Part shown: one piece after another, positions 1 through 64,000 of the stretch
Layout: every line of letters begins with the position of its first letter
How positions within the stretch are numbered: the first letter of the stretch is position 1
DNA from: Escherichia coli
GTDB lineage: Bacteria; Pseudomonadota; Gammaproteobacteria; Enterobacterales; Enterobacteriaceae
Length of the DNA stretch: 64,000 nt
Assembly: GCF_003991155.1 (NCBI RefSeq)
Contig: NZ_CP031293.1
Strand: one strand, 5' to 3'
The notes under the pieces: generated by a model
What the model was told of the DNA's origin: nothing
Database searches by the model: none
Seen by the model: only the letters and a program-made list of their open reading frames with translations
Position numbers and translations under genes: made by a program

Positions 1-483
1 ATGCAGTGGGTGATGAACGCTTTTGAAAGCGCGGTGAAGAGTATTGCAATGGTGATTCTGATCATCGGTGCGGGTGGCGTGCTGAAGCAGACCATCATCG
101 ACACCGGCATTGGCGACACCATCGGCATGTTGATGTCCCACGGCAATATCTCGCCCTACATCATGGCATGGCTGATCACTGTGCTAATTCGTCTGGCGAC
201 GGGTCAGGGTGTCGTTTCGGCGATGACCGCCGCCGGGATTATCAGTGCTGCAATCCTTGATCCAGCAACCGGTCAGCTGGTTGGCGTGAATCCGGCGCTG
301 CTGGTGCTGGCGACGGCTGCGGGTTCCAACACCCTCACCCACATTAATGATGCCTCATTCTGGCTGTTCAAAGGTTACTTTGACCTGTCGGTAAAAGACA
401 CGTTGAAAACCTGGGGACTGCTGGAGCTGGTCAACTCCGTGGTTGGGCTGATTATTGTGTTGATTATTAGCATGGTAGCGTAA
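1..483 (+). CDS. gntP: GntP-family gluconate permease, C-terminal fragment (5' end lies outside window)
   Basis: ORF runs to window start; C-terminus is paralogous to the IdnT C-terminus in this window (shared ...[14 protein letters not shown]...TLxTW... motif); convergent with fimH as in K-12. Confidence 0.8.
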
Positions 484-540
484 AAGAACACCGGAGCCTG
501 CCAATGGCAGGCTCTGACTGATGACAAAGTCTAAAAATGT

Positions 541-590
541 GCCCGGCCAGTCCCCTCGCCCCTCCGGGGAGAGGGTTAGGGTGAGGGGAA
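541..590. repeat. REP-like palindromic element (CCCCTC...GGGGAGAGGGTTAGGGTGAGGGG)
   Basis: GC-rich imperfect palindrome in gntP-fimH intergenic region; same motif family seen at 41.57 kb and 45.67 kb. Confidence 0.6.
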
Positions 591-725
591 CAGACCAGCA
601 AAGTGCGCTTTGTTTATGCCAGATGCGACGCTGACGCGTCTTATCTGGCCTACAAAGGGCTAACGTGCAGGTTTTTAGCTTCAGGTAATATTGCGTACCA
701 GCATTAGCAATGTCCTGTGATTTCT

Positions 726-1628
726 TTATTGATAAACAAAAGTCACGCCAATAATCGATTGCACATTCCCTGCAGTCACCTGCCCTCCGGTACGTGCGTA
801 ATTTGCCGTTAATCCCAGACTTACCGCCGAAGTCCCTACTGCTCCTAACGATACCGTGTTATTCGCTGGAATAATCGTACCGTTGCGCGTCAACTGTACG
901 CCGACGCCCTGCGCGGGTGAAAACGAGGCGGTATTGGTGAAAATCGAGTTGCCCGCATCTGCGGTTGTGCCGGAGAGGTAATACCCCAGGTTTTGGCTTT
1001 TCGCACAATAAACGGTAAGAGGAATCGGCACTGAACCAGGGTAGTCCGGCAGAGTAACGGTGACATCACGAGCAGAAACATCGCAGCCGCCAGTGGGCAC
1101 CACCACATCATTATTGGCGTAAATATTCCACACAAACTGAAAATCATCGCTGTTATAGTTGTTGGTCTGTCGCAAAATAAGCACGGCCATTAATGAACCA
1201 GCTTTAATCGCCACCCCGCCAGCACTGCTCACAGGCGTCAAATAAAGCGCCACCGGCCACGGCTTATCCGTTCTCGAATTATAAACAACGCGCGGCGTTT
1301 CACTGGTGGTAGGAAATGGATAGCTACTACCACTATATTTTACGGTCCCGGAAAAATTAGATAACACGCCGCCATAAGCCGAGCCTCGTTGCAGTGTGAC
1401 ATAGTCTGTAATGGTTTCCGGATAATCGTTATGGCAAAAGATTTGCGTCGAAAGATCTACGACCAGGTTTTGCCCCACATTCACGGCAGGCGCAAGGTTT
1501 ACATAAACATTGGCGCTGCCACCGCCAATAGGGATAGCTGTACCATTGGCGGTTTTACAGGCGAATGACCAGGCATTTACCGACCAGCCCATCAGCAGTA
1601 CAGCAAACAGGGTAATAACTCGTTTCAT
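726..1628 (-). CDS. fimH: type 1 fimbrial adhesin FimH (mannose-binding)
   Basis: ORF 726..1637; signal peptide MKRVITLFAVLLMGWSVNAWSFACKTANG; start trimmed to the ATG giving 300 aa; last gene of fim cluster. Confidence 0.95.
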   Translation of the reverse strand: MKRVITLFAVLLMGWSVNAWSFACKTANGTAIPIGGGSANVYVNLAPAVNVGQNLVVDLSTQIFCHNDYPETITDYVTLQRGSAYGGVLSNFSGTVKYSGSSYPFPTTSETPRVVYNSRTDKPWPVALYLTPVSSAGGVAIKAGSLMAVLILRQTNNYNSDDFQFVWNIYANNDVVVPTGGCDVSARDVTVTLPDYPGSVPIPLTVYCAKSQNLGYYLSGTTADAGNSIFTNTASFSPAQGVGVQLTRNGTIIPANNTVSLGAVGTSAVSLGLTANYARTGGQVTAGNVQSIIGVTFVYQ

Positions 1629-1647
1629 TACAATCATCTCTTCGGGT

Positions 1648-2151
1648 TCAGCTGTAGGTATAGGTGATGCTAATCACTGCCTGAATGGTTCCCTGAGTGG
1701 CTCCACCATTTACGGTCAATGCTCTGACCTGTAACGGGAAGTGCGCTGATTGTGAGGAATCATCCACCTGAACTGTTTTGGTTGCGCCAGTATTCAATGT
1801 GTTGCCACTGTCATCCTGTAGCTCTAACTGGATGTTTTGCGCGGTCCCCTGATTTTTATAATATCCGGTACTGTCGGCTGCCCCGCTGAAGCTGGCAGTG
1901 ACCCTCGACGTTCCCACCGGACAATTAGTCAACTCAAGCGCAACATCATGCCAGGCCGATGCCGCCCCGGCAGACATAAGACTGAAAGAATAAAGATCGC
2001 CGAGATCAACCGTGGCATTGGTGGTGGAAACCGTGCACGGTTTGGCGACGACCTTACCGTTCACCGTGATGGTGACATCGGCTGCCTGTATCGTCGCACT
2101 TGCGAGCGCCAATATTGCCGCCAATAAATACCCACGTTTGCGCCATTTCAT
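1648..2151 (-). CDS. fimG: type 1 fimbrial minor subunit FimG
   Basis: ORF 1648..2157; signal peptide and pilin-like C-terminus; position between fimF and fimH. Confidence 0.9.
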   Translation of the reverse strand: MKWRKRGYLLAAILALASATIQAADVTITVNGKVVAKPCTVSTTNATVDLGDLYSFSLMSAGAASAWHDVALELTNCPVGTSRVTASFSGAADSTGYYKNQGTAQNIQLELQDDSGNTLNTGATKTVQVDDSSQSAHFPLQVRALTVNGGATQGTIQAVISITYTYS

Positions 2152-2163
2152 GAGCATCTCCAG

Positions 2164-2694
2164 TTACTGATATTCAAGAGTGAAGGTAGCCGTGGCATTA
2201 ATATGCCCCGCAGTGACAGGCACCTGTGTCGCCATTAGCCGGGCGTAAAAATTCAACGTATTTGGTTTACCCGGCGTCAGGGTCGTCCACGAAAGCGCGG
2301 ACGATGGGGCATTAAGGGGTATCTCATTTTGCTGCTCATTCAGAAGCTGTATTCCCAGTCCCGCAGCCGCTGACACCGTATTTTCAAGTGCAAGCAGGTT
2401 GGCATTGTGGCTATCTGCAACGCCGGTAAACCCAACCTTTACGGCAGAAACAGCGTTACCACAGGGTGACAGCAAAATACGAAATGGAACGACAGGAGTC
2501 GTCGCGCCAATGTTGTTAAATTGCTTCGCCGCGTTTTCCATCAGATCAACAGTAAAATTGGTTGATTCAGCGGCCACACTACAGCCGTTATCTCTGACAT
2601 AGCCGCGGATAGTAATCGTGCTATCCGCAGCCAAAGCGTGACTTACCGCCAGCCACAAAAAAGCGCACAGAAGATAAAAAGGTTTGTTTCTCAT
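2164..2694 (-). CDS. fimF: type 1 fimbrial minor subunit FimF
   Basis: ORF 2164..2697; signal peptide, pilin fold C-terminal ...TFTLEYQ; synteny. Confidence 0.9.
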
Positions 2695-2703
2695 CACGCC
2701 CCC

Positions 2704-5340
2704 TTAACGACATTCAGCTGATAGCTGGGTTAATAACTGCTGCTGACTCTCTGGTGGCAGTTGATAATTGGCGACACAGTGAGCATTTTCCTCTTCTCCC
2801 CATTTCACCTGAACTTTTCCCGCTAAAGGCATTCCGCTGAGGTAAACCTGACCATTATCCGCAACAATGCCGCTACTCTGGCTACTCTCTGATGTCACCA
2901 TCGCCCCAAACGGCAGCGGCTTATTATTGTGGGTCAGCGTCATGAGCAGTTTTATCCCAACGCGCGCTTTAAACTCTGCTCGCACGATCGCCCCACGGGT
3001 GGGAACAACGTTAGCGACCGCGTTATCTAAATCGACGTTATCAGCCAGGGTATTGGTATCCAGCGCTACTCTGTTTTCCCGATATTCAGTGGCATAAGGC
3101 AGCACGGCATAACCGCGCCAGTCGGTACGCACCCCCGTCTGGTTTTCGACTTTTGCATCTTTTGCGCCAGGCGCTTTAACAAGCACCACCGTATCGTTTA
3201 ACGGCTGCCCCAGCGTTACGCCATTGGCATGAGCCAGTACCCCACCGCTGACTCCGTAATAGAGCTGCTTAATATCATCGCTATGGCTGTAACCGATGTT
3301 GGCATTGCCGTAACCACCGCGATAATTCAGCGTGGCGTAGCCTGTACTTCCGCTATTACCATCGCCTCCCCCGGCATAGCCGGTTTGCACGCTATAGCTG
3401 AGGTTGTTGTCTGCCAGCAACGTACCGTATACACCGGCCAGATTGGTCATCCGACCGTTGAGATCGTGTGACATGCTGTAGCTGGCACTGGCATGTCGCC
3501 ACTGAGATTTACTGTCAGAACGCAGCCAGTGGCTGAAAGGAATATTGACGTTAAGCGCTAACATCTGATCCCGTCCTTTTTGCCAGGCGTTTTTCGTCAG
3601 GCTATAGCTGAGCGTCCAGTTAATATCTTCGAACGCAGTATTTAATCCAGCCTGGAATTGCTCATCGACATTACTCGTTCCCCAATAAGTTTGATGGCTA
3701 CCACTCAAATACAGTGTTGATGTGCGCCCGAGTTGCTGAGTAACGGTGAGTTGTAATTTCCCGCGTTTGTTATAAGCGAGATTGTAATAGTCGGTGAATT
3801 TCGGCTTAACCTGAATAACTCCGTCCTGTGTTTCGATGTTGTAGCCATTCATTCGACTGTATGTTGTATCAGCGAAATTAAAATATCCGCTGGTCGAATA
3901 ACGGTAACCCACTAACTGAATATTCGTGCCTGACTCATTGAGCGATTTGTTATAGAGAAAACGCACCGATTGTCCATCATGCTGACTGTCATCGGGAAGT
4001 GTGGAATTAGCCTGCGTCATATCCACAGACAGAGCGCCCAGTGCCCCCATGTTTTTCCCGATACCGAAATTAAACGCACGATAACGATCCGCCAGTTGCG
4101 TTCCACCATATATTGTCCAGCCAGCCGGAAGGCCGTGGAGTAATGTACTCTGGAAAAAGCGGGGTTTTTCCTGTTGCGCATTTCCACTACGGTATTCTCC
4201 TGCCGTAATGGAATAACGAGTATGCCCTTCACGTTGCAAAAGCGGGACTGACGAATAGGGTACGGTAAAAATCTGCGTGCTGCCGTCAGCCTCTTTGATC
4301 GTTACCTGCAAGTCACCACTATTACCTGCGGCATAGATATCGTTGATGGTAAAAGGCCCCGGTGGCACCGTACTATTATAAATGTCATACCCATTTTGTT
4401 TAATAGTGACCTGTGCAGTACCACGAGCAATACCGTGGATCACCGGGGCAAATCCTCTTTGGCTATCGGGTAACATATTGTCATCTGAGGCCAATTGTGC
4501 GCCGCGAAAGTTAATACCATCGAAAATATCGCCCTGAGTATAACCATCACCCAGCGTCAGCCGGGAACGTAACGGTATTATGTCTCGCTCAAGCCAGGTA
4601 TTGATATGCTGCCATTTATTTTTGCTACCTGATGAACTGTCGCTACTGTTATAACTCCAGGTGGTATTGTCGCGTAAACGCCACGCACCAATATTTAACC
4701 CACTCTGTAGGTTTAAATATGCATAATGGCTGTTACCCCCAATTCGATTCTGTACACTATTTCCGCTGAAATTATAATTGAGCAATCCGGCATTAATACC
4801 GGGATCCCATAACTCAGGAGGAATATAACCACGCGCGCGATTACTCATAAATGCCTGAGGGATCGTCAGGTTGAGTCGCTGCTGACCCACATCCAGTTGC
4901 GCAGTAGCGTCATGTATCATTGAGGTTAATGGCACGCAGGCATCATCCGCCAGCAGATTCATACCGGAGACAGAAGCCGTATTCAGCCCCATACTGGCAA
5001 GTTGCGCGCGTGTCAGGCAGGGAACAATCCCTTGTTCGCTGTCGCCCGTATTAAATGTGACATCACGCGTTGCCATATAACCATTATTCAAATAGATATC
5101 GACACGATACGTCCCTGGCGGTAATTCTTGCCCATTTTCAAAACGCGATAAATCAGCCACAGCCTGGGGATCATCCGCTAAAAAACGCGGGTTAAAATAG
5201 AGTTCGGCAGATGACAAAGGTGCCTGTGCGGTAAAAGCACAGGCAACAAAGAGCCGGACAAAAAAACCAGCCAAACGATGCTTACGAATATGCAAGCACT
5301 GTGTGTTTCGCTGGTAAAGTCTTAAATTCAGATATGACAT
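2704..5340 (-). CDS. fimD: outer-membrane usher FimD
   Basis: 878-aa ORF, usher family; between fimC and fimF. Confidence 0.95.
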   Translation of the reverse strand: MSYLNLRLYQRNTQCLHIRKHRLAGFFVRLFVACAFTAQAPLSSAELYFNPRFLADDPQAVADLSRFENGQELPPGTYRVDIYLNNGYMATRDVTFNTGDSEQGIVPCLTRAQLASMGLNTASVSGMNLLADDACVPLTSMIHDATAQLDVGQQRLNLTIPQAFMSNRARGYIPPELWDPGINAGLLNYNFSGNSVQNRIGGNSHYAYLNLQSGLNIGAWRLRDNTTWSYNSSDSSSGSKNKWQHINTWLERDIIPLRSRLTLGDGYTQGDIFDGINFRGAQLASDDNMLPDSQRGFAPVIHGIARGTAQVTIKQNGYDIYNSTVPPGPFTINDIYAAGNSGDLQVTIKEADGSTQIFTVPYSSVPLLQREGHTRYSITAGEYRSGNAQQEKPRFFQSTLLHGLPAGWTIYGGTQLADRYRAFNFGIGKNMGALGALSVDMTQANSTLPDDSQHDGQSVRFLYNKSLNESGTNIQLVGYRYSTSGYFNFADTTYSRMNGYNIETQDGVIQVKPKFTDYYNLAYNKRGKLQLTVTQQLGRTSTLYLSGSHQTYWGTSNVDEQFQAGLNTAFEDINWTLSYSLTKNAWQKGRDQMLALNVNIPFSHWLRSDSKSQWRHASASYSMSHDLNGRMTNLAGVYGTLLADNNLSYSVQTGYAGGGDGNSGSTGYATLNYRGGYGNANIGYSHSDDIKQLYYGVSGGVLAHANGVTLGQPLNDTVVLVKAPGAKDAKVENQTGVRTDWRGYAVLPYATEYRENRVALDTNTLADNVDLDNAVANVVPTRGAIVRAEFKARVGIKLLMTLTHNNKPLPFGAMVTSESSQSSGIVADNGQVYLSGMPLAGKVQVKWGEEENAHCVANYQLPPESQQQLLTQLSAECR

Positions 5341-5405
5341 TATTCCTCCGGTTTAAATCACCCGGCAGTCAATTCTTTTTATTCAGGCGAAAAAATCCCC
5401 CTGCG

Positions 5406-6131
5406 TTATTCCATTACGCCCGTCATTTTGGGGGTAAGTGCGCCATAATCATTTATTGTTCGGTAAGTAATATTGCTTCCTGCATCAGAAGGCAATTTAA
5501 CCGTGCTTTCGCCCATTGGAGGCACCAATGCATTTTCAAGAACCCGAGTTCCGGCATTCAACTCTGTTACCGTCAGGTAATAGGGTGTCGGGTTAATCAG
5601 CATCAGAGAATTCGCGCTACGACGAAATCTTAATTTTTCTGCGGCCTGATCGGGTGGCAACGCTAATTTAGCCGGACGATAGTACAGTTTAATGCGGCTG
5701 ATAATTGCGAGCTGTAGCGTATTCTCAGTCAATTTTGATTTATCCATTGACGGAATCGCTTTAACATTCATCCAGAATAAACTTTCCCGATCCTGTGGCA
5801 ATTGGTTATTTGTTGCATCAAGAATACGCAAGGTATTCTCTTTTTTTCCCTTCATCGCAAACAGAGGTGGCGTCACGATAAAACGGCCATCCTTTACACC
5901 ATCGGCATTTTCTACCCATGATTGAATTAAATAGGTGCTATTTTCATCATTATTTGTCACGGCAAGTTGCACTTGTTTTTGCCCTGCCGGATAAATTACG
6001 CGAGTCGCACCTAAGGCCACTCCCGCTTCAGCGCGTCCGGCAACCATCATTGCCATGAACATCAGGATACCTGCCAGCAAGCAGAATGTTATTTCCTGCG
6101 ATTTCCTTACATTGACGTTTTTATTACTCAC
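5406..6131 (-). CDS. fimC: periplasmic pilus chaperone FimC
   Basis: 241-aa ORF with signal peptide; PapD-like chaperone; synteny. Confidence 0.95.
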   Translation of the reverse strand: MSNKNVNVRKSQEITFCLLAGILMFMAMMVAGRAEAGVALGATRVIYPAGQKQVQLAVTNNDENSTYLIQSWVENADGVKDGRFIVTPPLFAMKGKKENTLRILDATNNQLPQDRESLFWMNVKAIPSMDKSKLTENTLQLAIISRIKLYYRPAKLALPPDQAAEKLRFRRSANSLMLINPTPYYLTVTELNAGTRVLENALVPPMGESTVKLPSDAGSNITYRTINDYGALTPKMTGVME

Positions 6132-6167
6132 TGTCCTGTTCCTGTTATCACATTATCTGCTGAACAA

Positions 6168-6707
6168 TTACTGATAGGTTAAAGAGAACCAGGCCTGGGC
6201 ATTGGCGATGCCGCCAGTAACCCGACGCCCGGTAGCACGATATTTGGCGATGAAATGTAGCGAAGTAGAGCCTGAGTAAAGCCGTTTCCAGTTTGCTGGA
6301 GGACGGTTAATCGGTACGAGGTTTCCTTCATCATCAAACAACGCTACGCCAATATTGGTGGCTATCCCTGGCCCCTCTCCCACGGAAAGCACATCCGGAT
6401 TTTTACCATCCGCGACACCGTGAAACGCCACACCCACACGTTCACTCACCACCGTGCTACATTCCCGTAAATGAATAACAAAAGGCACCGGTGCGCTATC
6501 TTCCCCTACCGCATGAAACCGGTTACTGCTGATTTGCCCCATATTGACCGTCATTTGTTTATCACCGGCTTCAATCCGGCAAGCTTCCGCAATAATGACG
6601 CCCTGAAATTGCATATTTCCGCCGGGCAGCGTGGTATTCCATTTATTTCCGGCCAGAGCAAACATTGGCAGCAACGACGCTAACAGAAATAATCTCTTCC
6701 TTTTCAT
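6168..6707 (-). CDS. fimI: fimbrial protein FimI
   Basis: ORF 6168..6839; start trimmed to internal ATG ([19 protein letters not shown], 179 aa) preceding a signal peptide; pilin-like C-terminus ...FSLTYQ. Confidence 0.85.
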
Positions 6708-6771
6708 CGTTATTTTTATCGCACAAGGGTGGGCATCCCTGCCCGTAATGACGTCCCTGAACCTGGGTAGG

Positions 6772-7320
6772 TTATTGATACTGAACCTTGAAGGTCGCAT
6801 CCGCATTAGCAGCACCCGGGGTTGCGACACCGGTTGCATAATAACGCGCCTGGAACGGAATGGTGTTAGTACCGTTATTCAGGGTTGTTTGCTCACTGAA
6901 TGTCGCACCGTCCAGCGTCAGCGCAGCACCCGTTCTGTCCAGGATCTGCACACCAACGTTTGTTGCACTACCTGCAGCAGAACTCTGCAGAGCCAGAACG
7001 TTGGTATGAGTCGCATCAATCGCCGTACCTAAAAAGGCAACAGCGGCTTTTGATGCAACATTGGTATCGCAATCATTCAGCTGAATGTTAAAACCGACAG
7101 CAGAACTGGTTGCTCCGTCCTGTGCCAGCGATGCGGTACGAACCTGTCCTAACTGAACGGTTTGATCAACAGAGCCTGCATCAACTGCGCAAGCGGCGTT
7201 AACAACTTCCCCTTTAAAGTGAACGGTCCCACCATTAACCGTCGTGGCAGCGGCCAGAGCCGCTGTAGAACTGAGGGACAGAGCCGACAGAACAACGATT
7301 GCCAGAGTTTTAATTTTCAT
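6772..7320 (-). CDS. fimA: major type 1 fimbrial subunit FimA
   Basis: 182-aa [26 protein letters not shown] signal peptide, C-terminal ...FKVQYQ; immediately downstream of the fim switch. Confidence 0.95.
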
Positions 7321-7439
7321 GCTGCTTTCCTTTAAAAAAACTATTTCTAAATCGACATGGGCAGTCGTTCTGTACGCTTTGTTTTGTCAACGAGTTTGAC
7401 TGCCAACACTGCACAGTTTCCCCCCAAAAGATGAAACAT

Positions 7440-7753
7440 TTGGGGCCATTTTGACTCATAGAGGAAAGCATCGCGCACAAACTTTTTCAGTTTATTTGTT
7501 GGCTTAATGTTCTATAGTTATCTTTATTTGCAGTTTTTTATATTGCATGAGGTGGTTTTTGGAGAGAAGAATGAGGAAGTTGCGTCGAGCTACAGAAACG
7601 TTAGCTTTACATATAGCGGAGGTGATGTGAAATTAATTTACAAGAGAAATAATTTACATATCAAACAGTTAGATGATTTTTGTCGTTTTTTAATATTTTT
7701 ATGCTTGAGAAAAAATACGTAACTTATTTATGATATAGACAGTTTGGCCCCAA
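7440..7753. promoter_or_regulatory. fimS: fimS invertible phase-variation switch (314 bp) flanked by 9-bp inverted repeats TTGGGGCCA (7440-7448) and TGGCCCCAA (7745-7753); contains the fimA promoter
   Basis: Exact inverted repeats 314 bp apart between fimE and fimA; sigma70-like TTGAGA (7705-7710) and TATGAT (7729-7734) lie at the fimE-proximal end on the + strand. Confidence 0.85.
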
Positions 7754-7800
7754 TTGTCTTGTATTTATTTGTTTTTTAACTTTATTATCAATAAGTTAAA

Positions 7801-8397
7801 TCAAACTTCTTCTCTTTTTAATTTTTCGTTTATGAGATTATTTCTTTCCCATAATCCGGCAAAACGAGCAGCATTACTGGCGGTATAACGCACTGTATGG
7901 CGAATATTTCGATGCCCGAGATAATCCTGAATTAAACGGGTATCTGCACCACGCTCCGCCAGTTCATAACCGCAAGCATGCCTTAACATATGAGGATGAG
8001 TCTGCGTTACGGTTCCAGCTTCAATACCTGCATCACGAATAATGCGATAGGCCTGCTGGCGAGAAAGCCGACTCCCGCGGCGAGAAATAAATATAGCGTC
8101 GGTCCGGTCAGCGCCTTTCCAGTTAGCACGTTCCAGGGTCCAGCGTTCCACGGCTTCACGCTCATCAAAACGTAACGGGTGAACGGTAGAAAATCCGTTC
8201 TTCAGTCGGCGAATATTTATTCGACCTTCATTAAGGTCAAGATCCTGATAATGCAGATCAAGCAGTTCACTAATACGCATCCCATGCCGATATGCCAACA
8301 GAATAAGACAATAATCTCTGGCTCCCGTTGCCCCGTAACAAACCGCCTGCATCATGGCCTGAACTTCTTTACCGGTAAGATAACGACGTTTACTCAC
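7801..8397 (-). CDS. fimE: tyrosine recombinase FimE (switch ON-to-OFF)
   Basis: 198-aa ORF; C-terminal HxxR...Y recombinase motifs (HMLRHACGYELA...LIQDYLGHRNIRHTVRYT); adjacent to fimS. Confidence 0.95.
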   Translation of the reverse strand: MSKRRYLTGKEVQAMMQAVCYGATGARDYCLILLAYRHGMRISELLDLHYQDLDLNEGRINIRRLKNGFSTVHPLRFDEREAVERWTLERANWKGADRTDAIFISRRGSRLSRQQAYRIIRDAGIEAGTVTQTHPHMLRHACGYELAERGADTRLIQDYLGHRNIRHTVRYTASNAARFAGLWERNNLINEKLKREEV

Positions 8398-8874
8398 AAT
8401 AGTAGTACTCCTAACTGAGATATATTTGAATGAATACCTATAGGAAACCTCAATCGGTCAAAATTAGCCCAATAGATAAAAAGATAACCACACACGAAGT
8501 GATGTGGCTATCAGTCAATTACATTAAATATCATACAAAAATAAAATATCACCGATGTGACAACATCTATTTTCATTGATTTGATTCAATATAACAATAG
8601 ATTGCAGAGGATTAACTTCCAGTTGCTTAAAAAATAAAGAAAAAAGTGTGGAAACAGGAGAATTTAAGTGATGTGTAAATTTATGAATGATTTTGTTTAT
8701 TTATTTTGAAGAACATAAACCATTGGATTTTGTATGGGTATGGTTAACTTAATGTTTATTATGATAATTAAGAATTACACTTACAATAACATCAATTAAT
8801 AAATGGTTAATCATTTTTGATATATCGTAAGAATAATGTAGTTTTTAACACCATCCATGGTATCTCAACTATCT

Positions 8875-9477
8875 CTATAAAACAGCGTGACGCTGTCGTC
8901 CTCTGGCTCTATCCCAGATGCCGTAAAAACGCCCTGCATTGCTGGCGGTATACCAGACAGTATGACGAATATTGCGATGCCCAAGATAATCCTGGATAAG
9001 TCGCGTATCTATTCCCATATTCGCCAAAGCAAAACCACACGAATGGCGTAACATGTGCGGATGAATCTCCAGTGACAACCCGGCATTACCACCAGAAGTC
9101 GAGATAATATGGTAAAACTGTTGCCGAGAAAGCGGATTCCCCTTACGTGATAAAAATACCCACTCGCTCTCAGAATGCGGATAAGAAGTACGGATACTCA
9201 ACCAGTTTTTTAAAGCCTGAACTTCTTTGTTCAATAGCGGGTGCGTTGTTGAAAAGCCTTTTTTTAATCGATGGATATATATACACTTTGCCTTAAGATC
9301 AATATCCGAAATCCTCAATCGGCAAATTTCACTCGCCCGGAAACCATGAATAAAACAAAGCAAAGTCAGACAATAATTACGTGCAGCATGAGGCCCGGTA
9401 TTTGCTGCTTTAAGGAGTGATTCGATTTCACTATGGGTAAGGAAGTTCCTTTTTTTGTTATCAGCCTTATTCTTCAT
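8875..9477 (-). CDS. fimB: tyrosine recombinase FimB (bidirectional switch)
   Basis: 200-aa ORF, paralogue of FimE (HMLRHSCGFALA...LIQDYLGHRNIRHTVWYT). Confidence 0.95.
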   Translation of the reverse strand: MKNKADNKKRNFLTHSEIESLLKAANTGPHAARNYCLTLLCFIHGFRASEICRLRISDIDLKAKCIYIHRLKKGFSTTHPLLNKEVQALKNWLSIRTSYPHSESEWVFLSRKGNPLSRQQFYHIISTSGGNAGLSLEIHPHMLRHSCGFALANMGIDTRLIQDYLGHRNIRHTVWYTASNAGRFYGIWDRARGRQRHAVL

Positions 9478-10490
9478 CGTTTTCCCTTATAATTACAGAC
9501 GCGCACTAGCTGTGCTGGGTTAGCAATAATCCAACATTTTAATCCTGATTATGTTTATAAAAGCGAACGTTTGCTTAATAACTAACGTAAGTGGACCAGT
9601 TCTTCTGAGCGAACTTAAATGGAGTAGCGATAGTTACTTATAATAACTTTGCCATACAAACGCCATGCTCTTGCATGCTATGTACCTTTATATATTTATC
9701 AATCTGATACGAATCTAATAATAACCCTCATCATTAATGCAACTAATCTTATCTATATATCATGTGATATGTTCTGTAACAAGTAAAATCAACATAAAAA
9801 ATTCAGCAAAATTTAATATTCGTTCAACTAGCCGTCTCACATATGACATTATTAGTCAACTGCATTTGCCACAAAATGGCTATTTCATGGAACGCAGTTA
9901 TTTCTTAGTGGCTATTATCATGCTAATTCTTAGGTCCCTAGCGATTATTCCTGCCTGGTTCATCAGCTTACGCCATGAGATTGTTACATTCCTTTTTATC
10001 CTGGAGATATGGGGGAACGCAGGCGACGCTTTTTCATCTACATCCGTTGGTAAATATGGCTTTGGTCACTACGACTTAAACCTTCCTCAATCACAGCTAT
10101 TCGCCGGGCGATACGGCAAACAAACTAAGTGAAACATCATCCTGAAAACACTAACATCAACAAGCCTCTCCAGATCGACATCAGGAGTGACCAGTTACAA
10201 GCCACAAACCAAGAAACATATTTCATGATGAGAATTATGCTCAGCCTGATGGCGGGTAAACACTTATTTTCACCAAGCTCACTGAGTTAGCTTGCAAAGC
10301 TTCCTTTGTTTAGATTCTAAATAAATTATTTATAAAACAAATAGTTAAAAGAAAGCCTTTAGTTTTTGAAGACCACCTCAAGTGTTCGTCTGGCTTCACA
10401 TGTCATCTTCCTCTTAGAAAAAGATCGACATATTTTGTGACACGAATTGCAAATCTGGTTTTGTTGTATGGATTGCGTGATTTTTGATCT

Positions 10491-10513
10491 GGTATAACAG
10501 GTATAAAGGTGCA
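10491..10513. promoter_or_regulatory. putative NanR operator (GGTATA-type repeats: GGTATAACAGGTATAAAGGTGCA) in the fimB-nanC intergenic region
   Basis: Tandem GGTATA hexamers seen in sequence; NanR is known to bind such repeats upstream of nanC and fimB. Confidence 0.5.
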
Positions 10514-10929
10514 CCACGATAGTCAATGAGACTGGGCATCTCGTAATCTATGGCAAACATCACTTCAGTTCTTTCTCATCGGGTGATGAAAACGCACTTC
10601 AGTCAGAAAGGAATATGAAAATGAGATCAACAGACACTCTATTTTATGACTCTGGGTAAAATGAATTGAGTAAGTGATATAGCTTACGAACATTCAAATC
10701 AATTAAACATCAGAATAGATTTTATACTCAGGTATTTAATCTGGCTCTCTGTTTATTTAAATAATGTGGAAAGAGAATTTTCACAGGAGACCTTATACAA
10801 AAAATATAAAATACAGCTACTCGTTGCCAAAGACACTATAAGCCTGGCAAAAAATATTACACAACATAAATGCTAATTGTTTATGCGGGCTTTGTATTGC
10901 TTTCTGTATCCTACAAATGAGTGAAATTT

Positions 10930-11646
10930 ATGAAAAAGGCTAAAATACTTTCTGGCGTATTATTACTGTGCTTTTCGTCACCATTAATTTCTCAGGCTGC
11001 GACACTGGACGTACGTGGTGGATATCGTAGCGGAAGCCATGCCTATGAGACTCGACTCAAAGTCAGTGAGGGATGGCAAAATGGATGGTGGGCAAGCATG
11101 GAAAGTAATACCTGGAATACCATTCATGATAATAAAAAGGAAAATGCCGCACTCAATGATGTTCAGGTTGAAGTTAATTACGCGATTAAACTTGATGATC
11201 AATGGACGGTGCGCCCGGGAATGTTAACGCATTTTAGCAGCAACGGCACACGCTACGGACCCTACGTAAAACTGTCCTGGGACGCGACAAAAGATCTTAA
11301 TTTTGGCATTCGCTATCGTTACGACTGGAAAGCTTACCGACAACAAGACTTATCCGGTGATATGTCTCGTGATAACGTTCATCGTTGGGATGGATATGTC
11401 ACTTACCATATTAATAGTGATTTCACCTTCGCATGGCAAACGACGCTATACAGCAAACAGAACGATTATCGCTATGCAAACCATAAGAAATGGGCGACGG
11501 AAAATGCATTTGTTCTACAATACCATATGACGCCCGATATTACGCCATACATAGAATATGACTACCTTGACCGCCAGGGTGTTTACAACGGCAGAGATAA
11601 TTTATCGGAAAACAGTTATCGCATTGGTGTGTCATTTAAACTGTAG
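10930..11646 (+). CDS. nanC: N-acetylneuraminic acid outer-membrane channel NanC
   Basis: ORF 10921..11646; signal peptide then beta-barrel-like sequence ending ...YRIGVSFKL; synteny with nanM/nanS. Confidence 0.9.
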   Translation: MKKAKILSGVLLLCFSSPLISQAATLDVRGGYRSGSHAYETRLKVSEGWQNGWWASMESNTWNTIHDNKKENAALNDVQVEVNYAIKLDDQWTVRPGMLTHFSSNGTRYGPYVKLSWDATKDLNFGIRYRYDWKAYRQQDLSGDMSRDNVHRWDGYVTYHINSDFTFAWQTTLYSKQNDYRYANHKKWATENAFVLQYHMTPDITPYIEYDYLDRQGVYNGRDNLSENSYRIGVSFKL

Positions 11647-11665
11647 TAGACAGGAGACAGTCACA

Positions 11666-12772
11666 ATGAATAAAACAATAATGGCGCTTGCTATCATGAT
11701 GGCTTCATTTGCCGCAAACGCGTCTGTATTACCGGAAACTCCTGTGCCATTTAAAAGTGGTACCGGAGCAATTGATAACGACACTGTCTACATTGGTTTA
11801 GGTAGCGCAGGTACAGCATGGTACAAGCTGGATACACAGGCCAAAGATAAAAAATGGACAGCGTTAGCTGCATTCCCTGGTGAACCGAGAGATCAAGCAA
11901 CCTCGGCATTTATTGATGGCAATCTGTATGTGTTTGGCGGCATTGGCAAAAACAGCGAGGGCTTGACTCAGGTATTTAATGACGTACACAAATACAACCC
12001 CAAAACCAATAGCTGGGTTAAATTGATGTCGCACGCGCCGATGGGCATGGCGGGTCATGTGACTTTTGTACACAACGGCAAGGCTTATGTTACTGGCGGT
12101 GTTAACCAGAATATCTTCAATGGCTATTTTGAAGATCTCAACGAAGCTGGAAAAGATTCAACCGCTATAGATAAAATCAACGCCCACTATTTTGACAAAA
12201 AAGCAGAAGATTATTTCTTCAATAAGTTTCTGTTGTCTTTTGATCCCTCAACACAGCAATGGAGTTACGCTGGCGAATCTCCCTGGTACGGGACGGCTGG
12301 TGCGGCGGTTGTGAATAAGGGTGATAAAACCTGGCTTATTAATGGCGAAGCCAAACCAGGATTGCGAACGGATGCCGTATTTGAACTTGATTTCACCGGT
12401 AATAATTTAAAATGGAATAAGCTTGCTCCCGTCGCATCACCAGATGGCGTCGCTGGCGGTTTTGCAGGCATGAGCAATGACTCACTTATATTTGCCGGAG
12501 GAGCTGGATTCAAAGGTTCACGAGAAAATTACCAGAACGGTAAGAACTATGCGCATGAAGGCCTGAAAAAATCATATAGCGCTGATATTCATCTTTGGCA
12601 TAACGGGAAATGGGATAAATCGGGCGAATTATCGCAAGGTCGGGCCTACGGAGTATCATTGCCCTGGAATAATAGTCTATTGATTATTGGCGGTGAAACT
12701 GCGGGTGGCAAAGCGGTGACGGATTCAGTTTTAATTTCTGTGAAGGATAATAAAGTCACAGTACAAAACTAA
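11666..12772 (+). CDS. nanM: N-acetylneuraminate mutarotase NanM (kelch-repeat, periplasmic)
   Basis: Start chosen at ATG 11666 preceded by AGGAGA; signal peptide MNKTIMALAIMMASFAANA; repeated GG-containing kelch blades. Confidence 0.9.
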   Translation: MNKTIMALAIMMASFAANASVLPETPVPFKSGTGAIDNDTVYIGLGSAGTAWYKLDTQAKDKKWTALAAFPGEPRDQATSAFIDGNLYVFGGIGKNSEGLTQVFNDVHKYNPKTNSWVKLMSHAPMGMAGHVTFVHNGKAYVTGGVNQNIFNGYFEDLNEAGKDSTAIDKINAHYFDKKAEDYFFNKFLLSFDPSTQQWSYAGESPWYGTAGAAVVNKGDKTWLINGEAKPGLRTDAVFELDFTGNNLKWNKLAPVASPDGVAGGFAGMSNDSLIFAGGAGFKGSRENYQNGKNYAHEGLKKSYSADIHLWHNGKWDKSGELSQGRAYGVSLPWNNSLLIIGGETAGGKAVTDSVLISVKDNKVTVQN

Positions 12773-12836
12773 CGCTTCAGGGCCCCGGTAAAGGGGCCCT
12801 GCTATCAATTTGTCATTTGTATTACGCGAAAATTAT

Positions 12837-13823
12837 ATGAACGCAATAATATCGCCCGATTATTACTATGTTCTTACCGTTGCTGGTCAGTCTAATGCCA
12901 TGGCGTATGGCGAAGGACTGCCATTACCGGACAGGGAAGATGCGCCTCATTCCAGAATTAAACAATTAGCGAGATTTGCGCATACGCATCCCGGAGGCCC
13001 GTCATGTCACTTTAACGACATTATTCCACTGACTCACTGCCCACACGATGTTCAGGATATGCAGGGTTATCACCATCCTCTGGCAACGAATCATCAAACA
13101 CAGTACGGCACCGTTGGCCAGGCACTGCATATAGCACGGAAATTACTGCCCTTCATTCCTGATAATGCAGGGATTCTCATCGTTCCGTGTTGCCGTGGCG
13201 GATCGGCTTTTACCGCAGGCAGCGAAGGGACATATTCAGAACGGCACGGAGCCAGCCATGATGCTTGTCGTTGGGGAACGGATACTCCGCTATACCAGGA
13301 TTTAGTCAGCAGAACGCGAGCCGCACTGGCAAAAAATCCGCAGAACAAATTCCTCGGCGTATGCTGGATGCAAGGCGAATTTGACTTAATGACCAGTGAC
13401 TACGCGTCACACCCTCAACACTTTAATCATATGGTTGAAGCCTTTCGTAGGGATCTAAAACAATACCATTCTCAGCTTAATAATATTACTGACGCACCGT
13501 GGTTTTGCGGCGATACCACCTGGTACTGGAAAGAAAAATTCCCTCATGCGTATGAAGCGATTTATGGCAATTATCAAAATAATGTTTTAGCCAATATTAT
13601 TTTCGTCGACTTCCAGCAACAAGGTGAAAGAGGACTGACGAACGCGCCTGATGAAGATCCGGACGATTTAAGCACGGGATATTACGGTTCAGCGTACCGG
13701 TCACCGGAGAACTGGACGACGGCACTGCGAAGCAGTCATTTCAGCGCGGCAGCCCGTCGGGGGATTATTTCTGACAGGTTTGTAGAAGCAATTTTGCGTT
13801 TGTCACATTTTCACAAAGAATAG
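12837..13823 (+). CDS. nanS: 9-O-acetyl-N-acetylneuraminate esterase NanS
   Basis: ORF 12810..13823 trimmed to MNAIISPDYYYVLTVAGQSNAMAYGEG (SGNH-type GQSN motif); synteny. Confidence 0.85.
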   Translation: MNAIISPDYYYVLTVAGQSNAMAYGEGLPLPDREDAPHSRIKQLARFAHTHPGGPSCHFNDIIPLTHCPHDVQDMQGYHHPLATNHQTQYGTVGQALHIARKLLPFIPDNAGILIVPCCRGGSAFTAGSEGTYSERHGASHDACRWGTDTPLYQDLVSRTRAALAKNPQNKFLGVCWMQGEFDLMTSDYASHPQHFNHMVEAFRRDLKQYHSQLNNITDAPWFCGDTTWYWKEKFPHAYEAIYGNYQNNVLANIIFVDFQQQGERGLTNAPDEDPDDLSTGYYGSAYRSPENWTTALRSSHFSAAARRGIISDRFVEAILRLSHFHKE

Positions 13824-13844
13824 TACACGCTATTCCTTGTGCAA

Positions 13845-14567
13845 TCAGGCCAACTCGCAATAAAGGCAGCAACTATGCTTGAAGCCCCTTCCCCGCCGGA
13901 TAAATAATATCCTTACGGCAATTGGTAACCGTATAAAAGGCCTGATGTTTTGAACTGCCGTTGACGGAGATGAAGTAATCTGCTTTTTTGGCAGCATCCA
14001 ATAACGCATCAATGGCAACGCGATCATTGTTGAGCTCAATTCATAGCGCTGGATACAATTTCAATAAGGCGTCTTTACCACGTTGCGTGGCATTTTTGTA
14101 ATACTGTAAAACACCCGCTTTTTCCCGCGGAGATTCCGATACAACGGAGACGTTACGCTTGCTGGTATGGTTTCTGTCGGGAGGGTACTACCGATATCCT
14201 TACAAGCGTAGAGCTGTTCCATCATGCGTGCCAACAACAACATACGGATATCCAACCGTTCCCAGCGACGTAGGAACATCTCGCGAATGTTAATCCAGTA
14301 CTGTAGTCGGCGATCGCTATCACCAGATTCACAATCATAAAGAACCTCTGCAATATCAAGAGTATACTTGAGAATTTATGTCGATTCATTTTTCGTGCAC
14401 AACATTTCGATAGCTTCGAGGGCATCATGGTATTCTTTGTGACTGAAGGTCCATGAAAGTAACGTATCGAGAATAATCCCTGTAGTTGCCAAAATGAGTT
14501 GATCACTACACAATGATTTGTTTGTACAGAAGGAACGATTATTATATGTTCTTGTAGGGCAGAGCAC
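13845..14567 (-). pseudogene. stop/frameshift-interrupted remnant of an unidentified gene (four short minus-strand ORFs in different frames)
   Basis: Consecutive 63-94-aa minus-strand ORFs that overlap or abut in shifting frames; no intact start/RBS context; lies at the left edge of the island. Confidence 0.35.
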
Positions 14568-14684
14568 GTTGCTACCGTAACAGCGTTGAAGATAATTTGG
14601 CCGAGACTGTAGTGGCCCAGTTTAAAAGGTAGCAGAATTTTAAAAGTGTCAGGTGCATAGAATTAAAAAAATGGAACTATAAAA

Positions 14685-16418
14685 ATGGAAATCATATTAC
14701 CAAAAAACACCTTATATGACAGAGAGCAAAATGTCTTTTTTGAAAAGGTTACGGCCTTAATTGGCGAAAATGGTGCTGGTAAGTCCTCGATTTTACAATC
14801 CGTATTTATTAACTGTTTAACAAAAAAATATCTACCAGAAACAAAGGTTGTTTGTTTTTCTTCTGGACAAAATGAGAAATACTCAACGTACTTCTCTGAT
14901 TATCTTTCTCATGAAAGGCAAGCAAATAGAGGTCTTAACTTAGATTGTTGTTATTACGATAAATCATGGTCAAAGTTACTAATATTCATATCCACAATTT
15001 GTAAATCAAATGGTCTTGTTAGAAATTTTTTATGTGAGAAAGGCTATATTGATGTATCAGATGATAAAAATGATGATATATCAAGCAAGCTTACATTGAC
15101 GGTCCGAGTAAATTCGGCTTACGTTAATCGAGTAAAAATGGCATTAGCACAAGAAGAACAAGGTATTGAAAATACTTTAAGGTATTCAGCTTATCATAGG
15201 ACTTTAGAAAGTTTCATTAATAATATTGTTAATGCTGATTATGATTTCGAGTCTCCACTTGAAGCTCAAGAGATCTTGCTAACTCATTCAAATTTTTTCA
15301 ATCCATCATTTGAGGAAGCAGAAGATTCCTTTTTTGATCCTATCATAACATTTTTCACTCAAGCAGCAGATAATGATTACTTTATAATAAAACCATCATT
15401 ACAGCTAGAGTTTAAAAATAATATCGAACTGAATGATATTAGTGATGGGGAATATCAAGTACTCTTTTTATACTCTCTGCTTGATATTTTTGATAGTCCT
15501 AATACTTTATTCTTATTAGATGAGATAGATTCCCATTTACATTACAAGAATATTGAGCTCTTATGGCATCGACTACATAGTATTAATGGTTATGCGATAA
15601 CAACCACCCATCTATTAGACTCAATTACAGCTACTGATAATGATTTTAAAAACTTAAAGATTGTTGATAAAGGAAAAATAAAAGAAGATGATAAAATAAA
15701 AACTATAATAGAACGTTTATCTGTCTTGACAAGAATATCAGACGTACAGTTCGAAGTGTGTCGTAAACTAGAAAACATAGTATTGATGGATGATTATAAT
15801 GATTGGACTATTTTTTATGCCTTAGCAAAGAAAAAAGGACTTGATGTATCAAAGTTAGATGGCCTCCATGCAATAAAACAGTCCTCTGGTTACGATAATT
15901 TAAATCAAGAGTTCGCAAAACCAAAAATAGAGTGGATTAATTCGCTTTTAAATGTAAATACTGATAAAAAAGTCAAAAGAATATTCATGATCTGCGACAA
16001 AGATGAGGCTCCAATTACCTATCAGAAAGATGGAGTTCAAGTCAATGGAAGTGAATATTCAAAACATATAGCGAAGTTAGAAAATAAAAACAAAAATAAA
16101 ATATATCTCCTTGCATGGAAAAGAAGAGAAATAAAAAACTACTTACTATCTTATACGGCATTGTCCCATCATGGATTTATCGAGCAAATAAACAATGGAG
16201 ATCTGCCAGCTAACAGTTATTTAAAAGAAAACGATCCTGGAGATAATTCAGCAATTAGCCGGCTTAACGTAAAACATTGCATCACAAAAATAATTGATTC
16301 TGATGGTATAGGATTAGATATATCAAAACTTTACTCATATATAGAACTTATACCACCTGCTGAGATCAGTGAAGATATAGTGAACATGTACAATTTTTTG
16401 GTGGAGAAATTAAAATGA
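14685..16418 (+). CDS. ABC-type (OLD/AAA_21-like) P-loop ATPase, 577 aa, with possible C-terminal TOPRIM/DUF4435-like nuclease region
   Basis: Walker A LIGENGAGKSS, signature-like ISDGEYQ, Walker B LFLLDEIDSHLH; C-terminal acidic motifs FMICDKDE and WKRREIKNYLL; very AT-rich; stop overlaps next gene start (ATGA at 16415-16418). Confidence 0.7.
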   Translation: MEIILPKNTLYDREQNVFFEKVTALIGENGAGKSSILQSVFINCLTKKYLPETKVVCFSSGQNEKYSTYFSDYLSHERQANRGLNLDCCYYDKSWSKLLIFISTICKSNGLVRNFLCEKGYIDVSDDKNDDISSKLTLTVRVNSAYVNRVKMALAQEEQGIENTLRYSAYHRTLESFINNIVNADYDFESPLEAQEILLTHSNFFNPSFEEAEDSFFDPIITFFTQAADNDYFIIKPSLQLEFKNNIELNDISDGEYQVLFLYSLLDIFDSPNTLFLLDEIDSHLHYKNIELLWHRLHSINGYAITTTHLLDSITATDNDFKNLKIVDKGKIKEDDKIKTIIERLSVLTRISDVQFEVCRKLENIVLMDDYNDWTIFYALAKKKGLDVSKLDGLHAIKQSSGYDNLNQEFAKPKIEWINSLLNVNTDKKVKRIFMICDKDEAPITYQKDGVQVNGSEYSKHIAKLENKNKNKIYLLAWKRREIKNYLLSYTALSHHGFIEQINNGDLPANSYLKENDPGDNSAISRLNVKHCITKIIDSDGIGLDISKLYSYIELIPPAEISEDIVNMYNFLVEKLK

Positions 16419-18322
16419 ACACCTCTTTATTTGAAGATCTACTTACACTAATCAAGAAAAAGAGTTCGATAAGGAATACAGAACAAGCAGTAGAGTTAAT
16501 TTCATTATTTATTTTTTTACATTATATAAAATTATATCTTTATGAAAATGATAAAAGATTTTCAGATATAAAAAACATATCAAGCAACAACATTAATGAA
16601 ATTAAATATTATTATCAGCAACTATATGAAAGTTTTATTTTCTCGATAGATATAAAAAATATAAACCACGACATGCTTGAAAAGCTCAGGAGTAAGATAG
16701 GTTTTTTAATTAATAACATCAATGACCATGAAATAATTAAATATATAGATTATTCTATTTCGCAGATACATTCACTTACAGAATTCTATCAATATGCAAA
16801 TTCTTATCAATCTTTAATTCTTAGGATGGTTAATGAATCGGGTCGTTCAGGTGAATATGTTACTCCATCTGCTTTAGTTCAGCTCATGGTTGAAATGTTA
16901 TCACCTACAGATGGCACATCAATCTACGACCCCGCATGTGGAACTGGGGGTTTATTAATAGAGTCAGCACGATATATTAAAGGCAACAGTTTAAACAAAA
17001 ACTTAAATTTAAATTATTCCCTTATTGGTAATGACACATCATCATTTGCCTGTCTAATCTCAATTGTTAACCTTTTAATCAATAAAGAATTTAATTTTGA
17101 AATAATACTAAAAGATAGCTTAGATATAAATTATAAGAATACAAAATATGACTTTATTTTAACTAACCCACCATTTGGGAAAAAGAGCGGTTGGGATAAT
17201 ATTCATATTGACACACATTATAAAGGACCTAATCTAGACTATTACTTCCTGGAGCATGTTATTGACTCTCTCGCTGTTAATGGCAAAGCAGCCATAATAT
17301 TACCAGAGCGTTTTTTATATGATGTGAGTAAAGAGTGCATCACTCTTAAAGATAAGATCTTCCAAAATTATAATTTAGATTGTATTTTATCTATACCGTC
17401 AGGTGCATTGCTTCCTTACACTGCAGTAAAATTATGTATTCTTTTTATAAGTAATCCTGGCCCAACAGATAGAATATTTTTCTACAATTTAAATAATGGT
17501 GAAAAATACTCACGTACAAATATTATAAAATTCGATGATTTTATAGATTTTTTAGAGTCAGCAAAAAATAGAACAATAACTGAACACTCCTGGATTATCA
17601 ATATTAGTGATACACCTTCATCTTATAACTTACTCTTAAAAGATAAAGAGCGAAACTCATATGAGTTTCTTAGTGATTCTATAGTTAACATTGAACAGAC
17701 AATACGTAATAATGAATTATTACTAACAGAGTTGTCTTTATTAAGAGAAAAAATAGCAATCTTAGAGTCAACAATAAAAAATCATTCGCATGAATATGAA
17801 TTTGAGAGACTTAAAGTTGGAAATATTGCAATAGTAAAATCCGGAAATTTATTACAAAAAAACAGGCTGTTACCCACTGGACCAATTCCTGTATACGGTG
17901 GAAATGGAGTTATTGGATATAACAATGAGGCAATGGTAAATGGTGAAAATATTATTATTGGTAAGGTCGGAGCTCTTTGCGGAAACGTTCGGTATGTTCA
18001 AGGTGATATTTGGGTGACAAATAACTCATTAATTATTAAGAATTATTTACCAAATAAAGTTTTAACACCCTACCTTGCAAAGTTATTATCTACTTTAAAC
18101 TTAAGAAAGCTCGCCGTTGGTACCGCTCAACAATATTTAACCACAACACAAATAAAAAATGTAGAAATTAGCATTCCACCTTTAACGACCCAGCATAAAT
18201 TAAATATGTGGCTTGATGAGTTAGATAATACCCTTGAACAATATAATAAGCTCATTGAAAAAATAATGAATGATAAGCGAGAACTTAAAGAGAATTTGTA
18301 TAAAGGTCTTTTAATAGAATAG
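16415..18322 (+). CDS. N6-adenine DNA methyltransferase (HsdM-like) fused to a single type I specificity (HsdS-like) target-recognition domain, 635 aa
   Basis: Motif I YDPACGTGGLL and motif IV LTNPPFGKK; C-terminal ~180 aa resemble an HsdS TRD plus conserved helix (...GKVGALCGNVRYVQGDIWVTNNSLIIK...); translationally coupled to the upstream ATPase. Confidence 0.75.
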   Translation: MNTSLFEDLLTLIKKKSSIRNTEQAVELISLFIFLHYIKLYLYENDKRFSDIKNISSNNINEIKYYYQQLYESFIFSIDIKNINHDMLEKLRSKIGFLINNINDHEIIKYIDYSISQIHSLTEFYQYANSYQSLILRMVNESGRSGEYVTPSALVQLMVEMLSPTDGTSIYDPACGTGGLLIESARYIKGNSLNKNLNLNYSLIGNDTSSFACLISIVNLLINKEFNFEIILKDSLDINYKNTKYDFILTNPPFGKKSGWDNIHIDTHYKGPNLDYYFLEHVIDSLAVNGKAAIILPERFLYDVSKECITLKDKIFQNYNLDCILSIPSGALLPYTAVKLCILFISNPGPTDRIFFYNLNNGEKYSRTNIIKFDDFIDFLESAKNRTITEHSWIINISDTPSSYNLLLKDKERNSYEFLSDSIVNIEQTIRNNELLLTELSLLREKIAILESTIKNHSHEYEFERLKVGNIAIVKSGNLLQKNRLLPTGPIPVYGGNGVIGYNNEAMVNGENIIIGKVGALCGNVRYVQGDIWVTNNSLIIKNYLPNKVLTPYLAKLLSTLNLRKLAVGTAQQYLTTTQIKNVEISIPPLTTQHKLNMWLDELDNTLEQYNKLIEKIMNDKRELKENLYKGLLIE

Positions 18323-18330
18323 ATCACAAT

Positions 18331-18357
18331 AGCAGGGTGTCCATAAAACACCCTGCT
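18331..18357. terminator. hairpin between convergent genes (AGCAGGGTG-loop-CACCCTGCT), possible bidirectional terminator
   Basis: Perfect 9-bp stem seen in sequence between the + strand MTase gene and the - strand hsdR; no clear U-tract. Confidence 0.4.
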
Positions 18358-18402
18358 ACTGGTTGCAAGTAAGTTGCAATATCTGTACTGCTGAAGCTAC
18401 TA

Positions 18403-21400
18403 TTAATAATGCTCCTCAATATACCCATACGCCTTCTGGAACAACTCTTTATCTTTCCCTAGTCCAAACTGGGCCAAGGTCAGTAAAAGCGCCTTTTGGA
18501 TTTCGCGCGGGCCACTGTTGGAATTTTGCCAGCCATCAAAGCGGGTAGCTTTCACAATTTTATCAATTTGCTCTACAACATCACCGATTAACTTAGGGGT
18601 AGTTTCCGGACGTGTTTCGAGGAAAAGCTTAGTCAACGCCTGTTTATTATCAGCTTCAGTTACTGGGCGCTCGCCCGTTTCGCGCTCGGCTTGAACGGTA
18701 TCTTTCGCTGCATCCAACAGGCCTTTCAACCAGTCAATGGCCTTGATAACACCAGCTTCATAGTCCTGACGCAGTTTTTCAAGGCGCTCGCCCAATGCCA
18801 CAAATTTAGGATCATGACTGCCGCGCAAACGTCCCATAAGATCAATCTCCAGGCGTTTGGCACGTTGTTCCTGCTCTTTAGCGGTCAGGGTAAAAATAGC
18901 GTGCTCGTCCATAACCAACTCGTCAATATCATCGCGAATACGATTGATATCAGTATGCTCATGGATCATCTTGATTGTTTCGGGGCCAAGGGCAGCCCAA
19001 ACAAGCGCACCTGTCTGCCCTACCGGACGCACCGATTCATAAATTTGCGCCAGCCATTTATAGTCCTGACGATAAGAGGTCAAAAAAGGATCTGGGTTGA
19101 TAGCTGACCATAACTTGGATAACACACCAAAGCTGGCAGCGAATTCATCGCGTTTCTCGTTGGTCGGCAGGCATTCCTGCGCGGCCATAATACCTTCAAA
19201 ACCAGCTATGGACCGATCCACACCAGGGAAGAAGGACAAACATTTATTCAGTTGTAACGGCAATAGCTCTTTAAATGCCTCAATTCCCTCTACAACTCCT
19301 TCAATTTCTTCAGGGTTATAGGCCAGAGCGGTACGCAGATTTTCGAAAACGCCGAGGTAGTCGATAATTAATCCCATGTCCTTGCGTACAGTATCGGTTT
19401 CGTACAACCGGTTGGTTCGGCACATGGCCTGAAGAAGAGTATGATCGCGTAGAGGCTTATCGAGGTACATGCAGTAGCAAATCGGGGCATCAAAACCCGT
19501 AAGCAGCTTGGCGGTTACGATAATAAGCTGTAATGGATGTTCAGGATCTTTAAAGCATTCAATCAGATCCTTTTGCACCTGTTCTTCGGCATCAATGTGC
19601 TGCCAGCGTTCAAAATCGACTTGTTTGACTGGCAGCTCCAACTCATCATGCCATTTAAGCCAATCCTTGTTGAGCTTGTCTTTTTTGCCACCCTCTTCAA
19701 CTTTAACCGGAGCCTGGTCAACGTTCATAACCACTTCAACCGCATCAAAACCAAGCTTTTCACCGAGCAAATAATACATCTGCACACAGGCTTCGCGATC
19801 GTATACCACAACCATGCCTTTCATCTTTTTCGGCATAACATGGTTGGTAAAATGCTCAGCAATATCATTACTCACCGCAGCCATACGCCTAGGGGATTTC
19901 AGCATGATTGCCAGCTTGCCTGCACGCCTGGACAATGCTGCTTTTTCTTCTTCATCCAGGTTGTTTTCGGTAGCCAGTTGCTCGAACTCTTCATTGATGG
20001 CATCACGATCCACTCGGAGTTCAGCCAGCCGAGGTTCGAACTTCACCGGGTTAGTTGCGCCATCCCGGATCGACTGCTTATAGCTATAGCGGCTCATATA
20101 GCGACCTGGATCTTCTTCGGCACCGAACAATTTGAACGTATTACGATCAATGCCAGAAATCGGAGTACCAGTCAGGCCATAGAAGTGGGCATTGGGCAAC
20201 GCCCAGCGCATTTTCTCGCCTAATCCCCCTTCCTGTGTACGGTGAGCTTCGTCAACCAACACAATGATATTGTCCCGGTTGTTCAGGCCATTAGGGTTGC
20301 TATCGTCAATTTCGATATCTTTAAATTTAAAGATGGTGGTGATTAAAATGCCACGGCTGTCTTGTTCTATGTATTCACCCAACTTTTTGCAGCTTTGCAC
20401 TTTAATCAGATTCTTAACGTCGGCTCCGCCAAAGGTCTCGTTAATTTGGCTGTCCAGATCTCGCCGGTCCACAACGATAAGTACCGTCGGGTTTTTTAAC
20501 GCATTATCGGCACGTAGCATTTTGGCGGCGTAAAGCATCAACAAGGATTTACCCGATCCCTGGAAATGCCAAATAAGACCTTTTTTTGGATAGCCTCTGC
20601 GAACACGCTCAACAATTTGTTTTGCAGCTTCAAATTGCGGATAACGCGGCAGGATTTTAACGCGTTTAGGTGGAGTATTTTTGCCCGTTTTGACGGTTGA
20701 AAATAATGCAAAAGATTCAAGTAACTGCAATAAGGTTTGTGGATTTAACAAACTCTCACAGCTGTTGAGTACCGATGCTAATCCCGGCAGAATTTCATCA
20801 CGAAGCTCAGTATTATGCCAGGGCCCCCAGTCTTTAACTCTGGCATTAATGGCACCATAGGCAAAGGTTTTTCCTTCGCTGGCAAAGCACAGCAAGTTAG
20901 GTACAAAGAAAGATTCAACATTTTTCCAGTAGTACTTTTTGCCACCCATGAAATCGGCAGCACCGTCTTGCCAGGTCACGCTGGGGCGTGTTGCGGTTTT
21001 AACTTCGCCCACTACTAGCGGTATGCCGTTCACATAAAGAACAATATCAAAATAGACTTCAGTGGCCGCGATATAGCGAACCTGCTGCGCCACCACAAAG
21101 TGGTTGTTCTCTATATTGTCAAAATCAATCAGATTGATGGTGATATGGTCGCCATTCTTACCAAAAGGCAAGGTTTTGTCGGCCATCAACCATTCCTGGA
21201 AGTTTTCATTGGCCTTTACCAAGCCGGTATGGCGGGCTTCTAAAACCACTCCTCGCAGTTTGTAAATGACCTCATCGGCATAGTCAGGCTGTCTGCCGAT
21301 ATCAGGGTTTAACGAACAAAGCGCGTCTTTTAGCCACTCATCAACGAAGATATCCTGCGCTTGTTTAGGCAGGTTTTCACCGTGGCAGTAAGTCCACTTG

Positions 21401-21465
21401 ACTCCGCTTAAACCTTTTAAACGGTCGATAATTCCATTTTCTGTGACGGTTTGTTCGTTAAACAA
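18403..21465 (-). CDS. hsdR: type I restriction enzyme R subunit (HsdR), 1020 aa
   Basis: N-terminal PD-(D/E)xK-like DIVLYVNGIPLVVGEVK; helicase motif I HFQGSGKS and DEAH box IVLVDEAHRTQ; directly follows hsdS. Confidence 0.9.
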   Translation of the reverse strand: MFNEQTVTENGIIDRLKGLSGVKWTYCHGENLPKQAQDIFVDEWLKDALCSLNPDIGRQPDYADEVIYKLRGVVLEARHTGLVKANENFQEWLMADKTLPFGKNGDHITINLIDFDNIENNHFVVAQQVRYIAATEVYFDIVLYVNGIPLVVGEVKTATRPSVTWQDGAADFMGGKKYYWKNVESFFVPNLLCFASEGKTFAYGAINARVKDWGPWHNTELRDEILPGLASVLNSCESLLNPQTLLQLLESFALFSTVKTGKNTPPKRVKILPRYPQFEAAKQIVERVRRGYPKKGLIWHFQGSGKSLLMLYAAKMLRADNALKNPTVLIVVDRRDLDSQINETFGGADVKNLIKVQSCKKLGEYIEQDSRGILITTIFKFKDIEIDDSNPNGLNNRDNIIVLVDEAHRTQEGGLGEKMRWALPNAHFYGLTGTPISGIDRNTFKLFGAEEDPGRYMSRYSYKQSIRDGATNPVKFEPRLAELRVDRDAINEEFEQLATENNLDEEEKAALSRRAGKLAIMLKSPRRMAAVSNDIAEHFTNHVMPKKMKGMVVVYDREACVQMYYLLGEKLGFDAVEVVMNVDQAPVKVEEGGKKDKLNKDWLKWHDELELPVKQVDFERWQHIDAEEQVQKDLIECFKDPEHPLQLIIVTAKLLTGFDAPICYCMYLDKPLRDHTLLQAMCRTNRLYETDTVRKDMGLIIDYLGVFENLRTALAYNPEEIEGVVEGIEAFKELLPLQLNKCLSFFPGVDRSIAGFEGIMAAQECLPTNEKRDEFAASFGVLSKLWSAINPDPFLTSYRQDYKWLAQIYESVRPVGQTGALVWAALGPETIKMIHEHTDINRIRDDIDELVMDEHAIFTLTAKEQEQRAKRLEIDLMGRLRGSHDPKFVALGERLEKLRQDYEAGVIKAIDWLKGLLDAAKDTVQAERETGERPVTEADNKQALTKLFLETRPETTPKLIGDVVEQIDKIVKATRFDGWQNSNSGPREIQKALLLTLAQFGLGKDKELFQKAYGYIEEHY

Positions 21466-21466
21466 T

Positions 21467-22633
21467 TTATTGTCCCCTCAGAAGAATATTCAAATAACTG
21501 GACTTGAGTTTACGAATTTTTTGAAGCCTTGATTTAGCTTCTCTATAACTGTTTTCGGCTAAATGTAATATATCCTTATATTTCCCAAGCTCTCTTGATG
21601 GTGGTATAACCATCTTCTGAGAATGTACATCGGCATCATTAACAGCCGGGAAACTTGTACCAACTGCCAAATTGGTTAATGAATAAGTGAATTGCTTCGA
21701 CAAAGTGAAATAATAAATAAAATCGGACAAATCATTTTTTGCCCTTAGAACAGTAAAACCTGTTGATGCTATTGAATCATTCAATATTTCAGACACATAA
21801 AACGTAGCTCTATGATTGGGTCTAACAGTGCTAACAACAATATCTTTTTCCTTAAGAATACGCCGAGCTCGGCTGGGGGCTTCAGCGAAATGGTATTCTT
21901 TAGGAGTATCGACAAAACCAGGAAAAGTCACTGAAGATATATCTATATACCTAATCAGCTTATTTTTATTGGCATCATTACTTAACAAGTCAAAATTAAT
22001 ATTTGATACATCCTTCAATCTAACTTTGTTATATCCAAATGGCAGTTTTTCTTTTCGATCAAATGTAGTCAACCGATCAATTAATCTTTGAAATAAATTT
22101 AATGCAGACCTTTCAGTCTCATTTGCACAATGTAATACTTGTTCGATTTTTTTTAAAGAATTTAAAAAATCAACTTGCAGATCCATTTCAGGAATAATAA
22201 ATTCCTGCTGACTTAAAACTTTCCATTTTATCGTTGGAGACAATGACCCCTCCGAAATTGCTACTGCACGATTCATGAAAGTATCAGACTGCATAATAAA
22301 GGGTAAAAACTCAGGTATTACAGTATTTGAATTTGCCTCCAGAACCATGGCATGAGCCGAACAGATACAATCCCAATCTGCTACCGCGACTTTACGTTGA
22401 TAAGCACGACGCTTACCAAAAATAATCTGGCCTTTTTTCACTAAAAGCTTCTGCCCTTCAACGTCACTGGGTGTACCATGACGTTTGATTTTCAGGCTGT
22501 CAGGGTCTAAATGCTCCAAACCGACATAAATTTCAAGGTCTGTCTCGCTCGGTTCCACTCGTTTAGAGATATGTTTAGCGATATCGCCAAACTTCACCAT
22601 TTGCCAGCCTTCAGGTAATTGCTGTTCTGTCAT
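21467..22633 (-). CDS. hsdS: type I restriction-modification specificity subunit (HsdS), two TRDs
   Basis: 388-aa protein with two variable regions separated by conserved spacer; second TRD coding region markedly AT-rich; abuts hsdM and hsdR. Confidence 0.85.
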   Translation of the reverse strand: MTEQQLPEGWQMVKFGDIAKHISKRVEPSETDLEIYVGLEHLDPDSLKIKRHGTPSDVEGQKLLVKKGQIIFGKRRAYQRKVAVADWDCICSAHAMVLEANSNTVIPEFLPFIMQSDTFMNRAVAISEGSLSPTIKWKVLSQQEFIIPEMDLQVDFLNSLKKIEQVLHCANETERSALNLFQRLIDRLTTFDRKEKLPFGYNKVRLKDVSNINFDLLSNDANKNKLIRYIDISSVTFPGFVDTPKEYHFAEAPSRARRILKEKDIVVSTVRPNHRATFYVSEILNDSIASTGFTVLRAKNDLSDFIYYFTLSKQFTYSLTNLAVGTSFPAVNDADVHSQKMVIPPSRELGKYKDILHLAENSYREAKSRLQKIRKLKSSYLNILLRGQ

Positions 22634-24133
22634 TTACTGCTCCACCTTGCTTTCAACGTTATATCCAAGCTCTGCAAGGCTCTGGAATAATTTATTAGTT
22701 TGCTTTTTCAACTGAGTACGGCTTACTTTCCACGCTTCAATCGCATGTTCAATATTATGTACTTCAGCGTTGTTTTGTGCTTGCACATACAGTGGAATTG
22801 AAAGGTTATAAAGGTTTTCTTTAATAGCTTCAATATTCACTAAAGAGGTTATATCGTTTTTTTTCTCCGGATTAAAATAAGCCTCGCATAATACCTCCAA
22901 ATCCTCATCGGATAAGCGACTATGAGCGCGTTCACGGGTAACATGCTCAACCCCGTTGATAAATAACACTTTATTTTTGCGTTCGGCAGGTTTATTGCAA
23001 TTAAGCACCACCACACAAGATTCCATCGGCGAGTTATAAAACAGATTTGGTCCCAAACCAATCACCGCTTCAATAATGTCCGATTCAATCACCTGTTTAC
23101 GAATGGCCTGCTCAGAATCACGGAACAGCACACCGTGTGGCCAGAGCATAGCAGCACGACCGGTATCGGGTTTTAAACTTTTAATTATATGGGTATAAAA
23201 AGCATAATCAGCGCAGCCCTGCGGTGGGACACCATAAAGATTTCGACCATACGGATCAGCAGCAAACTTGTCACGATTCCATTTTTTAATGGAGTACGGT
23301 GGGTTGGCAAAAATCACATCAAACTGCTTGAGCCGATCGTTTTCAATAAACTTTGGCTCAGCCAAAGTATCACCACGCAGCACATCAAACTCTTCAATAT
23401 CGTGCAGGAACATATTCATACGGGCGATTGCGGATGTCAGCAGGTTCACTTCCTGACCATAAAGGTGCACAGAGCGCCACTCTTCCCCTCTAGCACGCAG
23501 ATCCATCACTGCATTTAGCAACATCCCACCTGTGCCACACGTTGGATCATAGGCGGTTTCACCCGGTTTTAAGCCCATAATGCGCGTCATTAAATGCACG
23601 ACTGTTCGGTTGGTGTAGAACTCTGCTGCCGTATGACCGGAATCATCAGCGAACTTTTTAATCAGGTATTCGTAGGCCTCACCAAGATCATCCTGAGCGA
23701 CAGATTTAATGCCTAGCGGAATTTGACTGAAATGTTCAATCAGATCAGCCAGCAGATGATCGGGCAGGCGCTCTTTATTGGTCCACTGCGCATCACCGAA
23801 GACGCCATGTAAACGCGGATTATTGGCTTCAATTAGTCGAAGCGCATTCTGGATCGCTTCACCAATGTTTTTACTGGTATTGCGTACCTTTTCCCAACTG
23901 GCTTCAGAGGGAATGTTGAAACGGTGAAACATCGGCATGGCGGCATATTCAGCATCACCTTCATGGAGTTCCAGCGCTTCGTTATATTCTTCCAGATAGA
24001 CATCTGACAGGCGTTTGTAAAACAGCAACGGGAAGATATACTGCTTGTAGTCTGATGCGTCAATTTGGCCACGAAGAAATTCGGCGGCTCCCCAGAGCAG
24101 CTCTTCCAGCTTTTTATTACTCATAGTACTCAT
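22634..24133 (-). CDS. hsdM: type I N6-adenine methyltransferase subunit, paralogue B (499 aa)
   Basis: Motif I YDPTCGTGGMLL, motif IV FANPPYSIKKW; start overlaps stop of upstream hsdM paralogue (24130-24133). Confidence 0.85.
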   Translation of the reverse strand: MSTMSNKKLEELLWGAAEFLRGQIDASDYKQYIFPLLFYKRLSDVYLEEYNEALELHEGDAEYAAMPMFHRFNIPSEASWEKVRNTSKNIGEAIQNALRLIEANNPRLHGVFGDAQWTNKERLPDHLLADLIEHFSQIPLGIKSVAQDDLGEAYEYLIKKFADDSGHTAAEFYTNRTVVHLMTRIMGLKPGETAYDPTCGTGGMLLNAVMDLRARGEEWRSVHLYGQEVNLLTSAIARMNMFLHDIEEFDVLRGDTLAEPKFIENDRLKQFDVIFANPPYSIKKWNRDKFAADPYGRNLYGVPPQGCADYAFYTHIIKSLKPDTGRAAMLWPHGVLFRDSEQAIRKQVIESDIIEAVIGLGPNLFYNSPMESCVVVLNCNKPAERKNKVLFINGVEHVTRERAHSRLSDEDLEVLCEAYFNPEKKNDITSLVNIEAIKENLYNLSIPLYVQAQNNAEVHNIEHAIEAWKVSRTQLKKQTNKLFQSLAELGYNVESKVEQ

Positions 24134-25629
24134 ACCTCGAAACCTTCTTTGATAAGCAGGGCCTCCAGCTCCTCTTCTGCTTTTTCCAGCTCAGCCAGCT
24201 TCCGTTGAAAATCTTTGAGCGCCTCTTCCACAGTGATGGTTTCTTCTTCGAGTGGCTTTTGCACATAACGAGCAATATTTAGATTGAAGTCATTTTCTTC
24301 AATCTCCTTCAGAGAAACCCAGCGTGCAACGCCTTCGATTTCTTTTGCATCTGGCCCTTGTTGCGCCTGGTCATGATAGATTTGGTATATTTCATCGGCC
24401 TGCTTGTTGGACAGCGTATTCTGCGCACGTCCCTTGGTATAGATTTCTTCAGCATTGATGATCAATACATGATCTTTATGCGCGGCCGGACGTGATTTAC
24501 GCAGCACCAAAATACACGCAGGAATCCCAGTCCCATAGAACAGGTTGGAAGCAACACCAATAATCGCCACAATGCGATTCTCTTGCAGTAATTTGGTTCG
24601 AATTGCCCCCTCTGCGCCGCCACGAAACAGCACACCATGAGGTAATACGACTGCCATACGTCCATTGTCGTTAAGTGAAGCAAACATATGCTGCACCCAG
24701 GCAAAATCACCATTTGTTTTAGGCGCCAGGCCATATTGCTTACGGCCATAGGGATCGTTCGACCACAGATCGTATCCCCATTCTTTTAAGCTAAATGGTG
24801 GGTTGGCAACAACGCAGTCAAAGGTTTCTAAACGATCGCTTTTTAAAAATTTAGGTTCGCGTAAAGTATCCCCTCGGACAATATCGAAATCTTCCTGTCC
24901 ATGCAGGAACAGATTCATACGCGCAATAGCTTCCGTCGTTAAGTTCTTTTCCTGACCCTTGATTTTTAGTAAACGCGGATCACCACCATTTTCTTTTACA
25001 TGGTGGATGGTCTCAAGCAGCATACCACCGGTACCACAGGCGGGATCGTAGACACTCTCACCGGCTTTTGGATCAAGAATGTTAACCATCAAACGAACGA
25101 TAGTTCGTGGGGTATAGAACTCACCGGCTTTCTTATTGGCTTTGTCTGCAAAGCGTTTGATCAGATACTCGTATGCGCGCCCCATATCATCGTCACGGAC
25201 ACTAGAAACGCCAAGGTTCACCTTATTGAAGTGATTGAGTAACGTAGCCAGTAACTCATCAGAAAGGCGTTCTTTATTGGTCCAGCTGGCATCGCCAAAA
25301 ATGCCATGCAGTTTAGGGTTTGCCAGTTCTATACCACGGAAGGACTCTTTTAAAGCCTGACCGATGTCCTTGGTCTCAGCGAAAACATCGCGCCAGTGGC
25401 AATTTTCAGGTATCTGAATACGGTGAAACATCTTGCCCTTGGCAAGCTCTGCATCCCCAATGCTCTCCATCGCATCGGCAAATTCTTCGTCATACACGTC
25501 ACAAATGCGCTTGAAGAACAGGATGGGGAAAATGTACGTTTTGTAATCTGACGCATCAATGGGCCCTGTAATAATATGGGCTGCATGCCATAGATGGGCC
25601 TCGAGATCTTTTAGGTTAATCAGTGTCAT
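24130..25629 (-). CDS. hsdM: type I N6-adenine methyltransferase subunit, paralogue A (500 aa)
   Basis: ORF 24130..25731 trimmed to MTLINLKDLEAHLW; motif I YDPACGTGGMLL, motif IV VANPPFSLKEW; homologous over full length to paralogue B. Confidence 0.85.
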   Translation of the reverse strand: MTLINLKDLEAHLWHAAHIITGPIDASDYKTYIFPILFFKRICDVYDEEFADAMESIGDAELAKGKMFHRIQIPENCHWRDVFAETKDIGQALKESFRGIELANPKLHGIFGDASWTNKERLSDELLATLLNHFNKVNLGVSSVRDDDMGRAYEYLIKRFADKANKKAGEFYTPRTIVRLMVNILDPKAGESVYDPACGTGGMLLETIHHVKENGGDPRLLKIKGQEKNLTTEAIARMNLFLHGQEDFDIVRGDTLREPKFLKSDRLETFDCVVANPPFSLKEWGYDLWSNDPYGRKQYGLAPKTNGDFAWVQHMFASLNDNGRMAVVLPHGVLFRGGAEGAIRTKLLQENRIVAIIGVASNLFYGTGIPACILVLRKSRPAAHKDHVLIINAEEIYTKGRAQNTLSNKQADEIYQIYHDQAQQGPDAKEIEGVARWVSLKEIEENDFNLNIARYVQKPLEEETITVEEALKDFQRKLAELEKAEEELEALLIKEGFEV

Positions 25630-25872
25630 TGTTGTCTCTTTTCGATCCTGCAGTGCTTGAACTCTCAGCAACTCATGGATTTCACAGTAAAAAAGCAAGT
25701 AAAGCGATTCCACAACCACCTGAGCGTTCAATATGTATGACGCCTTTACCCAAGTTGCTTAAATCAAGGAAATTGCCAGAGATAATACTCTGGCATCAGA
25801 ATGATACCAAGTTGAAGGGCTGATTTCCGCATCAATACCTTGTGGTAATAGGGGATTACTCTTTTACCCTTA

Positions 25873-26910
25873 TTGGCGCAAAATGGCGGCATTTCCTCAT
25901 TTCTCCATCGGAGCATCTTACGCGCTATAACCACTCTCGTTTTTTCCTATTCCCATGCAGATGAAGCACTACGCAATGAACTTGAGAAGCATCTCTCCCC
26001 GCTGAAGCGAACCGGGAAGATCACAACATGGCACGATCGCCGCATCGTTCCTGGTCAGGAGTTCGAACGTCAGATCGACCACTATTTTTCGCAAGCAGAT
26101 ATCATCCTGATCCTGATCAGCAGTGACTTTATTGCTTCTGATTACTGCTATCAGGTAGAGATGAAAAACGCACTGGAACGGCATAACCGGGGCGAGGCAG
26201 TGGTCATTCCGGTAATTTTAAGAGACTGTGCATGGCATCAGTTAGAATTCGGCAGCATTATGGCGGCGACTATCGACGGTAAACCCATCACTAAGTTTGC
26301 CACCCACGATGAAGGCTACGTTCAGGTCGTCGAGGCTGTCTCGCGTGCCATTGCCCGGATGGAAGCCAAAAAACCACAGCAAACCATACATATCCCTTCA
26401 CCGGCTCCGGCGAATCCGATCTTTCAGGGAGTAGATTCCGTTTTTACACCGCGTTCAAGCAACCTTACTCTACCCAAGAAATTTACCGATCTGGATAAAG
26501 ATCGTGCCAGACGTGAGGGCTTTGAATATGTTGCCCGCTATTTTGAAAATTCGTTAGATGAACTCAAAAAGCGCCACCCCGGATTAGATATCGATTTTAA
26601 TCGGCTTGATACAGATTCATTCACCTGTGCCGTGTATATCAATGGCAGTAAGGTCGGCCAATGTGGCATCTGGCGAGGCAATCAACATCATGGAATGGGA
26701 GATATCTGTTATAGCCAGGATAATGTTGTTCGAAACAGTATTAACGAAACTCTAAGCCTTGCTGATAACGGCCAGACTCTTGGTTTTCGTGCTCTGATGG
26801 GAGGCTTCAGTCGAGGAACTTCACGAGACGAACTATTGACCAATGAAGGTATGTCGGAACATCTCTGGGAAATGTTCTTCGGGCTAATCAAGCAAAGAAT
26901 GTCCCGATAA
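25873..26910 (+). CDS. TIR-domain protein with uncharacterised ~180-aa C-terminal domain
   Basis: TIR-like N-terminus (VFSYSHADE..., WHDRRIVPGQEF, ADIILILISSDFIASDYCYQVEM with a Glu at the expected catalytic position); only in-frame start is TTG at 25873 and no clear Shine-Dalgarno, so the N-terminus is uncertain. Confidence 0.65.
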   Translation: MAQNGGISSFLHRSILRAITTLVFSYSHADEALRNELEKHLSPLKRTGKITTWHDRRIVPGQEFERQIDHYFSQADIILILISSDFIASDYCYQVEMKNALERHNRGEAVVIPVILRDCAWHQLEFGSIMAATIDGKPITKFATHDEGYVQVVEAVSRAIARMEAKKPQQTIHIPSPAPANPIFQGVDSVFTPRSSNLTLPKKFTDLDKDRARREGFEYVARYFENSLDELKKRHPGLDIDFNRLDTDSFTCAVYINGSKVGQCGIWRGNQHHGMGDICYSQDNVVRNSINETLSLADNGQTLGFRALMGGFSRGTSRDELLTNEGMSEHLWEMFFGLIKQRMSR

Positions 26911-26925
26911 TTTGCCATATCACAG

Positions 26926-26947
26926 TCGGGCATACTGCCCGATTTTT
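26926..26947 (+). terminator. rho-independent terminator downstream of the TIR gene
   Basis: Stem TCGGGCA/TGCCCGA with 3-nt loop followed by TTTTT. Confidence 0.65.
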
Positions 26948-27094
26948 GTGCTGTCATTATTGGCAATATCTCAATAGGCGTTGAGAAATGGTGCAATTTA
27001 ATCTTGCCAGAGCGCTGTTACTTGGGGACGAAATTAATGGGCTCCTGCTGTAGTTACAGCAACGCCTGTAAATACAAAAATAGGCGTTGCAAAT

Positions 27095-28150
27095 TCATGC
27101 TGGCAAATACGTTTTCTTAAGCGGCACCAATAGCTTAGTCTCTATATCCACTTGCTCATAGTTTTCAACTAACGCGCGTACCAAATCATCCAGCGTCCAT
27201 AGCGTCAACGGGATTGTAGAACGATCGGCCTCATAACGCGCATCCTTGCTGAATCCGCCGGTACTGACATACAGCCCGCGATCGTCTTTATGGCGGCCAC
27301 CGATAAAGCTACGGATTTGCTGGCTGCTCATCTGTTCCCGCCGGTGCTTCACCTCAACAATAATGCGCGGATTTTCAAACCCAAATCCGTCAGGCGAAGC
27401 AATGATGTCTTTCCCACGGTCAGCACCCGCAGGCGATACCTGAGTTTTATATCCCATGCTGCGTAACACGCCAGCGACCAGATTCTGCATCTCATCCCAG
27501 TCGAGACGGTTGATACGATCCTTGATGCCTTCAAAAGCGATCATTTCCATGTCGCGCAGAGGATTAGAAACGACCTCATCCTCTTCACCTGAAACAGGTA
27601 CTTCCGGCACGATATCTGAGACAGGCTTATTGCCCTGCACTAATTCATTCACAGCAAAATCAGGCACCTGAAAAACTGTCAGCGTTGAACCAAGGGTGTT
27701 TCTAGTTGCATCACTCAGACTATCGCGCTTAATCTCTTCCGCATTCCACTTCACTTTACGGGCGATGCCCATGCCATCTTCAAGCCACTCGGCATGAAAC
27801 TCAAAATCTGACGCTATTTTCCCTATTAAATAGGTCCGATTAGAAGGTGAATAAGTGATAGCCCAGTCGCCTTTCTGCATTTCATTCACAAAGCGCCAGA
27901 CCTGAGAAGCTCCAGAACGAACTGTGCCTGGCTTAGTCTGTGGCTCAAGCTCCTGATACCGGGTAAACAACTGCTCTCTTGAGCATCCAGGTTTCACATA
28001 GGGAGCGAGCTGCGACCAACCAATTGCAACAACCTGTTTGTCTCTGAAGTCGTCGTACAATTTTCCGCCATCACCGCGGATCATCCACATCTTAGTCGCC
28101 ACAATAATTCCTTCTGAAAATACTTCATCGTTATACCGGGACGTGATCAT
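27095..28150 (-). CDS. Mrr-family (PD-(D/E)xK) restriction endonuclease with N-terminal PUA/EVE-like putative modified-base reader; probable type IV enzyme
   Basis: C-terminal domain alignable with E. coli Mrr catalytic region (DIIASPDGFG...IIVEVKHRR...LYVSTGGFS); start set at ATG 28150 preceded by AAGGTGG; N-terminal RFVNEMQKGDWAITYS resembles EVE-domain core. Confidence 0.7.
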   Translation of the reverse strand: MITSRYNDEVFSEGIIVATKMWMIRGDGGKLYDDFRDKQVVAIGWSQLAPYVKPGCSREQLFTRYQELEPQTKPGTVRSGASQVWRFVNEMQKGDWAITYSPSNRTYLIGKIASDFEFHAEWLEDGMGIARKVKWNAEEIKRDSLSDATRNTLGSTLTVFQVPDFAVNELVQGNKPVSDIVPEVPVSGEEDEVVSNPLRDMEMIAFEGIKDRINRLDWDEMQNLVAGVLRSMGYKTQVSPAGADRGKDIIASPDGFGFENPRIIVEVKHRREQMSSQQIRSFIGGRHKDDRGLYVSTGGFSKDARYEADRSTIPLTLWTLDDLVRALVENYEQVDIETKLLVPLKKTYLPA

Positions 28151-28212
28151 TCCATTCAGCCACCTTATCCAGGGGAAAAACACCGATAAGATGGCTAATC
28201 AAAATGTCTGTT

Positions 28213-31200
28213 CTAAACCTGACGCCTATCAAGACTATTATAAATAGCCTCAATCTCACCTTTCAGGTTATCACCAGAGTAAACCATCGATGTATCGTAT
28301 CGTTCATATCGCGCTTCCCGTGTCGCACTAAACCAGTTGAACGATCCCACGCATAGCAAACCATCATCACCAATAACAATTTTGCTATGAACACGGTTTA
28401 CCAGCTTTGTAGCAATACCCAGCGCATTCAGTTTCTCCAGCGCCGCTTTAAGGTTCTGCTGCTTCTCTTTTCGCTTCTCAAAATCTTTATGTTCAGTGTT
28501 GTAGCTTCTGTCAGTGACTATCGTGACGTTAATACCACGTGAACACGCCGCAATCATGGAATCAAGAAAACCCGTTTGCTCCAGCTTTTGCCAGGTCAGC
28601 CATGGAGAAACTATCGTGATGTGTTTATCGGTATTTTCAAACGTCTGATTCAGGAAGTTATCATGCTGCTCCACACCATGAAGTGTGTAGATTTTGGTCT
28701 CGGAAGTTTTTAAATCCTTACGCTCTTTATAATCAAAAGAGAGCGCATTCTTCTCGAACTCAAAGAGATATTTTGCCAGCAATCCTCGCGGAGATGAGGG
28801 AGCCTGGATCTCAAACAGATCCATATCGCCGAAGACCAGGAAGCTATCCTTCGCACGGGAGACTGCAACATTCAGCATGCTGTTATCGCTATCAATAAAC
28901 CCGCCGTCTTCATGTTTTGAATAGACTGGCGAGAATATAACAATCGCTCTTTCCGCTCCCTGAAGAGAGTGCACGGTGCCCACTGTGAGCGACTTTTCAT
29001 TCGCGCCCGTACTGATACCTTGTTTACCCAGCGCCTGTTTTATAGTGGATACCTGCGCGCTAAAAGGCGTCACGATACCGACAACTTCATGAAGCGATTT
29101 GCCGTAATGCGCTTCAATATTTTGCTGGTTCTCTGCCAACCAGGCCGCTATCGTTTCAGCCTCAAGCAAATTATATCTACTTCCACTACTTGCCTGCTCT
29201 CCTTTACCATCAATATGGAGATAACCCATTGCGGGCATTAAATTGCTCTCTTCACGCCCTCTTTTAGGCAACAACTTACCGTGATAGCAGAGCGTATTAC
29301 AGTATCCAATAATATTATCGAAGCACCGGCGGTGTTCATATAGGTACATACCACGAGCCAGTTCGGGATCATATTGATAGCGCGAAGCAAACTGCGCTAT
29401 TTTCATAACGCTGCCAGATGCGGCACTTTTACCAAGGTCTGCGATTGCCGTATATTTCTCGGTAATCTCTTCTTGCGTACTGCCAGACAGAATTTTTTCC
29501 GCCAGCATGTTACCGACATCAATCGCGGGAGCAATACTCCATATTGGCGGGATCTGCTCCGTATCGCCAATCACTAATGCCTTCTTAGCTAATGCAAACG
29601 AGGCAGCAGCCACTTCAGGAAGCACCTGCCCGGCTTCATCGACAATGAGTAAATCGGCAAAATCATACAAATAACTTTTCTCGAATTTACGTTGTCCTTT
29701 GTGCTCACTTATCTGCATATTGCCGGGCAGCATATAGCATGTCATCACCACACATGGAGTGAGTTTCATTCGACGTTGCCAACGGGCGGTTACCCCTTTA
29801 GCGCCTTGTTTCTTCTTCTCTTCCTGCAGATCATCAATTCTGGCCATATCCATCAGCCAACGACCTTCCCAGTAGTGAGTCGTCAGTAAAAATGCAGGGA
29901 AGCGAATCTGCGTATCAGCCAGTTCATCGGCCTGTGAGAAGCTCAGTTCCTCGTCGCCCTCATACCCTAAATCAAATGCCAGCCTCTGCCACTCCTGAAC
30001 CGCCTGCTGTTCTTTAAGAACGATTTCATGGGCGGAGTCAATCTGCTGCCGGTATGTTGTTTGCTCGCGCTCAGCGGAATTGAGCAGCCCATCAATATTA
30101 CGTTCGATAGTTTCAGGATCAGACCACTGATTTCCTGCAATCAGCGCGCCTAATTTATCTTCGAGAAACAGCTGTATTTGGTACTGTCGCTTATTGCGAA
30201 CCGCCGGGAGCCAGGAAAATAATGAATAGATCAGTGATTCACCGGCGCGATATTTTTTCCATTCCGTTTTAGCACTCTTCAGTAGAGTGACTTTTTGTTC
30301 TTGTCCGGAAAGTAATTTATTTAAATTATCGAGATATTGCTCAATATCATTAGCAATAAGCTCACGCGCAGCCCGAATCTGGCTTAACATTTGCCATGTT
30401 GCGTTCAGTCTTATCAGTTGCTCGGATTTTGCTGCCAACTGACCATGCAGGAGTTCAATGATCTTTTCAGGGGATGAACACTCTTTTTCAGGAAAGGCTG
30501 CCTTAGCCTTCTCCAGATAAAACAGCAGTGCATCCTCTACATACTCTTTTGACTCAACCTGGGTGAAGAAATCTTCAGTTTGATATTTTTTGGCTGCCTC
30601 AGCTTTACGAGTGCTTGAGGGAAAATAAGCGCCGAAGCTTTTCAGCTCTGGCAACCATCGTCCGGCCATCGCACCTGAACCTTGCGAAAAGTCTTTCCCG
30701 AATGCCTCAATAATGTTCGTTACAGCCTGGTTATTCGTTGAAGTCGCGATAATAACCGGAGGCTCAGATTTTTCGAGAGCTGCTCTGGCCCACTGCGTGG
30801 CGATGATAGAAAGCACCAGCGTGGTTTTTCCGGTTCCCGGAGGTCCATTAACAGCAAGGATATCGCCATGTCTTGCATCCAGAAAATGGCTTAAGGCATC
30901 GCGCTGAGCCTTTGCCAGCGGAAACTTATCTCCGGAGTGTCCAAGCCTGTCGCTGAATTTTGCTCCTGGGGCCAGCAAAGACTCTGCAGCATGAACCTCT
31001 CGCGAGGCGAAGCGATTGAAGAGCGGCACATCCTTCTTGCAAACAAGCAGGTGATCATAAAGAGAAAGGATATGGAAACTGGCACCGCCAGATTGCGCCG
31101 TTTTAACAATATAACCGTGCTCAGCGAGTACATATTGCTCAGGATTTTTAATCCAGTCGCCGGCAACATTCTTCAGCAGCCTCTCTGAATCATCCAGATA

Positions 31201-31728
31201 TTGACGCCACTCCTGCTGCAAGGCTGCATATCGTGCTTCCCGTTCTTCATCCGTTTCGGCAGTCTTATCAATGCTGTCATCAAAGTTGATAGAGAACGAG
31301 GTATGGATTGTCTTGTATTTGTCATACTGCCCAATATCACCAATCGAAAATGCTCCTTTTGGCAAAGGTTCAAGCAGGTCTCTGGGAATGGAGGTCGCTG
31401 GCGTCGGATATAAAAAACCCTCACGGCTTAGCAAGGCTGGCGTCACTAGCGGGGTAACAATATCAGGTGCGCCTGCGGAACGGTCCTTACCATGCTGCAG
31501 TAACCGAAAATAAACTTTTGGGCGCAAGACGACATCGACCGTTTCGACATCGTCTTTTTCTCCCTCAAAAAATTTACTGACAATCGCTTCGTCAAGACGT
31601 CCCGCCGCTATCCCATGCCAGTGAGTGAAATTTTTGGCGTCTTTCCGTTCAAAACTGCCCTTTCCTGACTCAGCATCTGCAAGCGAGTTGCGCCAGTATG
31701 AGGCAAACCCTAAAGCATTTTCATCCAT
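28213..31728 (-). CDS. SF1 (Upf1/DNA2-like) helicase fused to C-terminal PLD-family nuclease, 1171 aa; architecture resembles type II Mokosh
   Basis: Walker [13 protein letters not shown], Walker [10 protein letters not shown], helicase motifs [16 protein letters not shown] and [12 protein letters not shown]-terminal HKD motif [20 protein letters not shown]. Confidence 0.75.
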
Positions 31729-32053
31729 TACCAGTCCTATGACTCAATGAAATCCATTGATTTATCGAATATAAAATCACCGTATGGATAACTATTGTCC
31801 ACGTTGAAAGGCTGGCTGCAATGTTTTGTTCACGCTTCGATACAAATACTCAGGTTATACGGAGTTCAGAAAACGACCATATCATGTTGCATGGCACATA
31901 AAAGCTTTATAACCGAAGCAGCAAAGGATTACCGGCTGCGCAGCACGCCCCGAAAGCCCGTGAGCCCTGCTGGACAGCGTTCAGTGCAATATTGGAGCCT
32001 GTAAGTTCAGAAAATATCGCTGTCGAAGATGGTTCTGTATGTAGGCGCGCCAG

Positions 32054-32431
32054 CTATCGTTTTGTCCGATGCTTGCGAATAAAAGCATTCAAAATGTCGC
32101 CTTCACCATGCATGACAGAAAAAGAATATTCACATTCTTTCTTTATCAAGATTCCACATAATTCCTGGTGCAAATCAACATTAACTCCCTTTCCTTTCTG
32201 CGCTTTCTTCACACCGAGCTCACATGAACTGATTAATTCAACGTTACAGGGTTTCTTCAAACAATTCACACCATCAATTAAGCCATGGAGAATGCATCTA
32301 TTTGCGGTCGTATCACTGTAGGAGAAAGTCAGATATTTTATTTTTCCTTCGCATTCCAGCACAATTTCCGCCGAACCTTCACGTGTTGCAGCATCACAAC
32401 CTCCTGTTGAATATATTTTTACCATCTTCAT
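32054..32431 (-). CDS. small RNase HI-like protein (125 aa) lacking the catalytic acidic residues
   Basis: Alignable by eye with E. coli RNase HI (VKIYSTGGC vs VEIFTDGSC; TTANR vs TTNNR; NVDLHQEL vs NVDLWQRL) but D10, E48, D70 positions are T, I, S/C; good SD (AAGGGG) before ATG. Confidence 0.6.
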   Translation of the reverse strand: MKMVKIYSTGGCDAATREGSAEIVLECEGKIKYLTFSYSDTTANRCILHGLIDGVNCLKKPCNVELISSCELGVKKAQKGKGVNVDLHQELCGILIKKECEYSFSVMHGEGDILNAFIRKHRTKR

Positions 32432-32499
32432 TTTGTAACTTTCCCCTTACCAAACGAATCGCGACATCCTATATCAAAGGCATTCTCGTCAAAACTTAA

Positions 32500-33279
32500 T
32501 TATCTCAGTAAATTCTTCCGATGCCACTCCAGATAACAATACGATTCAACAGAAAACGCCTTTATTTTCTCCGGCAACAAACATTGCTCTTTAACGCTAA
32601 TATCCAGCGCCTTACTAATTAATAAATGCCCATCGTTCTCAAACGAAATCCATCCCTGATCGAATAGAATATCAATATGCGCAGCCAATATAATTCCATT
32701 AAAAGGATCAAGACGTTCATTTCCATTCTCGCAGGCAGCCCACGGCTTTATATGGCTGGCACGCAGTAAAGGTGCAAAAGTCGTTCCCGTAACAGGGCAT
32801 GCCGGATACAACATGAGACAATTTTTCCGAAAGGTACCTTGCCCCAGCCGTGCCGCAATCAGCTGCTCGCGTACGGTATCTTCAATACTTTTATCCTGCT
32901 GAATAGCAAGACAGTCTCGTTGTGCCTGTTCATCTCCAGCAGAAGATATTAACGAAAGAACGCGCTGCTCAATCGCACTGTCTGAAAGCACACTCATTCG
33001 CTGATACACACGCTGCGCTGAATGAGAAAGCGCAGCAGGAGCGCCCTGCTCGTCAAGCCAGCCGACACGTACATCACTAAGCCAGGAATCAAAACGGTCA
33101 CGACTATTTTTCAGACTATTGTGAAACTCACTGGCAGTTTTGCCCGCTCCAAATCGAGGATAAAACAAGGCAAAAGCCTCTTTCCATTTCTGAACACCCA
33201 GTCCTGCGGGTGGTTGAGATTTTCCGTACTTCGACAAATACCACGCCACTTCAAGCAAATCGTCTTCAGAGCTATTCAA
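32500..33279 (-). CDS. HNH-family endonuclease with uncharacterised N-terminal domain (259 aa)
   Basis: C-terminal HNH-like motif ...ASHIKPWAACENGNERLDPFNGIILAAHIDILFDQGWISF; TTG start (first in-frame ATG is ~100 codons in). Confidence 0.6.
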   Translation of the reverse strand: MNSSEDDLLEVAWYLSKYGKSQPPAGLGVQKWKEAFALFYPRFGAGKTASEFHNSLKNSRDRFDSWLSDVRVGWLDEQGAPAALSHSAQRVYQRMSVLSDSAIEQRVLSLISSAGDEQAQRDCLAIQQDKSIEDTVREQLIAARLGQGTFRKNCLMLYPACPVTGTTFAPLLRASHIKPWAACENGNERLDPFNGIILAAHIDILFDQGWISFENDGHLLISKALDISVKEQCLLPEKIKAFSVESYCYLEWHRKNLLR

Positions 33280-33621
33280 TATTACGTCCTGTTTTTGCAG
33301 AGTAAATTATCACCAGATTATATCTGAAAAGATCGTTTACTAAACTGATCTGCTTACCTGCAAAACGGTACTGCAAACGCTAATACTCAGAACCATTAAG
33401 AGGAACAAGCAGGTGCATTCCGCTGCCATCGGTCAGTTTGTATTGCTTATCCCCTGCCTCTAGGTACAAGCATTTTCGAAACGGAAATACCATCATCTGT
33501 TGGTAGATGTACGTTGAAGTTGGTTCGCCTTGAGAGAGTTAATATAGCGGGAATGATAGGTAAATACTGGATTCCAGGCACAAAAAAAGCCGCCCTTGAG
33601 CGACTCGATTTGCATACGATG

Positions 33622-33706
33622 TGGTGCCGAAGGCCGGACTCGAACCGGCACGTATTTCTACGGTTGATTTTGAATCAACTGCGTCTACCGATTTCGCCAC
33701 TTCGGC
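33622..33706 (-). tRNA. leuX: tRNA-Leu (CAA anticodon), 85 nt
   Basis: Reverse complement folds as cloverleaf: acceptor GCCGAAG.../...CTTCGGCACCA, anticodon loop with CAA, long variable arm; adjacent to ahr as in K-12. Confidence 0.95.
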
Positions 33707-33901
33707 ACTGAAGAGGTATGCGGAAAACGTTGTGGATTATACCTGTCGCACGCCACCATGCAAGCGCCAGCTTGCTCGCACCTCGCTAAGTGCTGAAATT
33801 TTCAGCATTGCATACAGCGATGTGTAACCTTTGTCACACTCCAGGCACCCCGCCCTGCCATGCTCTACACTTCCCAGACAACACCCGAGAAGGACCAAAA
33901 A

Positions 33902-34921
33902 ATGTCGATGATAAAAAGCTATGCCGCAAAAGAAGCGGGCGGCGAACTGGAAGTTTATGAGTACGATCCCGGTGAGCTGAAGCCACAAGATGTTGAAGTG
34001 CAGGTGGATTACTGCGGGATCTGTCATTCCGATCTGTCAATGATCGATAACGAATGGGGATTTTCACAATATCCGCTGGTTGCCGGGCATGAGGTGATTG
34101 GGCGCGTGGTGGCGCTCGGGAGCGCCGCGCAGGATAAAGGTTTGCAGGTCGGTCAGCGTGTCGGGATTGGCTGGACGGCGCGTAGCTGTGGTCACTGCGA
34201 CGCCTGTATTAGCGGTAATCAGATCAACTGCGAGCAAGGTGCGGTGCCGACGATTATGAATCGCGGTGGCTTTGCCGAGAAGTTGCGTGCGGACTGGCAA
34301 TGGGTGATTCCACTGCCAGAAAATATTGATATCGAGTCCGCCGGGCCGCTGTTGTGCGGCGGTATCACGGTCTTTAAACCACTGTTGATGCACCATATCA
34401 CTGCTACCAGCCGCGTTGGGGTAATTGGTATTGGCGGGCTGGGGCATATCGCTATAAAACTTCTGCACGCAATGGGATGCGAGGTGACAGCCTTTAGTTC
34501 GAATCCTGCGAAAGAGCAGGAAGTACTGGCGATGGGTGCCGATAAAGTGGTGAATAGCCGCGATCCGCAGGCACTGAAAACACTTGCGGGGCAGTTCGAT
34601 CTCATTATCAACACCGTCAACGTCAGCCTCGACTGGCAGCCTTATTTTGAGGCGCTGACGTATGGCGGTAATTTCCACACCGTCGGTGCGGTCCTCACGC
34701 CGCTGTCTGTTCCGGCCTTTACGTTAATTGCGGGCGACCGCAGCGTCTCTGGTTCAGCAACCGGCACACCTTATGAGCTTCGTAAGCTGATGCGCTTTGC
34801 GGCCCGCAGCAAGGTTGCGCCGACCACCGAACTGTTCCCGATGTCGAAAATAAACGACGCCATCCAGCATGTGCGCAACGGTAAGGCGCGTTACCGCGTG
34901 GTTCTGAAAGCCGATTTTTGA
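33902..34921 (+). CDS. ahr: NADPH-dependent aldehyde reductase Ahr (YjgB), zinc alcohol dehydrogenase family
   Basis: ORF 33860..34921 trimmed to [18 protein letters not shown] and CGICHSD zinc-binding motifs, GIGGLGH Rossmann motif. Confidence 0.9.
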
Positions 34922-34924
34922 AAA

Positions 34925-35488
34925 TCATTCGCAGCGCTGATCTGAGGCGCTGCCCCCTTTCGCACATATTCTGTCTTGTCGTATCGCCAGCACGGCCTGC
35001 CGACATTGTTCGGTGACATTGGCAATATCATGGTTGATATCAATGCGCACAATATCCTGTTCATCTGCTTGTGGACGCTCCAGCGCCTCAAACTGACTTT
35101 TTAGTAACGCTACCGGCATAAAATGCCCAGCCCGCCGCTGCATTCGCGCGAGAATAGTTTCATAGTCGCCATCTAACCAGAGGAAATGAACATGGGGGCT
35201 ACCCTTGCGTAAAATATCACGATACTGTTTTTTTAATGATGAACAGACAATAAATCCTGTTTCATTCTTTTTATAAAGACTGTATGAAGCATCATTTAAG
35301 CGTTCCAGCCAGGGAAGTCGATCTTCATCAGATAATGGAATACCCTGCGACATTTTATCTATATTTTTGGCTGGATGAAGATCGTCACCATCAATAAATT
35401 TAGCAGATAATAACGTGGCAACCTTGCTACCAATTAATGTTTTACCACTCCCTGAAACGCCCATCAAAATAAAGCTTTCACCCGCCAT
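34925..35488 (-). CDS. idnK: gluconokinase (thermosensitive, IdnK)
   Basis: 187 aa; P-loop GVSGSGKT; divergent from idnD. Confidence 0.9.
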   Translation of the reverse strand: MAGESFILMGVSGSGKTLIGSKVATLLSAKFIDGDDLHPAKNIDKMSQGIPLSDEDRLPWLERLNDASYSLYKKNETGFIVCSSLKKQYRDILRKGSPHVHFLWLDGDYETILARMQRRAGHFMPVALLKSQFEALERPQADEQDIVRIDINHDIANVTEQCRQAVLAIRQDRICAKGGSASDQRCE

Positions 35489-35589
35489 TTAAAATCTCCT
35501 GAATCATCTTACCTGCTGCGATACTACGCCTGGTGGCATAATAATTTCACGTTTTTTTATTTCTGCTGATAAGAATTACAAGGCACATC

Positions 35590-35620
35590 ACGTTATGCGT
35601 AACATAATAATGTAACAATT
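35590..35620. promoter_or_regulatory. putative LacI-family (IdnR/GntR) operator in the idnK-idnD divergent promoter region
   Basis: Near-palindromic GTTATGCGTAAC and repeat TGTAACA seen in the 216-bp divergent intergenic region. Confidence 0.35.
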
Positions 35621-35704
35621 TTCTGACGTGATCTTCATCACAAATAATGACAATTAAAACCGCTTAAATGCTTCCGAGGTGTCTACCTGACCAGTGAGGA
35701 ATTT

Positions 35705-36736
35705 ATGCAAGTGAAAACACAGTCCTGCGTTGTTGCGGGCAAGAAAACTGTTGCCGTTACCGAGCAGACGATAGATTGGAATAATAATGGAACATTAGTA
35801 CAAATAACCCGAGGTGGAATTTGCGGTTCCGATTTACATTATTATCAGGAAGGAAAAGTAGGTAATTTCATGATAAAGGCACCGATGGTGTTAGGTCATG
35901 AAGTTATCGGTAAAGTTATTCATAGCGACTCATCAGAATTACATGAAGGGCAAACGGTAGCCATTAATCCGTCTAAACCGTGCGGTCACTGCAAATACTG
36001 CATTGAACATAACGAGAATCAGTGTACAGATATGCGTTTTTTTGGCAGTGCCATGTATTTCCCTCATGTTGATGGTGGTTTTACCCGTTATAAAATGGTC
36101 GAAACGTCGCAATGTGCCCCTTATCCGGCCAAAGCTGACGAAAAGGTTATGGCTTTTGCCGAACCTTTAGCCGTCGCGATTCATGCCGCACATCAGGCCG
36201 GCGAGTTACAGGGCAAGCGAGTATTTATTTCCGGTGTTGGGCCCATTGGCTGCCTGATTGTCAGTGCAGTGAAAACACTGGGGGCCGCGGAAATTGTCTG
36301 TGCTGATGTGAGTCCCCGTTCCCTTTTGCTGGCCAAAGAGATGGGGGCGGATGTGCTCGTAAACCCACAAAACGACGATATGGATCACTGGAAAGCGGAA
36401 AAAGGCTATTTCGATGTCAGCTTTGAAGTGTCCGGTCATCCTTCATCAGTGAATACCTGTCTGGAGGTCACTCGTGCACGCGGCGTAATGGTGCAGGTAG
36501 GGATGGGAGGCGCGATGGCAGAATTCCCAATGATGACGTTGATTGGTAAGGAGATTTCACTCAAAGGCTCTTTCCGTTTTACCAGCGAATTTAATACCGC
36601 AGTGTCATGGCTGGCGAATGGCGTTATCAATCCACTGCCTTTACTGAGTGCTGAATATCTCTTCACTGACCTGGAAGAGGCGCTACGTTTCGCCGGTGAT
36701 AAAACCCAGGCAGCAAAAGTCCAGCTTGTTTTCTAA
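35705..36736 (+). CDS. idnD: L-idonate 5-dehydrogenase
   Basis: 343 aa zinc-dependent MDR dehydrogenase (GICGSDLHYY, GHEVIG); operon position. Confidence 0.9.
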   Translation: MQVKTQSCVVAGKKTVAVTEQTIDWNNNGTLVQITRGGICGSDLHYYQEGKVGNFMIKAPMVLGHEVIGKVIHSDSSELHEGQTVAINPSKPCGHCKYCIEHNENQCTDMRFFGSAMYFPHVDGGFTRYKMVETSQCAPYPAKADEKVMAFAEPLAVAIHAAHQAGELQGKRVFISGVGPIGCLIVSAVKTLGAAEIVCADVSPRSLLLAKEMGADVLVNPQNDDMDHWKAEKGYFDVSFEVSGHPSSVNTCLEVTRARGVMVQVGMGGAMAEFPMMTLIGKEISLKGSFRFTSEFNTAVSWLANGVINPLPLLSAEYLFTDLEEALRFAGDKTQAAKVQLVF

Positions 36737-36759
36737 GAGATAAATAAAGGAATAATACA

Positions 36760-37524
36760 ATGAACGATCTATTTTCACTGGCAGGAAAAAATATCTTGAT
36801 TACCGGTTCAGCACAGGGCATTGGCTATTTACTGGCAACCGGCCTGGGTAAATATGGCGCACAAATAATTATTAATGATATTACTGCCGAACGCGCAGAA
36901 CTTGCTGTAGAAAAACTCCACCAGGAGGGTATTCAGGCCGTTGCCGCACCTTTTAATGTTACTCATAAACATGAAATTGATGCCGCCGTTGAACATATCG
37001 AAAAGGACATCGGCCCCATTGATGTGCTGGTGAATAACGCCGGTATCCAGCGCCGTCATCCTTTTACTGAGTTCCCTGAACAAGAGTGGAATGATGTGAT
37101 CGCAGTAAACCAGACCGCCGTGTTCCTGGTGTCGCAAGCGGTAACTCGTCACATGGTTGAACGCAAGGCGGGTAAAGTTATTAATATTTGCTCGATGCAA
37201 AGCGAACTGGGACGTGACACCATCACCCCTTATGCCGCATCGAAAGGAGCGGTAAAAATGCTCACCCGCGGCATGTGCGTCGAGCTGGCGCGCCACAATA
37301 TTCAGGTCAACGGTATTGCGCCGGGCTATTTCAAAACAGAAATGACTAAAGCACTGGTTGAGGACGAAGCCTTCACCGCCTGGTTGTGCAAACGGACCCC
37401 CGCCGCACGCTGGGGCGATCCGCAGGAACTGATTGGTGCTGCGGTGTTCCTTTCTTCAAAAGCCTCTGATTTCGTAAACGGCCACCTGTTGTTTGTTGAT
37501 GGCGGCATGTTAGTGGCTGTTTAA
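36760..37524 (+). CDS. idnO: 5-keto-D-gluconate 5-reductase (SDR family)
   Basis: 254 aa; TGSAQGIG Rossmann motif, catalytic YAASK. Confidence 0.9.
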   Translation: MNDLFSLAGKNILITGSAQGIGYLLATGLGKYGAQIIINDITAERAELAVEKLHQEGIQAVAAPFNVTHKHEIDAAVEHIEKDIGPIDVLVNNAGIQRRHPFTEFPEQEWNDVIAVNQTAVFLVSQAVTRHMVERKAGKVINICSMQSELGRDTITPYAASKGAVKMLTRGMCVELARHNIQVNGIAPGYFKTEMTKALVEDEAFTAWLCKRTPAARWGDPQELIGAAVFLSSKASDFVNGHLLFVDGGMLVAV

Positions 37525-37588
37525 CAGCCACCACCCTACGTGCAGCGCGAAAGCGCTGCTTTTCTGGCACTAATAAGAGATAAAGACT

Positions 37589-38908
37589 ATGCCATTAATC
37601 ATTATTGCGGCAGGCGTCGCGCTGCTTCTTATCCTGATGATCGGCTTTAAAGTTAACGGCTTTATTGCCCTCGTTCTGGTCGCTGCCGTCGTCGGATTTG
37701 CCGAAGGGATGGATGCACAGGCCGTCCTGCACTCTATACAAAATGGTATCGGCAGCACGCTCGGCGGGCTGGCAATGATCCTCGGTTTCGGGGCCATGTT
37801 AGGCAAGCTGATTTCTGATACGGGCGCGGCACAACGTATCGCCACTACGCTGATTGCTACTTTTGGTAAAAAACGCGTGCAATGGGCGCTAGTGATCACC
37901 GGTCTGGTTGTGGGCCTCGCCATGTTTTTTGAAGTGGGTTTTGTCCTGCTGCTGCCGTTGGTATTTACCATCGTGGCATCATCTGGATTACCCCTGTTGT
38001 ATGTTGGCGTACCGATGGTAGCAGCGCTCTCTGTAACCCACTGTTTTCTGCCGCCACATCCAGGGCCTACTGCCATCGCGACTATCTTTGAGGCTAATCT
38101 CGGAACGACTTTACTGTATGGATTTATCATTACCATTCCGACAGTTATTGTCGCAGGACCGCTGTTTTCTAAACTGCTAACTCGCTTTGAGAAAGCACCA
38201 CCGGAAGGCTTATTTAATCCTCATCTGTTTAGCGAAGAGGAGATGCCCTCCTTCTGGAACAGTATTTTCGCTGCCGTGATCCCGGTCATCCTGATGGCTA
38301 TCGCCGCCGTTTGTGAAATTACGTTACCGAAAACTAACACCGTGCGCCTCTTCTTTGAATTTGTCGGTAACCCTGCCGTTGCGCTGTTTATTGCCATTGT
38401 TATTGCGATTTTCACACTGGGCCGACGTAATGGACGCACCATCGAGCAAATCATGGATATCATTGGGGATTCTATAGGCGCTATCGCGATGATTGTGTTT
38501 ATTATCGCTGGCGGCGGCGCGTTTAAGCAGGTATTAGTAGATAGCGGTGTCGGGCAGTATATTTCACACTTAATGACCGGAACTACACTTTCGCCGTTAT
38601 TGATGTGCTGGACTGTTGCGGCGCTGTTGCGTATCGCTCTGGGCTCTGCCACAGTCGCGGCCATTACCACCGCGGGTGTGGTGTTGCCGATTATCAACGT
38701 TACCCATGCCGATCCCGCTTTAATGGTACTGGCAACCGGTGCGGGCAGCGTGATCGCGTCACACGTAAACGACCCTGGCTTCTGGCTATTTAAAGGGTAT
38801 TTTAATCTGACGGTTGGTGAAACGTTGCGTACCTGGACGGTGATGGAAACCCTTATTTCTATTATGGGTTTGCTGGGCGTGTTAGCCATTAACGCCGTAT
38901 TGCACTGA
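37589..38908 (+). CDS. idnT: L-idonate/5-ketogluconate/gluconate transporter (GntP family)
   Basis: 439-aa polytopic membrane protein, paralogue of the gntP fragment at 1..483. Confidence 0.9.
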   Translation: MPLIIIAAGVALLLILMIGFKVNGFIALVLVAAVVGFAEGMDAQAVLHSIQNGIGSTLGGLAMILGFGAMLGKLISDTGAAQRIATTLIATFGKKRVQWALVITGLVVGLAMFFEVGFVLLLPLVFTIVASSGLPLLYVGVPMVAALSVTHCFLPPHPGPTAIATIFEANLGTTLLYGFIITIPTVIVAGPLFSKLLTRFEKAPPEGLFNPHLFSEEEMPSFWNSIFAAVIPVILMAIAAVCEITLPKTNTVRLFFEFVGNPAVALFIAIVIAIFTLGRRNGRTIEQIMDIIGDSIGAIAMIVFIIAGGGAFKQVLVDSGVGQYISHLMTGTTLSPLLMCWTVAALLRIALGSATVAAITTAGVVLPIINVTHADPALMVLATGAGSVIASHVNDPGFWLFKGYFNLTVGETLRTWTVMETLISIMGLLGVLAINAVLH

Positions 38909-38974
38909 AAGAATAAAATATTGTGATGTAGTTTCGGGGGAAGATTGAAGATTCCCCCGACGTTGGGAGAAGTT

Positions 38975-39973
38975 ATGCGCAATCACAGAATTTCTTTACA
39001 GGATATCGCTACGCTGGCTGGCGTAACAAAAATGACCGTGAGTCGTTATATCCGCTCGCCGAAAAAGGTGGCAAAGGAAACAGGCGAGCGCATCGCCAAA
39101 ATTATGGAAGAGATCAATTATATCCCTAATCGCGCTCCCGGCATGTTGTTGAATGCACAAAGTTATACCCTCGGTATCTTGATTCCGTCATTTCAAAATC
39201 AACTCTTCGCTGACATTCTCGCGGGAATAGAATCCGTCACCTCTGAGCATAATTATCAGACCCTTATTGCTAATTACAATTACGATCGCGATTCCGAAGA
39301 AGAGTCGGTGATTAACCTGCTCTCTTATAACATTGACGGGATTATACTTTCGGAAAAATATCACACCATCAGGACGGTGAAATTTCTGCGTTCAGCCACC
39401 ATTCCGGTCGTGGAATTGATGGATGTACAGGGAGAACGGCTGGATATGGAGGTCGGTTTTGATAATCGGCAGGCCGCTTTTGACATGGTGTGTACCATGC
39501 TGGAGAAGCGAGTCAGGCACAAAATTCTGTATCTCGGTTCCAAAGATGACACCCGCGATGAACAGCGTTATCAGGGGTATTGCGATGCGATGATGCTGCA
39601 TAATCTTTCCCCATTACGCATGAATCCACGCGCCATCTCATCCATTCATTTAGGAATGCAGTTAATGCGTGATGCCCTTAGCGCAAACCCGGATTTAGAC
39701 GGTGTATTTTGCACCAATGACGATATTGCGATGGGTGCGCTTCTGCTGTGCCGCGAGCGAAACCTCGCCGTGCCAGAACAAATTTCCATTGCGGGTTTTC
39801 ATGGGCTGGAGATTGGCAGGCAAATGATCCCAAGCCTCGCCAGCGTAATTACTCCCCGTTTTGATATTGGTCGGATGGCCGCCCAAATGTTGCTGAGCAA
39901 AATTAAGAATAACGATCACAACCACAACACTGTTGACCTCGGGTATCAGATTTATCACGGTAACACGCTTTAG
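38975..39973 (+). CDS. idnR: LacI-family transcriptional regulator IdnR
   Basis: ORF 38945..39973 trimmed to [26 protein letters not shown] (HTH); periplasmic-binding-like effector domain. Confidence 0.9.
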
Positions 39974-40050
39974 GTTATTTTCTCTTCATTACACATATTC
40001 TCTTTGCCGGACGTTGCCTATACTCCAGGCAGGAAACTGGAGGAAATCTC

Positions 40051-41553
40051 ATGAGCGAACCCCTGTTAATTGCCCGCACGCCGGACACAGAACTGTTTTT
40101 ACTGCCGGGAATGGCTAACCGTCACGGGCTGATTACTGGCGCAACGGGGACGGGTAAAACTGTCACGTTGCAAAAACTGGCAGAGTCATTGTCGGAAATC
40201 GGTGTTCCGGTGTTTATGGCCGATGTGAAAGGCGATCTGACCGGCATCGCGCAGGCAGGAACGGCGTCGGAAAAACTGCTCGCAAGGCTTAAAAATATCG
40301 GCGTCAACGACTGGCAACCGCATGCCAATCCGGTGGTGGTGTGGGATATCTTTGGCGAGAAAGGCCATCCGGTGCGGGCGACGGTTTCGGATCTGGGGCC
40401 GCTGTTGCTGGCACGACTGTTGAATCTCAACGATGTGCAATCTGGCGTGCTGAATATTATCTTCCGCATTGCGGACGATCAGGGATTGTTGCTGCTCGAC
40501 TTTAAAGATTTGCGGGCGATTACCCAGTACATCGGCGATAACGCCAAATCCTTCCAGAATCAGTACGGTAATATCAGTAGCGCATCGGTTGGTGCCATCC
40601 AGCGCGGGCTGTTATCGCTGGAACAGCAAGGCGCGGCGCACTTTTTTGGTGAGCCGATGCTGGATATCAAAGACTGGATGCGTACCGATGCCAACGGTAA
40701 AGGCGTTATCAATATCCTCAGCGCCGAGAAGCTTTATCAGATGCCGAAACTGTACGCCGCCAGCCTGCTGTGGATGCTTTCAGAATTGTATGAACAATTG
40801 CCTGAAGCGGGCGATCTGGAGAAACCAAAACTGGTGTTTTTCTTCGACGAGGCACATCTGCTGTTTAACGATGCACCGCAGGTACTGCTGGATAAGATTG
40901 AGCAGGTGATAAGGCTTATTCGCTCAAAAGGCGTGGGCGTCTGGTTCGTTTCGCAAAACCCGTCTGATATTCCGGATAATGTGCTCGGGCAGCTAGGTAA
41001 TCGCGTTCAGCACGCTTTGCGGGCTTTTACGCCAAAAGATCAGAAAGCAGTGAAGGCAGCGGCGCAAACCATGCGGGCCAATCCGGCATTTGATACCGAA
41101 AAGGCAATCCAGGAACTGGGGACCGGCGAGGCGTTAATCTCGTTTCTCGATGCAAAAGGAAGTCCTTCTGTGGTGGAACGGGCGATGGTGATCGCACCTT
41201 GTTCGCGAATGGGGCCGGTGACGGAAGATGAGCGTAATGGCCTGATTAATCACTCCCCGGTGTATGGCAAATATGAAGATGAGGTGGACCGCGAGTCCGC
41301 CTATGAGATGCTGCAAAAAGGCTTTCAGGCCAGTACCGAGCAGCAAAATAATCCCCCCGTGAAAGGGAAAGAGGTGGCGGTGGATGACGGTATTCTTGGT
41401 GGATTGAAGGATATTTTGTTTGGCACTACCGGACCACGCGGCGGGAAGAAAGATGGTGTGGTGCAAACAATGGCGAAAAGCGCCGCTCGCCAGGTGACGA
41501 ATCAGATTGTACGCGGGATGTTGGGGAGTTTGCTGGGGGGGAGAAAAAGGTAA
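40051..41553 (+). CDS. yjgR: DUF853-family P-loop NTPase YjgR
   Basis: 500 aa; Walker A GATGTGKT; synteny. Confidence 0.85.
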
Positions 41554-41564
41554 GTCAGACGTGA

Positions 41565-41650
41565 TCTGTGCCCCTCACCCTAACCCTAACCCTAACCCTA
41601 ACCCTAACCCTCTCCCCAAAGGGGCGAGGGGACCGTTCGAACTCGTATTT
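41565..41650. repeat. REP-like element containing a (CCCTAA)5 hexanucleotide microsatellite (41578-41607)
   Basis: CCCCTCACCCTAACCCTAACCCTAACCCTAACCCTAACCCTCTCCCCAAAGGGGCGAGGGG; other copies of this element in the window (541-590, 45669-45705) carry one CCCTAA unit. Confidence 0.8.
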
Positions 41651-41695
41651 GACTTTGTCAACAATAATAAAGGGAGCTTTCGCTCCCTTGTTAGA

Positions 41696-64000: not shown

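Follow-up and report, generated by a model that had tools for sequence, protein, structure and literature searches.

A DUF8426–Mrr_cat protein encoded in an Escherichia coli leuX island is a probable modification-dependent restriction endonuclease

The locus and its genomic island

The window analysed here, a stretch of 64,000 nucleotides, belongs to an E. coli chromosome, and the region under study is 100% identical in strain 2016C-3878 and others. It includes a variable island located at the tRNA-Leu(CAA) gene leuX (33622-33706), between the fim/nan genes and ahr. The gene of interest lies on the minus strand of this island and is called the reader-nuclease gene below; its RefSeq product, WP_086176906.1, is named 'restriction endonuclease'. 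The gene and its surroundings are organized as follows.

Approximately 14.7-33.3 kb: island carrying an AAA_21 ATPase and an N6_Mtase/S fusion, a type I restriction-modification (R-M) system, a TIR protein, the reader-nuclease, a helicase-PLD protein, a small RNase-H-like ORF and an HNH_2 endonuclease
18403-25731, minus strand: type I R-M operon (two hsdM genes, hsdS and hsdR), downstream of the reader-nuclease gene and on the same strand
18403-21465, minus strand: hsdR
25873-26910 (PGAP start 25927), plus strand: TIR-domain protein, matching PADLOC ThsB1 over its full length (E 2e-153)
27095-28102, minus strand: reader-nuclease coding sequence, 335 aa, start GTG 28102, stop TGA 27097-27095
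28213-31728, minus strand: MkoC (PADLOC, Mokosh type II), an SF1 helicase with a PLD nuclease, 1171 aa; upstream neighbour, not part of the system

The leuX island holds at least five independent defence modules. On its plus strand, at 14685-18322, a 577-aa AAA_21/SMC_N ATPase gene overlaps one for a 635-aa N6_Mtase and Methylase_S fusion; this defence-like pair lies in very AT-rich DNA (GC approximately 0.30). In the type I operon, two tandem hsdM paralogues (22634-24133 and 24130-25731, minus strand), both named 'subunit M' in RefSeq, overlap by 4 nt and are followed by hsdS and hsdR. A 125-aa ORF between MkoC and the HNH gene (32054-32431, minus strand), annotated as a hypothetical protein, is conserved together with the block in E. 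coli and matches RNase H below threshold (E 1.7e-4; 22.2 bits, cut-off 25.8).

The TIR gene is wedged between the reader-nuclease gene and the type I operon on the opposite strand. It encodes an orphan ThsB-like protein, since the island lacks any ThsA-like gene, and the protein also has a C-terminal region of about 200 aa of unknown function. This gene was considered as a partner of the reader-nuclease and rejected: the two are convergent, and the TIR gene is absent from E. coli E200139, which retains the reader-nuclease gene and the rest of the block. The HNH_2 protein was likewise rejected as a conserved partner, as the HNH_2 domain is all that the window protein and the Pseudomonas HNH proteins have in common (44% over 126 aa).

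Start codon and flanking signals

The minus-strand frame that terminates at 27095 is open as far back as 28183, and the original prediction began the gene at ATG 28150. An alignment of homologues and a Shine-Dalgarno-like sequence point instead to GTG 28102. The signals and alternative starts considered were as follows.

28090 and 28084 (PGAP), minus strand: alternative ATG starts of the reader-nuclease coding sequence
28108-28114, minus strand: Shine-Dalgarno-like GAAGGAA, read directly, 5 nt 5' of GTG 28102
28156-28198, minus strand: 13-bp hairpin lacking a U-tract, within the 3' untranslated region of MkoC
28237-28266, minus strand: sigma-70-like match CTGAAA-18-TATAAT (10/12), within the 3' end of MkoC
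27061-27089, minus strand: 9-bp perfect inverted repeat GCAACGCCT/AGGCGTTGC directly after the stop codon, without a U-tract

All aligned homologues, drawn from many genera, begin with M-x-x-(K/R)-M-W-M-(I/V)-R-G, which corresponds to translation from GTG 28102 in the window (V-A-T-K-MWMIRG). The 16 codons from ATG 28150 to 28102 are without counterpart in the homologues. They overlap the hairpin, at whose foot ATG 28150 is located and which is part of the upstream MkoC module. A start at ATG 28084, as chosen by PGAP and RefSeq, drops six conserved residues, including a nearly invariant Trp of the first strand, and the RefSeq start of WP_086176906.1 is therefore probably six codons too short. 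With GTG 28102 as the start, the gene is separated from the MkoC stop codon (28213) by 110 bp rather than the 62 bp given in the original prediction, which was right in assigning both genes to the same strand.

Regulatory signals around the gene are sparse. Promoter and terminator scans around the reader-nuclease gene gave no excess of sites over shuffled sequence, and the sole sigma-70-like match upstream is not above the shuffled expectation. The hairpin falls within the part shared with E. coli genomes that carry MkoC only, and the overall folding stability of the intergenic region between MkoC and the reader-nuclease gene is not significant (z -1.4). Co-transcription of the two genes is possible, and the inverted repeat after the stop codon is a possible transcript end.

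The reader-nuclease gene is no chance ORF, as it has 2987 homologues (E<=1e-5), with 62-64% identity over beta- and gamma-proteobacteria. Relatives of the full-length protein occur in at least 213 species-representative genomes. The distribution is almost entirely chromosomal: homologues were found on 18 of 72,556 plasmids (archaeal ones included) and are essentially absent from phage genomes.

A nuclease domain preceded by an EVE/YTH-like domain

The protein consists of two domains separated by a linker.

27632-28099, minus strand: EVE/YTH-like domain of the PUA superfamily (Pfam DUF8426, PF28530), aa 2-157
27548-27631, minus strand: acidic linker between the two domains, poorly conserved and of variable length, pLDDT <50
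27173-27514, minus strand: Mrr_cat PD-(D/E)XK nuclease domain (Pfam)

The original prediction described the C-terminal half as an Mrr catalytic domain and the N-terminal half as an EVE-like domain in place of the winged helix of Mrr, and both descriptions hold. The domain HMM search that it proposed returned Mrr_cat above its cut-off, EVE only below its cut-off and no Mrr_N. The Mrr_cat family (PF04471) matches the C-terminal third with an E value of 2e-23 and 83.1 bits, against a cut-off of 21. Its catalytic Asp (codon 27409-27407, in GKDII) and Glu-Val-Lys (EVK, codons 27355-27347) are invariant in an alignment of 26 homologues. A weak Pfam match to the inactive NA-iREase1 family (24.1 bits) is under the cut-off of 27, no NCBIfam model matches the protein, and no Mrr_N match appears at E<=0.1.

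Searches of the Pfam and NCBIfam HMM libraries gave no significant match for the N-terminal half. The EVE-like core noted originally, RFVNEMQKGDWAITYS, is present and lies inside the only stretch with a weak EVE match, in which residues 68-124 align with positions 34-87 of the PF01878 profile (E 0.12). At 12.8 bits this match is under the Pfam cut-off of 23, which places the protein outside the EVE family at the sequence level. EVE is nevertheless the sole Pfam family with matches in two or more relatives: 7 of the 69 match it (best E 0.01). In precomputed annotations of homologues, a newer Pfam entry, DUF8426, spans the N-terminal region, and an exhaustive HMMER scan with the reader domain alone found 1628 representatives at 50% clustering. 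When the sequence and a 69-sequence profile of the N-terminal domain were compared with all PDB chains, the only match was the designed protein Rhobin9 (E 0.006), which was judged spurious.

The N-terminal domain was remodelled from a deeper alignment of 69 sequences (A2). The AlphaFold model has a pLDDT of 96.7 and a predicted five/six-stranded pseudo-barrel with a significant structural match: YTH domains rank top in Foldseek (E approximately 1e-4, TM approximately 0.5). Taken with the weak EVE matches, the model and this ranking place the domain in the EVE/YTH branch of the PUA-like superfamily, as a divergent member. Prokaryotic EVE-like and YTH-like domains often cannot be separated into EVE or YTH (Bell et al., PMC7641849). 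Nearly invariant residues of the domain are W5, R8, Y83, R88, Y90, R114, W118, R125 and D126 (model numbering), among which W5, Y83, Y90 and W118 are candidates for lining a modified-base pocket in the model. A model of the full-length protein is mediocre (pLDDT 72) and was used for architectural match only; its best PDB matches are two modification-dependent enzymes, MspJI (E 2.4e-7) and AspBHI (E 1.7e-5).

The same reader domain also occurs in other architectures. The N-terminal domain of McrB is a modified-DNA reader, and in protein P0238 DUF8426 is fused to AAA_5 and McrB_lid, and the end of the P0238 gene is overlapped for 4 nt by a gene for McrC. In a second protein, P0243, it is joined to GmrSD_N and Schlafen (SLFN) domains, and GmrSD is a type IV enzyme (PMC12707154). 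From these two fusions it follows that DUF8426 is interchangeable with known modified-DNA readers. Further occurrences are at positions 282-419 of the 857-position PADLOC model PDLC03448 ('Type II restriction enzyme') and in the phage protein family phrog_10226, a PHROG of unknown function.

MkoC is an independent neighbour

The original prediction left open whether the reader-nuclease gene is functionally linked to the helicase-PLD gene, and the distribution of the two genes speaks against such linkage. PADLOC recognizes MkoC as a complete single-gene Mokosh type II system, with a score of 1684 over its full length. In a set of 5426 complete E. coli genomes, 839 have MkoC (at least 80% coverage) and 119 have the reader-nuclease gene. 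In genomes with MkoC only, such as those of ST131, homology ends at window position 28148 and an unrelated gene follows. MkoC itself resides in different tRNA islands, at tRNA-Phe in ST131 and at leuX in the window. Outside E. coli, MkoC lies near a relative of the reader-nuclease gene at just one of 80 species loci (in Citrobacter, 98% identical), so that the gene does not show the consistent co-occurrence with MkoC expected of an additional Mokosh type II component.

A two-gene system formed by the reader-nuclease and MkoC could account for their shared strand, the 110-bp gap that lacks a canonical terminator and the retention of the MkoC junction by all 119 full-length E. coli copies. A second lineage also pairs the two, as in GCA_009765475.1 an MkoC fragment is fused upstream of an 83%-identical homologue of the reader-nuclease. 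However, the deletion in that genome destroyed MkoC and kept the reader-nuclease part intact, and together with the unequal genome counts, the loss of homology at 28148, the single species locus and the single-gene status of MkoC in PADLOC, this makes a two-gene system highly improbable; distribution has already largely refuted it. The adjacency thus reflects inheritance of one island block rather than a functional requirement, and the helicase-PLD gene is a Mokosh type II system that acts on its own and is autonomous in most E. coli genomes. The fused ORF of GCA_009765475.1 (L009, 8001-9596) encodes 531 aa, with MkoC residues 223-415 (77% identical) in frame with the intact homologue, and it lies beside BREX (PglZ) and GmrSD genes.

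Association with type I R-M systems

To survey the neighbourhood of the family, all ORFs around 80 species-representative loci were clustered without use of annotation. The commonest neighbours were HsdM (33), HsdS (29) and HsdR (28), all confirmed with Pfam. An hsdM gene lies at most 400 bp away and co-oriented in 26 of the 80 loci, and in 24 of those it is directly downstream, in the order reader-nuclease, hsdM, hsdS, any inserts and hsdR. The gaps between the reader-nuclease gene and hsdM measure about 17-70 bp, hsdM has its own Shine-Dalgarno sequence, and at least five different junction sequences occur. The reader-nucleases of these type I-adjoining loci have a median identity of 81.5%, whereas the adjacent HsdM proteins have a median identity of 26% and form eight groups at 60% identity, with a correlation of 0.12. 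The window keeps the same order on one strand (reader-nuclease, hsdM, hsdM, hsdS and hsdR), with the TIR gene interposed.

This arrangement might mean that the reader-nuclease is coupled to the neighbouring type I system, as a back-up nuclease made from the same transcript and either checked by the Hsd complex or complementing it. Two models offer parallels: PrrC, at the EcoprrI locus, is freed upon phage inhibition of the type I enzyme, and BREX with BrxU pairs methylation-based and type IV defence as complements. Besides the frequency of the juxtaposition, the unequal conservation of the two partners and the order retained in the window, coupling is favoured by a fold near YTH, as type I enzymes make m6A, and by the likeness to K-12, in which mrr also adjoins hsdR. 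We nevertheless consider coupling unlikely. Five loci belonging to the same island family have an SNF2-type system, not type I R-M, as their closest neighbour (downstream or upstream), and enterobacterial relatives are found where CP4-like islands end, behind radC-cbeA-cbtA, and lack type I R-M. The pattern therefore also fits a conserved arm beside a variable cargo hotspot. Four distant family members, whose reader domains are 34-40% identical, have no hsd neighbour (three of them on contigs of only 1.8-5 kb, and one of the four located between hisA and hisF), and in E. coli E200139 the gene sits beside a DUF1156/PLD system with no type I R-M. Furthermore, a generic m6A reader would attack the type I- and Dam-methylated DNA of its own host.

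The simplest reading of these loci is a conserved island arm (integrase, HTH protein and reader-nuclease) next to a cargo hotspot that is usually filled by type I R-M. Beside mnmE, genes for a P4-type integrase and a small HTH protein are frequent in type I-adjoining loci. In the mnmE-adjoining islands L039-L072 (for example L045, 6290-10819), the arm comprises a P4-type integrase, a small HTH protein (HVO_A0114/MarR-like) and the reader-nuclease, and the variable slot holds either one of at least eight unrelated type I R-M lineages or a system of an SNF2 protein (about 1000 aa) with proteins of 1189 and 510 aa.

A more committed version of coupling, which we regard as quite improbable, holds that the reader-nuclease is a dedicated type I R-M partner, placed as the co-transcribed first gene before at least eight unrelated HsdM lineages, that senses methylation state or retaliates. 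Its YTH/EVE-like domain would sense methylation made, or failing to be made, by the type I enzyme; alternatively, the protein would serve as a retaliatory nuclease once phages disable type I restriction. If true, the protein would be a new accessory layer of type I R-M and not a type IV enzyme that stands alone.

Proposed function

Because a nuclease domain is joined to a modified-base reader domain in front of it, the protein is very probably a restriction enzyme for modified foreign DNA. The reading that we favour, and consider likely, is that the protein is a modification-dependent (type IV) restriction endonuclease made of a single polypeptide, and that genomic islands carry it as cargo. 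The probable type IV assignment of the original prediction is strengthened by the domain swaps with McrB and the GmrSD_N protein. In this proposal, the EVE/YTH-like domain would scan DNA and flip a modified base into its aromatic pocket. The flexible acidic linker would tether the Mrr-type PD-(D/E)XK domain (D...EVK), which would cut the DNA near the recognized base, probably as an oligomer as in MspJI. Likely targets would be hypermodified phage bases or foreign methylation patterns, and no methyltransferase would be needed, because the host would lack the target modification. E. coli typically carries Dam and Dcm methylation; as 119 E. coli genomes have an intact copy of the gene, the Dam (GATC) and Dcm (CCWGG) marks are presumably not targets.

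Genomic context agrees with an enzyme that has no cognate methylase. No methyltransferase family is common to all contexts of the reader-nuclease: adjacent methylases are part of unrelated type I (eight HsdM groups) or type III systems, which come with nucleases of their own, and many loci have no adjacent methylase at all. The neighbours of relatives include type III R-M, many unrelated type I R-M systems, SNF2 systems, CbtA/CbeA island ends and BREX/GmrSD. The protein also matches the PADLOC defence candidate PDC-S02 (PDLC04819, E 6.9e-82), with residues 1-331 aligned to profile positions 5-330 of 334. In one cold-seep survey, PDC-S02 was among the 12 most abundant defence-system types (10.1101/2024.09.26.614923).

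Several observations count against the type IV reading. A PDC-S02 representative from the cold-seep metagenome was cloned and does not figure among the four candidates for which protection against T4, T5 or T7 is reported (10.1101/2024.09.26.614923), in a test that used no hmC-only or methylated phages and for a type that comprises several HMM subfamilies. The EVE HMM match is below threshold, and a family member with 40% identity resides within a histidine-biosynthesis operon rather than a defence island. The tight and frequent juxtaposition with type I R-M could mean that the reader-nuclease does not act alone. In addition, EVE and YTH domains read modified RNA too.

These points bear on a further alternative, in which the PUA-like domain binds RNA, damaged DNA or a DNA structure, and the protein is a toxin, an abortive-infection, selfish or housekeeping nuclease with no modification dependence. 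RNA binding is the main known role of YTH, EVE, ASCH and PUA domains, and YTH is the top Foldseek class for this domain. The histidine-operon member, P0152, lies between hisA and hisF on at least 21 contigs, and the negative PDC-S02 phage test and the weak NA-iREase1 match would likewise fit. Such a role is rather unlikely, however, as the catalytic D...EVK is intact and invariant, the nearest structural relatives among nucleases are DNA-modification-dependent enzymes, the domain swaps involve DNA type IV contexts, and the window copy resides in an island packed with DNA-directed defence genes. The P0152 gene itself (L094, 6001-7023), which encodes DUF8426 and Mrr_cat, overlaps hisA at its start and abuts hisF at its end, and there is a stand-alone EVE (PF01878) gene at a distance of 2 kb.

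Should the favoured type IV prediction hold, modified-base reading would be established as the function of DUF8426, and PDC-S02 would count as a validated defence gene. MspJI and AbaSI serve as reagents for mapping DNA modification, and a new EVE/YTH-type reader on a simple nuclease could serve in the same way.

Comparison with known systems

E. coli K-12 Mrr (EcoKMrr) resembles the reader-nuclease in several respects. Both are single polypeptides with a C-terminal Mrr_cat PD-(D/E)XK domain and no cognate methylase, and both are chromosomal neighbours of a type I hsd operon, the position of the reader-nuclease being reminiscent of that of mrr beside hsdR in K-12. However, EcoKMrr has a winged helix (Mrr_N) where the reader-nuclease has an EVE/YTH-like domain, and the two are not orthologues.

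Other enzymes also bear comparison. MspJI and AspBHI (PDB 4F0Q and 4OC8), like the reader-nuclease, combine an N-terminal reader of the PUA superfamily with a C-terminal PD-(D/E)XK nuclease, but the MspJI family is defined by an SRA-like reader, which the reader-nuclease lacks. The VcaM4I/TspA15I group of modification-dependent endonucleases (EVE-HNH, PDB 6YEX, PMC6765204) uses an HNH nuclease, whereas the window protein uses an Mrr-type PD-(D/E)XK domain; the VcaM4I reader is 11% identical to that of the window and passes as EVE, whereas the latter is filed apart as DUF8426. McrB proteins with YTH/EVE-like N-terminal domains (T. gammatolerans 6P0G and S. marinus 6N0S) are GTPase motors that act with a separate McrC nuclease, in contrast to the reader-nuclease, in which the nuclease is fused and no NTPase is present.

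Our literature searches found nothing for DUF8426 and no experimental work on the DUF8426-Mrr_cat family, and for named EVE-Mrr fusions they found only the paper by Bell et al. That paper describes, computationally, EVE-PD(D/E)XK fusions of an identical architecture class and predicts them to be type IV enzymes (Bell et al. 2020, PMC7641849); the class is also described in PMC6765204. In PADLOC, the protein is matched over its full length by the HMM of PDC-S02, an unvalidated candidate. Since an EVE-like reader joined to a PD-(D/E)XK nuclease has already been described (PMC7641849, PMC6765204), the protein is predicted to belong to a known class rather than to a new kind of system, and the reader-nuclease is thus a new, uncharacterised member of a widespread class that has been predicted computationally.

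Follow-up and report, generated by a model that had tools for sequence, protein, structure and literature searches.

Assignment of a 1171-residue Escherichia coli protein to MkoC, a predicted single-gene type II Mokosh anti-phage system

What is the large protein that RefSeq names 'AAA domain-containing protein' across hundreds of E. coli genomes, and against what would it act? The window analysed here is a stretch of 64,000 nucleotides of E. coli chromosome, and the gene for this protein lies in it on the minus strand (28213..31728), inside a defence island of ~20 kb between nanS and tRNA-Leu(CAA), the latter annotated as leuX in K-12.

Identity and genomic setting of the gene

The ORF list and its translation, the PADLOC MkoC profile and the RefSeq CDS WP_000344088.1, which carries the above name in the identical E. 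coli genomes of RefSeq, all delimit the same coding sequence, an uninterrupted reading frame that starts with ATG, ends with TAG (28213-28215) and specifies 1171 residues with a predicted mass of 131.6 kDa. The preliminary description had placed a frame of this length at 28213-31728 but gave no strand; a plus-strand reading of the interval was rejected because stops occur throughout it, which puts the gene on the minus strand, and every motif quoted at the time recurs exactly (at aa 295, 696, 918, 954 and 1114). A 3.5-kb ORF with such motifs and database matches is, judged by sequence, far beyond chance.

Comparison with the MkoA, MkoB and MkoC profiles, which had been proposed as a check, singled out MkoC: PADLOC profile PDLC03924 was matched at positions 1-1135 of 1136 by residues 1-1169 (E=0, 1684 bits), whereas MkoA as the second-best profile gave a partial match of 129 bits and MkoB was likewise partial and far weaker. 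Type II Mokosh was described as a single gene with an N-terminal helicase and a C-terminal phospholipase D (PLD) nuclease (Millman et al. 2022), the arrangement found here (aa 272-969 and 1028-1143, respectively), and its validated representative, SG150, is the 1171-aa MkoC of E. coli 5-366-08_S1_C1 (Millman et al. 2022). Over the first 399 residues, the stored N-terminus of SG150 to which this comparison extends, 395 are identical in the window protein, and the four substitutions (D131E, R175H, V200E and T389N) all fall outside conserved columns. As a proxy for the full SG150 we used P0033, a database protein whose first 399 residues are exactly those of SG150; it agrees with the window protein at 1135 of 1148 residues with every motif unchanged, so that some 13 substitutions would be expected between the window protein and SG150 over the full length. 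Moreover, the predicted mass agrees with the 132 kDa reported for EcMokosh II in a 2025 preprint, and the truncation boundary A995/L996 of that preprint falls on A995/L996 of the window protein. The profile match, the single-gene architecture and the identity to the validated protein thus bear out the type II Mokosh assignment of the preliminary description, and by these comparisons the gene is almost certainly mkoC, an allele of the tested E. coli MkoC, for which anti-phage defence is predicted from that relative. Type II Mokosh was already known in E. coli, and nothing scientifically new on Mokosh is established here; the mkoC label is of annotation value, and the name places a validated defence against an ssDNA phage in the leuX island. 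Within the literature collection searched, no paper devoted to the mechanism or structure of Mokosh came up, and no MkoC structure was among the PDB matches found by sequence or by Foldseek.

Several lines of evidence suggest that mkoC stands alone. First, the cloned SG150 insert starts at the base that matches window position 32054 and holds only mkoC and 326 bp upstream of it, and SG150 was expressed from its own native promoter. We therefore presume that the 325-bp upstream intergenic region (31729..32053, minus strand), which differs from that of SG150 at 1 base, holds the native promoter of the window gene; a simple sigma-70 consensus scan returned no site within it. Second, distant MkoC homologues and another E. 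coli allele occur without a common partner, in unrelated contexts. In all, mkoC is present in 888 of 5426 complete E. coli genomes and at full length in 839. The 125-aa ORF further upstream (32054-32431) was rejected as a partner, as it lies outside the validated insert and occurs in 142 genomes versus 888 for mkoC; it gives a half-length match to RNase HI, in which by eye the equivalents of the catalytic residues D10/E48/D70 are T/I/C.

On the other side of mkoC lies a gene for an Mrr-like restriction endonuclease (27095-28183, same strand; PADLOC PDC-S02, E 1e-82), 29-129 bp downstream, with which MkoC might act jointly; MkoC could, for instance, make DNA accessible to the Mrr-like enzyme or mark it for cutting. 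This proximity and the co-occurrence of Mokosh II with type IV restriction (882 of 975 instances, with non-random co-localisation in E. coli; Wu et al.) speak for such a partnership. However, the validated construct contains mkoC and no Mrr-like gene, the mkoC/Mrr-like junction is found in only 119 genomes compared to the 839 with full-length mkoC, and the neighbours of the distant homologues and of the other E. coli allele are unrelated to the Mrr-like gene. In addition, the 3' end of mkoC contains a promoter-like site (10/12 matches) directly ahead of the Mrr-like gene, which suggests that this gene is transcribed separately. On the basis of the junction counts and the unrelated contexts elsewhere we rejected the Mrr-like gene as an obligate partner, and we regard joint action of the two as quite improbable.

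Domain architecture of MkoC

One homologue search recovered nothing beyond fragments and nearly identical sequences from E. coli, and a diverse alignment was built from a 50%-representative search. Residues 1-270 (30919..31728, minus strand, as are all features below) form a family-specific alpha/beta domain without an assigned function, in which the motifs YWRxSLAD (aa 11-18) and IPRDLLEP (aa 114-121) are conserved. Pfam gave no match within these residues; beyond the MkoC family they have no detectable relative, and no solved structure matches them. Hence the earlier statement that an N-terminal domain of ~290 aa is unassigned still holds by Pfam and by fold comparison, with its extent now set at aa 1-270.

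The domain is followed by a helicase core whose first RecA1 part (aa 271-360, 30649..30918; Pfam AAA_11 from aa 272) is the top conservation block of the protein. It includes Walker A (helicase motif I, GPPGTGKT, aa 295-302, 30823..30846), in which G295, P296, P297, G298, G300, K301 and T302, 7 of the 8 residues, are invariant in the alignment and T299 is conserved at >=90%. Between Walker A and Walker B sits a helical insertion of ~295 aa within RecA1 (aa 361-655, 29764..30648), which the AlphaFold2 (AF2) model and the conservation profile depict as mostly all-helical and poorly conserved, column conservation being low over roughly aa 421-600. The full-length model (pLDDT 93.5) predicts long helices at residues 420-458, 462-495, 508-530, 538-586 and 597-630. 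Upf1-like helicases carry accessory 1B/1C insertions at the corresponding position, which the MkoC insertion would by analogy occupy. The rest of RecA1 with Walker B, together with RecA2, spans aa 656-985 (28774..29763) according to Pfam, PDB and Foldseek matches; here Walker B (motif II, VDEAGQ, aa 696-701, 29626..29643) shows invariant D697, E698 and G700, and further helicase motifs that had been quoted lie at aa 918 and aa 954 (VAVSRAK).

The preliminary description had read these residues as a Upf1/DNA2-like helicase core, and three kinds of comparison corroborate this. Pfam placed AAA_11 at 272-490 and 679-729 and AAA_12 at 776-969 (E 2e-22); PDB sequence matches over aa ~836-972 comprised SETX, IGHMBP2, DNA2 and UPF1, with Sen1 also matched; and Foldseek with the full-length model put UPF1 (E 2e-16), SETX (2.7e-16), IGHMBP2, Aquarius, DNA2 and ZNFX1 on top. 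The best matches by sequence and by fold are thus Upf1-like SF1B enzymes and not an unrelated helicase family. As far as sequence and model can tell, the core is a Upf1-like SF1B helicase or translocase whose Walker motifs, A and B, are both intact, and its translocation polarity would, by the habit of this family, be 5' to 3'.

The C-terminus (aa 1012-1171, 28216..28695) is delimited as a PLD-family nuclease domain by Pfam, PADLOC, profile matches and the model. Pfam PLDc_2 was matched at 1028-1143 (E 1e-9), and PLDc was a further Pfam match; PADLOC returned MkoB (E 4e-17) and DrmC; and a family profile of the domain matched the nucleases Nuc (1BYR, E 4e-8), NucT (6EHI, 1e-6) and MitoPLD/Zucchini (4GGJ, 2e-6), with coverage of the PLD core including the HxK motif. 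In the model the domain consists of alternating strands and helices (pLDDT >90). The HKD motif that had been noted at the C-terminus is located at aa 1114, inside the PLDc_2 domain: it reads HSKIVIGD (aa 1114-1121, 28366..28389), is followed by GSFNW and has H1114, K1116, D1121, G1128, S1129, N1131 and W1132 invariant. The pattern H-x-K-x4-D matches exactly once in the whole protein, and the homologues that were checked likewise have one C-terminal HKD per chain. Rather than occurring outside a PLD fold, the motif appears to belong to a PLD-family nuclease, a fold supported by the profile matches and by the predicted secondary structure.

Candidate substrates and mechanism

Activity data on a close relative come from the 2025 preprint, in which EcMokosh II, a 132-kDa monomer in solution, was challenged with 11 phages, of which the ssDNA microvirus SECphi17 alone was restricted. 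In vitro it cut ssDNA, namely the virion DNA of SECphi17 and M13, the two ssDNA phages of the panel, and no dsDNA, E. coli chromosomal DNA included, while plasmid DNA was nicked (2025 preprint). That preprint is internally inconsistent about dose, stating that cleavage needs 1 uM protein and also that it works at all concentrations. Guided by analogy to these data, we propose that the helicase core would load on exposed single-stranded phage nucleic acid, be it an incoming ssDNA genome or replication intermediates, that MkoC would then translocate 5' to 3' using ATP and that the PLD domain would cut the strand via a covalent phosphohistidine intermediate. The duplex host chromosome would largely be spared because dsDNA is only nicked, not cleaved, in vitro. 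Since each MkoC chain supplies a single HKD motif and two are required for a PLD active site, two MkoC molecules would probably have to meet on the substrate for cleavage, a step that we infer purely. We lean narrowly towards this ssDNA-sensing and cutting mechanism; identity as mkoC and mechanism taken jointly, in one blended estimate, appear likely.

Two observations touch on these steps. In the Mokosh systems tested, in vivo defence was lost once the helicase ATP site or the PLD active site was mutated (Millman et al. 2022), and yet Walker A/B mutants of EcMokosh II still cleaved ssDNA in vitro (2025 preprint), so that an ATP site required for defence in cells is dispensable for cleavage in the tube. 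Likewise, pairing on the substrate contrasts with the monomeric state in solution reported for EcMokosh II.

Alternatively, RNA might be the target: the Upf1-like helicase would scan RNA/DNA hybrids or transcripts of the phage, RNA would be cut by the PLD domain and ssDNA cleavage in vitro would be a side activity. Such a system, the original Mokosh hypothesis, would parallel MOV10L1 and Zucchini in the production of piRNAs, or UPF1 in nonsense-mediated decay. By sequence and by fold, the best matches of the MkoC helicase indeed include the RNA helicases UPF1, SETX/Sen1, IGHMBP2, Aquarius and ZNFX1, the closest solved helicases being RNA helicases, and the PLD profile matches Zucchini/MitoPLD, a single-strand-specific endonuclease that acts on RNA. 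Homology of the E. coli Mokosh domains to MOV10L1 and PLD6 (Cury et al.) points in the same direction, and RNA was absent from the published EcMokosh II cleavage panel. Against this, the purified protein cuts ssDNA, and the sole phage restricted among the 11 is an ssDNA phage, whereas all phages of the panel make mRNA, so that a wider range would be expected of a general RNA sensor. Moreover, DNA2, which acts on DNA, is as good a relative of the helicase, and the best match of the PLD domain is Nuc, a nuclease of both DNA and RNA. We consider an RNA target unlikely.

A further possibility is an abortive-infection effector, in which a triggered PLD domain would kill the infected cell by destroying host nucleic acids or a membrane phospholipid such as cardiolipin. 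True phospholipases and cardiolipin synthases belong to the PLD superfamily, and MkoC gives weak matches to them; cardiolipin hydrolase, the molecule name of the matched MitoPLD structure, reflects how that protein was first described; and EcMokosh II nicked plasmid DNA in vitro. However, among the PLD matches the nucleases Nuc and NucT rank highest, and purified EcMokosh II cut ssDNA but no dsDNA, chromosomal DNA of E. coli included. Fusion to a nucleic-acid translocase also argues for a nucleic-acid substrate of the PLD domain, and the AF2 model is confidently folded throughout, with no membrane-binding segment evident. Host killing by this route therefore seems very improbable.

How would cleavage of single-stranded phage nucleic acid, the mechanism towards which we lean, be held in check? 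Because the conserved N-terminal domain has no detectable relatives beyond the MkoC family and no match among solved structures, and a nuclease with a single HKD is monomeric in solution, we tentatively suggest, as a possible though doubtful scheme, that MkoC is kept inactive as a monomer and becomes active when single-stranded phage nucleic acid, as the substrate, induces two molecules to pair on it, the N-terminal domain serving as sensor or as dimerisation/regulatory module. The MkoC variants P0149 and P0160 keep the N-terminal domain and the helicase and have no PLD domain; if the scheme were true, they would represent the same sensor coupled to other effectors. About a dozen further MkoC variants are likewise PLD-less.

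Relation to known systems

MkoC resembles the Upf1-like SF1B helicases (UPF1, SETX/Sen1, IGHMBP2, DNA2, Aquarius and MOV10L1) in its two RecA domains and helicase motifs, whereas its identity to the eukaryotic members is only 11-14%. It also differs from them in its N-terminal domain, which is not a CH domain, in the fused PLD nuclease and in a helical insertion (aa 361-655) that is much longer. DNA2 also joins a nuclease to a helicase, of the PD-(D/E)XK type and at the N-terminus. With Nuc (1BYR), NucT (6EHI) and Zucchini/MitoPLD (4GGJ) the PLD domain of MkoC shares one HKD per chain in a domain of ~150 aa. These three enzymes are stand-alone homodimers and thereby form a two-HKD active site; unlike them, MkoC is reported as a monomer in solution and has its PLD domain tethered to a helicase.

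Type I Mokosh, for which phage spectra and counter-defences (T4 Alt, glucosylation) have been reported, consists of the kinase-helicase MkoA and the separate PLD protein MkoB. The window protein has the same two catalytic modules, its helicase half matching MkoA profiles (E 4e-38 and 1.5e-32) and its PLD domain MkoB (E 4e-17), but encodes them in one gene instead of two, with the PLD domain fused. Unlike for MkoA, Pfam found no Ser/Thr kinase domain in the window protein, and in PADLOC its N-terminal 270 aa had no match to MkoA and none of the neighbours of mkoC matched MkoB. The missing kinase domain, the fused PLD and the lack of an MkoB neighbour led us to reject a type I identity.

In K-12, yjhR (b4308), an annotated pseudogene by nanS, is the counterpart of the last 338 aa of an MkoC protein, retaining the end of RecA2 and the PLD domain with the HKD intact; most of the helicase is missing from it, as is the whole N-terminal domain. 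Like mkoC of the window it lies within the leuX-nanS interval, but in a 40-kb island, at the end nearer to nanS, whereas mkoC of the window adjoins leuX. Since yjhR is only 67% identical to the window protein, it would be the remnant of a different allele lineage. By contrast, the window protein and the validated SG150 are of equal length (1171 aa) and alike in domain order and motifs.

Domain architecture and conservation of MkoC

The mkoC gene is a single unbroken open reading frame at 28213-31728 on the minus strand of the window, running from an ATG start to a TAG stop at 28213-28215 and encoding a product of 1171 residues (computed mass 131.6 kDa, pI 5.7). The plus strand of this interval carries stop codons throughout, which identifies the minus strand as coding, a detail absent from the preliminary description. 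All motifs quoted in that description were found in the product: GPPGTGKT at residue 295, VDEAGQ at 696, a 15-residue motif at 918, VAVSRAK at 954 and the 20-residue stretch with the HKD motif at 1114, the H-x-K-x4-D pattern matching exactly once in the entire protein. Together with Pfam matches to both halves of a Upf1-type helicase (AAA_11, residues 272-490 and 679-729; AAA_12, residues 776-969) and to PLDc_2 (residues 1028-1143), this bears out the proposed 1171-residue helicase-PLD nuclease fusion.

A full-length AlphaFold2 model of MkoC (pLDDT 93.5, pTM 0.89) comprises an alpha/beta N-terminal domain, a RecA1 domain interrupted by an insertion of ~295 residues (361-655) consisting mainly of long helices, a RecA2 domain and, reached via a short linker, a C-terminal domain of alternating strands and helices. 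UPF1, SETX, IGHMBP2, Aquarius, DNA2 and ZNFX1 were the best Foldseek matches in the PDB (E 2e-16 to 2.5e-11), and the PDB sequence matches agreed with this ranking, so that the designation of the helicase as Upf1/DNA2-like proved correct. Similarly, profile matches of the C-terminal domain to the PLD-family nucleases Nuc (1BYR, E 4e-8), NucT (6EHI, 1e-6) and MitoPLD/Zucchini (4GGJ, 2e-6) place the HKD motif in a predicted PLD-type domain, as had been proposed.

A cut-off of E<=1e-30 gave 1139 MkoC relatives among 1.84 billion cluster representatives, many of them 1120-1200 residues long and 30-52% identical in alignments that run from residue ~1-10 to ~1170. In an alignment (A1) of 82 relatives and the window protein (83 rows), invariant or nearly invariant columns comprised Walker A (295-302), D697/E698, Q725, Q923/G924 and R958 of the helicase and H1114, K1116, D1121 and GSFNW (1128-1132) of the PLD core, and conservation was poor across residues ~421-600 of the RecA1 insertion. 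The N-terminal domain is conserved family-wide, with two standout motifs (YWRxSLAD at 11-18 and IPRDLLEP at 114-121) and invariant G104 and L119, and was modelled alone with a pLDDT of 88.4 and a pTM of 0.80. No Pfam match to residues 1-270 was found for the window sequence or any of 37 members, a PDB sequence search with this domain gave nothing significant, and the 50 AFDB50 matches listed were all MkoC-family helicase-PLD proteins or fragments thereof. As these searches gave no lead, the domain, already described as unassigned, is family-specific. We rejected the idea that it represents a hidden second PLD half.

Roughly a dozen of the family representatives, 960-1040 residues long, retain the N-terminal domain and helicase without the PLD domain, including the database proteins P0149 (locus L007, 4001-6973), P0160 (locus L008, 4001-7087), P0155, P0158, P0161, P0167 and P0168. 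PADLOC hits of P0149 and P0160 cover positions 1-972 of the 1136 in the MkoC profile. P0160 is followed 8 bp downstream by a 209-residue ORF with no PADLOC match, no recorded Pfam match and nothing resembling the PLD profile, and P0149 is convergent with a PADLOC 'PLD_Helicase' gene. These PLD-less relatives may be effector-swapped or split variants.

A chromosomal defence island between nanS and leuX

The window is E. coli chromosome, and many complete genomes carry mkoC with 100% identity. The gene occurs in 888 of 5426 genomes (nearly full length in 839), always on the chromosome, and RefSeq names its product merely 'AAA domain-containing protein' (WP_000344088.1). The MkoC family is also found on plasmids (65 records, 43 near full length) and is essentially absent from phage genomes. 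Here mkoC lies in an island of ~20 kb that extends from nanS to the tRNA-Leu(CAA) gene (33622-33706, minus strand; leuX in the K-12 annotation), is bordered by core genes (fim and nan at one end, ahr and idn at the other) and ranges from 30 to 47% G+C. In the window an HNH endonuclease gene directly follows leuX (interval compared, 33280-33621), so the defence island itself is without an integrase here. In E. coli 2016C-3878, a strain otherwise identical, leuX and the HNH gene are separated by a ~12-kb element (locus L001, 2824-13943) that carries an integrase, a recombinase and a 'phage baseplate protein'.

The island consists of stacked defence genes. An overlapping pair at 14685-18322 (plus strand; ~30% G+C versus ~47% around it) encodes an AAA ATPase with weak AriA, PtuA and 'restriction system-associated AAA' matches and an N6-adenine methylase fused to a single HsdS-like target-recognition domain, and possibly forms a methylase-linked defence module of its own. 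It is followed by a type I restriction-modification operon with hsdR (18403-21465), hsdS (21467-22633) and, upstream of these single genes, a tandem hsdM pair (22634-25731, minus strand) whose products of 499 and 496 residues (RefSeq) share just 47% identity and each match type I methyltransferase profiles over the full length. Divergent from its neighbours, a gene at 25873-26910 (plus strand) encodes a TIR-domain protein resembling ThsB, which matches the whole length of the PADLOC ThsB1 profile (E 2e-153); no ThsA match was found among the island genes scanned, which suggests either an orphan Thoeris sensor or a TIR gene that defends on its own.

After a gap of 29-129 bp, mkoC is followed immediately downstream on its own strand by a gene for an Mrr-like restriction endonuclease (27095-28183, minus strand; PADLOC candidate system PDC-S02, E 1e-82, and a weak type IV endonuclease match), an arrangement in line with the report of Wu et al. 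that Mokosh II and type IV restriction co-localise in E. coli. We rejected this gene as an obligate MkoC partner, since no more than 119 of 5426 genomes have this junction, the Mrr-like gene has a promoter-like site ahead of it, another E. coli mkoC allele stands alone in a pap pathogenicity island, next to an integrase, distant MkoC homologues have unrelated neighbours, and the validated construct of SG150, the type II Mokosh of Millman et al. 2022, is a single gene. Upstream of mkoC, the N-terminal half of a degenerate 125-residue ORF (32054-32431, minus strand) is similar to the opening half of RNase HI (positions 2-70 of 151 in NCBIfam PRK00203, E 1e-10). It was likewise rejected as a component, because by eye the catalytic residues D10, E48 and D70 are replaced by T, I and C and it occurs in 142 genomes versus 888 for mkoC; PADLOC gave no match for it. 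Thus, neither neighbour belongs to the Mokosh system.

In E. coli K-12, the literature cites yjhR as Mokosh. In MG1655, yjhR (b4308; locus L003, 41016-42032) is an annotated pseudogene that retains only the C-terminal 338 residues, including an intact HKD motif, of an MkoC allele sharing just 67% identity with that of the window, and it adjoins nanS rather than leuX, indicating that at least two diverged mkoC lineages have occupied the leuX-nanS interval.

Proposed mode of action

PLD active sites use two HKD motifs, which Nuc, NucT and Zucchini provide as homodimers. As the homologues checked carry one C-terminal HKD per chain, cleavage probably requires two MkoC molecules, which would come together on the substrate. 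EcMokosh II, the protein of a 2025 preprint (10.1101/2025.07.10.664194), is monomeric by mass photometry and, among 11 phages, restricts only the ssDNA phage SECphi17. The same study reports that, of the substrates in its panel, the purified protein cleaved ssDNA alone (virion DNA from two ssDNA phages; SECphi17 and M13 shown), that dsDNA was uncut and plasmid nicked, and that cleavage in vitro persists in Walker A/B mutants. The preprint is inconsistent on concentration: the text of its section 8 has EcMokosh II active throughout the range 10 nM to 1 uM, whereas two legends (Figure 4c and Extended Data Figure 7) restrict cleavage to 1 uM, a discrepancy that bears on the need for a protein-protein encounter.

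On the basis of these data and the anatomy of MkoC, the SF1B core would load onto exposed single-stranded phage nucleic acid and translocate, and the PLD domain would then cut the single strand; the duplex host chromosome would be largely spared because dsDNA is uncut in vitro. The main rival, the original idea that the target is RNA or RNA/DNA, may still hold, because the substrate panel contained no RNA and most close helicase relatives act on RNA; it fits the ssDNA-phage-only spectrum less well.

Relation to characterised Mokosh systems

Comparison with the PADLOC Mokosh profiles was decisive for MkoC: residues 1-1169 match positions 1-1135 of 1136 (E=0, 1684 bits), and the type I profiles match only the shared helicase half (MkoA, 129 bits) or the PLD domain (MkoB, 61 bits). 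This architecture is precisely the type II Mokosh definition of Millman et al., who found that defence by the Mokosh systems tested was lost in vivo on mutation of either the helicase ATP site or the PLD active site. Their supplementary table lists SG150 as the validated type II system (E. coli 5-366-08_S1_C1, MkoC, 1171 aa). SG150 differs from the window protein at four of the first 399 residues compared (D131E, R175H, V200E and T389N), and the 326 bp cloned upstream of its ATG differ at one base. The database protein P0033, our proxy for the full length of SG150, is identical to it over these 399 residues and to window MkoC at 1135 of 1148 positions, with all catalytic motifs unchanged. Moreover, EcMokosh II is reported to be 132 kDa and was truncated as M1-A995 and L996-end (10.1101/2025.07.10.664194), a boundary that coincides with A995/L996 of window MkoC. 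Judged by these near-identities, window mkoC is an allele of the E. coli type II Mokosh gene characterised previously; the type II assignment of the preliminary description is correct, but already known. The residual interest lies in the N-terminal domain and the puzzle of one HKD per monomer, both shared by the whole family and not specific to this locus. Every feature that sequence can address agrees with type II Mokosh, and the kinase domain and separate MkoB that distinguish type I are both absent from the window system.

What the first reader, a model, noticed from the sequence alone, without database searches (positions are those of the whole stretch)
32054..33279. Catalytically degenerate RNase HI-like protein paired with an HNH nuclease next to leuX
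The 125-aa protein aligns by eye with E. coli RNase HI over its whole length (VKIYSTGGC/VEIFTDGSC, SDTTANR/RTTNNR, NVDLHQEL/NVDLWQRL), but the catalytic carboxylates D10, E48 and D70 are replaced by T, I and S/C. That predicts a hybrid-binding but non-cleaving fold. It lies 68 bp downstream of, and on the same strand as, an HNH nuclease with an unknown N-terminal domain. A sensor (inactive RNase H) plus effector (HNH) pair would be a plausible two-gene system.
Basis: partly seen in the sequence, partly recalled or inferred. Interest (0 to 1): 0.75.

Follow-up and report, generated by a model that had tools for sequence, protein, structure and literature searches.

The report
Dead RNase H beside HNH nuclease
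A small protein next to the leuX tRNA gene really is an RNase HI look-alike that has lost its catalytic residues, but its pairing with the neighbouring HNH nuclease is a local 1.5-kb cassette in one enterobacterial lineage rather than a conserved two-gene immune system.

Summary
The 125-aa ORF (32054-32431, minus strand) has an RNase HI fold: AlphaFold pLDDT 92, best PDB match E. coli RNase HI at TM 0.73, family profile against RNase HI E = 4e-18. It carries T9, I47 and S69 in place of D10, E48 and D70. It lies 68 bp downstream of a 259-aa HNH_2 nuclease, next to leuX.

It belongs to an apparently undescribed clade of dead RNase HI paralogues ("iRNH"). There are 215 clusters at 50% identity, and 147 of the 157 examined lack all three carboxylates. 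The substrate-contact residues (T43, N45, R46, N100 equivalents) are kept. Within this lineage dN/dS is 0.15.

The HNH protein is a relative of VcaM4I and TagI, which are single-chain type IV restriction enzymes. Its orthologues in Salmonella, Kosakonia, Yersinia and Enterobacter have no iRNH. iRNH relatives at 57% identity or less never sit by an HNH_2 gene.

They do recur behind or fused to other nucleases (PLD/NucT, T5orf172/GIY-YIG, DUF559), and next to plasmid rep genes.

In the window, HNH plus iRNH form a 1.5-kb cassette that replaced the island integrase. It sits upstream of a self-sufficient Mokosh type II gene.

A functional HNH-iRNH partnership is plausible (about 0.4) but not established.

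The parts
33622..33706 (-). tRNA-Leu(CAA), leuX: anchor of the island (E. coli defence hotspot #37)
   Evidence: ARAGORN; Rfam tRNA; hotspot identity from PMC12707154
33351..33456 (-). Remnant of the 5' end of the island integrase gene (DUF4102 / Arm-DNA-bind N-terminus). The body of the integrase is missing here.
   Evidence: 82% identical to the 5' end of the integrase of strain MS 200-1. Annotated as a partial DUF4102 protein in sister strains.
32500..33279 (-). 259-aa HNH_2 endonuclease: an all-helical N-terminal region of unknown family plus a VcaM4I/TagI-like HNH domain. [quoted passage not shown]
   Evidence: Pfam HNH_2; PADLOC model 'HNH' PDLC04132, E = 9e-21; AF2 pLDDT 82; Foldseek VcaM4I E = 1.4e-12 at 30% identity, TagI third. 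Relatives swap the N-terminal part for SBD_ScoMcrA, MrcB_N or PF26345. dN/dS 0.14.
32432..32499 (-). 68-bp spacer with an AAGGGG Shine-Dalgarno-like motif 11 nt before the ATG. No terminator predicted. The Klebsiella recombination breakpoint lies here (homology starts at 32472).
   Evidence: Sequence; scan; breakpoint
32054..32431 (-). iRNH: 125-aa catalytically dead RNase HI-like protein (T9, I47, S69 for D10, E48, D70; no basic protrusion)
   Evidence: dN/dS 0.15 over 12 intact alleles. Newer PGAP name 'ribonuclease H family protein'.
31831..33350 (.). The 1.5-kb HNH+iRNH cassette. It occupies the place that the integrase body and about 350 bp of DNA 5' of MkoC (between MkoC and the integrase) occupy in leuX-int-MkoC strains.
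   Evidence: Homology to MkoC-only strains stops at 31830/31871 and resumes at 33351 (annotation)
28213..31728 (-). MkoC, Mokosh type II (SF1 helicase + PLD nuclease). Neighbour, not part of the pair.
   Evidence: PADLOC MkoC 1684 bits, full length. Present in 844 E. coli genomes against 142 for iRNH. Monomeric single-gene system (10.1101/2025.07.10.664194).
27095..28183 (-). Mrr_cat/DUF8426 'restriction endonuclease' (PADLOC candidate PDC-S02). Another neighbour module.
   Evidence: Absent from MkoC-only strains.

Best explanation
The small gene encodes a real, selected, non-catalytic derivative of RNase HI (iRNH). It has lost every active-site carboxylate and the basic protrusion, but it keeps the residues RNase HI uses to hold its substrate. 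It therefore most likely binds nucleic acid, probably RNA:DNA hybrid-like structures, without cutting.

iRNH belongs to a sparse, mobile-element-borne family whose members are repeatedly fused to, or placed just downstream of, small DNA nucleases of different superfamilies.

In this window iRNH has been captured behind a self-sufficient VcaM4I-like type IV HNH restriction endonuclease. The two arrived as one 1.5-kb cassette that replaced the leuX island integrase. Here iRNH most likely acts as an accessory nucleic-acid-recognition or regulatory subunit for the HNH nuclease.

Shown: the fold, the dead active site, purifying selection, the cassette anatomy and the patchy distribution. Inferred: nucleic-acid binding, and any physical or functional coupling to the HNH protein.

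The pair is a lineage-specific combination, not an ancient conserved two-gene system.
For: Fold and dead site.

Family-wide conservation of the T43, N45, R46, C13 and N100 equivalents, while 147 of 157 representative hits lack D10, E48 and D70.

Purifying selection, dN/dS 0.15.

Cassette boundaries flank exactly the two genes.

HNH and iRNH alleles co-vary (r = 0.78), and a breakpoint lies between iRNH and MkoC in L046/L047.

iRNH is inactivated where HNH is absent or broken:
- Klebsiella: start ATG->GTG plus a G10 stop.
- CFSAN004176: IS600 insertion.
- L011: frameshift, and its SBD-HNH neighbour is cut by an IS.
MkoC stays intact in the first two.

Nuclease coupling elsewhere:
- GIY-YIG fusions.
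- DUF559 fusion.
- T5orf172 upstream.
- NucT-like PLD gene 40 bp upstream on five plasmids.
- DUF1173 gene 42 bp upstream.

Fusions to modules that bind hybrids, primers or RNA polymerase (RNase H1 HBD, DnaG zinc ribbon, GreA C-terminal-like).

Conceptual precedent: a dead repair-enzyme fold used as the sensor of a defence nuclease (PMC12191111).
Against: HNH orthologues in four other genera work without iRNH. The nearest solved relatives are single-chain enzymes.

No iRNH relative at 57% identity or less has an HNH_2 neighbour. Several stand alone or sit beside plasmid rep genes.

iRNH is intact in two cases where HNH is truncated or IS-disrupted (L042; strain 2196).

The pairing inside E. 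coli may be simple co-inheritance: 140 genomes, one locus.

Neither protein pair nor iRNH is in PADLOC.

No binding, interaction or phenotype data exist.
Confidence: 0.4

Rival explanations
1. iRNH is an autonomous mobile-element gene: a non-cleaving hybrid or R-loop binder that serves plasmid or ICE replication, establishment or counter-defence. It is merely parked between two unrelated single-gene defence modules (HNH and MkoC).
For: On seven of eight Pantoea plasmid loci examined, iRNH lies 0.5-1.3 kb from a replication initiator gene, with no adjacent nuclease. Other relatives stand alone. The family is rare and patchy and is found on plasmids and ICE-like contexts with TraX, umuDC and SRAP. 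Every gene around it in the window is an independent module with its own recombination boundaries.
Against: It decays in Klebsiella, CFSAN004176 and L011 once HNH is gone. It shows repeated short-gap or fused coupling to nucleases. No origin or replication function exists in this chromosomal island.
Confidence: 0.35
2. iRNH is an inhibitor or immunity protein that restrains the upstream nuclease, in a toxin-then-immunity gene order.
For: It is a small gene 40-68 bp downstream of a nuclease gene in three contexts (HNH here; PLD; DUF1173). One relative sits in an array of small genes that includes a SUKH_5 immunity-type gene.
Against: HNH orthologues exist without it. GIY-YIG::iRNH and DUF559::iRNH single-chain fusions are hard to reconcile with immunity. 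Conservation falls on RNase H substrate-contact residues.
Confidence: 0.1
3. iRNH is an accessory of the downstream Mokosh type II gene, for example presenting RNA/DNA intermediates to MkoC.
For: MkoC follows iRNH after about 325 bp in every locus at 92% identity or more whose contig reaches that far. [quoted passage not shown]
Against: MkoC is in 844 E. coli genomes and iRNH in 142. The MkoC module boundary lies at 31830/31871 and excludes iRNH. Klebsiella keeps MkoC with iRNH as a pseudogene. MkoC purifies as a monomer and defends alone. L011 has iRNH without MkoC.
Confidence: 0.05
4. iRNH is a decaying relic of an rnhA paralogue with no present function.
For: Frameshifted, truncated or nonsense copies are common.
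Against: dN/dS is 0.15 across 12 intact alleles with pS about 0.10. The dead-site clade is old and diverse: 215 clusters with strongly conserved motifs. The fold prediction is confident.
Confidence: 0.05

Closest known systems
E. coli RNase HI (rnhA; PF00075, NF001236)
   Same: Same fold and strand order. Alignable motifs: VxIyxxGsC, TTxNR, PCxVxL, KGxNxDL. The C13, T43, N45, R46 and N100 equivalents are conserved.
   Different: No D10, E48, D70 or D134 carboxylates. About 25 residues (helix C and the basic protrusion) are missing. 41 bits against a 160-bit curated cut-off. Encoded in islands and plasmids, not as a housekeeping gene.
VcaM4I (EVE-HNH) and TagI (SRA-HNH) type IV modification-dependent restriction endonucleases
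   Same: The HNH protein's C-terminal 140-200 residues match VcaM4I at 30% identity, E = 1.4e-12. It has the modular 'reader domain + HNH' architecture with swappable N-termini (PMC12707154). It occurs alone in defence islands.
   Different: The N-terminal region is all-helical and matches no known reader domain. A dead RNase H gene follows it in this lineage only.
Short prokaryotic Argonaute systems and END nucleases (inactive enzyme fold as sensor, coupled to an effector nuclease)
   Same: A catalytically dead nucleic-acid-enzyme fold keeps its binding surface and is fused or adjacent to an effector. Examples are the inactive PIWI, which has an RNase H fold, in short pAgos (own knowledge), and the inactive EndoIII domain in END nucleases (PMC12191111).
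   Different: iRNH derives from RNase HI, not from PIWI or EndoIII. It has no MID, PAZ or guide-binding parts. Sensing is not demonstrated, and the partner nuclease is not conserved.
Mokosh type II (MkoC)
   Same: Immediate downstream neighbour, and proposed to act on RNA or RNA/DNA intermediates.
   Different: A single-gene system that is complete without iRNH.
RNase H1 with an N-terminal hybrid-binding domain (HBD, PF01693)
   Same: One family member (P0054) has an HBD followed by two iRNH copies. This mirrors the HBD + RNase H layout.
   Different: The RNase H-like domains in P0054 lack the catalytic residues. The window protein has no HBD.

Membership tests
RNase HI (type 1 RNase H, NF001236/PF00075) | RNase H alpha/beta fold | tested here: met
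   AF2 pLDDT 92. Foldseek top hits are E. coli RNase HI, TM 0.7-0.78.
RNase HI (type 1 RNase H, NF001236/PF00075) | DEDD metal-binding carboxylates (D10, E48, D70, D134) | tested here: not met
   T9, I47 and S69; no conserved acid at the fourth site. The same holds in 147 of 157 relatives.
RNase HI (type 1 RNase H, NF001236/PF00075) | Score above the curated family cut-off | tested here: not met
   41.3 bits against a cut-off of 160, and only residues 1-69 match.
RNase HI (type 1 RNase H, NF001236/PF00075) | Cleavage of the RNA strand of RNA:DNA hybrids | not testable with these tools
   Needs an enzyme assay. Predicted negative from the missing carboxylates.
Type IV modification-dependent HNH restriction endonuclease (VcaM4I/TagI-like) | HNH (beta-beta-alpha-Me) domain with intact catalytic His, Asn and His | tested here: met
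   HNH_2 E = 4e-12. H176, N194 and D203 invariant and H201 nearly invariant. VcaM4I E = 1.4e-12.
Type IV modification-dependent HNH restriction endonuclease (VcaM4I/TagI-like) | N-terminal domain that reads a DNA modification | tested here: inconclusive
   The helical region at residues 1-157 has no Pfam or PDB match. Paralogues carry SBD_ScoMcrA or MrcB_N in its place.
Type IV modification-dependent HNH restriction endonuclease (VcaM4I/TagI-like) | Functions as a single gene | tested here: met
   Orthologues in Salmonella, Kosakonia and Yersinia have no conserved partner gene. This is an inference from distribution, not an assay.
   The pair is found only in loci at 90% identity or more, plus one decayed relative at 79%. 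It is absent around diverged homologues of either gene.
   Same strand, 68 bp apart, no predicted terminator. A single 1.5-kb cassette.
   No experiment found: accession search empty, and iRNH has no PADLOC model.
Mokosh type II | iRNH as a required component alongside MkoC | tested here: not met
   MkoC occurs without iRNH in about 700 E. coli genomes. Module boundaries exclude iRNH.

The most novel reading that the evidence does not exclude
iRNH defines a new class of pseudo-enzyme: an RNase HI that has become a pure RNA:DNA-hybrid or R-loop reader. Mobile elements and defence islands plug it into interchangeable nucleases (HNH, PLD/NucT, GIY-YIG/T5orf172, PD-(D/E)xK) to direct or license DNA cleavage at replication or transcription intermediates. 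The HNH-iRNH cassette at leuX would then be a working two-component defence system of this class.
Probability: 0.2. Interest if true: 0.7.

Novelty: new variant of a known kind. Interest (0 to 1): 0.45.

Why it matters
If iRNH is a hybrid or R-loop reader coupled to nucleases, it would add a new sensor type to bacterial immunity and mobile-element biology. Existing examples are inactive Argonaute PIWI domains and inactive glycosylase sensors. It would also give a handle on how cells and plasmids mark replication or transcription intermediates.

It bears on two further questions: how type IV HNH enzymes acquire extra specificity, and why a dead RNase H sits beside plasmid rep genes.

If the pairing is only adjacency, the locus is an ordinary row of single-gene modules in the best-known E. 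coli defence hotspot. The value is then limited to annotating a family now labelled 'hypothetical' or, misleadingly, 'ribonuclease H family protein'.

Tried and rejected
1. MkoC accessory: rejected.
2. Toxin-immunity pair: unlikely, because HNH orthologues lack the gene and nuclease::iRNH fusions exist.
3. Phage origin: no relative among 2.9 M viral contigs. PHROGs gives only a weak 'Rnase H' match. The three phage-database hits are about 29% identical RNase H genes.
4. The genome-contig scan returned only 3 loci because a single peptide pattern was usable. It was not useful for statistics.
5. Promoter and terminator scan: counts no higher than in shuffles, and no terminator between the genes.
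6. Rfam: nothing in 31.6-33.6 kb except leuX.
7. Antisense 109-codon ORF inside iRNH (31992-32321): explained by the amino-acid sequence, since 13% of synonymous permutations keep that frame as open.
8. Literature: no paper cites the RefSeq accessions. A large E. coli modular-operon screen does not mention RNase H or HNH. Searches for inactive RNase H in defence or antitoxin contexts found nothing on this family.
9. The HNH N-terminal domain could not be assigned by Pfam or Foldseek.

Full report
**What is there**

The window is an E. coli chromosome segment around leuX (tRNA-Leu CAA, 33622-33706, minus strand). Reading away from leuX on the minus strand there are:
- a short integrase 5' remnant;
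- a 259-aa HNH gene (32500-33279);
- 68 bp of spacer;
- a 125-aa ORF (32054-32431);
- 325 bp of spacer;
- a 1171-aa gene that matches the PADLOC MkoC model end to end (1684 bits, Mokosh type II);
- an Mrr_cat/DUF8426 gene (PADLOC candidate PDC-S02);
- a ThsB-like TIR gene, a type I R-M system and further modules.

leuX is 'hotspot #37', the most heavily occupied defence island in E. coli (PMC12707154).

The small protein matches RNase HI by sequence:
- NCBIfam E = 1.1e-10, residues 1-69.
- Pfam E = 2e-4.
- Profile of 37 relatives against PDB RNase HI, E = 4e-18.

It also matches by predicted structure. The model has pLDDT 92.3 and pTM 0.85, and the 50 best PDB matches are all RNases HI, led by the E. 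coli enzyme at TM 0.73.

The profile alignment places T9, I47 and S69 opposite D10, E48 and D70. No conserved acid corresponds to D134. The segment that forms helix C and the basic protrusion in RNase HI is absent.

The score (41 bits) is far below NCBI's 160-bit cut-off for RNase HI. It is a relative, not a member.

**A family of dead RNases HI**

An exhaustive phmmer search of 1.84 billion representatives found 215 clusters with E <= 1e-3. Of the 157 proteins I aligned, 10 have the D-E-D triad. These are ordinary RNases H at the weak end of the list. All the others lack it.

In contrast, positions equivalent to C13, T43, N45, R46 and N100 are strongly conserved: T in 126, N in 127 and R/Q in 129 of 157. 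N84 in the KGxNxDL motif is nearly invariant. From established knowledge of RNase HI-hybrid complexes, these positions contact the substrate backbone and form the phosphate-binding pocket. I take this as indirect evidence that nucleic-acid binding is retained.

Among 146 inactive representatives:
- 95 are single-domain;
- 21 have an extra N-terminal domain;
- 9 have an extra C-terminal domain;
- 1 has extensions at both ends;
- 12 are tandem duplications;
- 8 are fragments.

Identified fusion partners are GIY-YIG, DUF559, a GreA C-terminal-like domain, the DnaG CHC2 zinc ribbon and the RNase H1 hybrid-binding domain.

The family has no Pfam, PADLOC or PHROG model of its own. It is absent from 2.9 M viral contigs. 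Each cluster has only a handful of members. Newer PGAP runs call the E. coli protein 'ribonuclease H family protein'.

Within the E. coli lineage, 12 intact alleles give dN/dS of 0.15 at pS of about 0.10. The gene is therefore under purifying selection.

**The HNH protein**

The Pfam HNH_2 domain covers residues 161-214. The putative catalytic H176, N194 and D203 are invariant, and H201 is nearly invariant.

The AlphaFold model (pLDDT 82) has an all-helical N-terminal half. Its best PDB match is the EVE-HNH type IV enzyme VcaM4I (E = 1.4e-12, 30% identity), and TagI is third.

Close paralogues keep the C-terminal half and replace the N-terminal part with SBD_ScoMcrA, MrcB_N or PF26345. This is the known modular design of modification-dependent restriction enzymes.

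Full-length orthologues at 58-65% identity all lack an iRNH gene:
- In Salmonella, next to a methylase/HATPase cassette on an ICE.
- In Kosakonia, alone.
- In Yersinia, after a DISARM-like cluster.

An Enterobacter SBD-HNH also lacks it.

**Does the pair co-occur?**

Inside the lineage, yes. iRNH is in 142 of 5426 complete E. coli genomes. The full HNH gene is in 144. The whole leuX-HNH-iRNH stretch is in 140, always in the same arrangement. Sixteen of 18 close metagenomic loci have both genes intact.

Outside the lineage, no. The module boundaries show a mosaic:
- About 700 E. coli genomes carry MkoC alone, directly after an island integrase at pheV, pheU or leuX. Homology to the window covers 28148 to 31830/31871 only.
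- Klebsiella carries Mrr+MkoC+iRNH (window 27063-32472). The breakpoint is 28 bp after the HNH stop codon.
- L011 carries iRNH plus the last 15 bp of an HNH gene, and no MkoC.

Compared with leuX-int-MkoC strains, the window has exactly the 1.5 kb from 31831 to 33350 (HNH+iRNH) in place of the integrase body. In this lineage the two genes therefore look like one inserted cassette.

**Hints of functional coupling**

iRNH is inactivated where HNH is missing or broken:
- In Klebsiella the iRNH start is GTG and codon 10 is TGA.
- In CFSAN004176 it is split by IS600.
- In L011 it is frameshifted and the upstream SBD-HNH is cut by an IS.

In the first two cases MkoC remains intact.

There are counter-examples. 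L042 has an intact iRNH beside a 41-residue HNH remnant. Strain 2196 has an intact iRNH beside an IS1-disrupted HNH.

Allele distances of HNH and iRNH correlate at r = 0.78. iRNH against the near end of MkoC gives r = 0.57, and two loci show a breakpoint between iRNH and MkoC. This is suggestive, but the events are few.

**Contexts of distant relatives**

| Context | Neighbour or partner |
|---|---|
| Five Klebsiella/Enterobacteriaceae plasmids | NucT-like PLD gene 40 bp upstream |
| ICE/plasmid contexts | DUF1173 gene 42 bp upstream |
| One metagenomic contig | T5orf172 gene upstream |
| Single-chain fusions | GIY-YIG, DUF559 |
| Desulfosporosinus | Helicase IV-like gene upstream |
| Seven of eight Pantoea plasmid loci | Replication initiator genes 0.5-1.3 kb away |
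| Several others | No informative neighbour |

Two themes emerge: recurrent coupling to small nucleases of at least four superfamilies, and a place in plasmid replication or maintenance regions.

**Most likely mechanism**

iRNH is a non-catalytic nucleic-acid binder derived from RNase HI, probably for RNA:DNA hybrid-like structures. It is carried by mobile elements and often teamed with a nuclease. In this window it probably serves as an accessory recognition or regulatory subunit of a type IV-like HNH enzyme that can also work alone. I put this at about 0.4.

The main rival, at about 0.35, is that iRNH acts on its own (replication, establishment or counter-defence of mobile elements) and is merely adjacent.

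An immunity role (0.1), a Mokosh accessory role (0.05) and a functionless relic (0.05) are less likely, for the reasons given under the rival explanations.

Millman et al. proposed that Mokosh senses RNA or RNA/DNA intermediates. That makes the iRNH-MkoC adjacency tempting, but MkoC is monomeric and self-sufficient and usually lacks iRNH.

**Comparison with the known, and novelty**

The fold is RNase HI, but membership fails on the catalytic residues and on the family cut-off.

The HNH protein is a new member of the VcaM4I/TagI-type enzymes with an unassigned reader domain.

The logic 'dead enzyme fold as sensor plus nuclease' has precedents: short pAgo systems (own knowledge) and END nucleases (PMC12191111).

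I found no description of this dead RNase HI clade in the libraries or papers searched. I therefore rate it a new variant of a known kind.

The specific claim of a two-gene sensor-effector system is only partly supported.

Noticed in passing
window 28213-31728 (-); E. coli K-12 yjhR: The Mokosh type II gene MkoC is present in 844 of 5426 complete E. coli genomes, mostly as a single gene right after an island integrase at pheV, pheU or leuX. K-12 'helicase YjhR' is a roughly 70% identical relative of its C-terminal third.
   Followed up: partly
window 27095-28183 (-): An Mrr_cat/DUF8426 'restriction endonuclease' (PADLOC candidate PDC-S02, 276 bits) starts 29 bp after MkoC. It travels with MkoC into Klebsiella but is absent from MkoC-only strains.
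   Followed up: partly
window 25873-26910 (+): A ThsB-like TIR protein (PADLOC ThsB1, 508 bits) has no ThsA gene annotated in the neighbourhood. It may be an orphan Thoeris effector.
   Followed up: no
window 18403-25731 (-) and 14685-18322 (+): A type I R-M system has two tandem M-subunit genes (22634-24133 and 24130-25731). Beside it is a divergent AAA ATPase (AriA/mad3-like) plus a methyltransferase-specificity fusion gene.
   Followed up: no
Pantoea plasmids: L071, L074, L076, L077, L078, L080; L002: iRNH homologues (35-50% identical) lie 0.5-1.3 kb from plasmid replication initiator genes. They are often between a RepB-family and a RepA gene and next to umuDC. This holds in seven of eight Pantoea plasmid loci examined.
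   Followed up: partly
L072 3478-4369; L073 3433-4372 (Klebsiella/Enterobacteriaceae plasmids): A NucT-like PLD nuclease gene (160-175 aa) is followed after 40 bp by an iRNH gene, then by an SRAP/DUF159 gene. This is a second 'nuclease then iRNH' pair with a different nuclease superfamily.
   Followed up: partly
L005-L010 9932-10309 (Klebsiella): The widespread Klebsiella copy of the small gene is a pseudogene (start GTG, codon 10 TGA). Gene callers report it as a 102-aa 'uncharacterised protein'.
   Followed up: yes
window 31992-32321 (+): A 109-codon antisense ORF lies inside the iRNH gene, and similar antisense ORFs are open in diverged homologues. Synonymous-codon permutation shows the protein sequence itself keeps this frame open in 13% of permutations, so it is an artefact.
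   Followed up: yes
L028-L030 (Salmonella), L011: HNH_2 relatives sit beside a DNA methylase + HATPase_c_3/HEF_HK + Response_reg_2 cassette. The PADLOC 'HNH' model number (PDLC04132) directly precedes the MADS models, which suggests, but does not show, a MADS-like association.
   Followed up: no
window 44703-44897 (-) and 62293-62408 (-): Rfam hits to Ysr276 antisense sRNA (184 bits) and a magnesium riboswitch (126 bits). Both are unrelated to the finding.
   Followed up: no

Follow-up and report, generated by a model that had tools for sequence, protein, structure and literature searches.

A CCCTAA Hexamer Array of Variable Length Inside a BoxC/PIT/TM_ECO Element Between yjgR and lptG of Escherichia coli

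The yjgR-lptG Locus

The window analyzed here is a 64,000-nt stretch of Escherichia coli DNA (contig NZ_CP031293.1) that includes the convergent genes yjgR and lptG and, between them, an array of five perfect CCCTAA hexamers. Features of the locus, together with the other copies of the surrounding element in the window, are listed in Table 1. The anatomy could be read directly from the sequence, and this reading confirms the number of units and their position as given by the first-pass annotation. The run that keeps a period of six without error extends from 41577 to 41611. Tandem Repeats Finder reports a span longer than the array (41572-41611, 6.7 copies, 97% matches), because the flanking hexamers CCCTCA and CCCTCT are near-copies of the unit. 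Its score of 73 is the second highest among the 19 rows returned for the window. The strongest tandem repeat there is a 24-bp unit present twice at 53289-53336 (TTTAGATTGATCGCAGCTAAAATC, 95% matches, score 89), and an 18-bp repeat at 53788-53831 scores 53. Not even the two-unit match CCCTAACCCTAA appeared when the window was shuffled 100 times with its dinucleotides preserved.

Table 1. Positions of features at the yjgR-lptG locus and of the other BoxC copies in the window.
Feature	Position	Strand	Description
Second BoxC copy	~551-590	-	fimH-gntP intergenic region; one CCCTAA unit
yjgR	40051..41553	+	HerA-like helicase C-terminal domain protein
Whole BoxC/PIT/TM_ECO type A element	41571..41630	-	CCCTCGCCCC-TTT-GGGGAGAGGG-(loop 2)-GGGTGAGGGG
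Block 3 of the motif	41571..41580	+	CCCCTCACCC; minus strand GGGTGAGGGG; proposed third strand of the triplex
Hexamer array	41578..41607	+	(CCCTAA)5, perfect; minus strand (TTAGGG)5
Expanded loop 2	41581..41607	+	TAA(CCCTAA)4, 27 nt; canonical 3 nt (TTA on the G strand)
Watson-Crick hairpin	41608..41631	+	Block 2 CCCTCTCCCC, loop 1 AAA, block 1 GGGGCGAGGGG; from predicted folds and inverted repeat
Intrinsic-terminator-like hairpin	41670..41689	-	Just past the lptG stop codon; AAGGGAGC GAAA GCTCCCTT then TATTATTGTT
lptG	41696..42778	-	LPS export ABC transporter permease; convergent with yjgR
Third BoxC copy	45669-45701	+	pepA-holC intergenic region; one CCCTAA unit

The array lies within a palindromic repeat in the space between the two genes, as had been annotated; the inverted repeat and the gene coordinates both bear this out. 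The element begins 17 nt beyond the end of the yjgR stop codon, and the array is likely inside the yjgR 3' untranslated region. On the other side, the terminator-like hairpin separates lptG from the array. At this locus the element is 60 nt long in the window, compared to 36 nt in the one-unit allele.

Element Family

On the minus strand the one-unit form reads CCCTCGCCCC-TTT-GGGGAGAGGG-TTA-GGGTGAGGGG, and the three blocks and loop 1 of the window element agree letter for letter with the TM_ECO type A motif mm (Table 1 in PMC4666352). Judged by its sequence, the element is BoxC/PIT/TM_ECO type A, a published intrastrand-triplex motif, which was earlier named BoxC and later PIT, for “potential intrastrand triplex” element (Holder et al., 2015, PMC4666352). 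The three consecutive blocks of 9-10 nt (one C-rich, one its G-rich complement, one a G-rich mirror) are all present in the window, and dispersed intergenic copies are numerous, with three in the window, none of them inside a gene; the median number of matching places in an E. coli genome is 12. The BoxC/PIT element is reportedly the subject of work by Bergler and Bachellier in the 1990s and by Hoyne and Maher in 2000. Further points of likeness are a catalogued orthologue, the yjgR-lptG element of strain SMS-3-5, which is TM_ECO no. 159 in Supplementary Table S8 (NC_010498, 4843415-4843450; PMC4666352), and the reported association of TM_ECO with variable intergenic regions (PMC4666352).

The window allele differs from the published motif in loop 2. 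Loops were described there as about 3 nt for loop 1 and as TTA (type A) or CCG (type B) for loop 2, with a search range of 1-6 nt (PMC4666352). Loop 1 of the window element (TTT) fits this description, whereas loop 2 is TTA(GGGTTA)4, that is 27 nt in place of the 3-nt TTA of the canonical motif; one-unit orthologues fit in both loops. Because the search was limited to loops of 1-6 nt, the expanded allele could not enter the published TM_ECO catalogue. The terms CCCTAA, TTAGGG and “hexamer” occur nowhere in the main text of PMC4666352, and GGGTTAGGGTTAGGG is absent from two of its supplementary files. In the literature library searched, no paper was found that connects yjgR to a tandem repeat. 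What is new is a length-polymorphic loop 2 in a known element.

The first-pass annotation had called the element REP-type and the array telomere-like, and neither description survived closer inspection. REP and BIME sequences resemble it in being E. coli intergenic repeats that are short, rich in GC and imperfectly palindromic. However, the window element belongs to another sequence family, with a different block structure and a hexamer periodicity: the REP core motif GCCKGATGCGRCGY has no match in 41540-41700 with up to two mismatches allowed, and the blocks are those of TM_ECO type A. Elsewhere in the window, GCCKGATGCGRCGY matches at 618 and 59430, which look like REP copies. The first of these belongs to a REP-like sequence at 600-660 (core match 618-631) that adjoins the fimH-gntP BoxC, so that both families occur in one intergenic region.

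With eukaryotic (TTAGGG)n telomeres the array shares the identical hexamer and a similar predicted potential for G-quadruplex and i-motif formation. In contrast to telomeres, which lie at the ends of linear replicons, it is internal to chromosomes recorded as circular, has five units only, derives from BoxC and gives no hint of end protection. The resemblance is a coincidence, as TTAGGG stems from the GGG-TTA-GGG junction of the motif.

Allele Series in E. coli

To compare unit number among strains, we used a 321-bp query covering the locus, which matched 5,425 of 5,426 complete E. coli genomes; 1,797 of these aligned over at least 80% of the query. Alleles were counted from the match spans, a second query carrying a compound allele, a 68-nt element query and 24 fetched loci that were read directly. 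Results are summarized in Table 2.

Table 2. Alleles at yjgR-lptG in complete E. coli genomes, where A is CCCTCA, B is CCCTAA and C is CCCTCT.
Allele	CCCTAA units	Genomes	Comment
A-C	0	3	
A-B-C	1	~1,740	All 19 full-length matches sampled evenly below the top five-unit match span 297 bp
A-B2-C	2	2	
A-B3-C	3	1	TUM11353, divergent flanks
A-B4-C	4	2	
A-B5-C	5	34	Allele of the window
A-B6-C	6	4	Two read directly, two inferred from 99.4% identity
A2-B5-C		1	(CCCTCA)2(CCCTAA)5
A-B4-C-B-C		8	(CCCTAA)4-CCCTCT-CCCTAA

All length differences among these alleles are multiples of 6 bp, and no allele of 7-9 units appeared in the ranking positions where one would be visible. The comparison across E. coli genomes proposed by the first-pass annotation thus finds differing alleles, and the five-unit array is not universal. 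The suggestion that the array could be a strain-variable marker stands in that unit number ranges from 0 to 6, with two compound alleles besides, and falls short in its use, as multi-unit alleles are confined to about 1% of complete genomes (those of ST457, ST1722 and a few other types). Its practical value is modest: array length can be read by PCR, and at least four units set ST457- and ST1722-related haplotypes apart from other E. coli, with a little added resolution within ST457.

Perfect head-to-tail units, a number that varies among strains and single-unit changes on backgrounds that differ by 0-1 SNP make the array a variable-number tandem repeat (VNTR). It resembles the hexamer loci used in bacterial MLVA (CVN loci) in its 6-bp unit, its strain-varying copy number and its single-unit steps within a clone. 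It is, however, far less variable than, for instance, CVN014 within ST131, and it is multi-unit in about 1% of genomes only.

Since CCCTAA is the telomere unit of vertebrate and plant type, and such repeats can contaminate assemblies, we considered whether the array might be an assembly artefact or eukaryotic telomeric sequence. This is exceedingly improbable. The array sits exactly between BoxC blocks, the same five units are present in 34 independent complete assemblies, and other genomes differ from these by whole units. The window also matches the genome of CREC-544 perfectly over 40,321 bp. Identical alleles in 34 genomes that were assembled independently, from several continents and hosts, make an artefact very unlikely.

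Most of the remaining ~3,600 genomes align to the query in two pieces and have different intergenic content. The yjgR-lptG intergenic region occurs in alternative forms across E. coli, with BoxC present in about one third of genomes. Genomes of the K-12, O157:H7 and UTI89 types give a two-piece alignment with a 339-bp span, and in a further class only the lptG-proximal third of the 321-bp query matches. K-12 MG1655 has a genuine REP, gcctgatgcgacgctggcgcgtcttatcatgcc, at this site instead (window 41554-41695 compared with positions 415-574 of the extracted K-12 locus).

Genomic Background of the Alleles

The window is 100% identical over the 40,321 bp matched to CREC-544, which is the ST457 reference of a published study (PMC9860340). 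SNPs were compared at 11,339 shared positions in 22 genomes (11.3 kb), and different alleles were observed on near-identical backgrounds. All seven of the five-unit genomes that were fetched are identical to the window at these positions. CUVET19-1704, with four units, has 0 SNPs relative to the window, and FDAARGOS_1268 and EC-10, with six units, have 1 SNP each. More distant are AR_0077 (four units, 27 SNPs), the compound-allele group that includes TCM3e1 (ST1722; 86-95 SNPs) and the two-unit genomes, which are 118 and 217 SNPs away from the window and 254 SNPs apart.

Within the ST457-type haplotype there are 5 variable sites in 20 kb among 11 sequences (10 fetched genomes and the window). 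Given these few sites and the backgrounds that differ by 0-1 SNP, the alleles with four, five and six units are recent single-unit steps. At least two such events took place; 5 variable sites are too few for a tree of their order within ST457. The two- and three-unit alleles arose independently in other backgrounds.

About 85% of ST457-type genomes have five units, which marks the tract as only moderately unstable, not hypervariable. Five units is the common state of the window's ST457-type haplotype, and the number is still changing by single units within the clone. The stability of the one-unit form across ~1,740 genomes is as expected if instability rises with tract length.

Identity to the window around the array extends for about 12 kb in AR_0077 and about 5 kb in TCM3e1, and both diverge further out. 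Lineages with alleles of four to six units show 0.2-0.8% divergence elsewhere in the region and are identical for 5-12 kb around the array. Identity over this length amid divergence suggests that homologous recombination, beside vertical descent, may have spread the expanded allele.

BoxC Copies at Other Loci and in Other Species

The window contains exactly two further copies of the element, in the fimH-gntP and pepA-holC intergenic regions (Table 1), and each has a single CCCTAA unit, in agreement with what had been noted at first pass. As controls, we queried these two loci with synthetic four-unit versions. Expansion of the pepA-holC BoxC was found in none of the genomes with this query. 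The fimH-gntP BoxC is 6 bp longer in four genomes; in the one inspected (SCU-116) the added hexamer is a duplicated AGAGGG, not TTAGGG. A genome-wide search of all 5,426 genomes with the 68-nt element query found at least four units only at the yjgR-lptG copy, and no other E. coli BoxC locus had three or more CCCTAA units. Variants of other kinds were seen at two further loci. The frlR-yhfS BoxC carries a 12-bp duplication of CCCTAACCCTCT (A-B-C-B-C) in both genomes inspected, VTB97432v and UPEC85, and the recX-recA BoxC of 14EC033 contains (CCCCTC)3.

We also scanned one genome per species from 100,044 species with the pattern (CCCTAA)3CCCTCTCCC. Arrays of at least three units beside CCCTCTCCC were found in 12 species representatives, from unrelated species, and in most cases a recognizable hairpin comes next. 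Buttiauxella agrestis has six units, a Rhodoferax MAG five and Lelliottia nimipressuralis four; further carriers among the 12 are Serratia, Klebsiella spallanzanii, Sinorhizobium glycinis, Cellvibrio, Schlesneria and a Chloroflexi MAG. A locus-specific scan of JGI metagenome contigs for alleles of two or more units gave 0 matches. Expansion is rare yet recurrent, and its recurrence in 12 species, together with the slippage variants at other E. coli BoxC loci, points to a property of the element family. BoxC/TM_ECO, which is statistically tied to intergenic variability, would thereby gain a concrete mode of internal instability, hexamer and dodecamer slippage, that the published search for triplex motifs, limited to loops of 1-6 nt, would miss.

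Origin of the Array

The array is very probably a microsatellite that grew by replication slippage inside BoxC and is probably selectively neutral. We infer slippage as the mechanism from the allele series. The element itself is an imperfect three-unit hexamer repeat, CCCTCA-CCCTAA-CCCTCT, in which CCCT recurs every 6 bp across A-B-C and therefore offers sites where strands can misalign during replication. Duplication of the middle unit (B) would first create a perfect 12-bp repeat, from which further gains and losses of one unit could follow; 6- and 12-bp duplications that involve the neighboring units occur too. In the published motif, loop 2 is the TTA linker that joins the hairpin to the third-strand block, and the expansion lengthens it from 3 nt to 27 nt.

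The TTAGGG strand is presumably the lagging-strand template, mainly on the basis of synteny with K-12: the window corresponds, in reverse complement, to the region around 4.486 Mb of the K-12 record, which lies on the clockwise replichore. GC skew is -0.03 over the window and about 0 in its core part, which lends the strand assignment weak support.

Alternatively, the array could have arrived already expanded, through recombination or gene conversion, with a different BoxC copy or a different species as its source. Expanded arrays do exist in other Enterobacterales, and the 5-12 kb of identity around the array that ST457, AR_0077 and ST1722-type genomes share, while diverging elsewhere, is a sign of recombination. 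However, the 5,426 genomes offer no E. coli donor, given the lack of other BoxC loci with three or more units, and the sequence directly on either side of the array does not differ from that of one-unit E. coli alleles. Growth in place predicts intermediates, such as those observed with two, three and four units, and also the single-unit changes seen on backgrounds 0-1 SNP apart. We consider import highly improbable as the origin of the array, which recombination does not explain even though it may have contributed to the spread of the expanded allele.

Position and Possible Function

Both convergent genes have the array on their 3' side, and a search of 41300-41900 found no promoter-like sites. 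On these two grounds a promoter or phase-variation (contingency) locus was rejected, and the array is most likely neutral, a reading that follows from its position. A functional role is unlikely when the position, the lack of a nearby promoter and the good lptG terminator are taken together with the Rfam search, which returned chance-level matches only (E-values 0.31 and 0.84, far under gathering scores), and with the majority of E. coli genomes having no expansion or no element at all.

The case for function comes mainly from predicted structure. On the minus strand the array region has 8 G runs and 6 overlapping starts of a G-quadruplex motif (at least four runs of three or more G, loops of 1-7 nt), compared to 4 G runs in the one-unit form. 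With at least four units, the loop of the hairpin is predicted to contain a complete (GGGTTA)3GGG quadruplex on the G strand, with a folding energy of about -36 to -38 kcal/mol vs. -22 for one unit (RNA parameters). On the yjgR-sense strand, the longest G-free C-rich tract just past the stop codon is 50 nt, up from 26 nt, and the highest C/G ratio over 78 nt is 2.83, up from 1.67, a composition like that of Rho-loading sites; this tract is unpaired in predicted folds. The expansion might act on replication or transcription through a telomere-type G-quadruplex on the TTAGGG strand, with an i-motif on the C strand, or through Rho loading that limits antisense read-through into lptG. The five-unit allele has also been retained by 34 genomes, which come from several continents and host species.

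We regard such a function as unlikely. The quadruplex and Rho-loading effects are predictions, the array is downstream of both genes, and a G-rich RNA would form only by read-through of the good lptG terminator. For the parent element, an intrastrand triplex is known in vitro for the canonical 36-mer only, published work found no structure signal in vivo, and Maher and colleagues, as cited there, found PIT elements to be without promoter or terminator activity (PMC4666352). Alleles of four, five and six units coexist in one clone, ~1,740 genomes have one unit and in roughly 3,600 the site holds other content, all of which speaks against a requirement; clonal descent by itself would account for the retention of five units.

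A somewhat more specific version, which we would call a long shot, is that the expansion is non-neutral because the longer loop 2 would turn a triplex-type BoxC into a G-quadruplex/i-motif tract or a 50-nt G-free Rho-loading site, altering yjgR-lptFG termination or fork progression. If so, the five-unit state might have been favored in the globally spread ST457 clone, and the natural series of 0-6 units would be a ready-made titration of non-B DNA effects in vivo. Under the preferred reading of a neutral microsatellite, the same series, located at one orthologous site, still offers a possible test of triplex and quadruplex effects in vivo.

Other Features of the Region

Several differences among the extracted loci fall outside the array. 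In UID2309220003, a run of G6 in place of G7 at the 3' end of yjgR (extracted locus ~10090-10280) leads the annotated yjgR coding sequence to read through the array and overlap lptG; this is probably a homopolymer sequencing error, not a real fusion. In WB61, a 122-bp tandem duplication directly follows the pepA-holC BoxC and covers the upstream region and start of holC (extracted locus ~14240-14460, corresponding to window ~45706-45830).

An idnK-idnD-idnO-idnT-idnR (L-idonate) cluster lies between ahr and yjgR (window ~34925-39975). It is missing from LR-28, NCTC9064, CFSAN061771 and WB61, where ahr adjoins yjgR. Beside a leuX-type tRNA-Leu (~33622-33706), on its upstream side, is an island at window ~21440-33440 whose cargo comprises type I restriction-modification genes, a TIR-domain protein, a restriction endonuclease, a large AAA protein and an HNH endonuclease. 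The cargo at this tRNA-Leu differs in other strains, where it is Zorya, Dpt phosphorothioation restriction, BrxR, or an integrase together with a phosphoethanolamine transferase.
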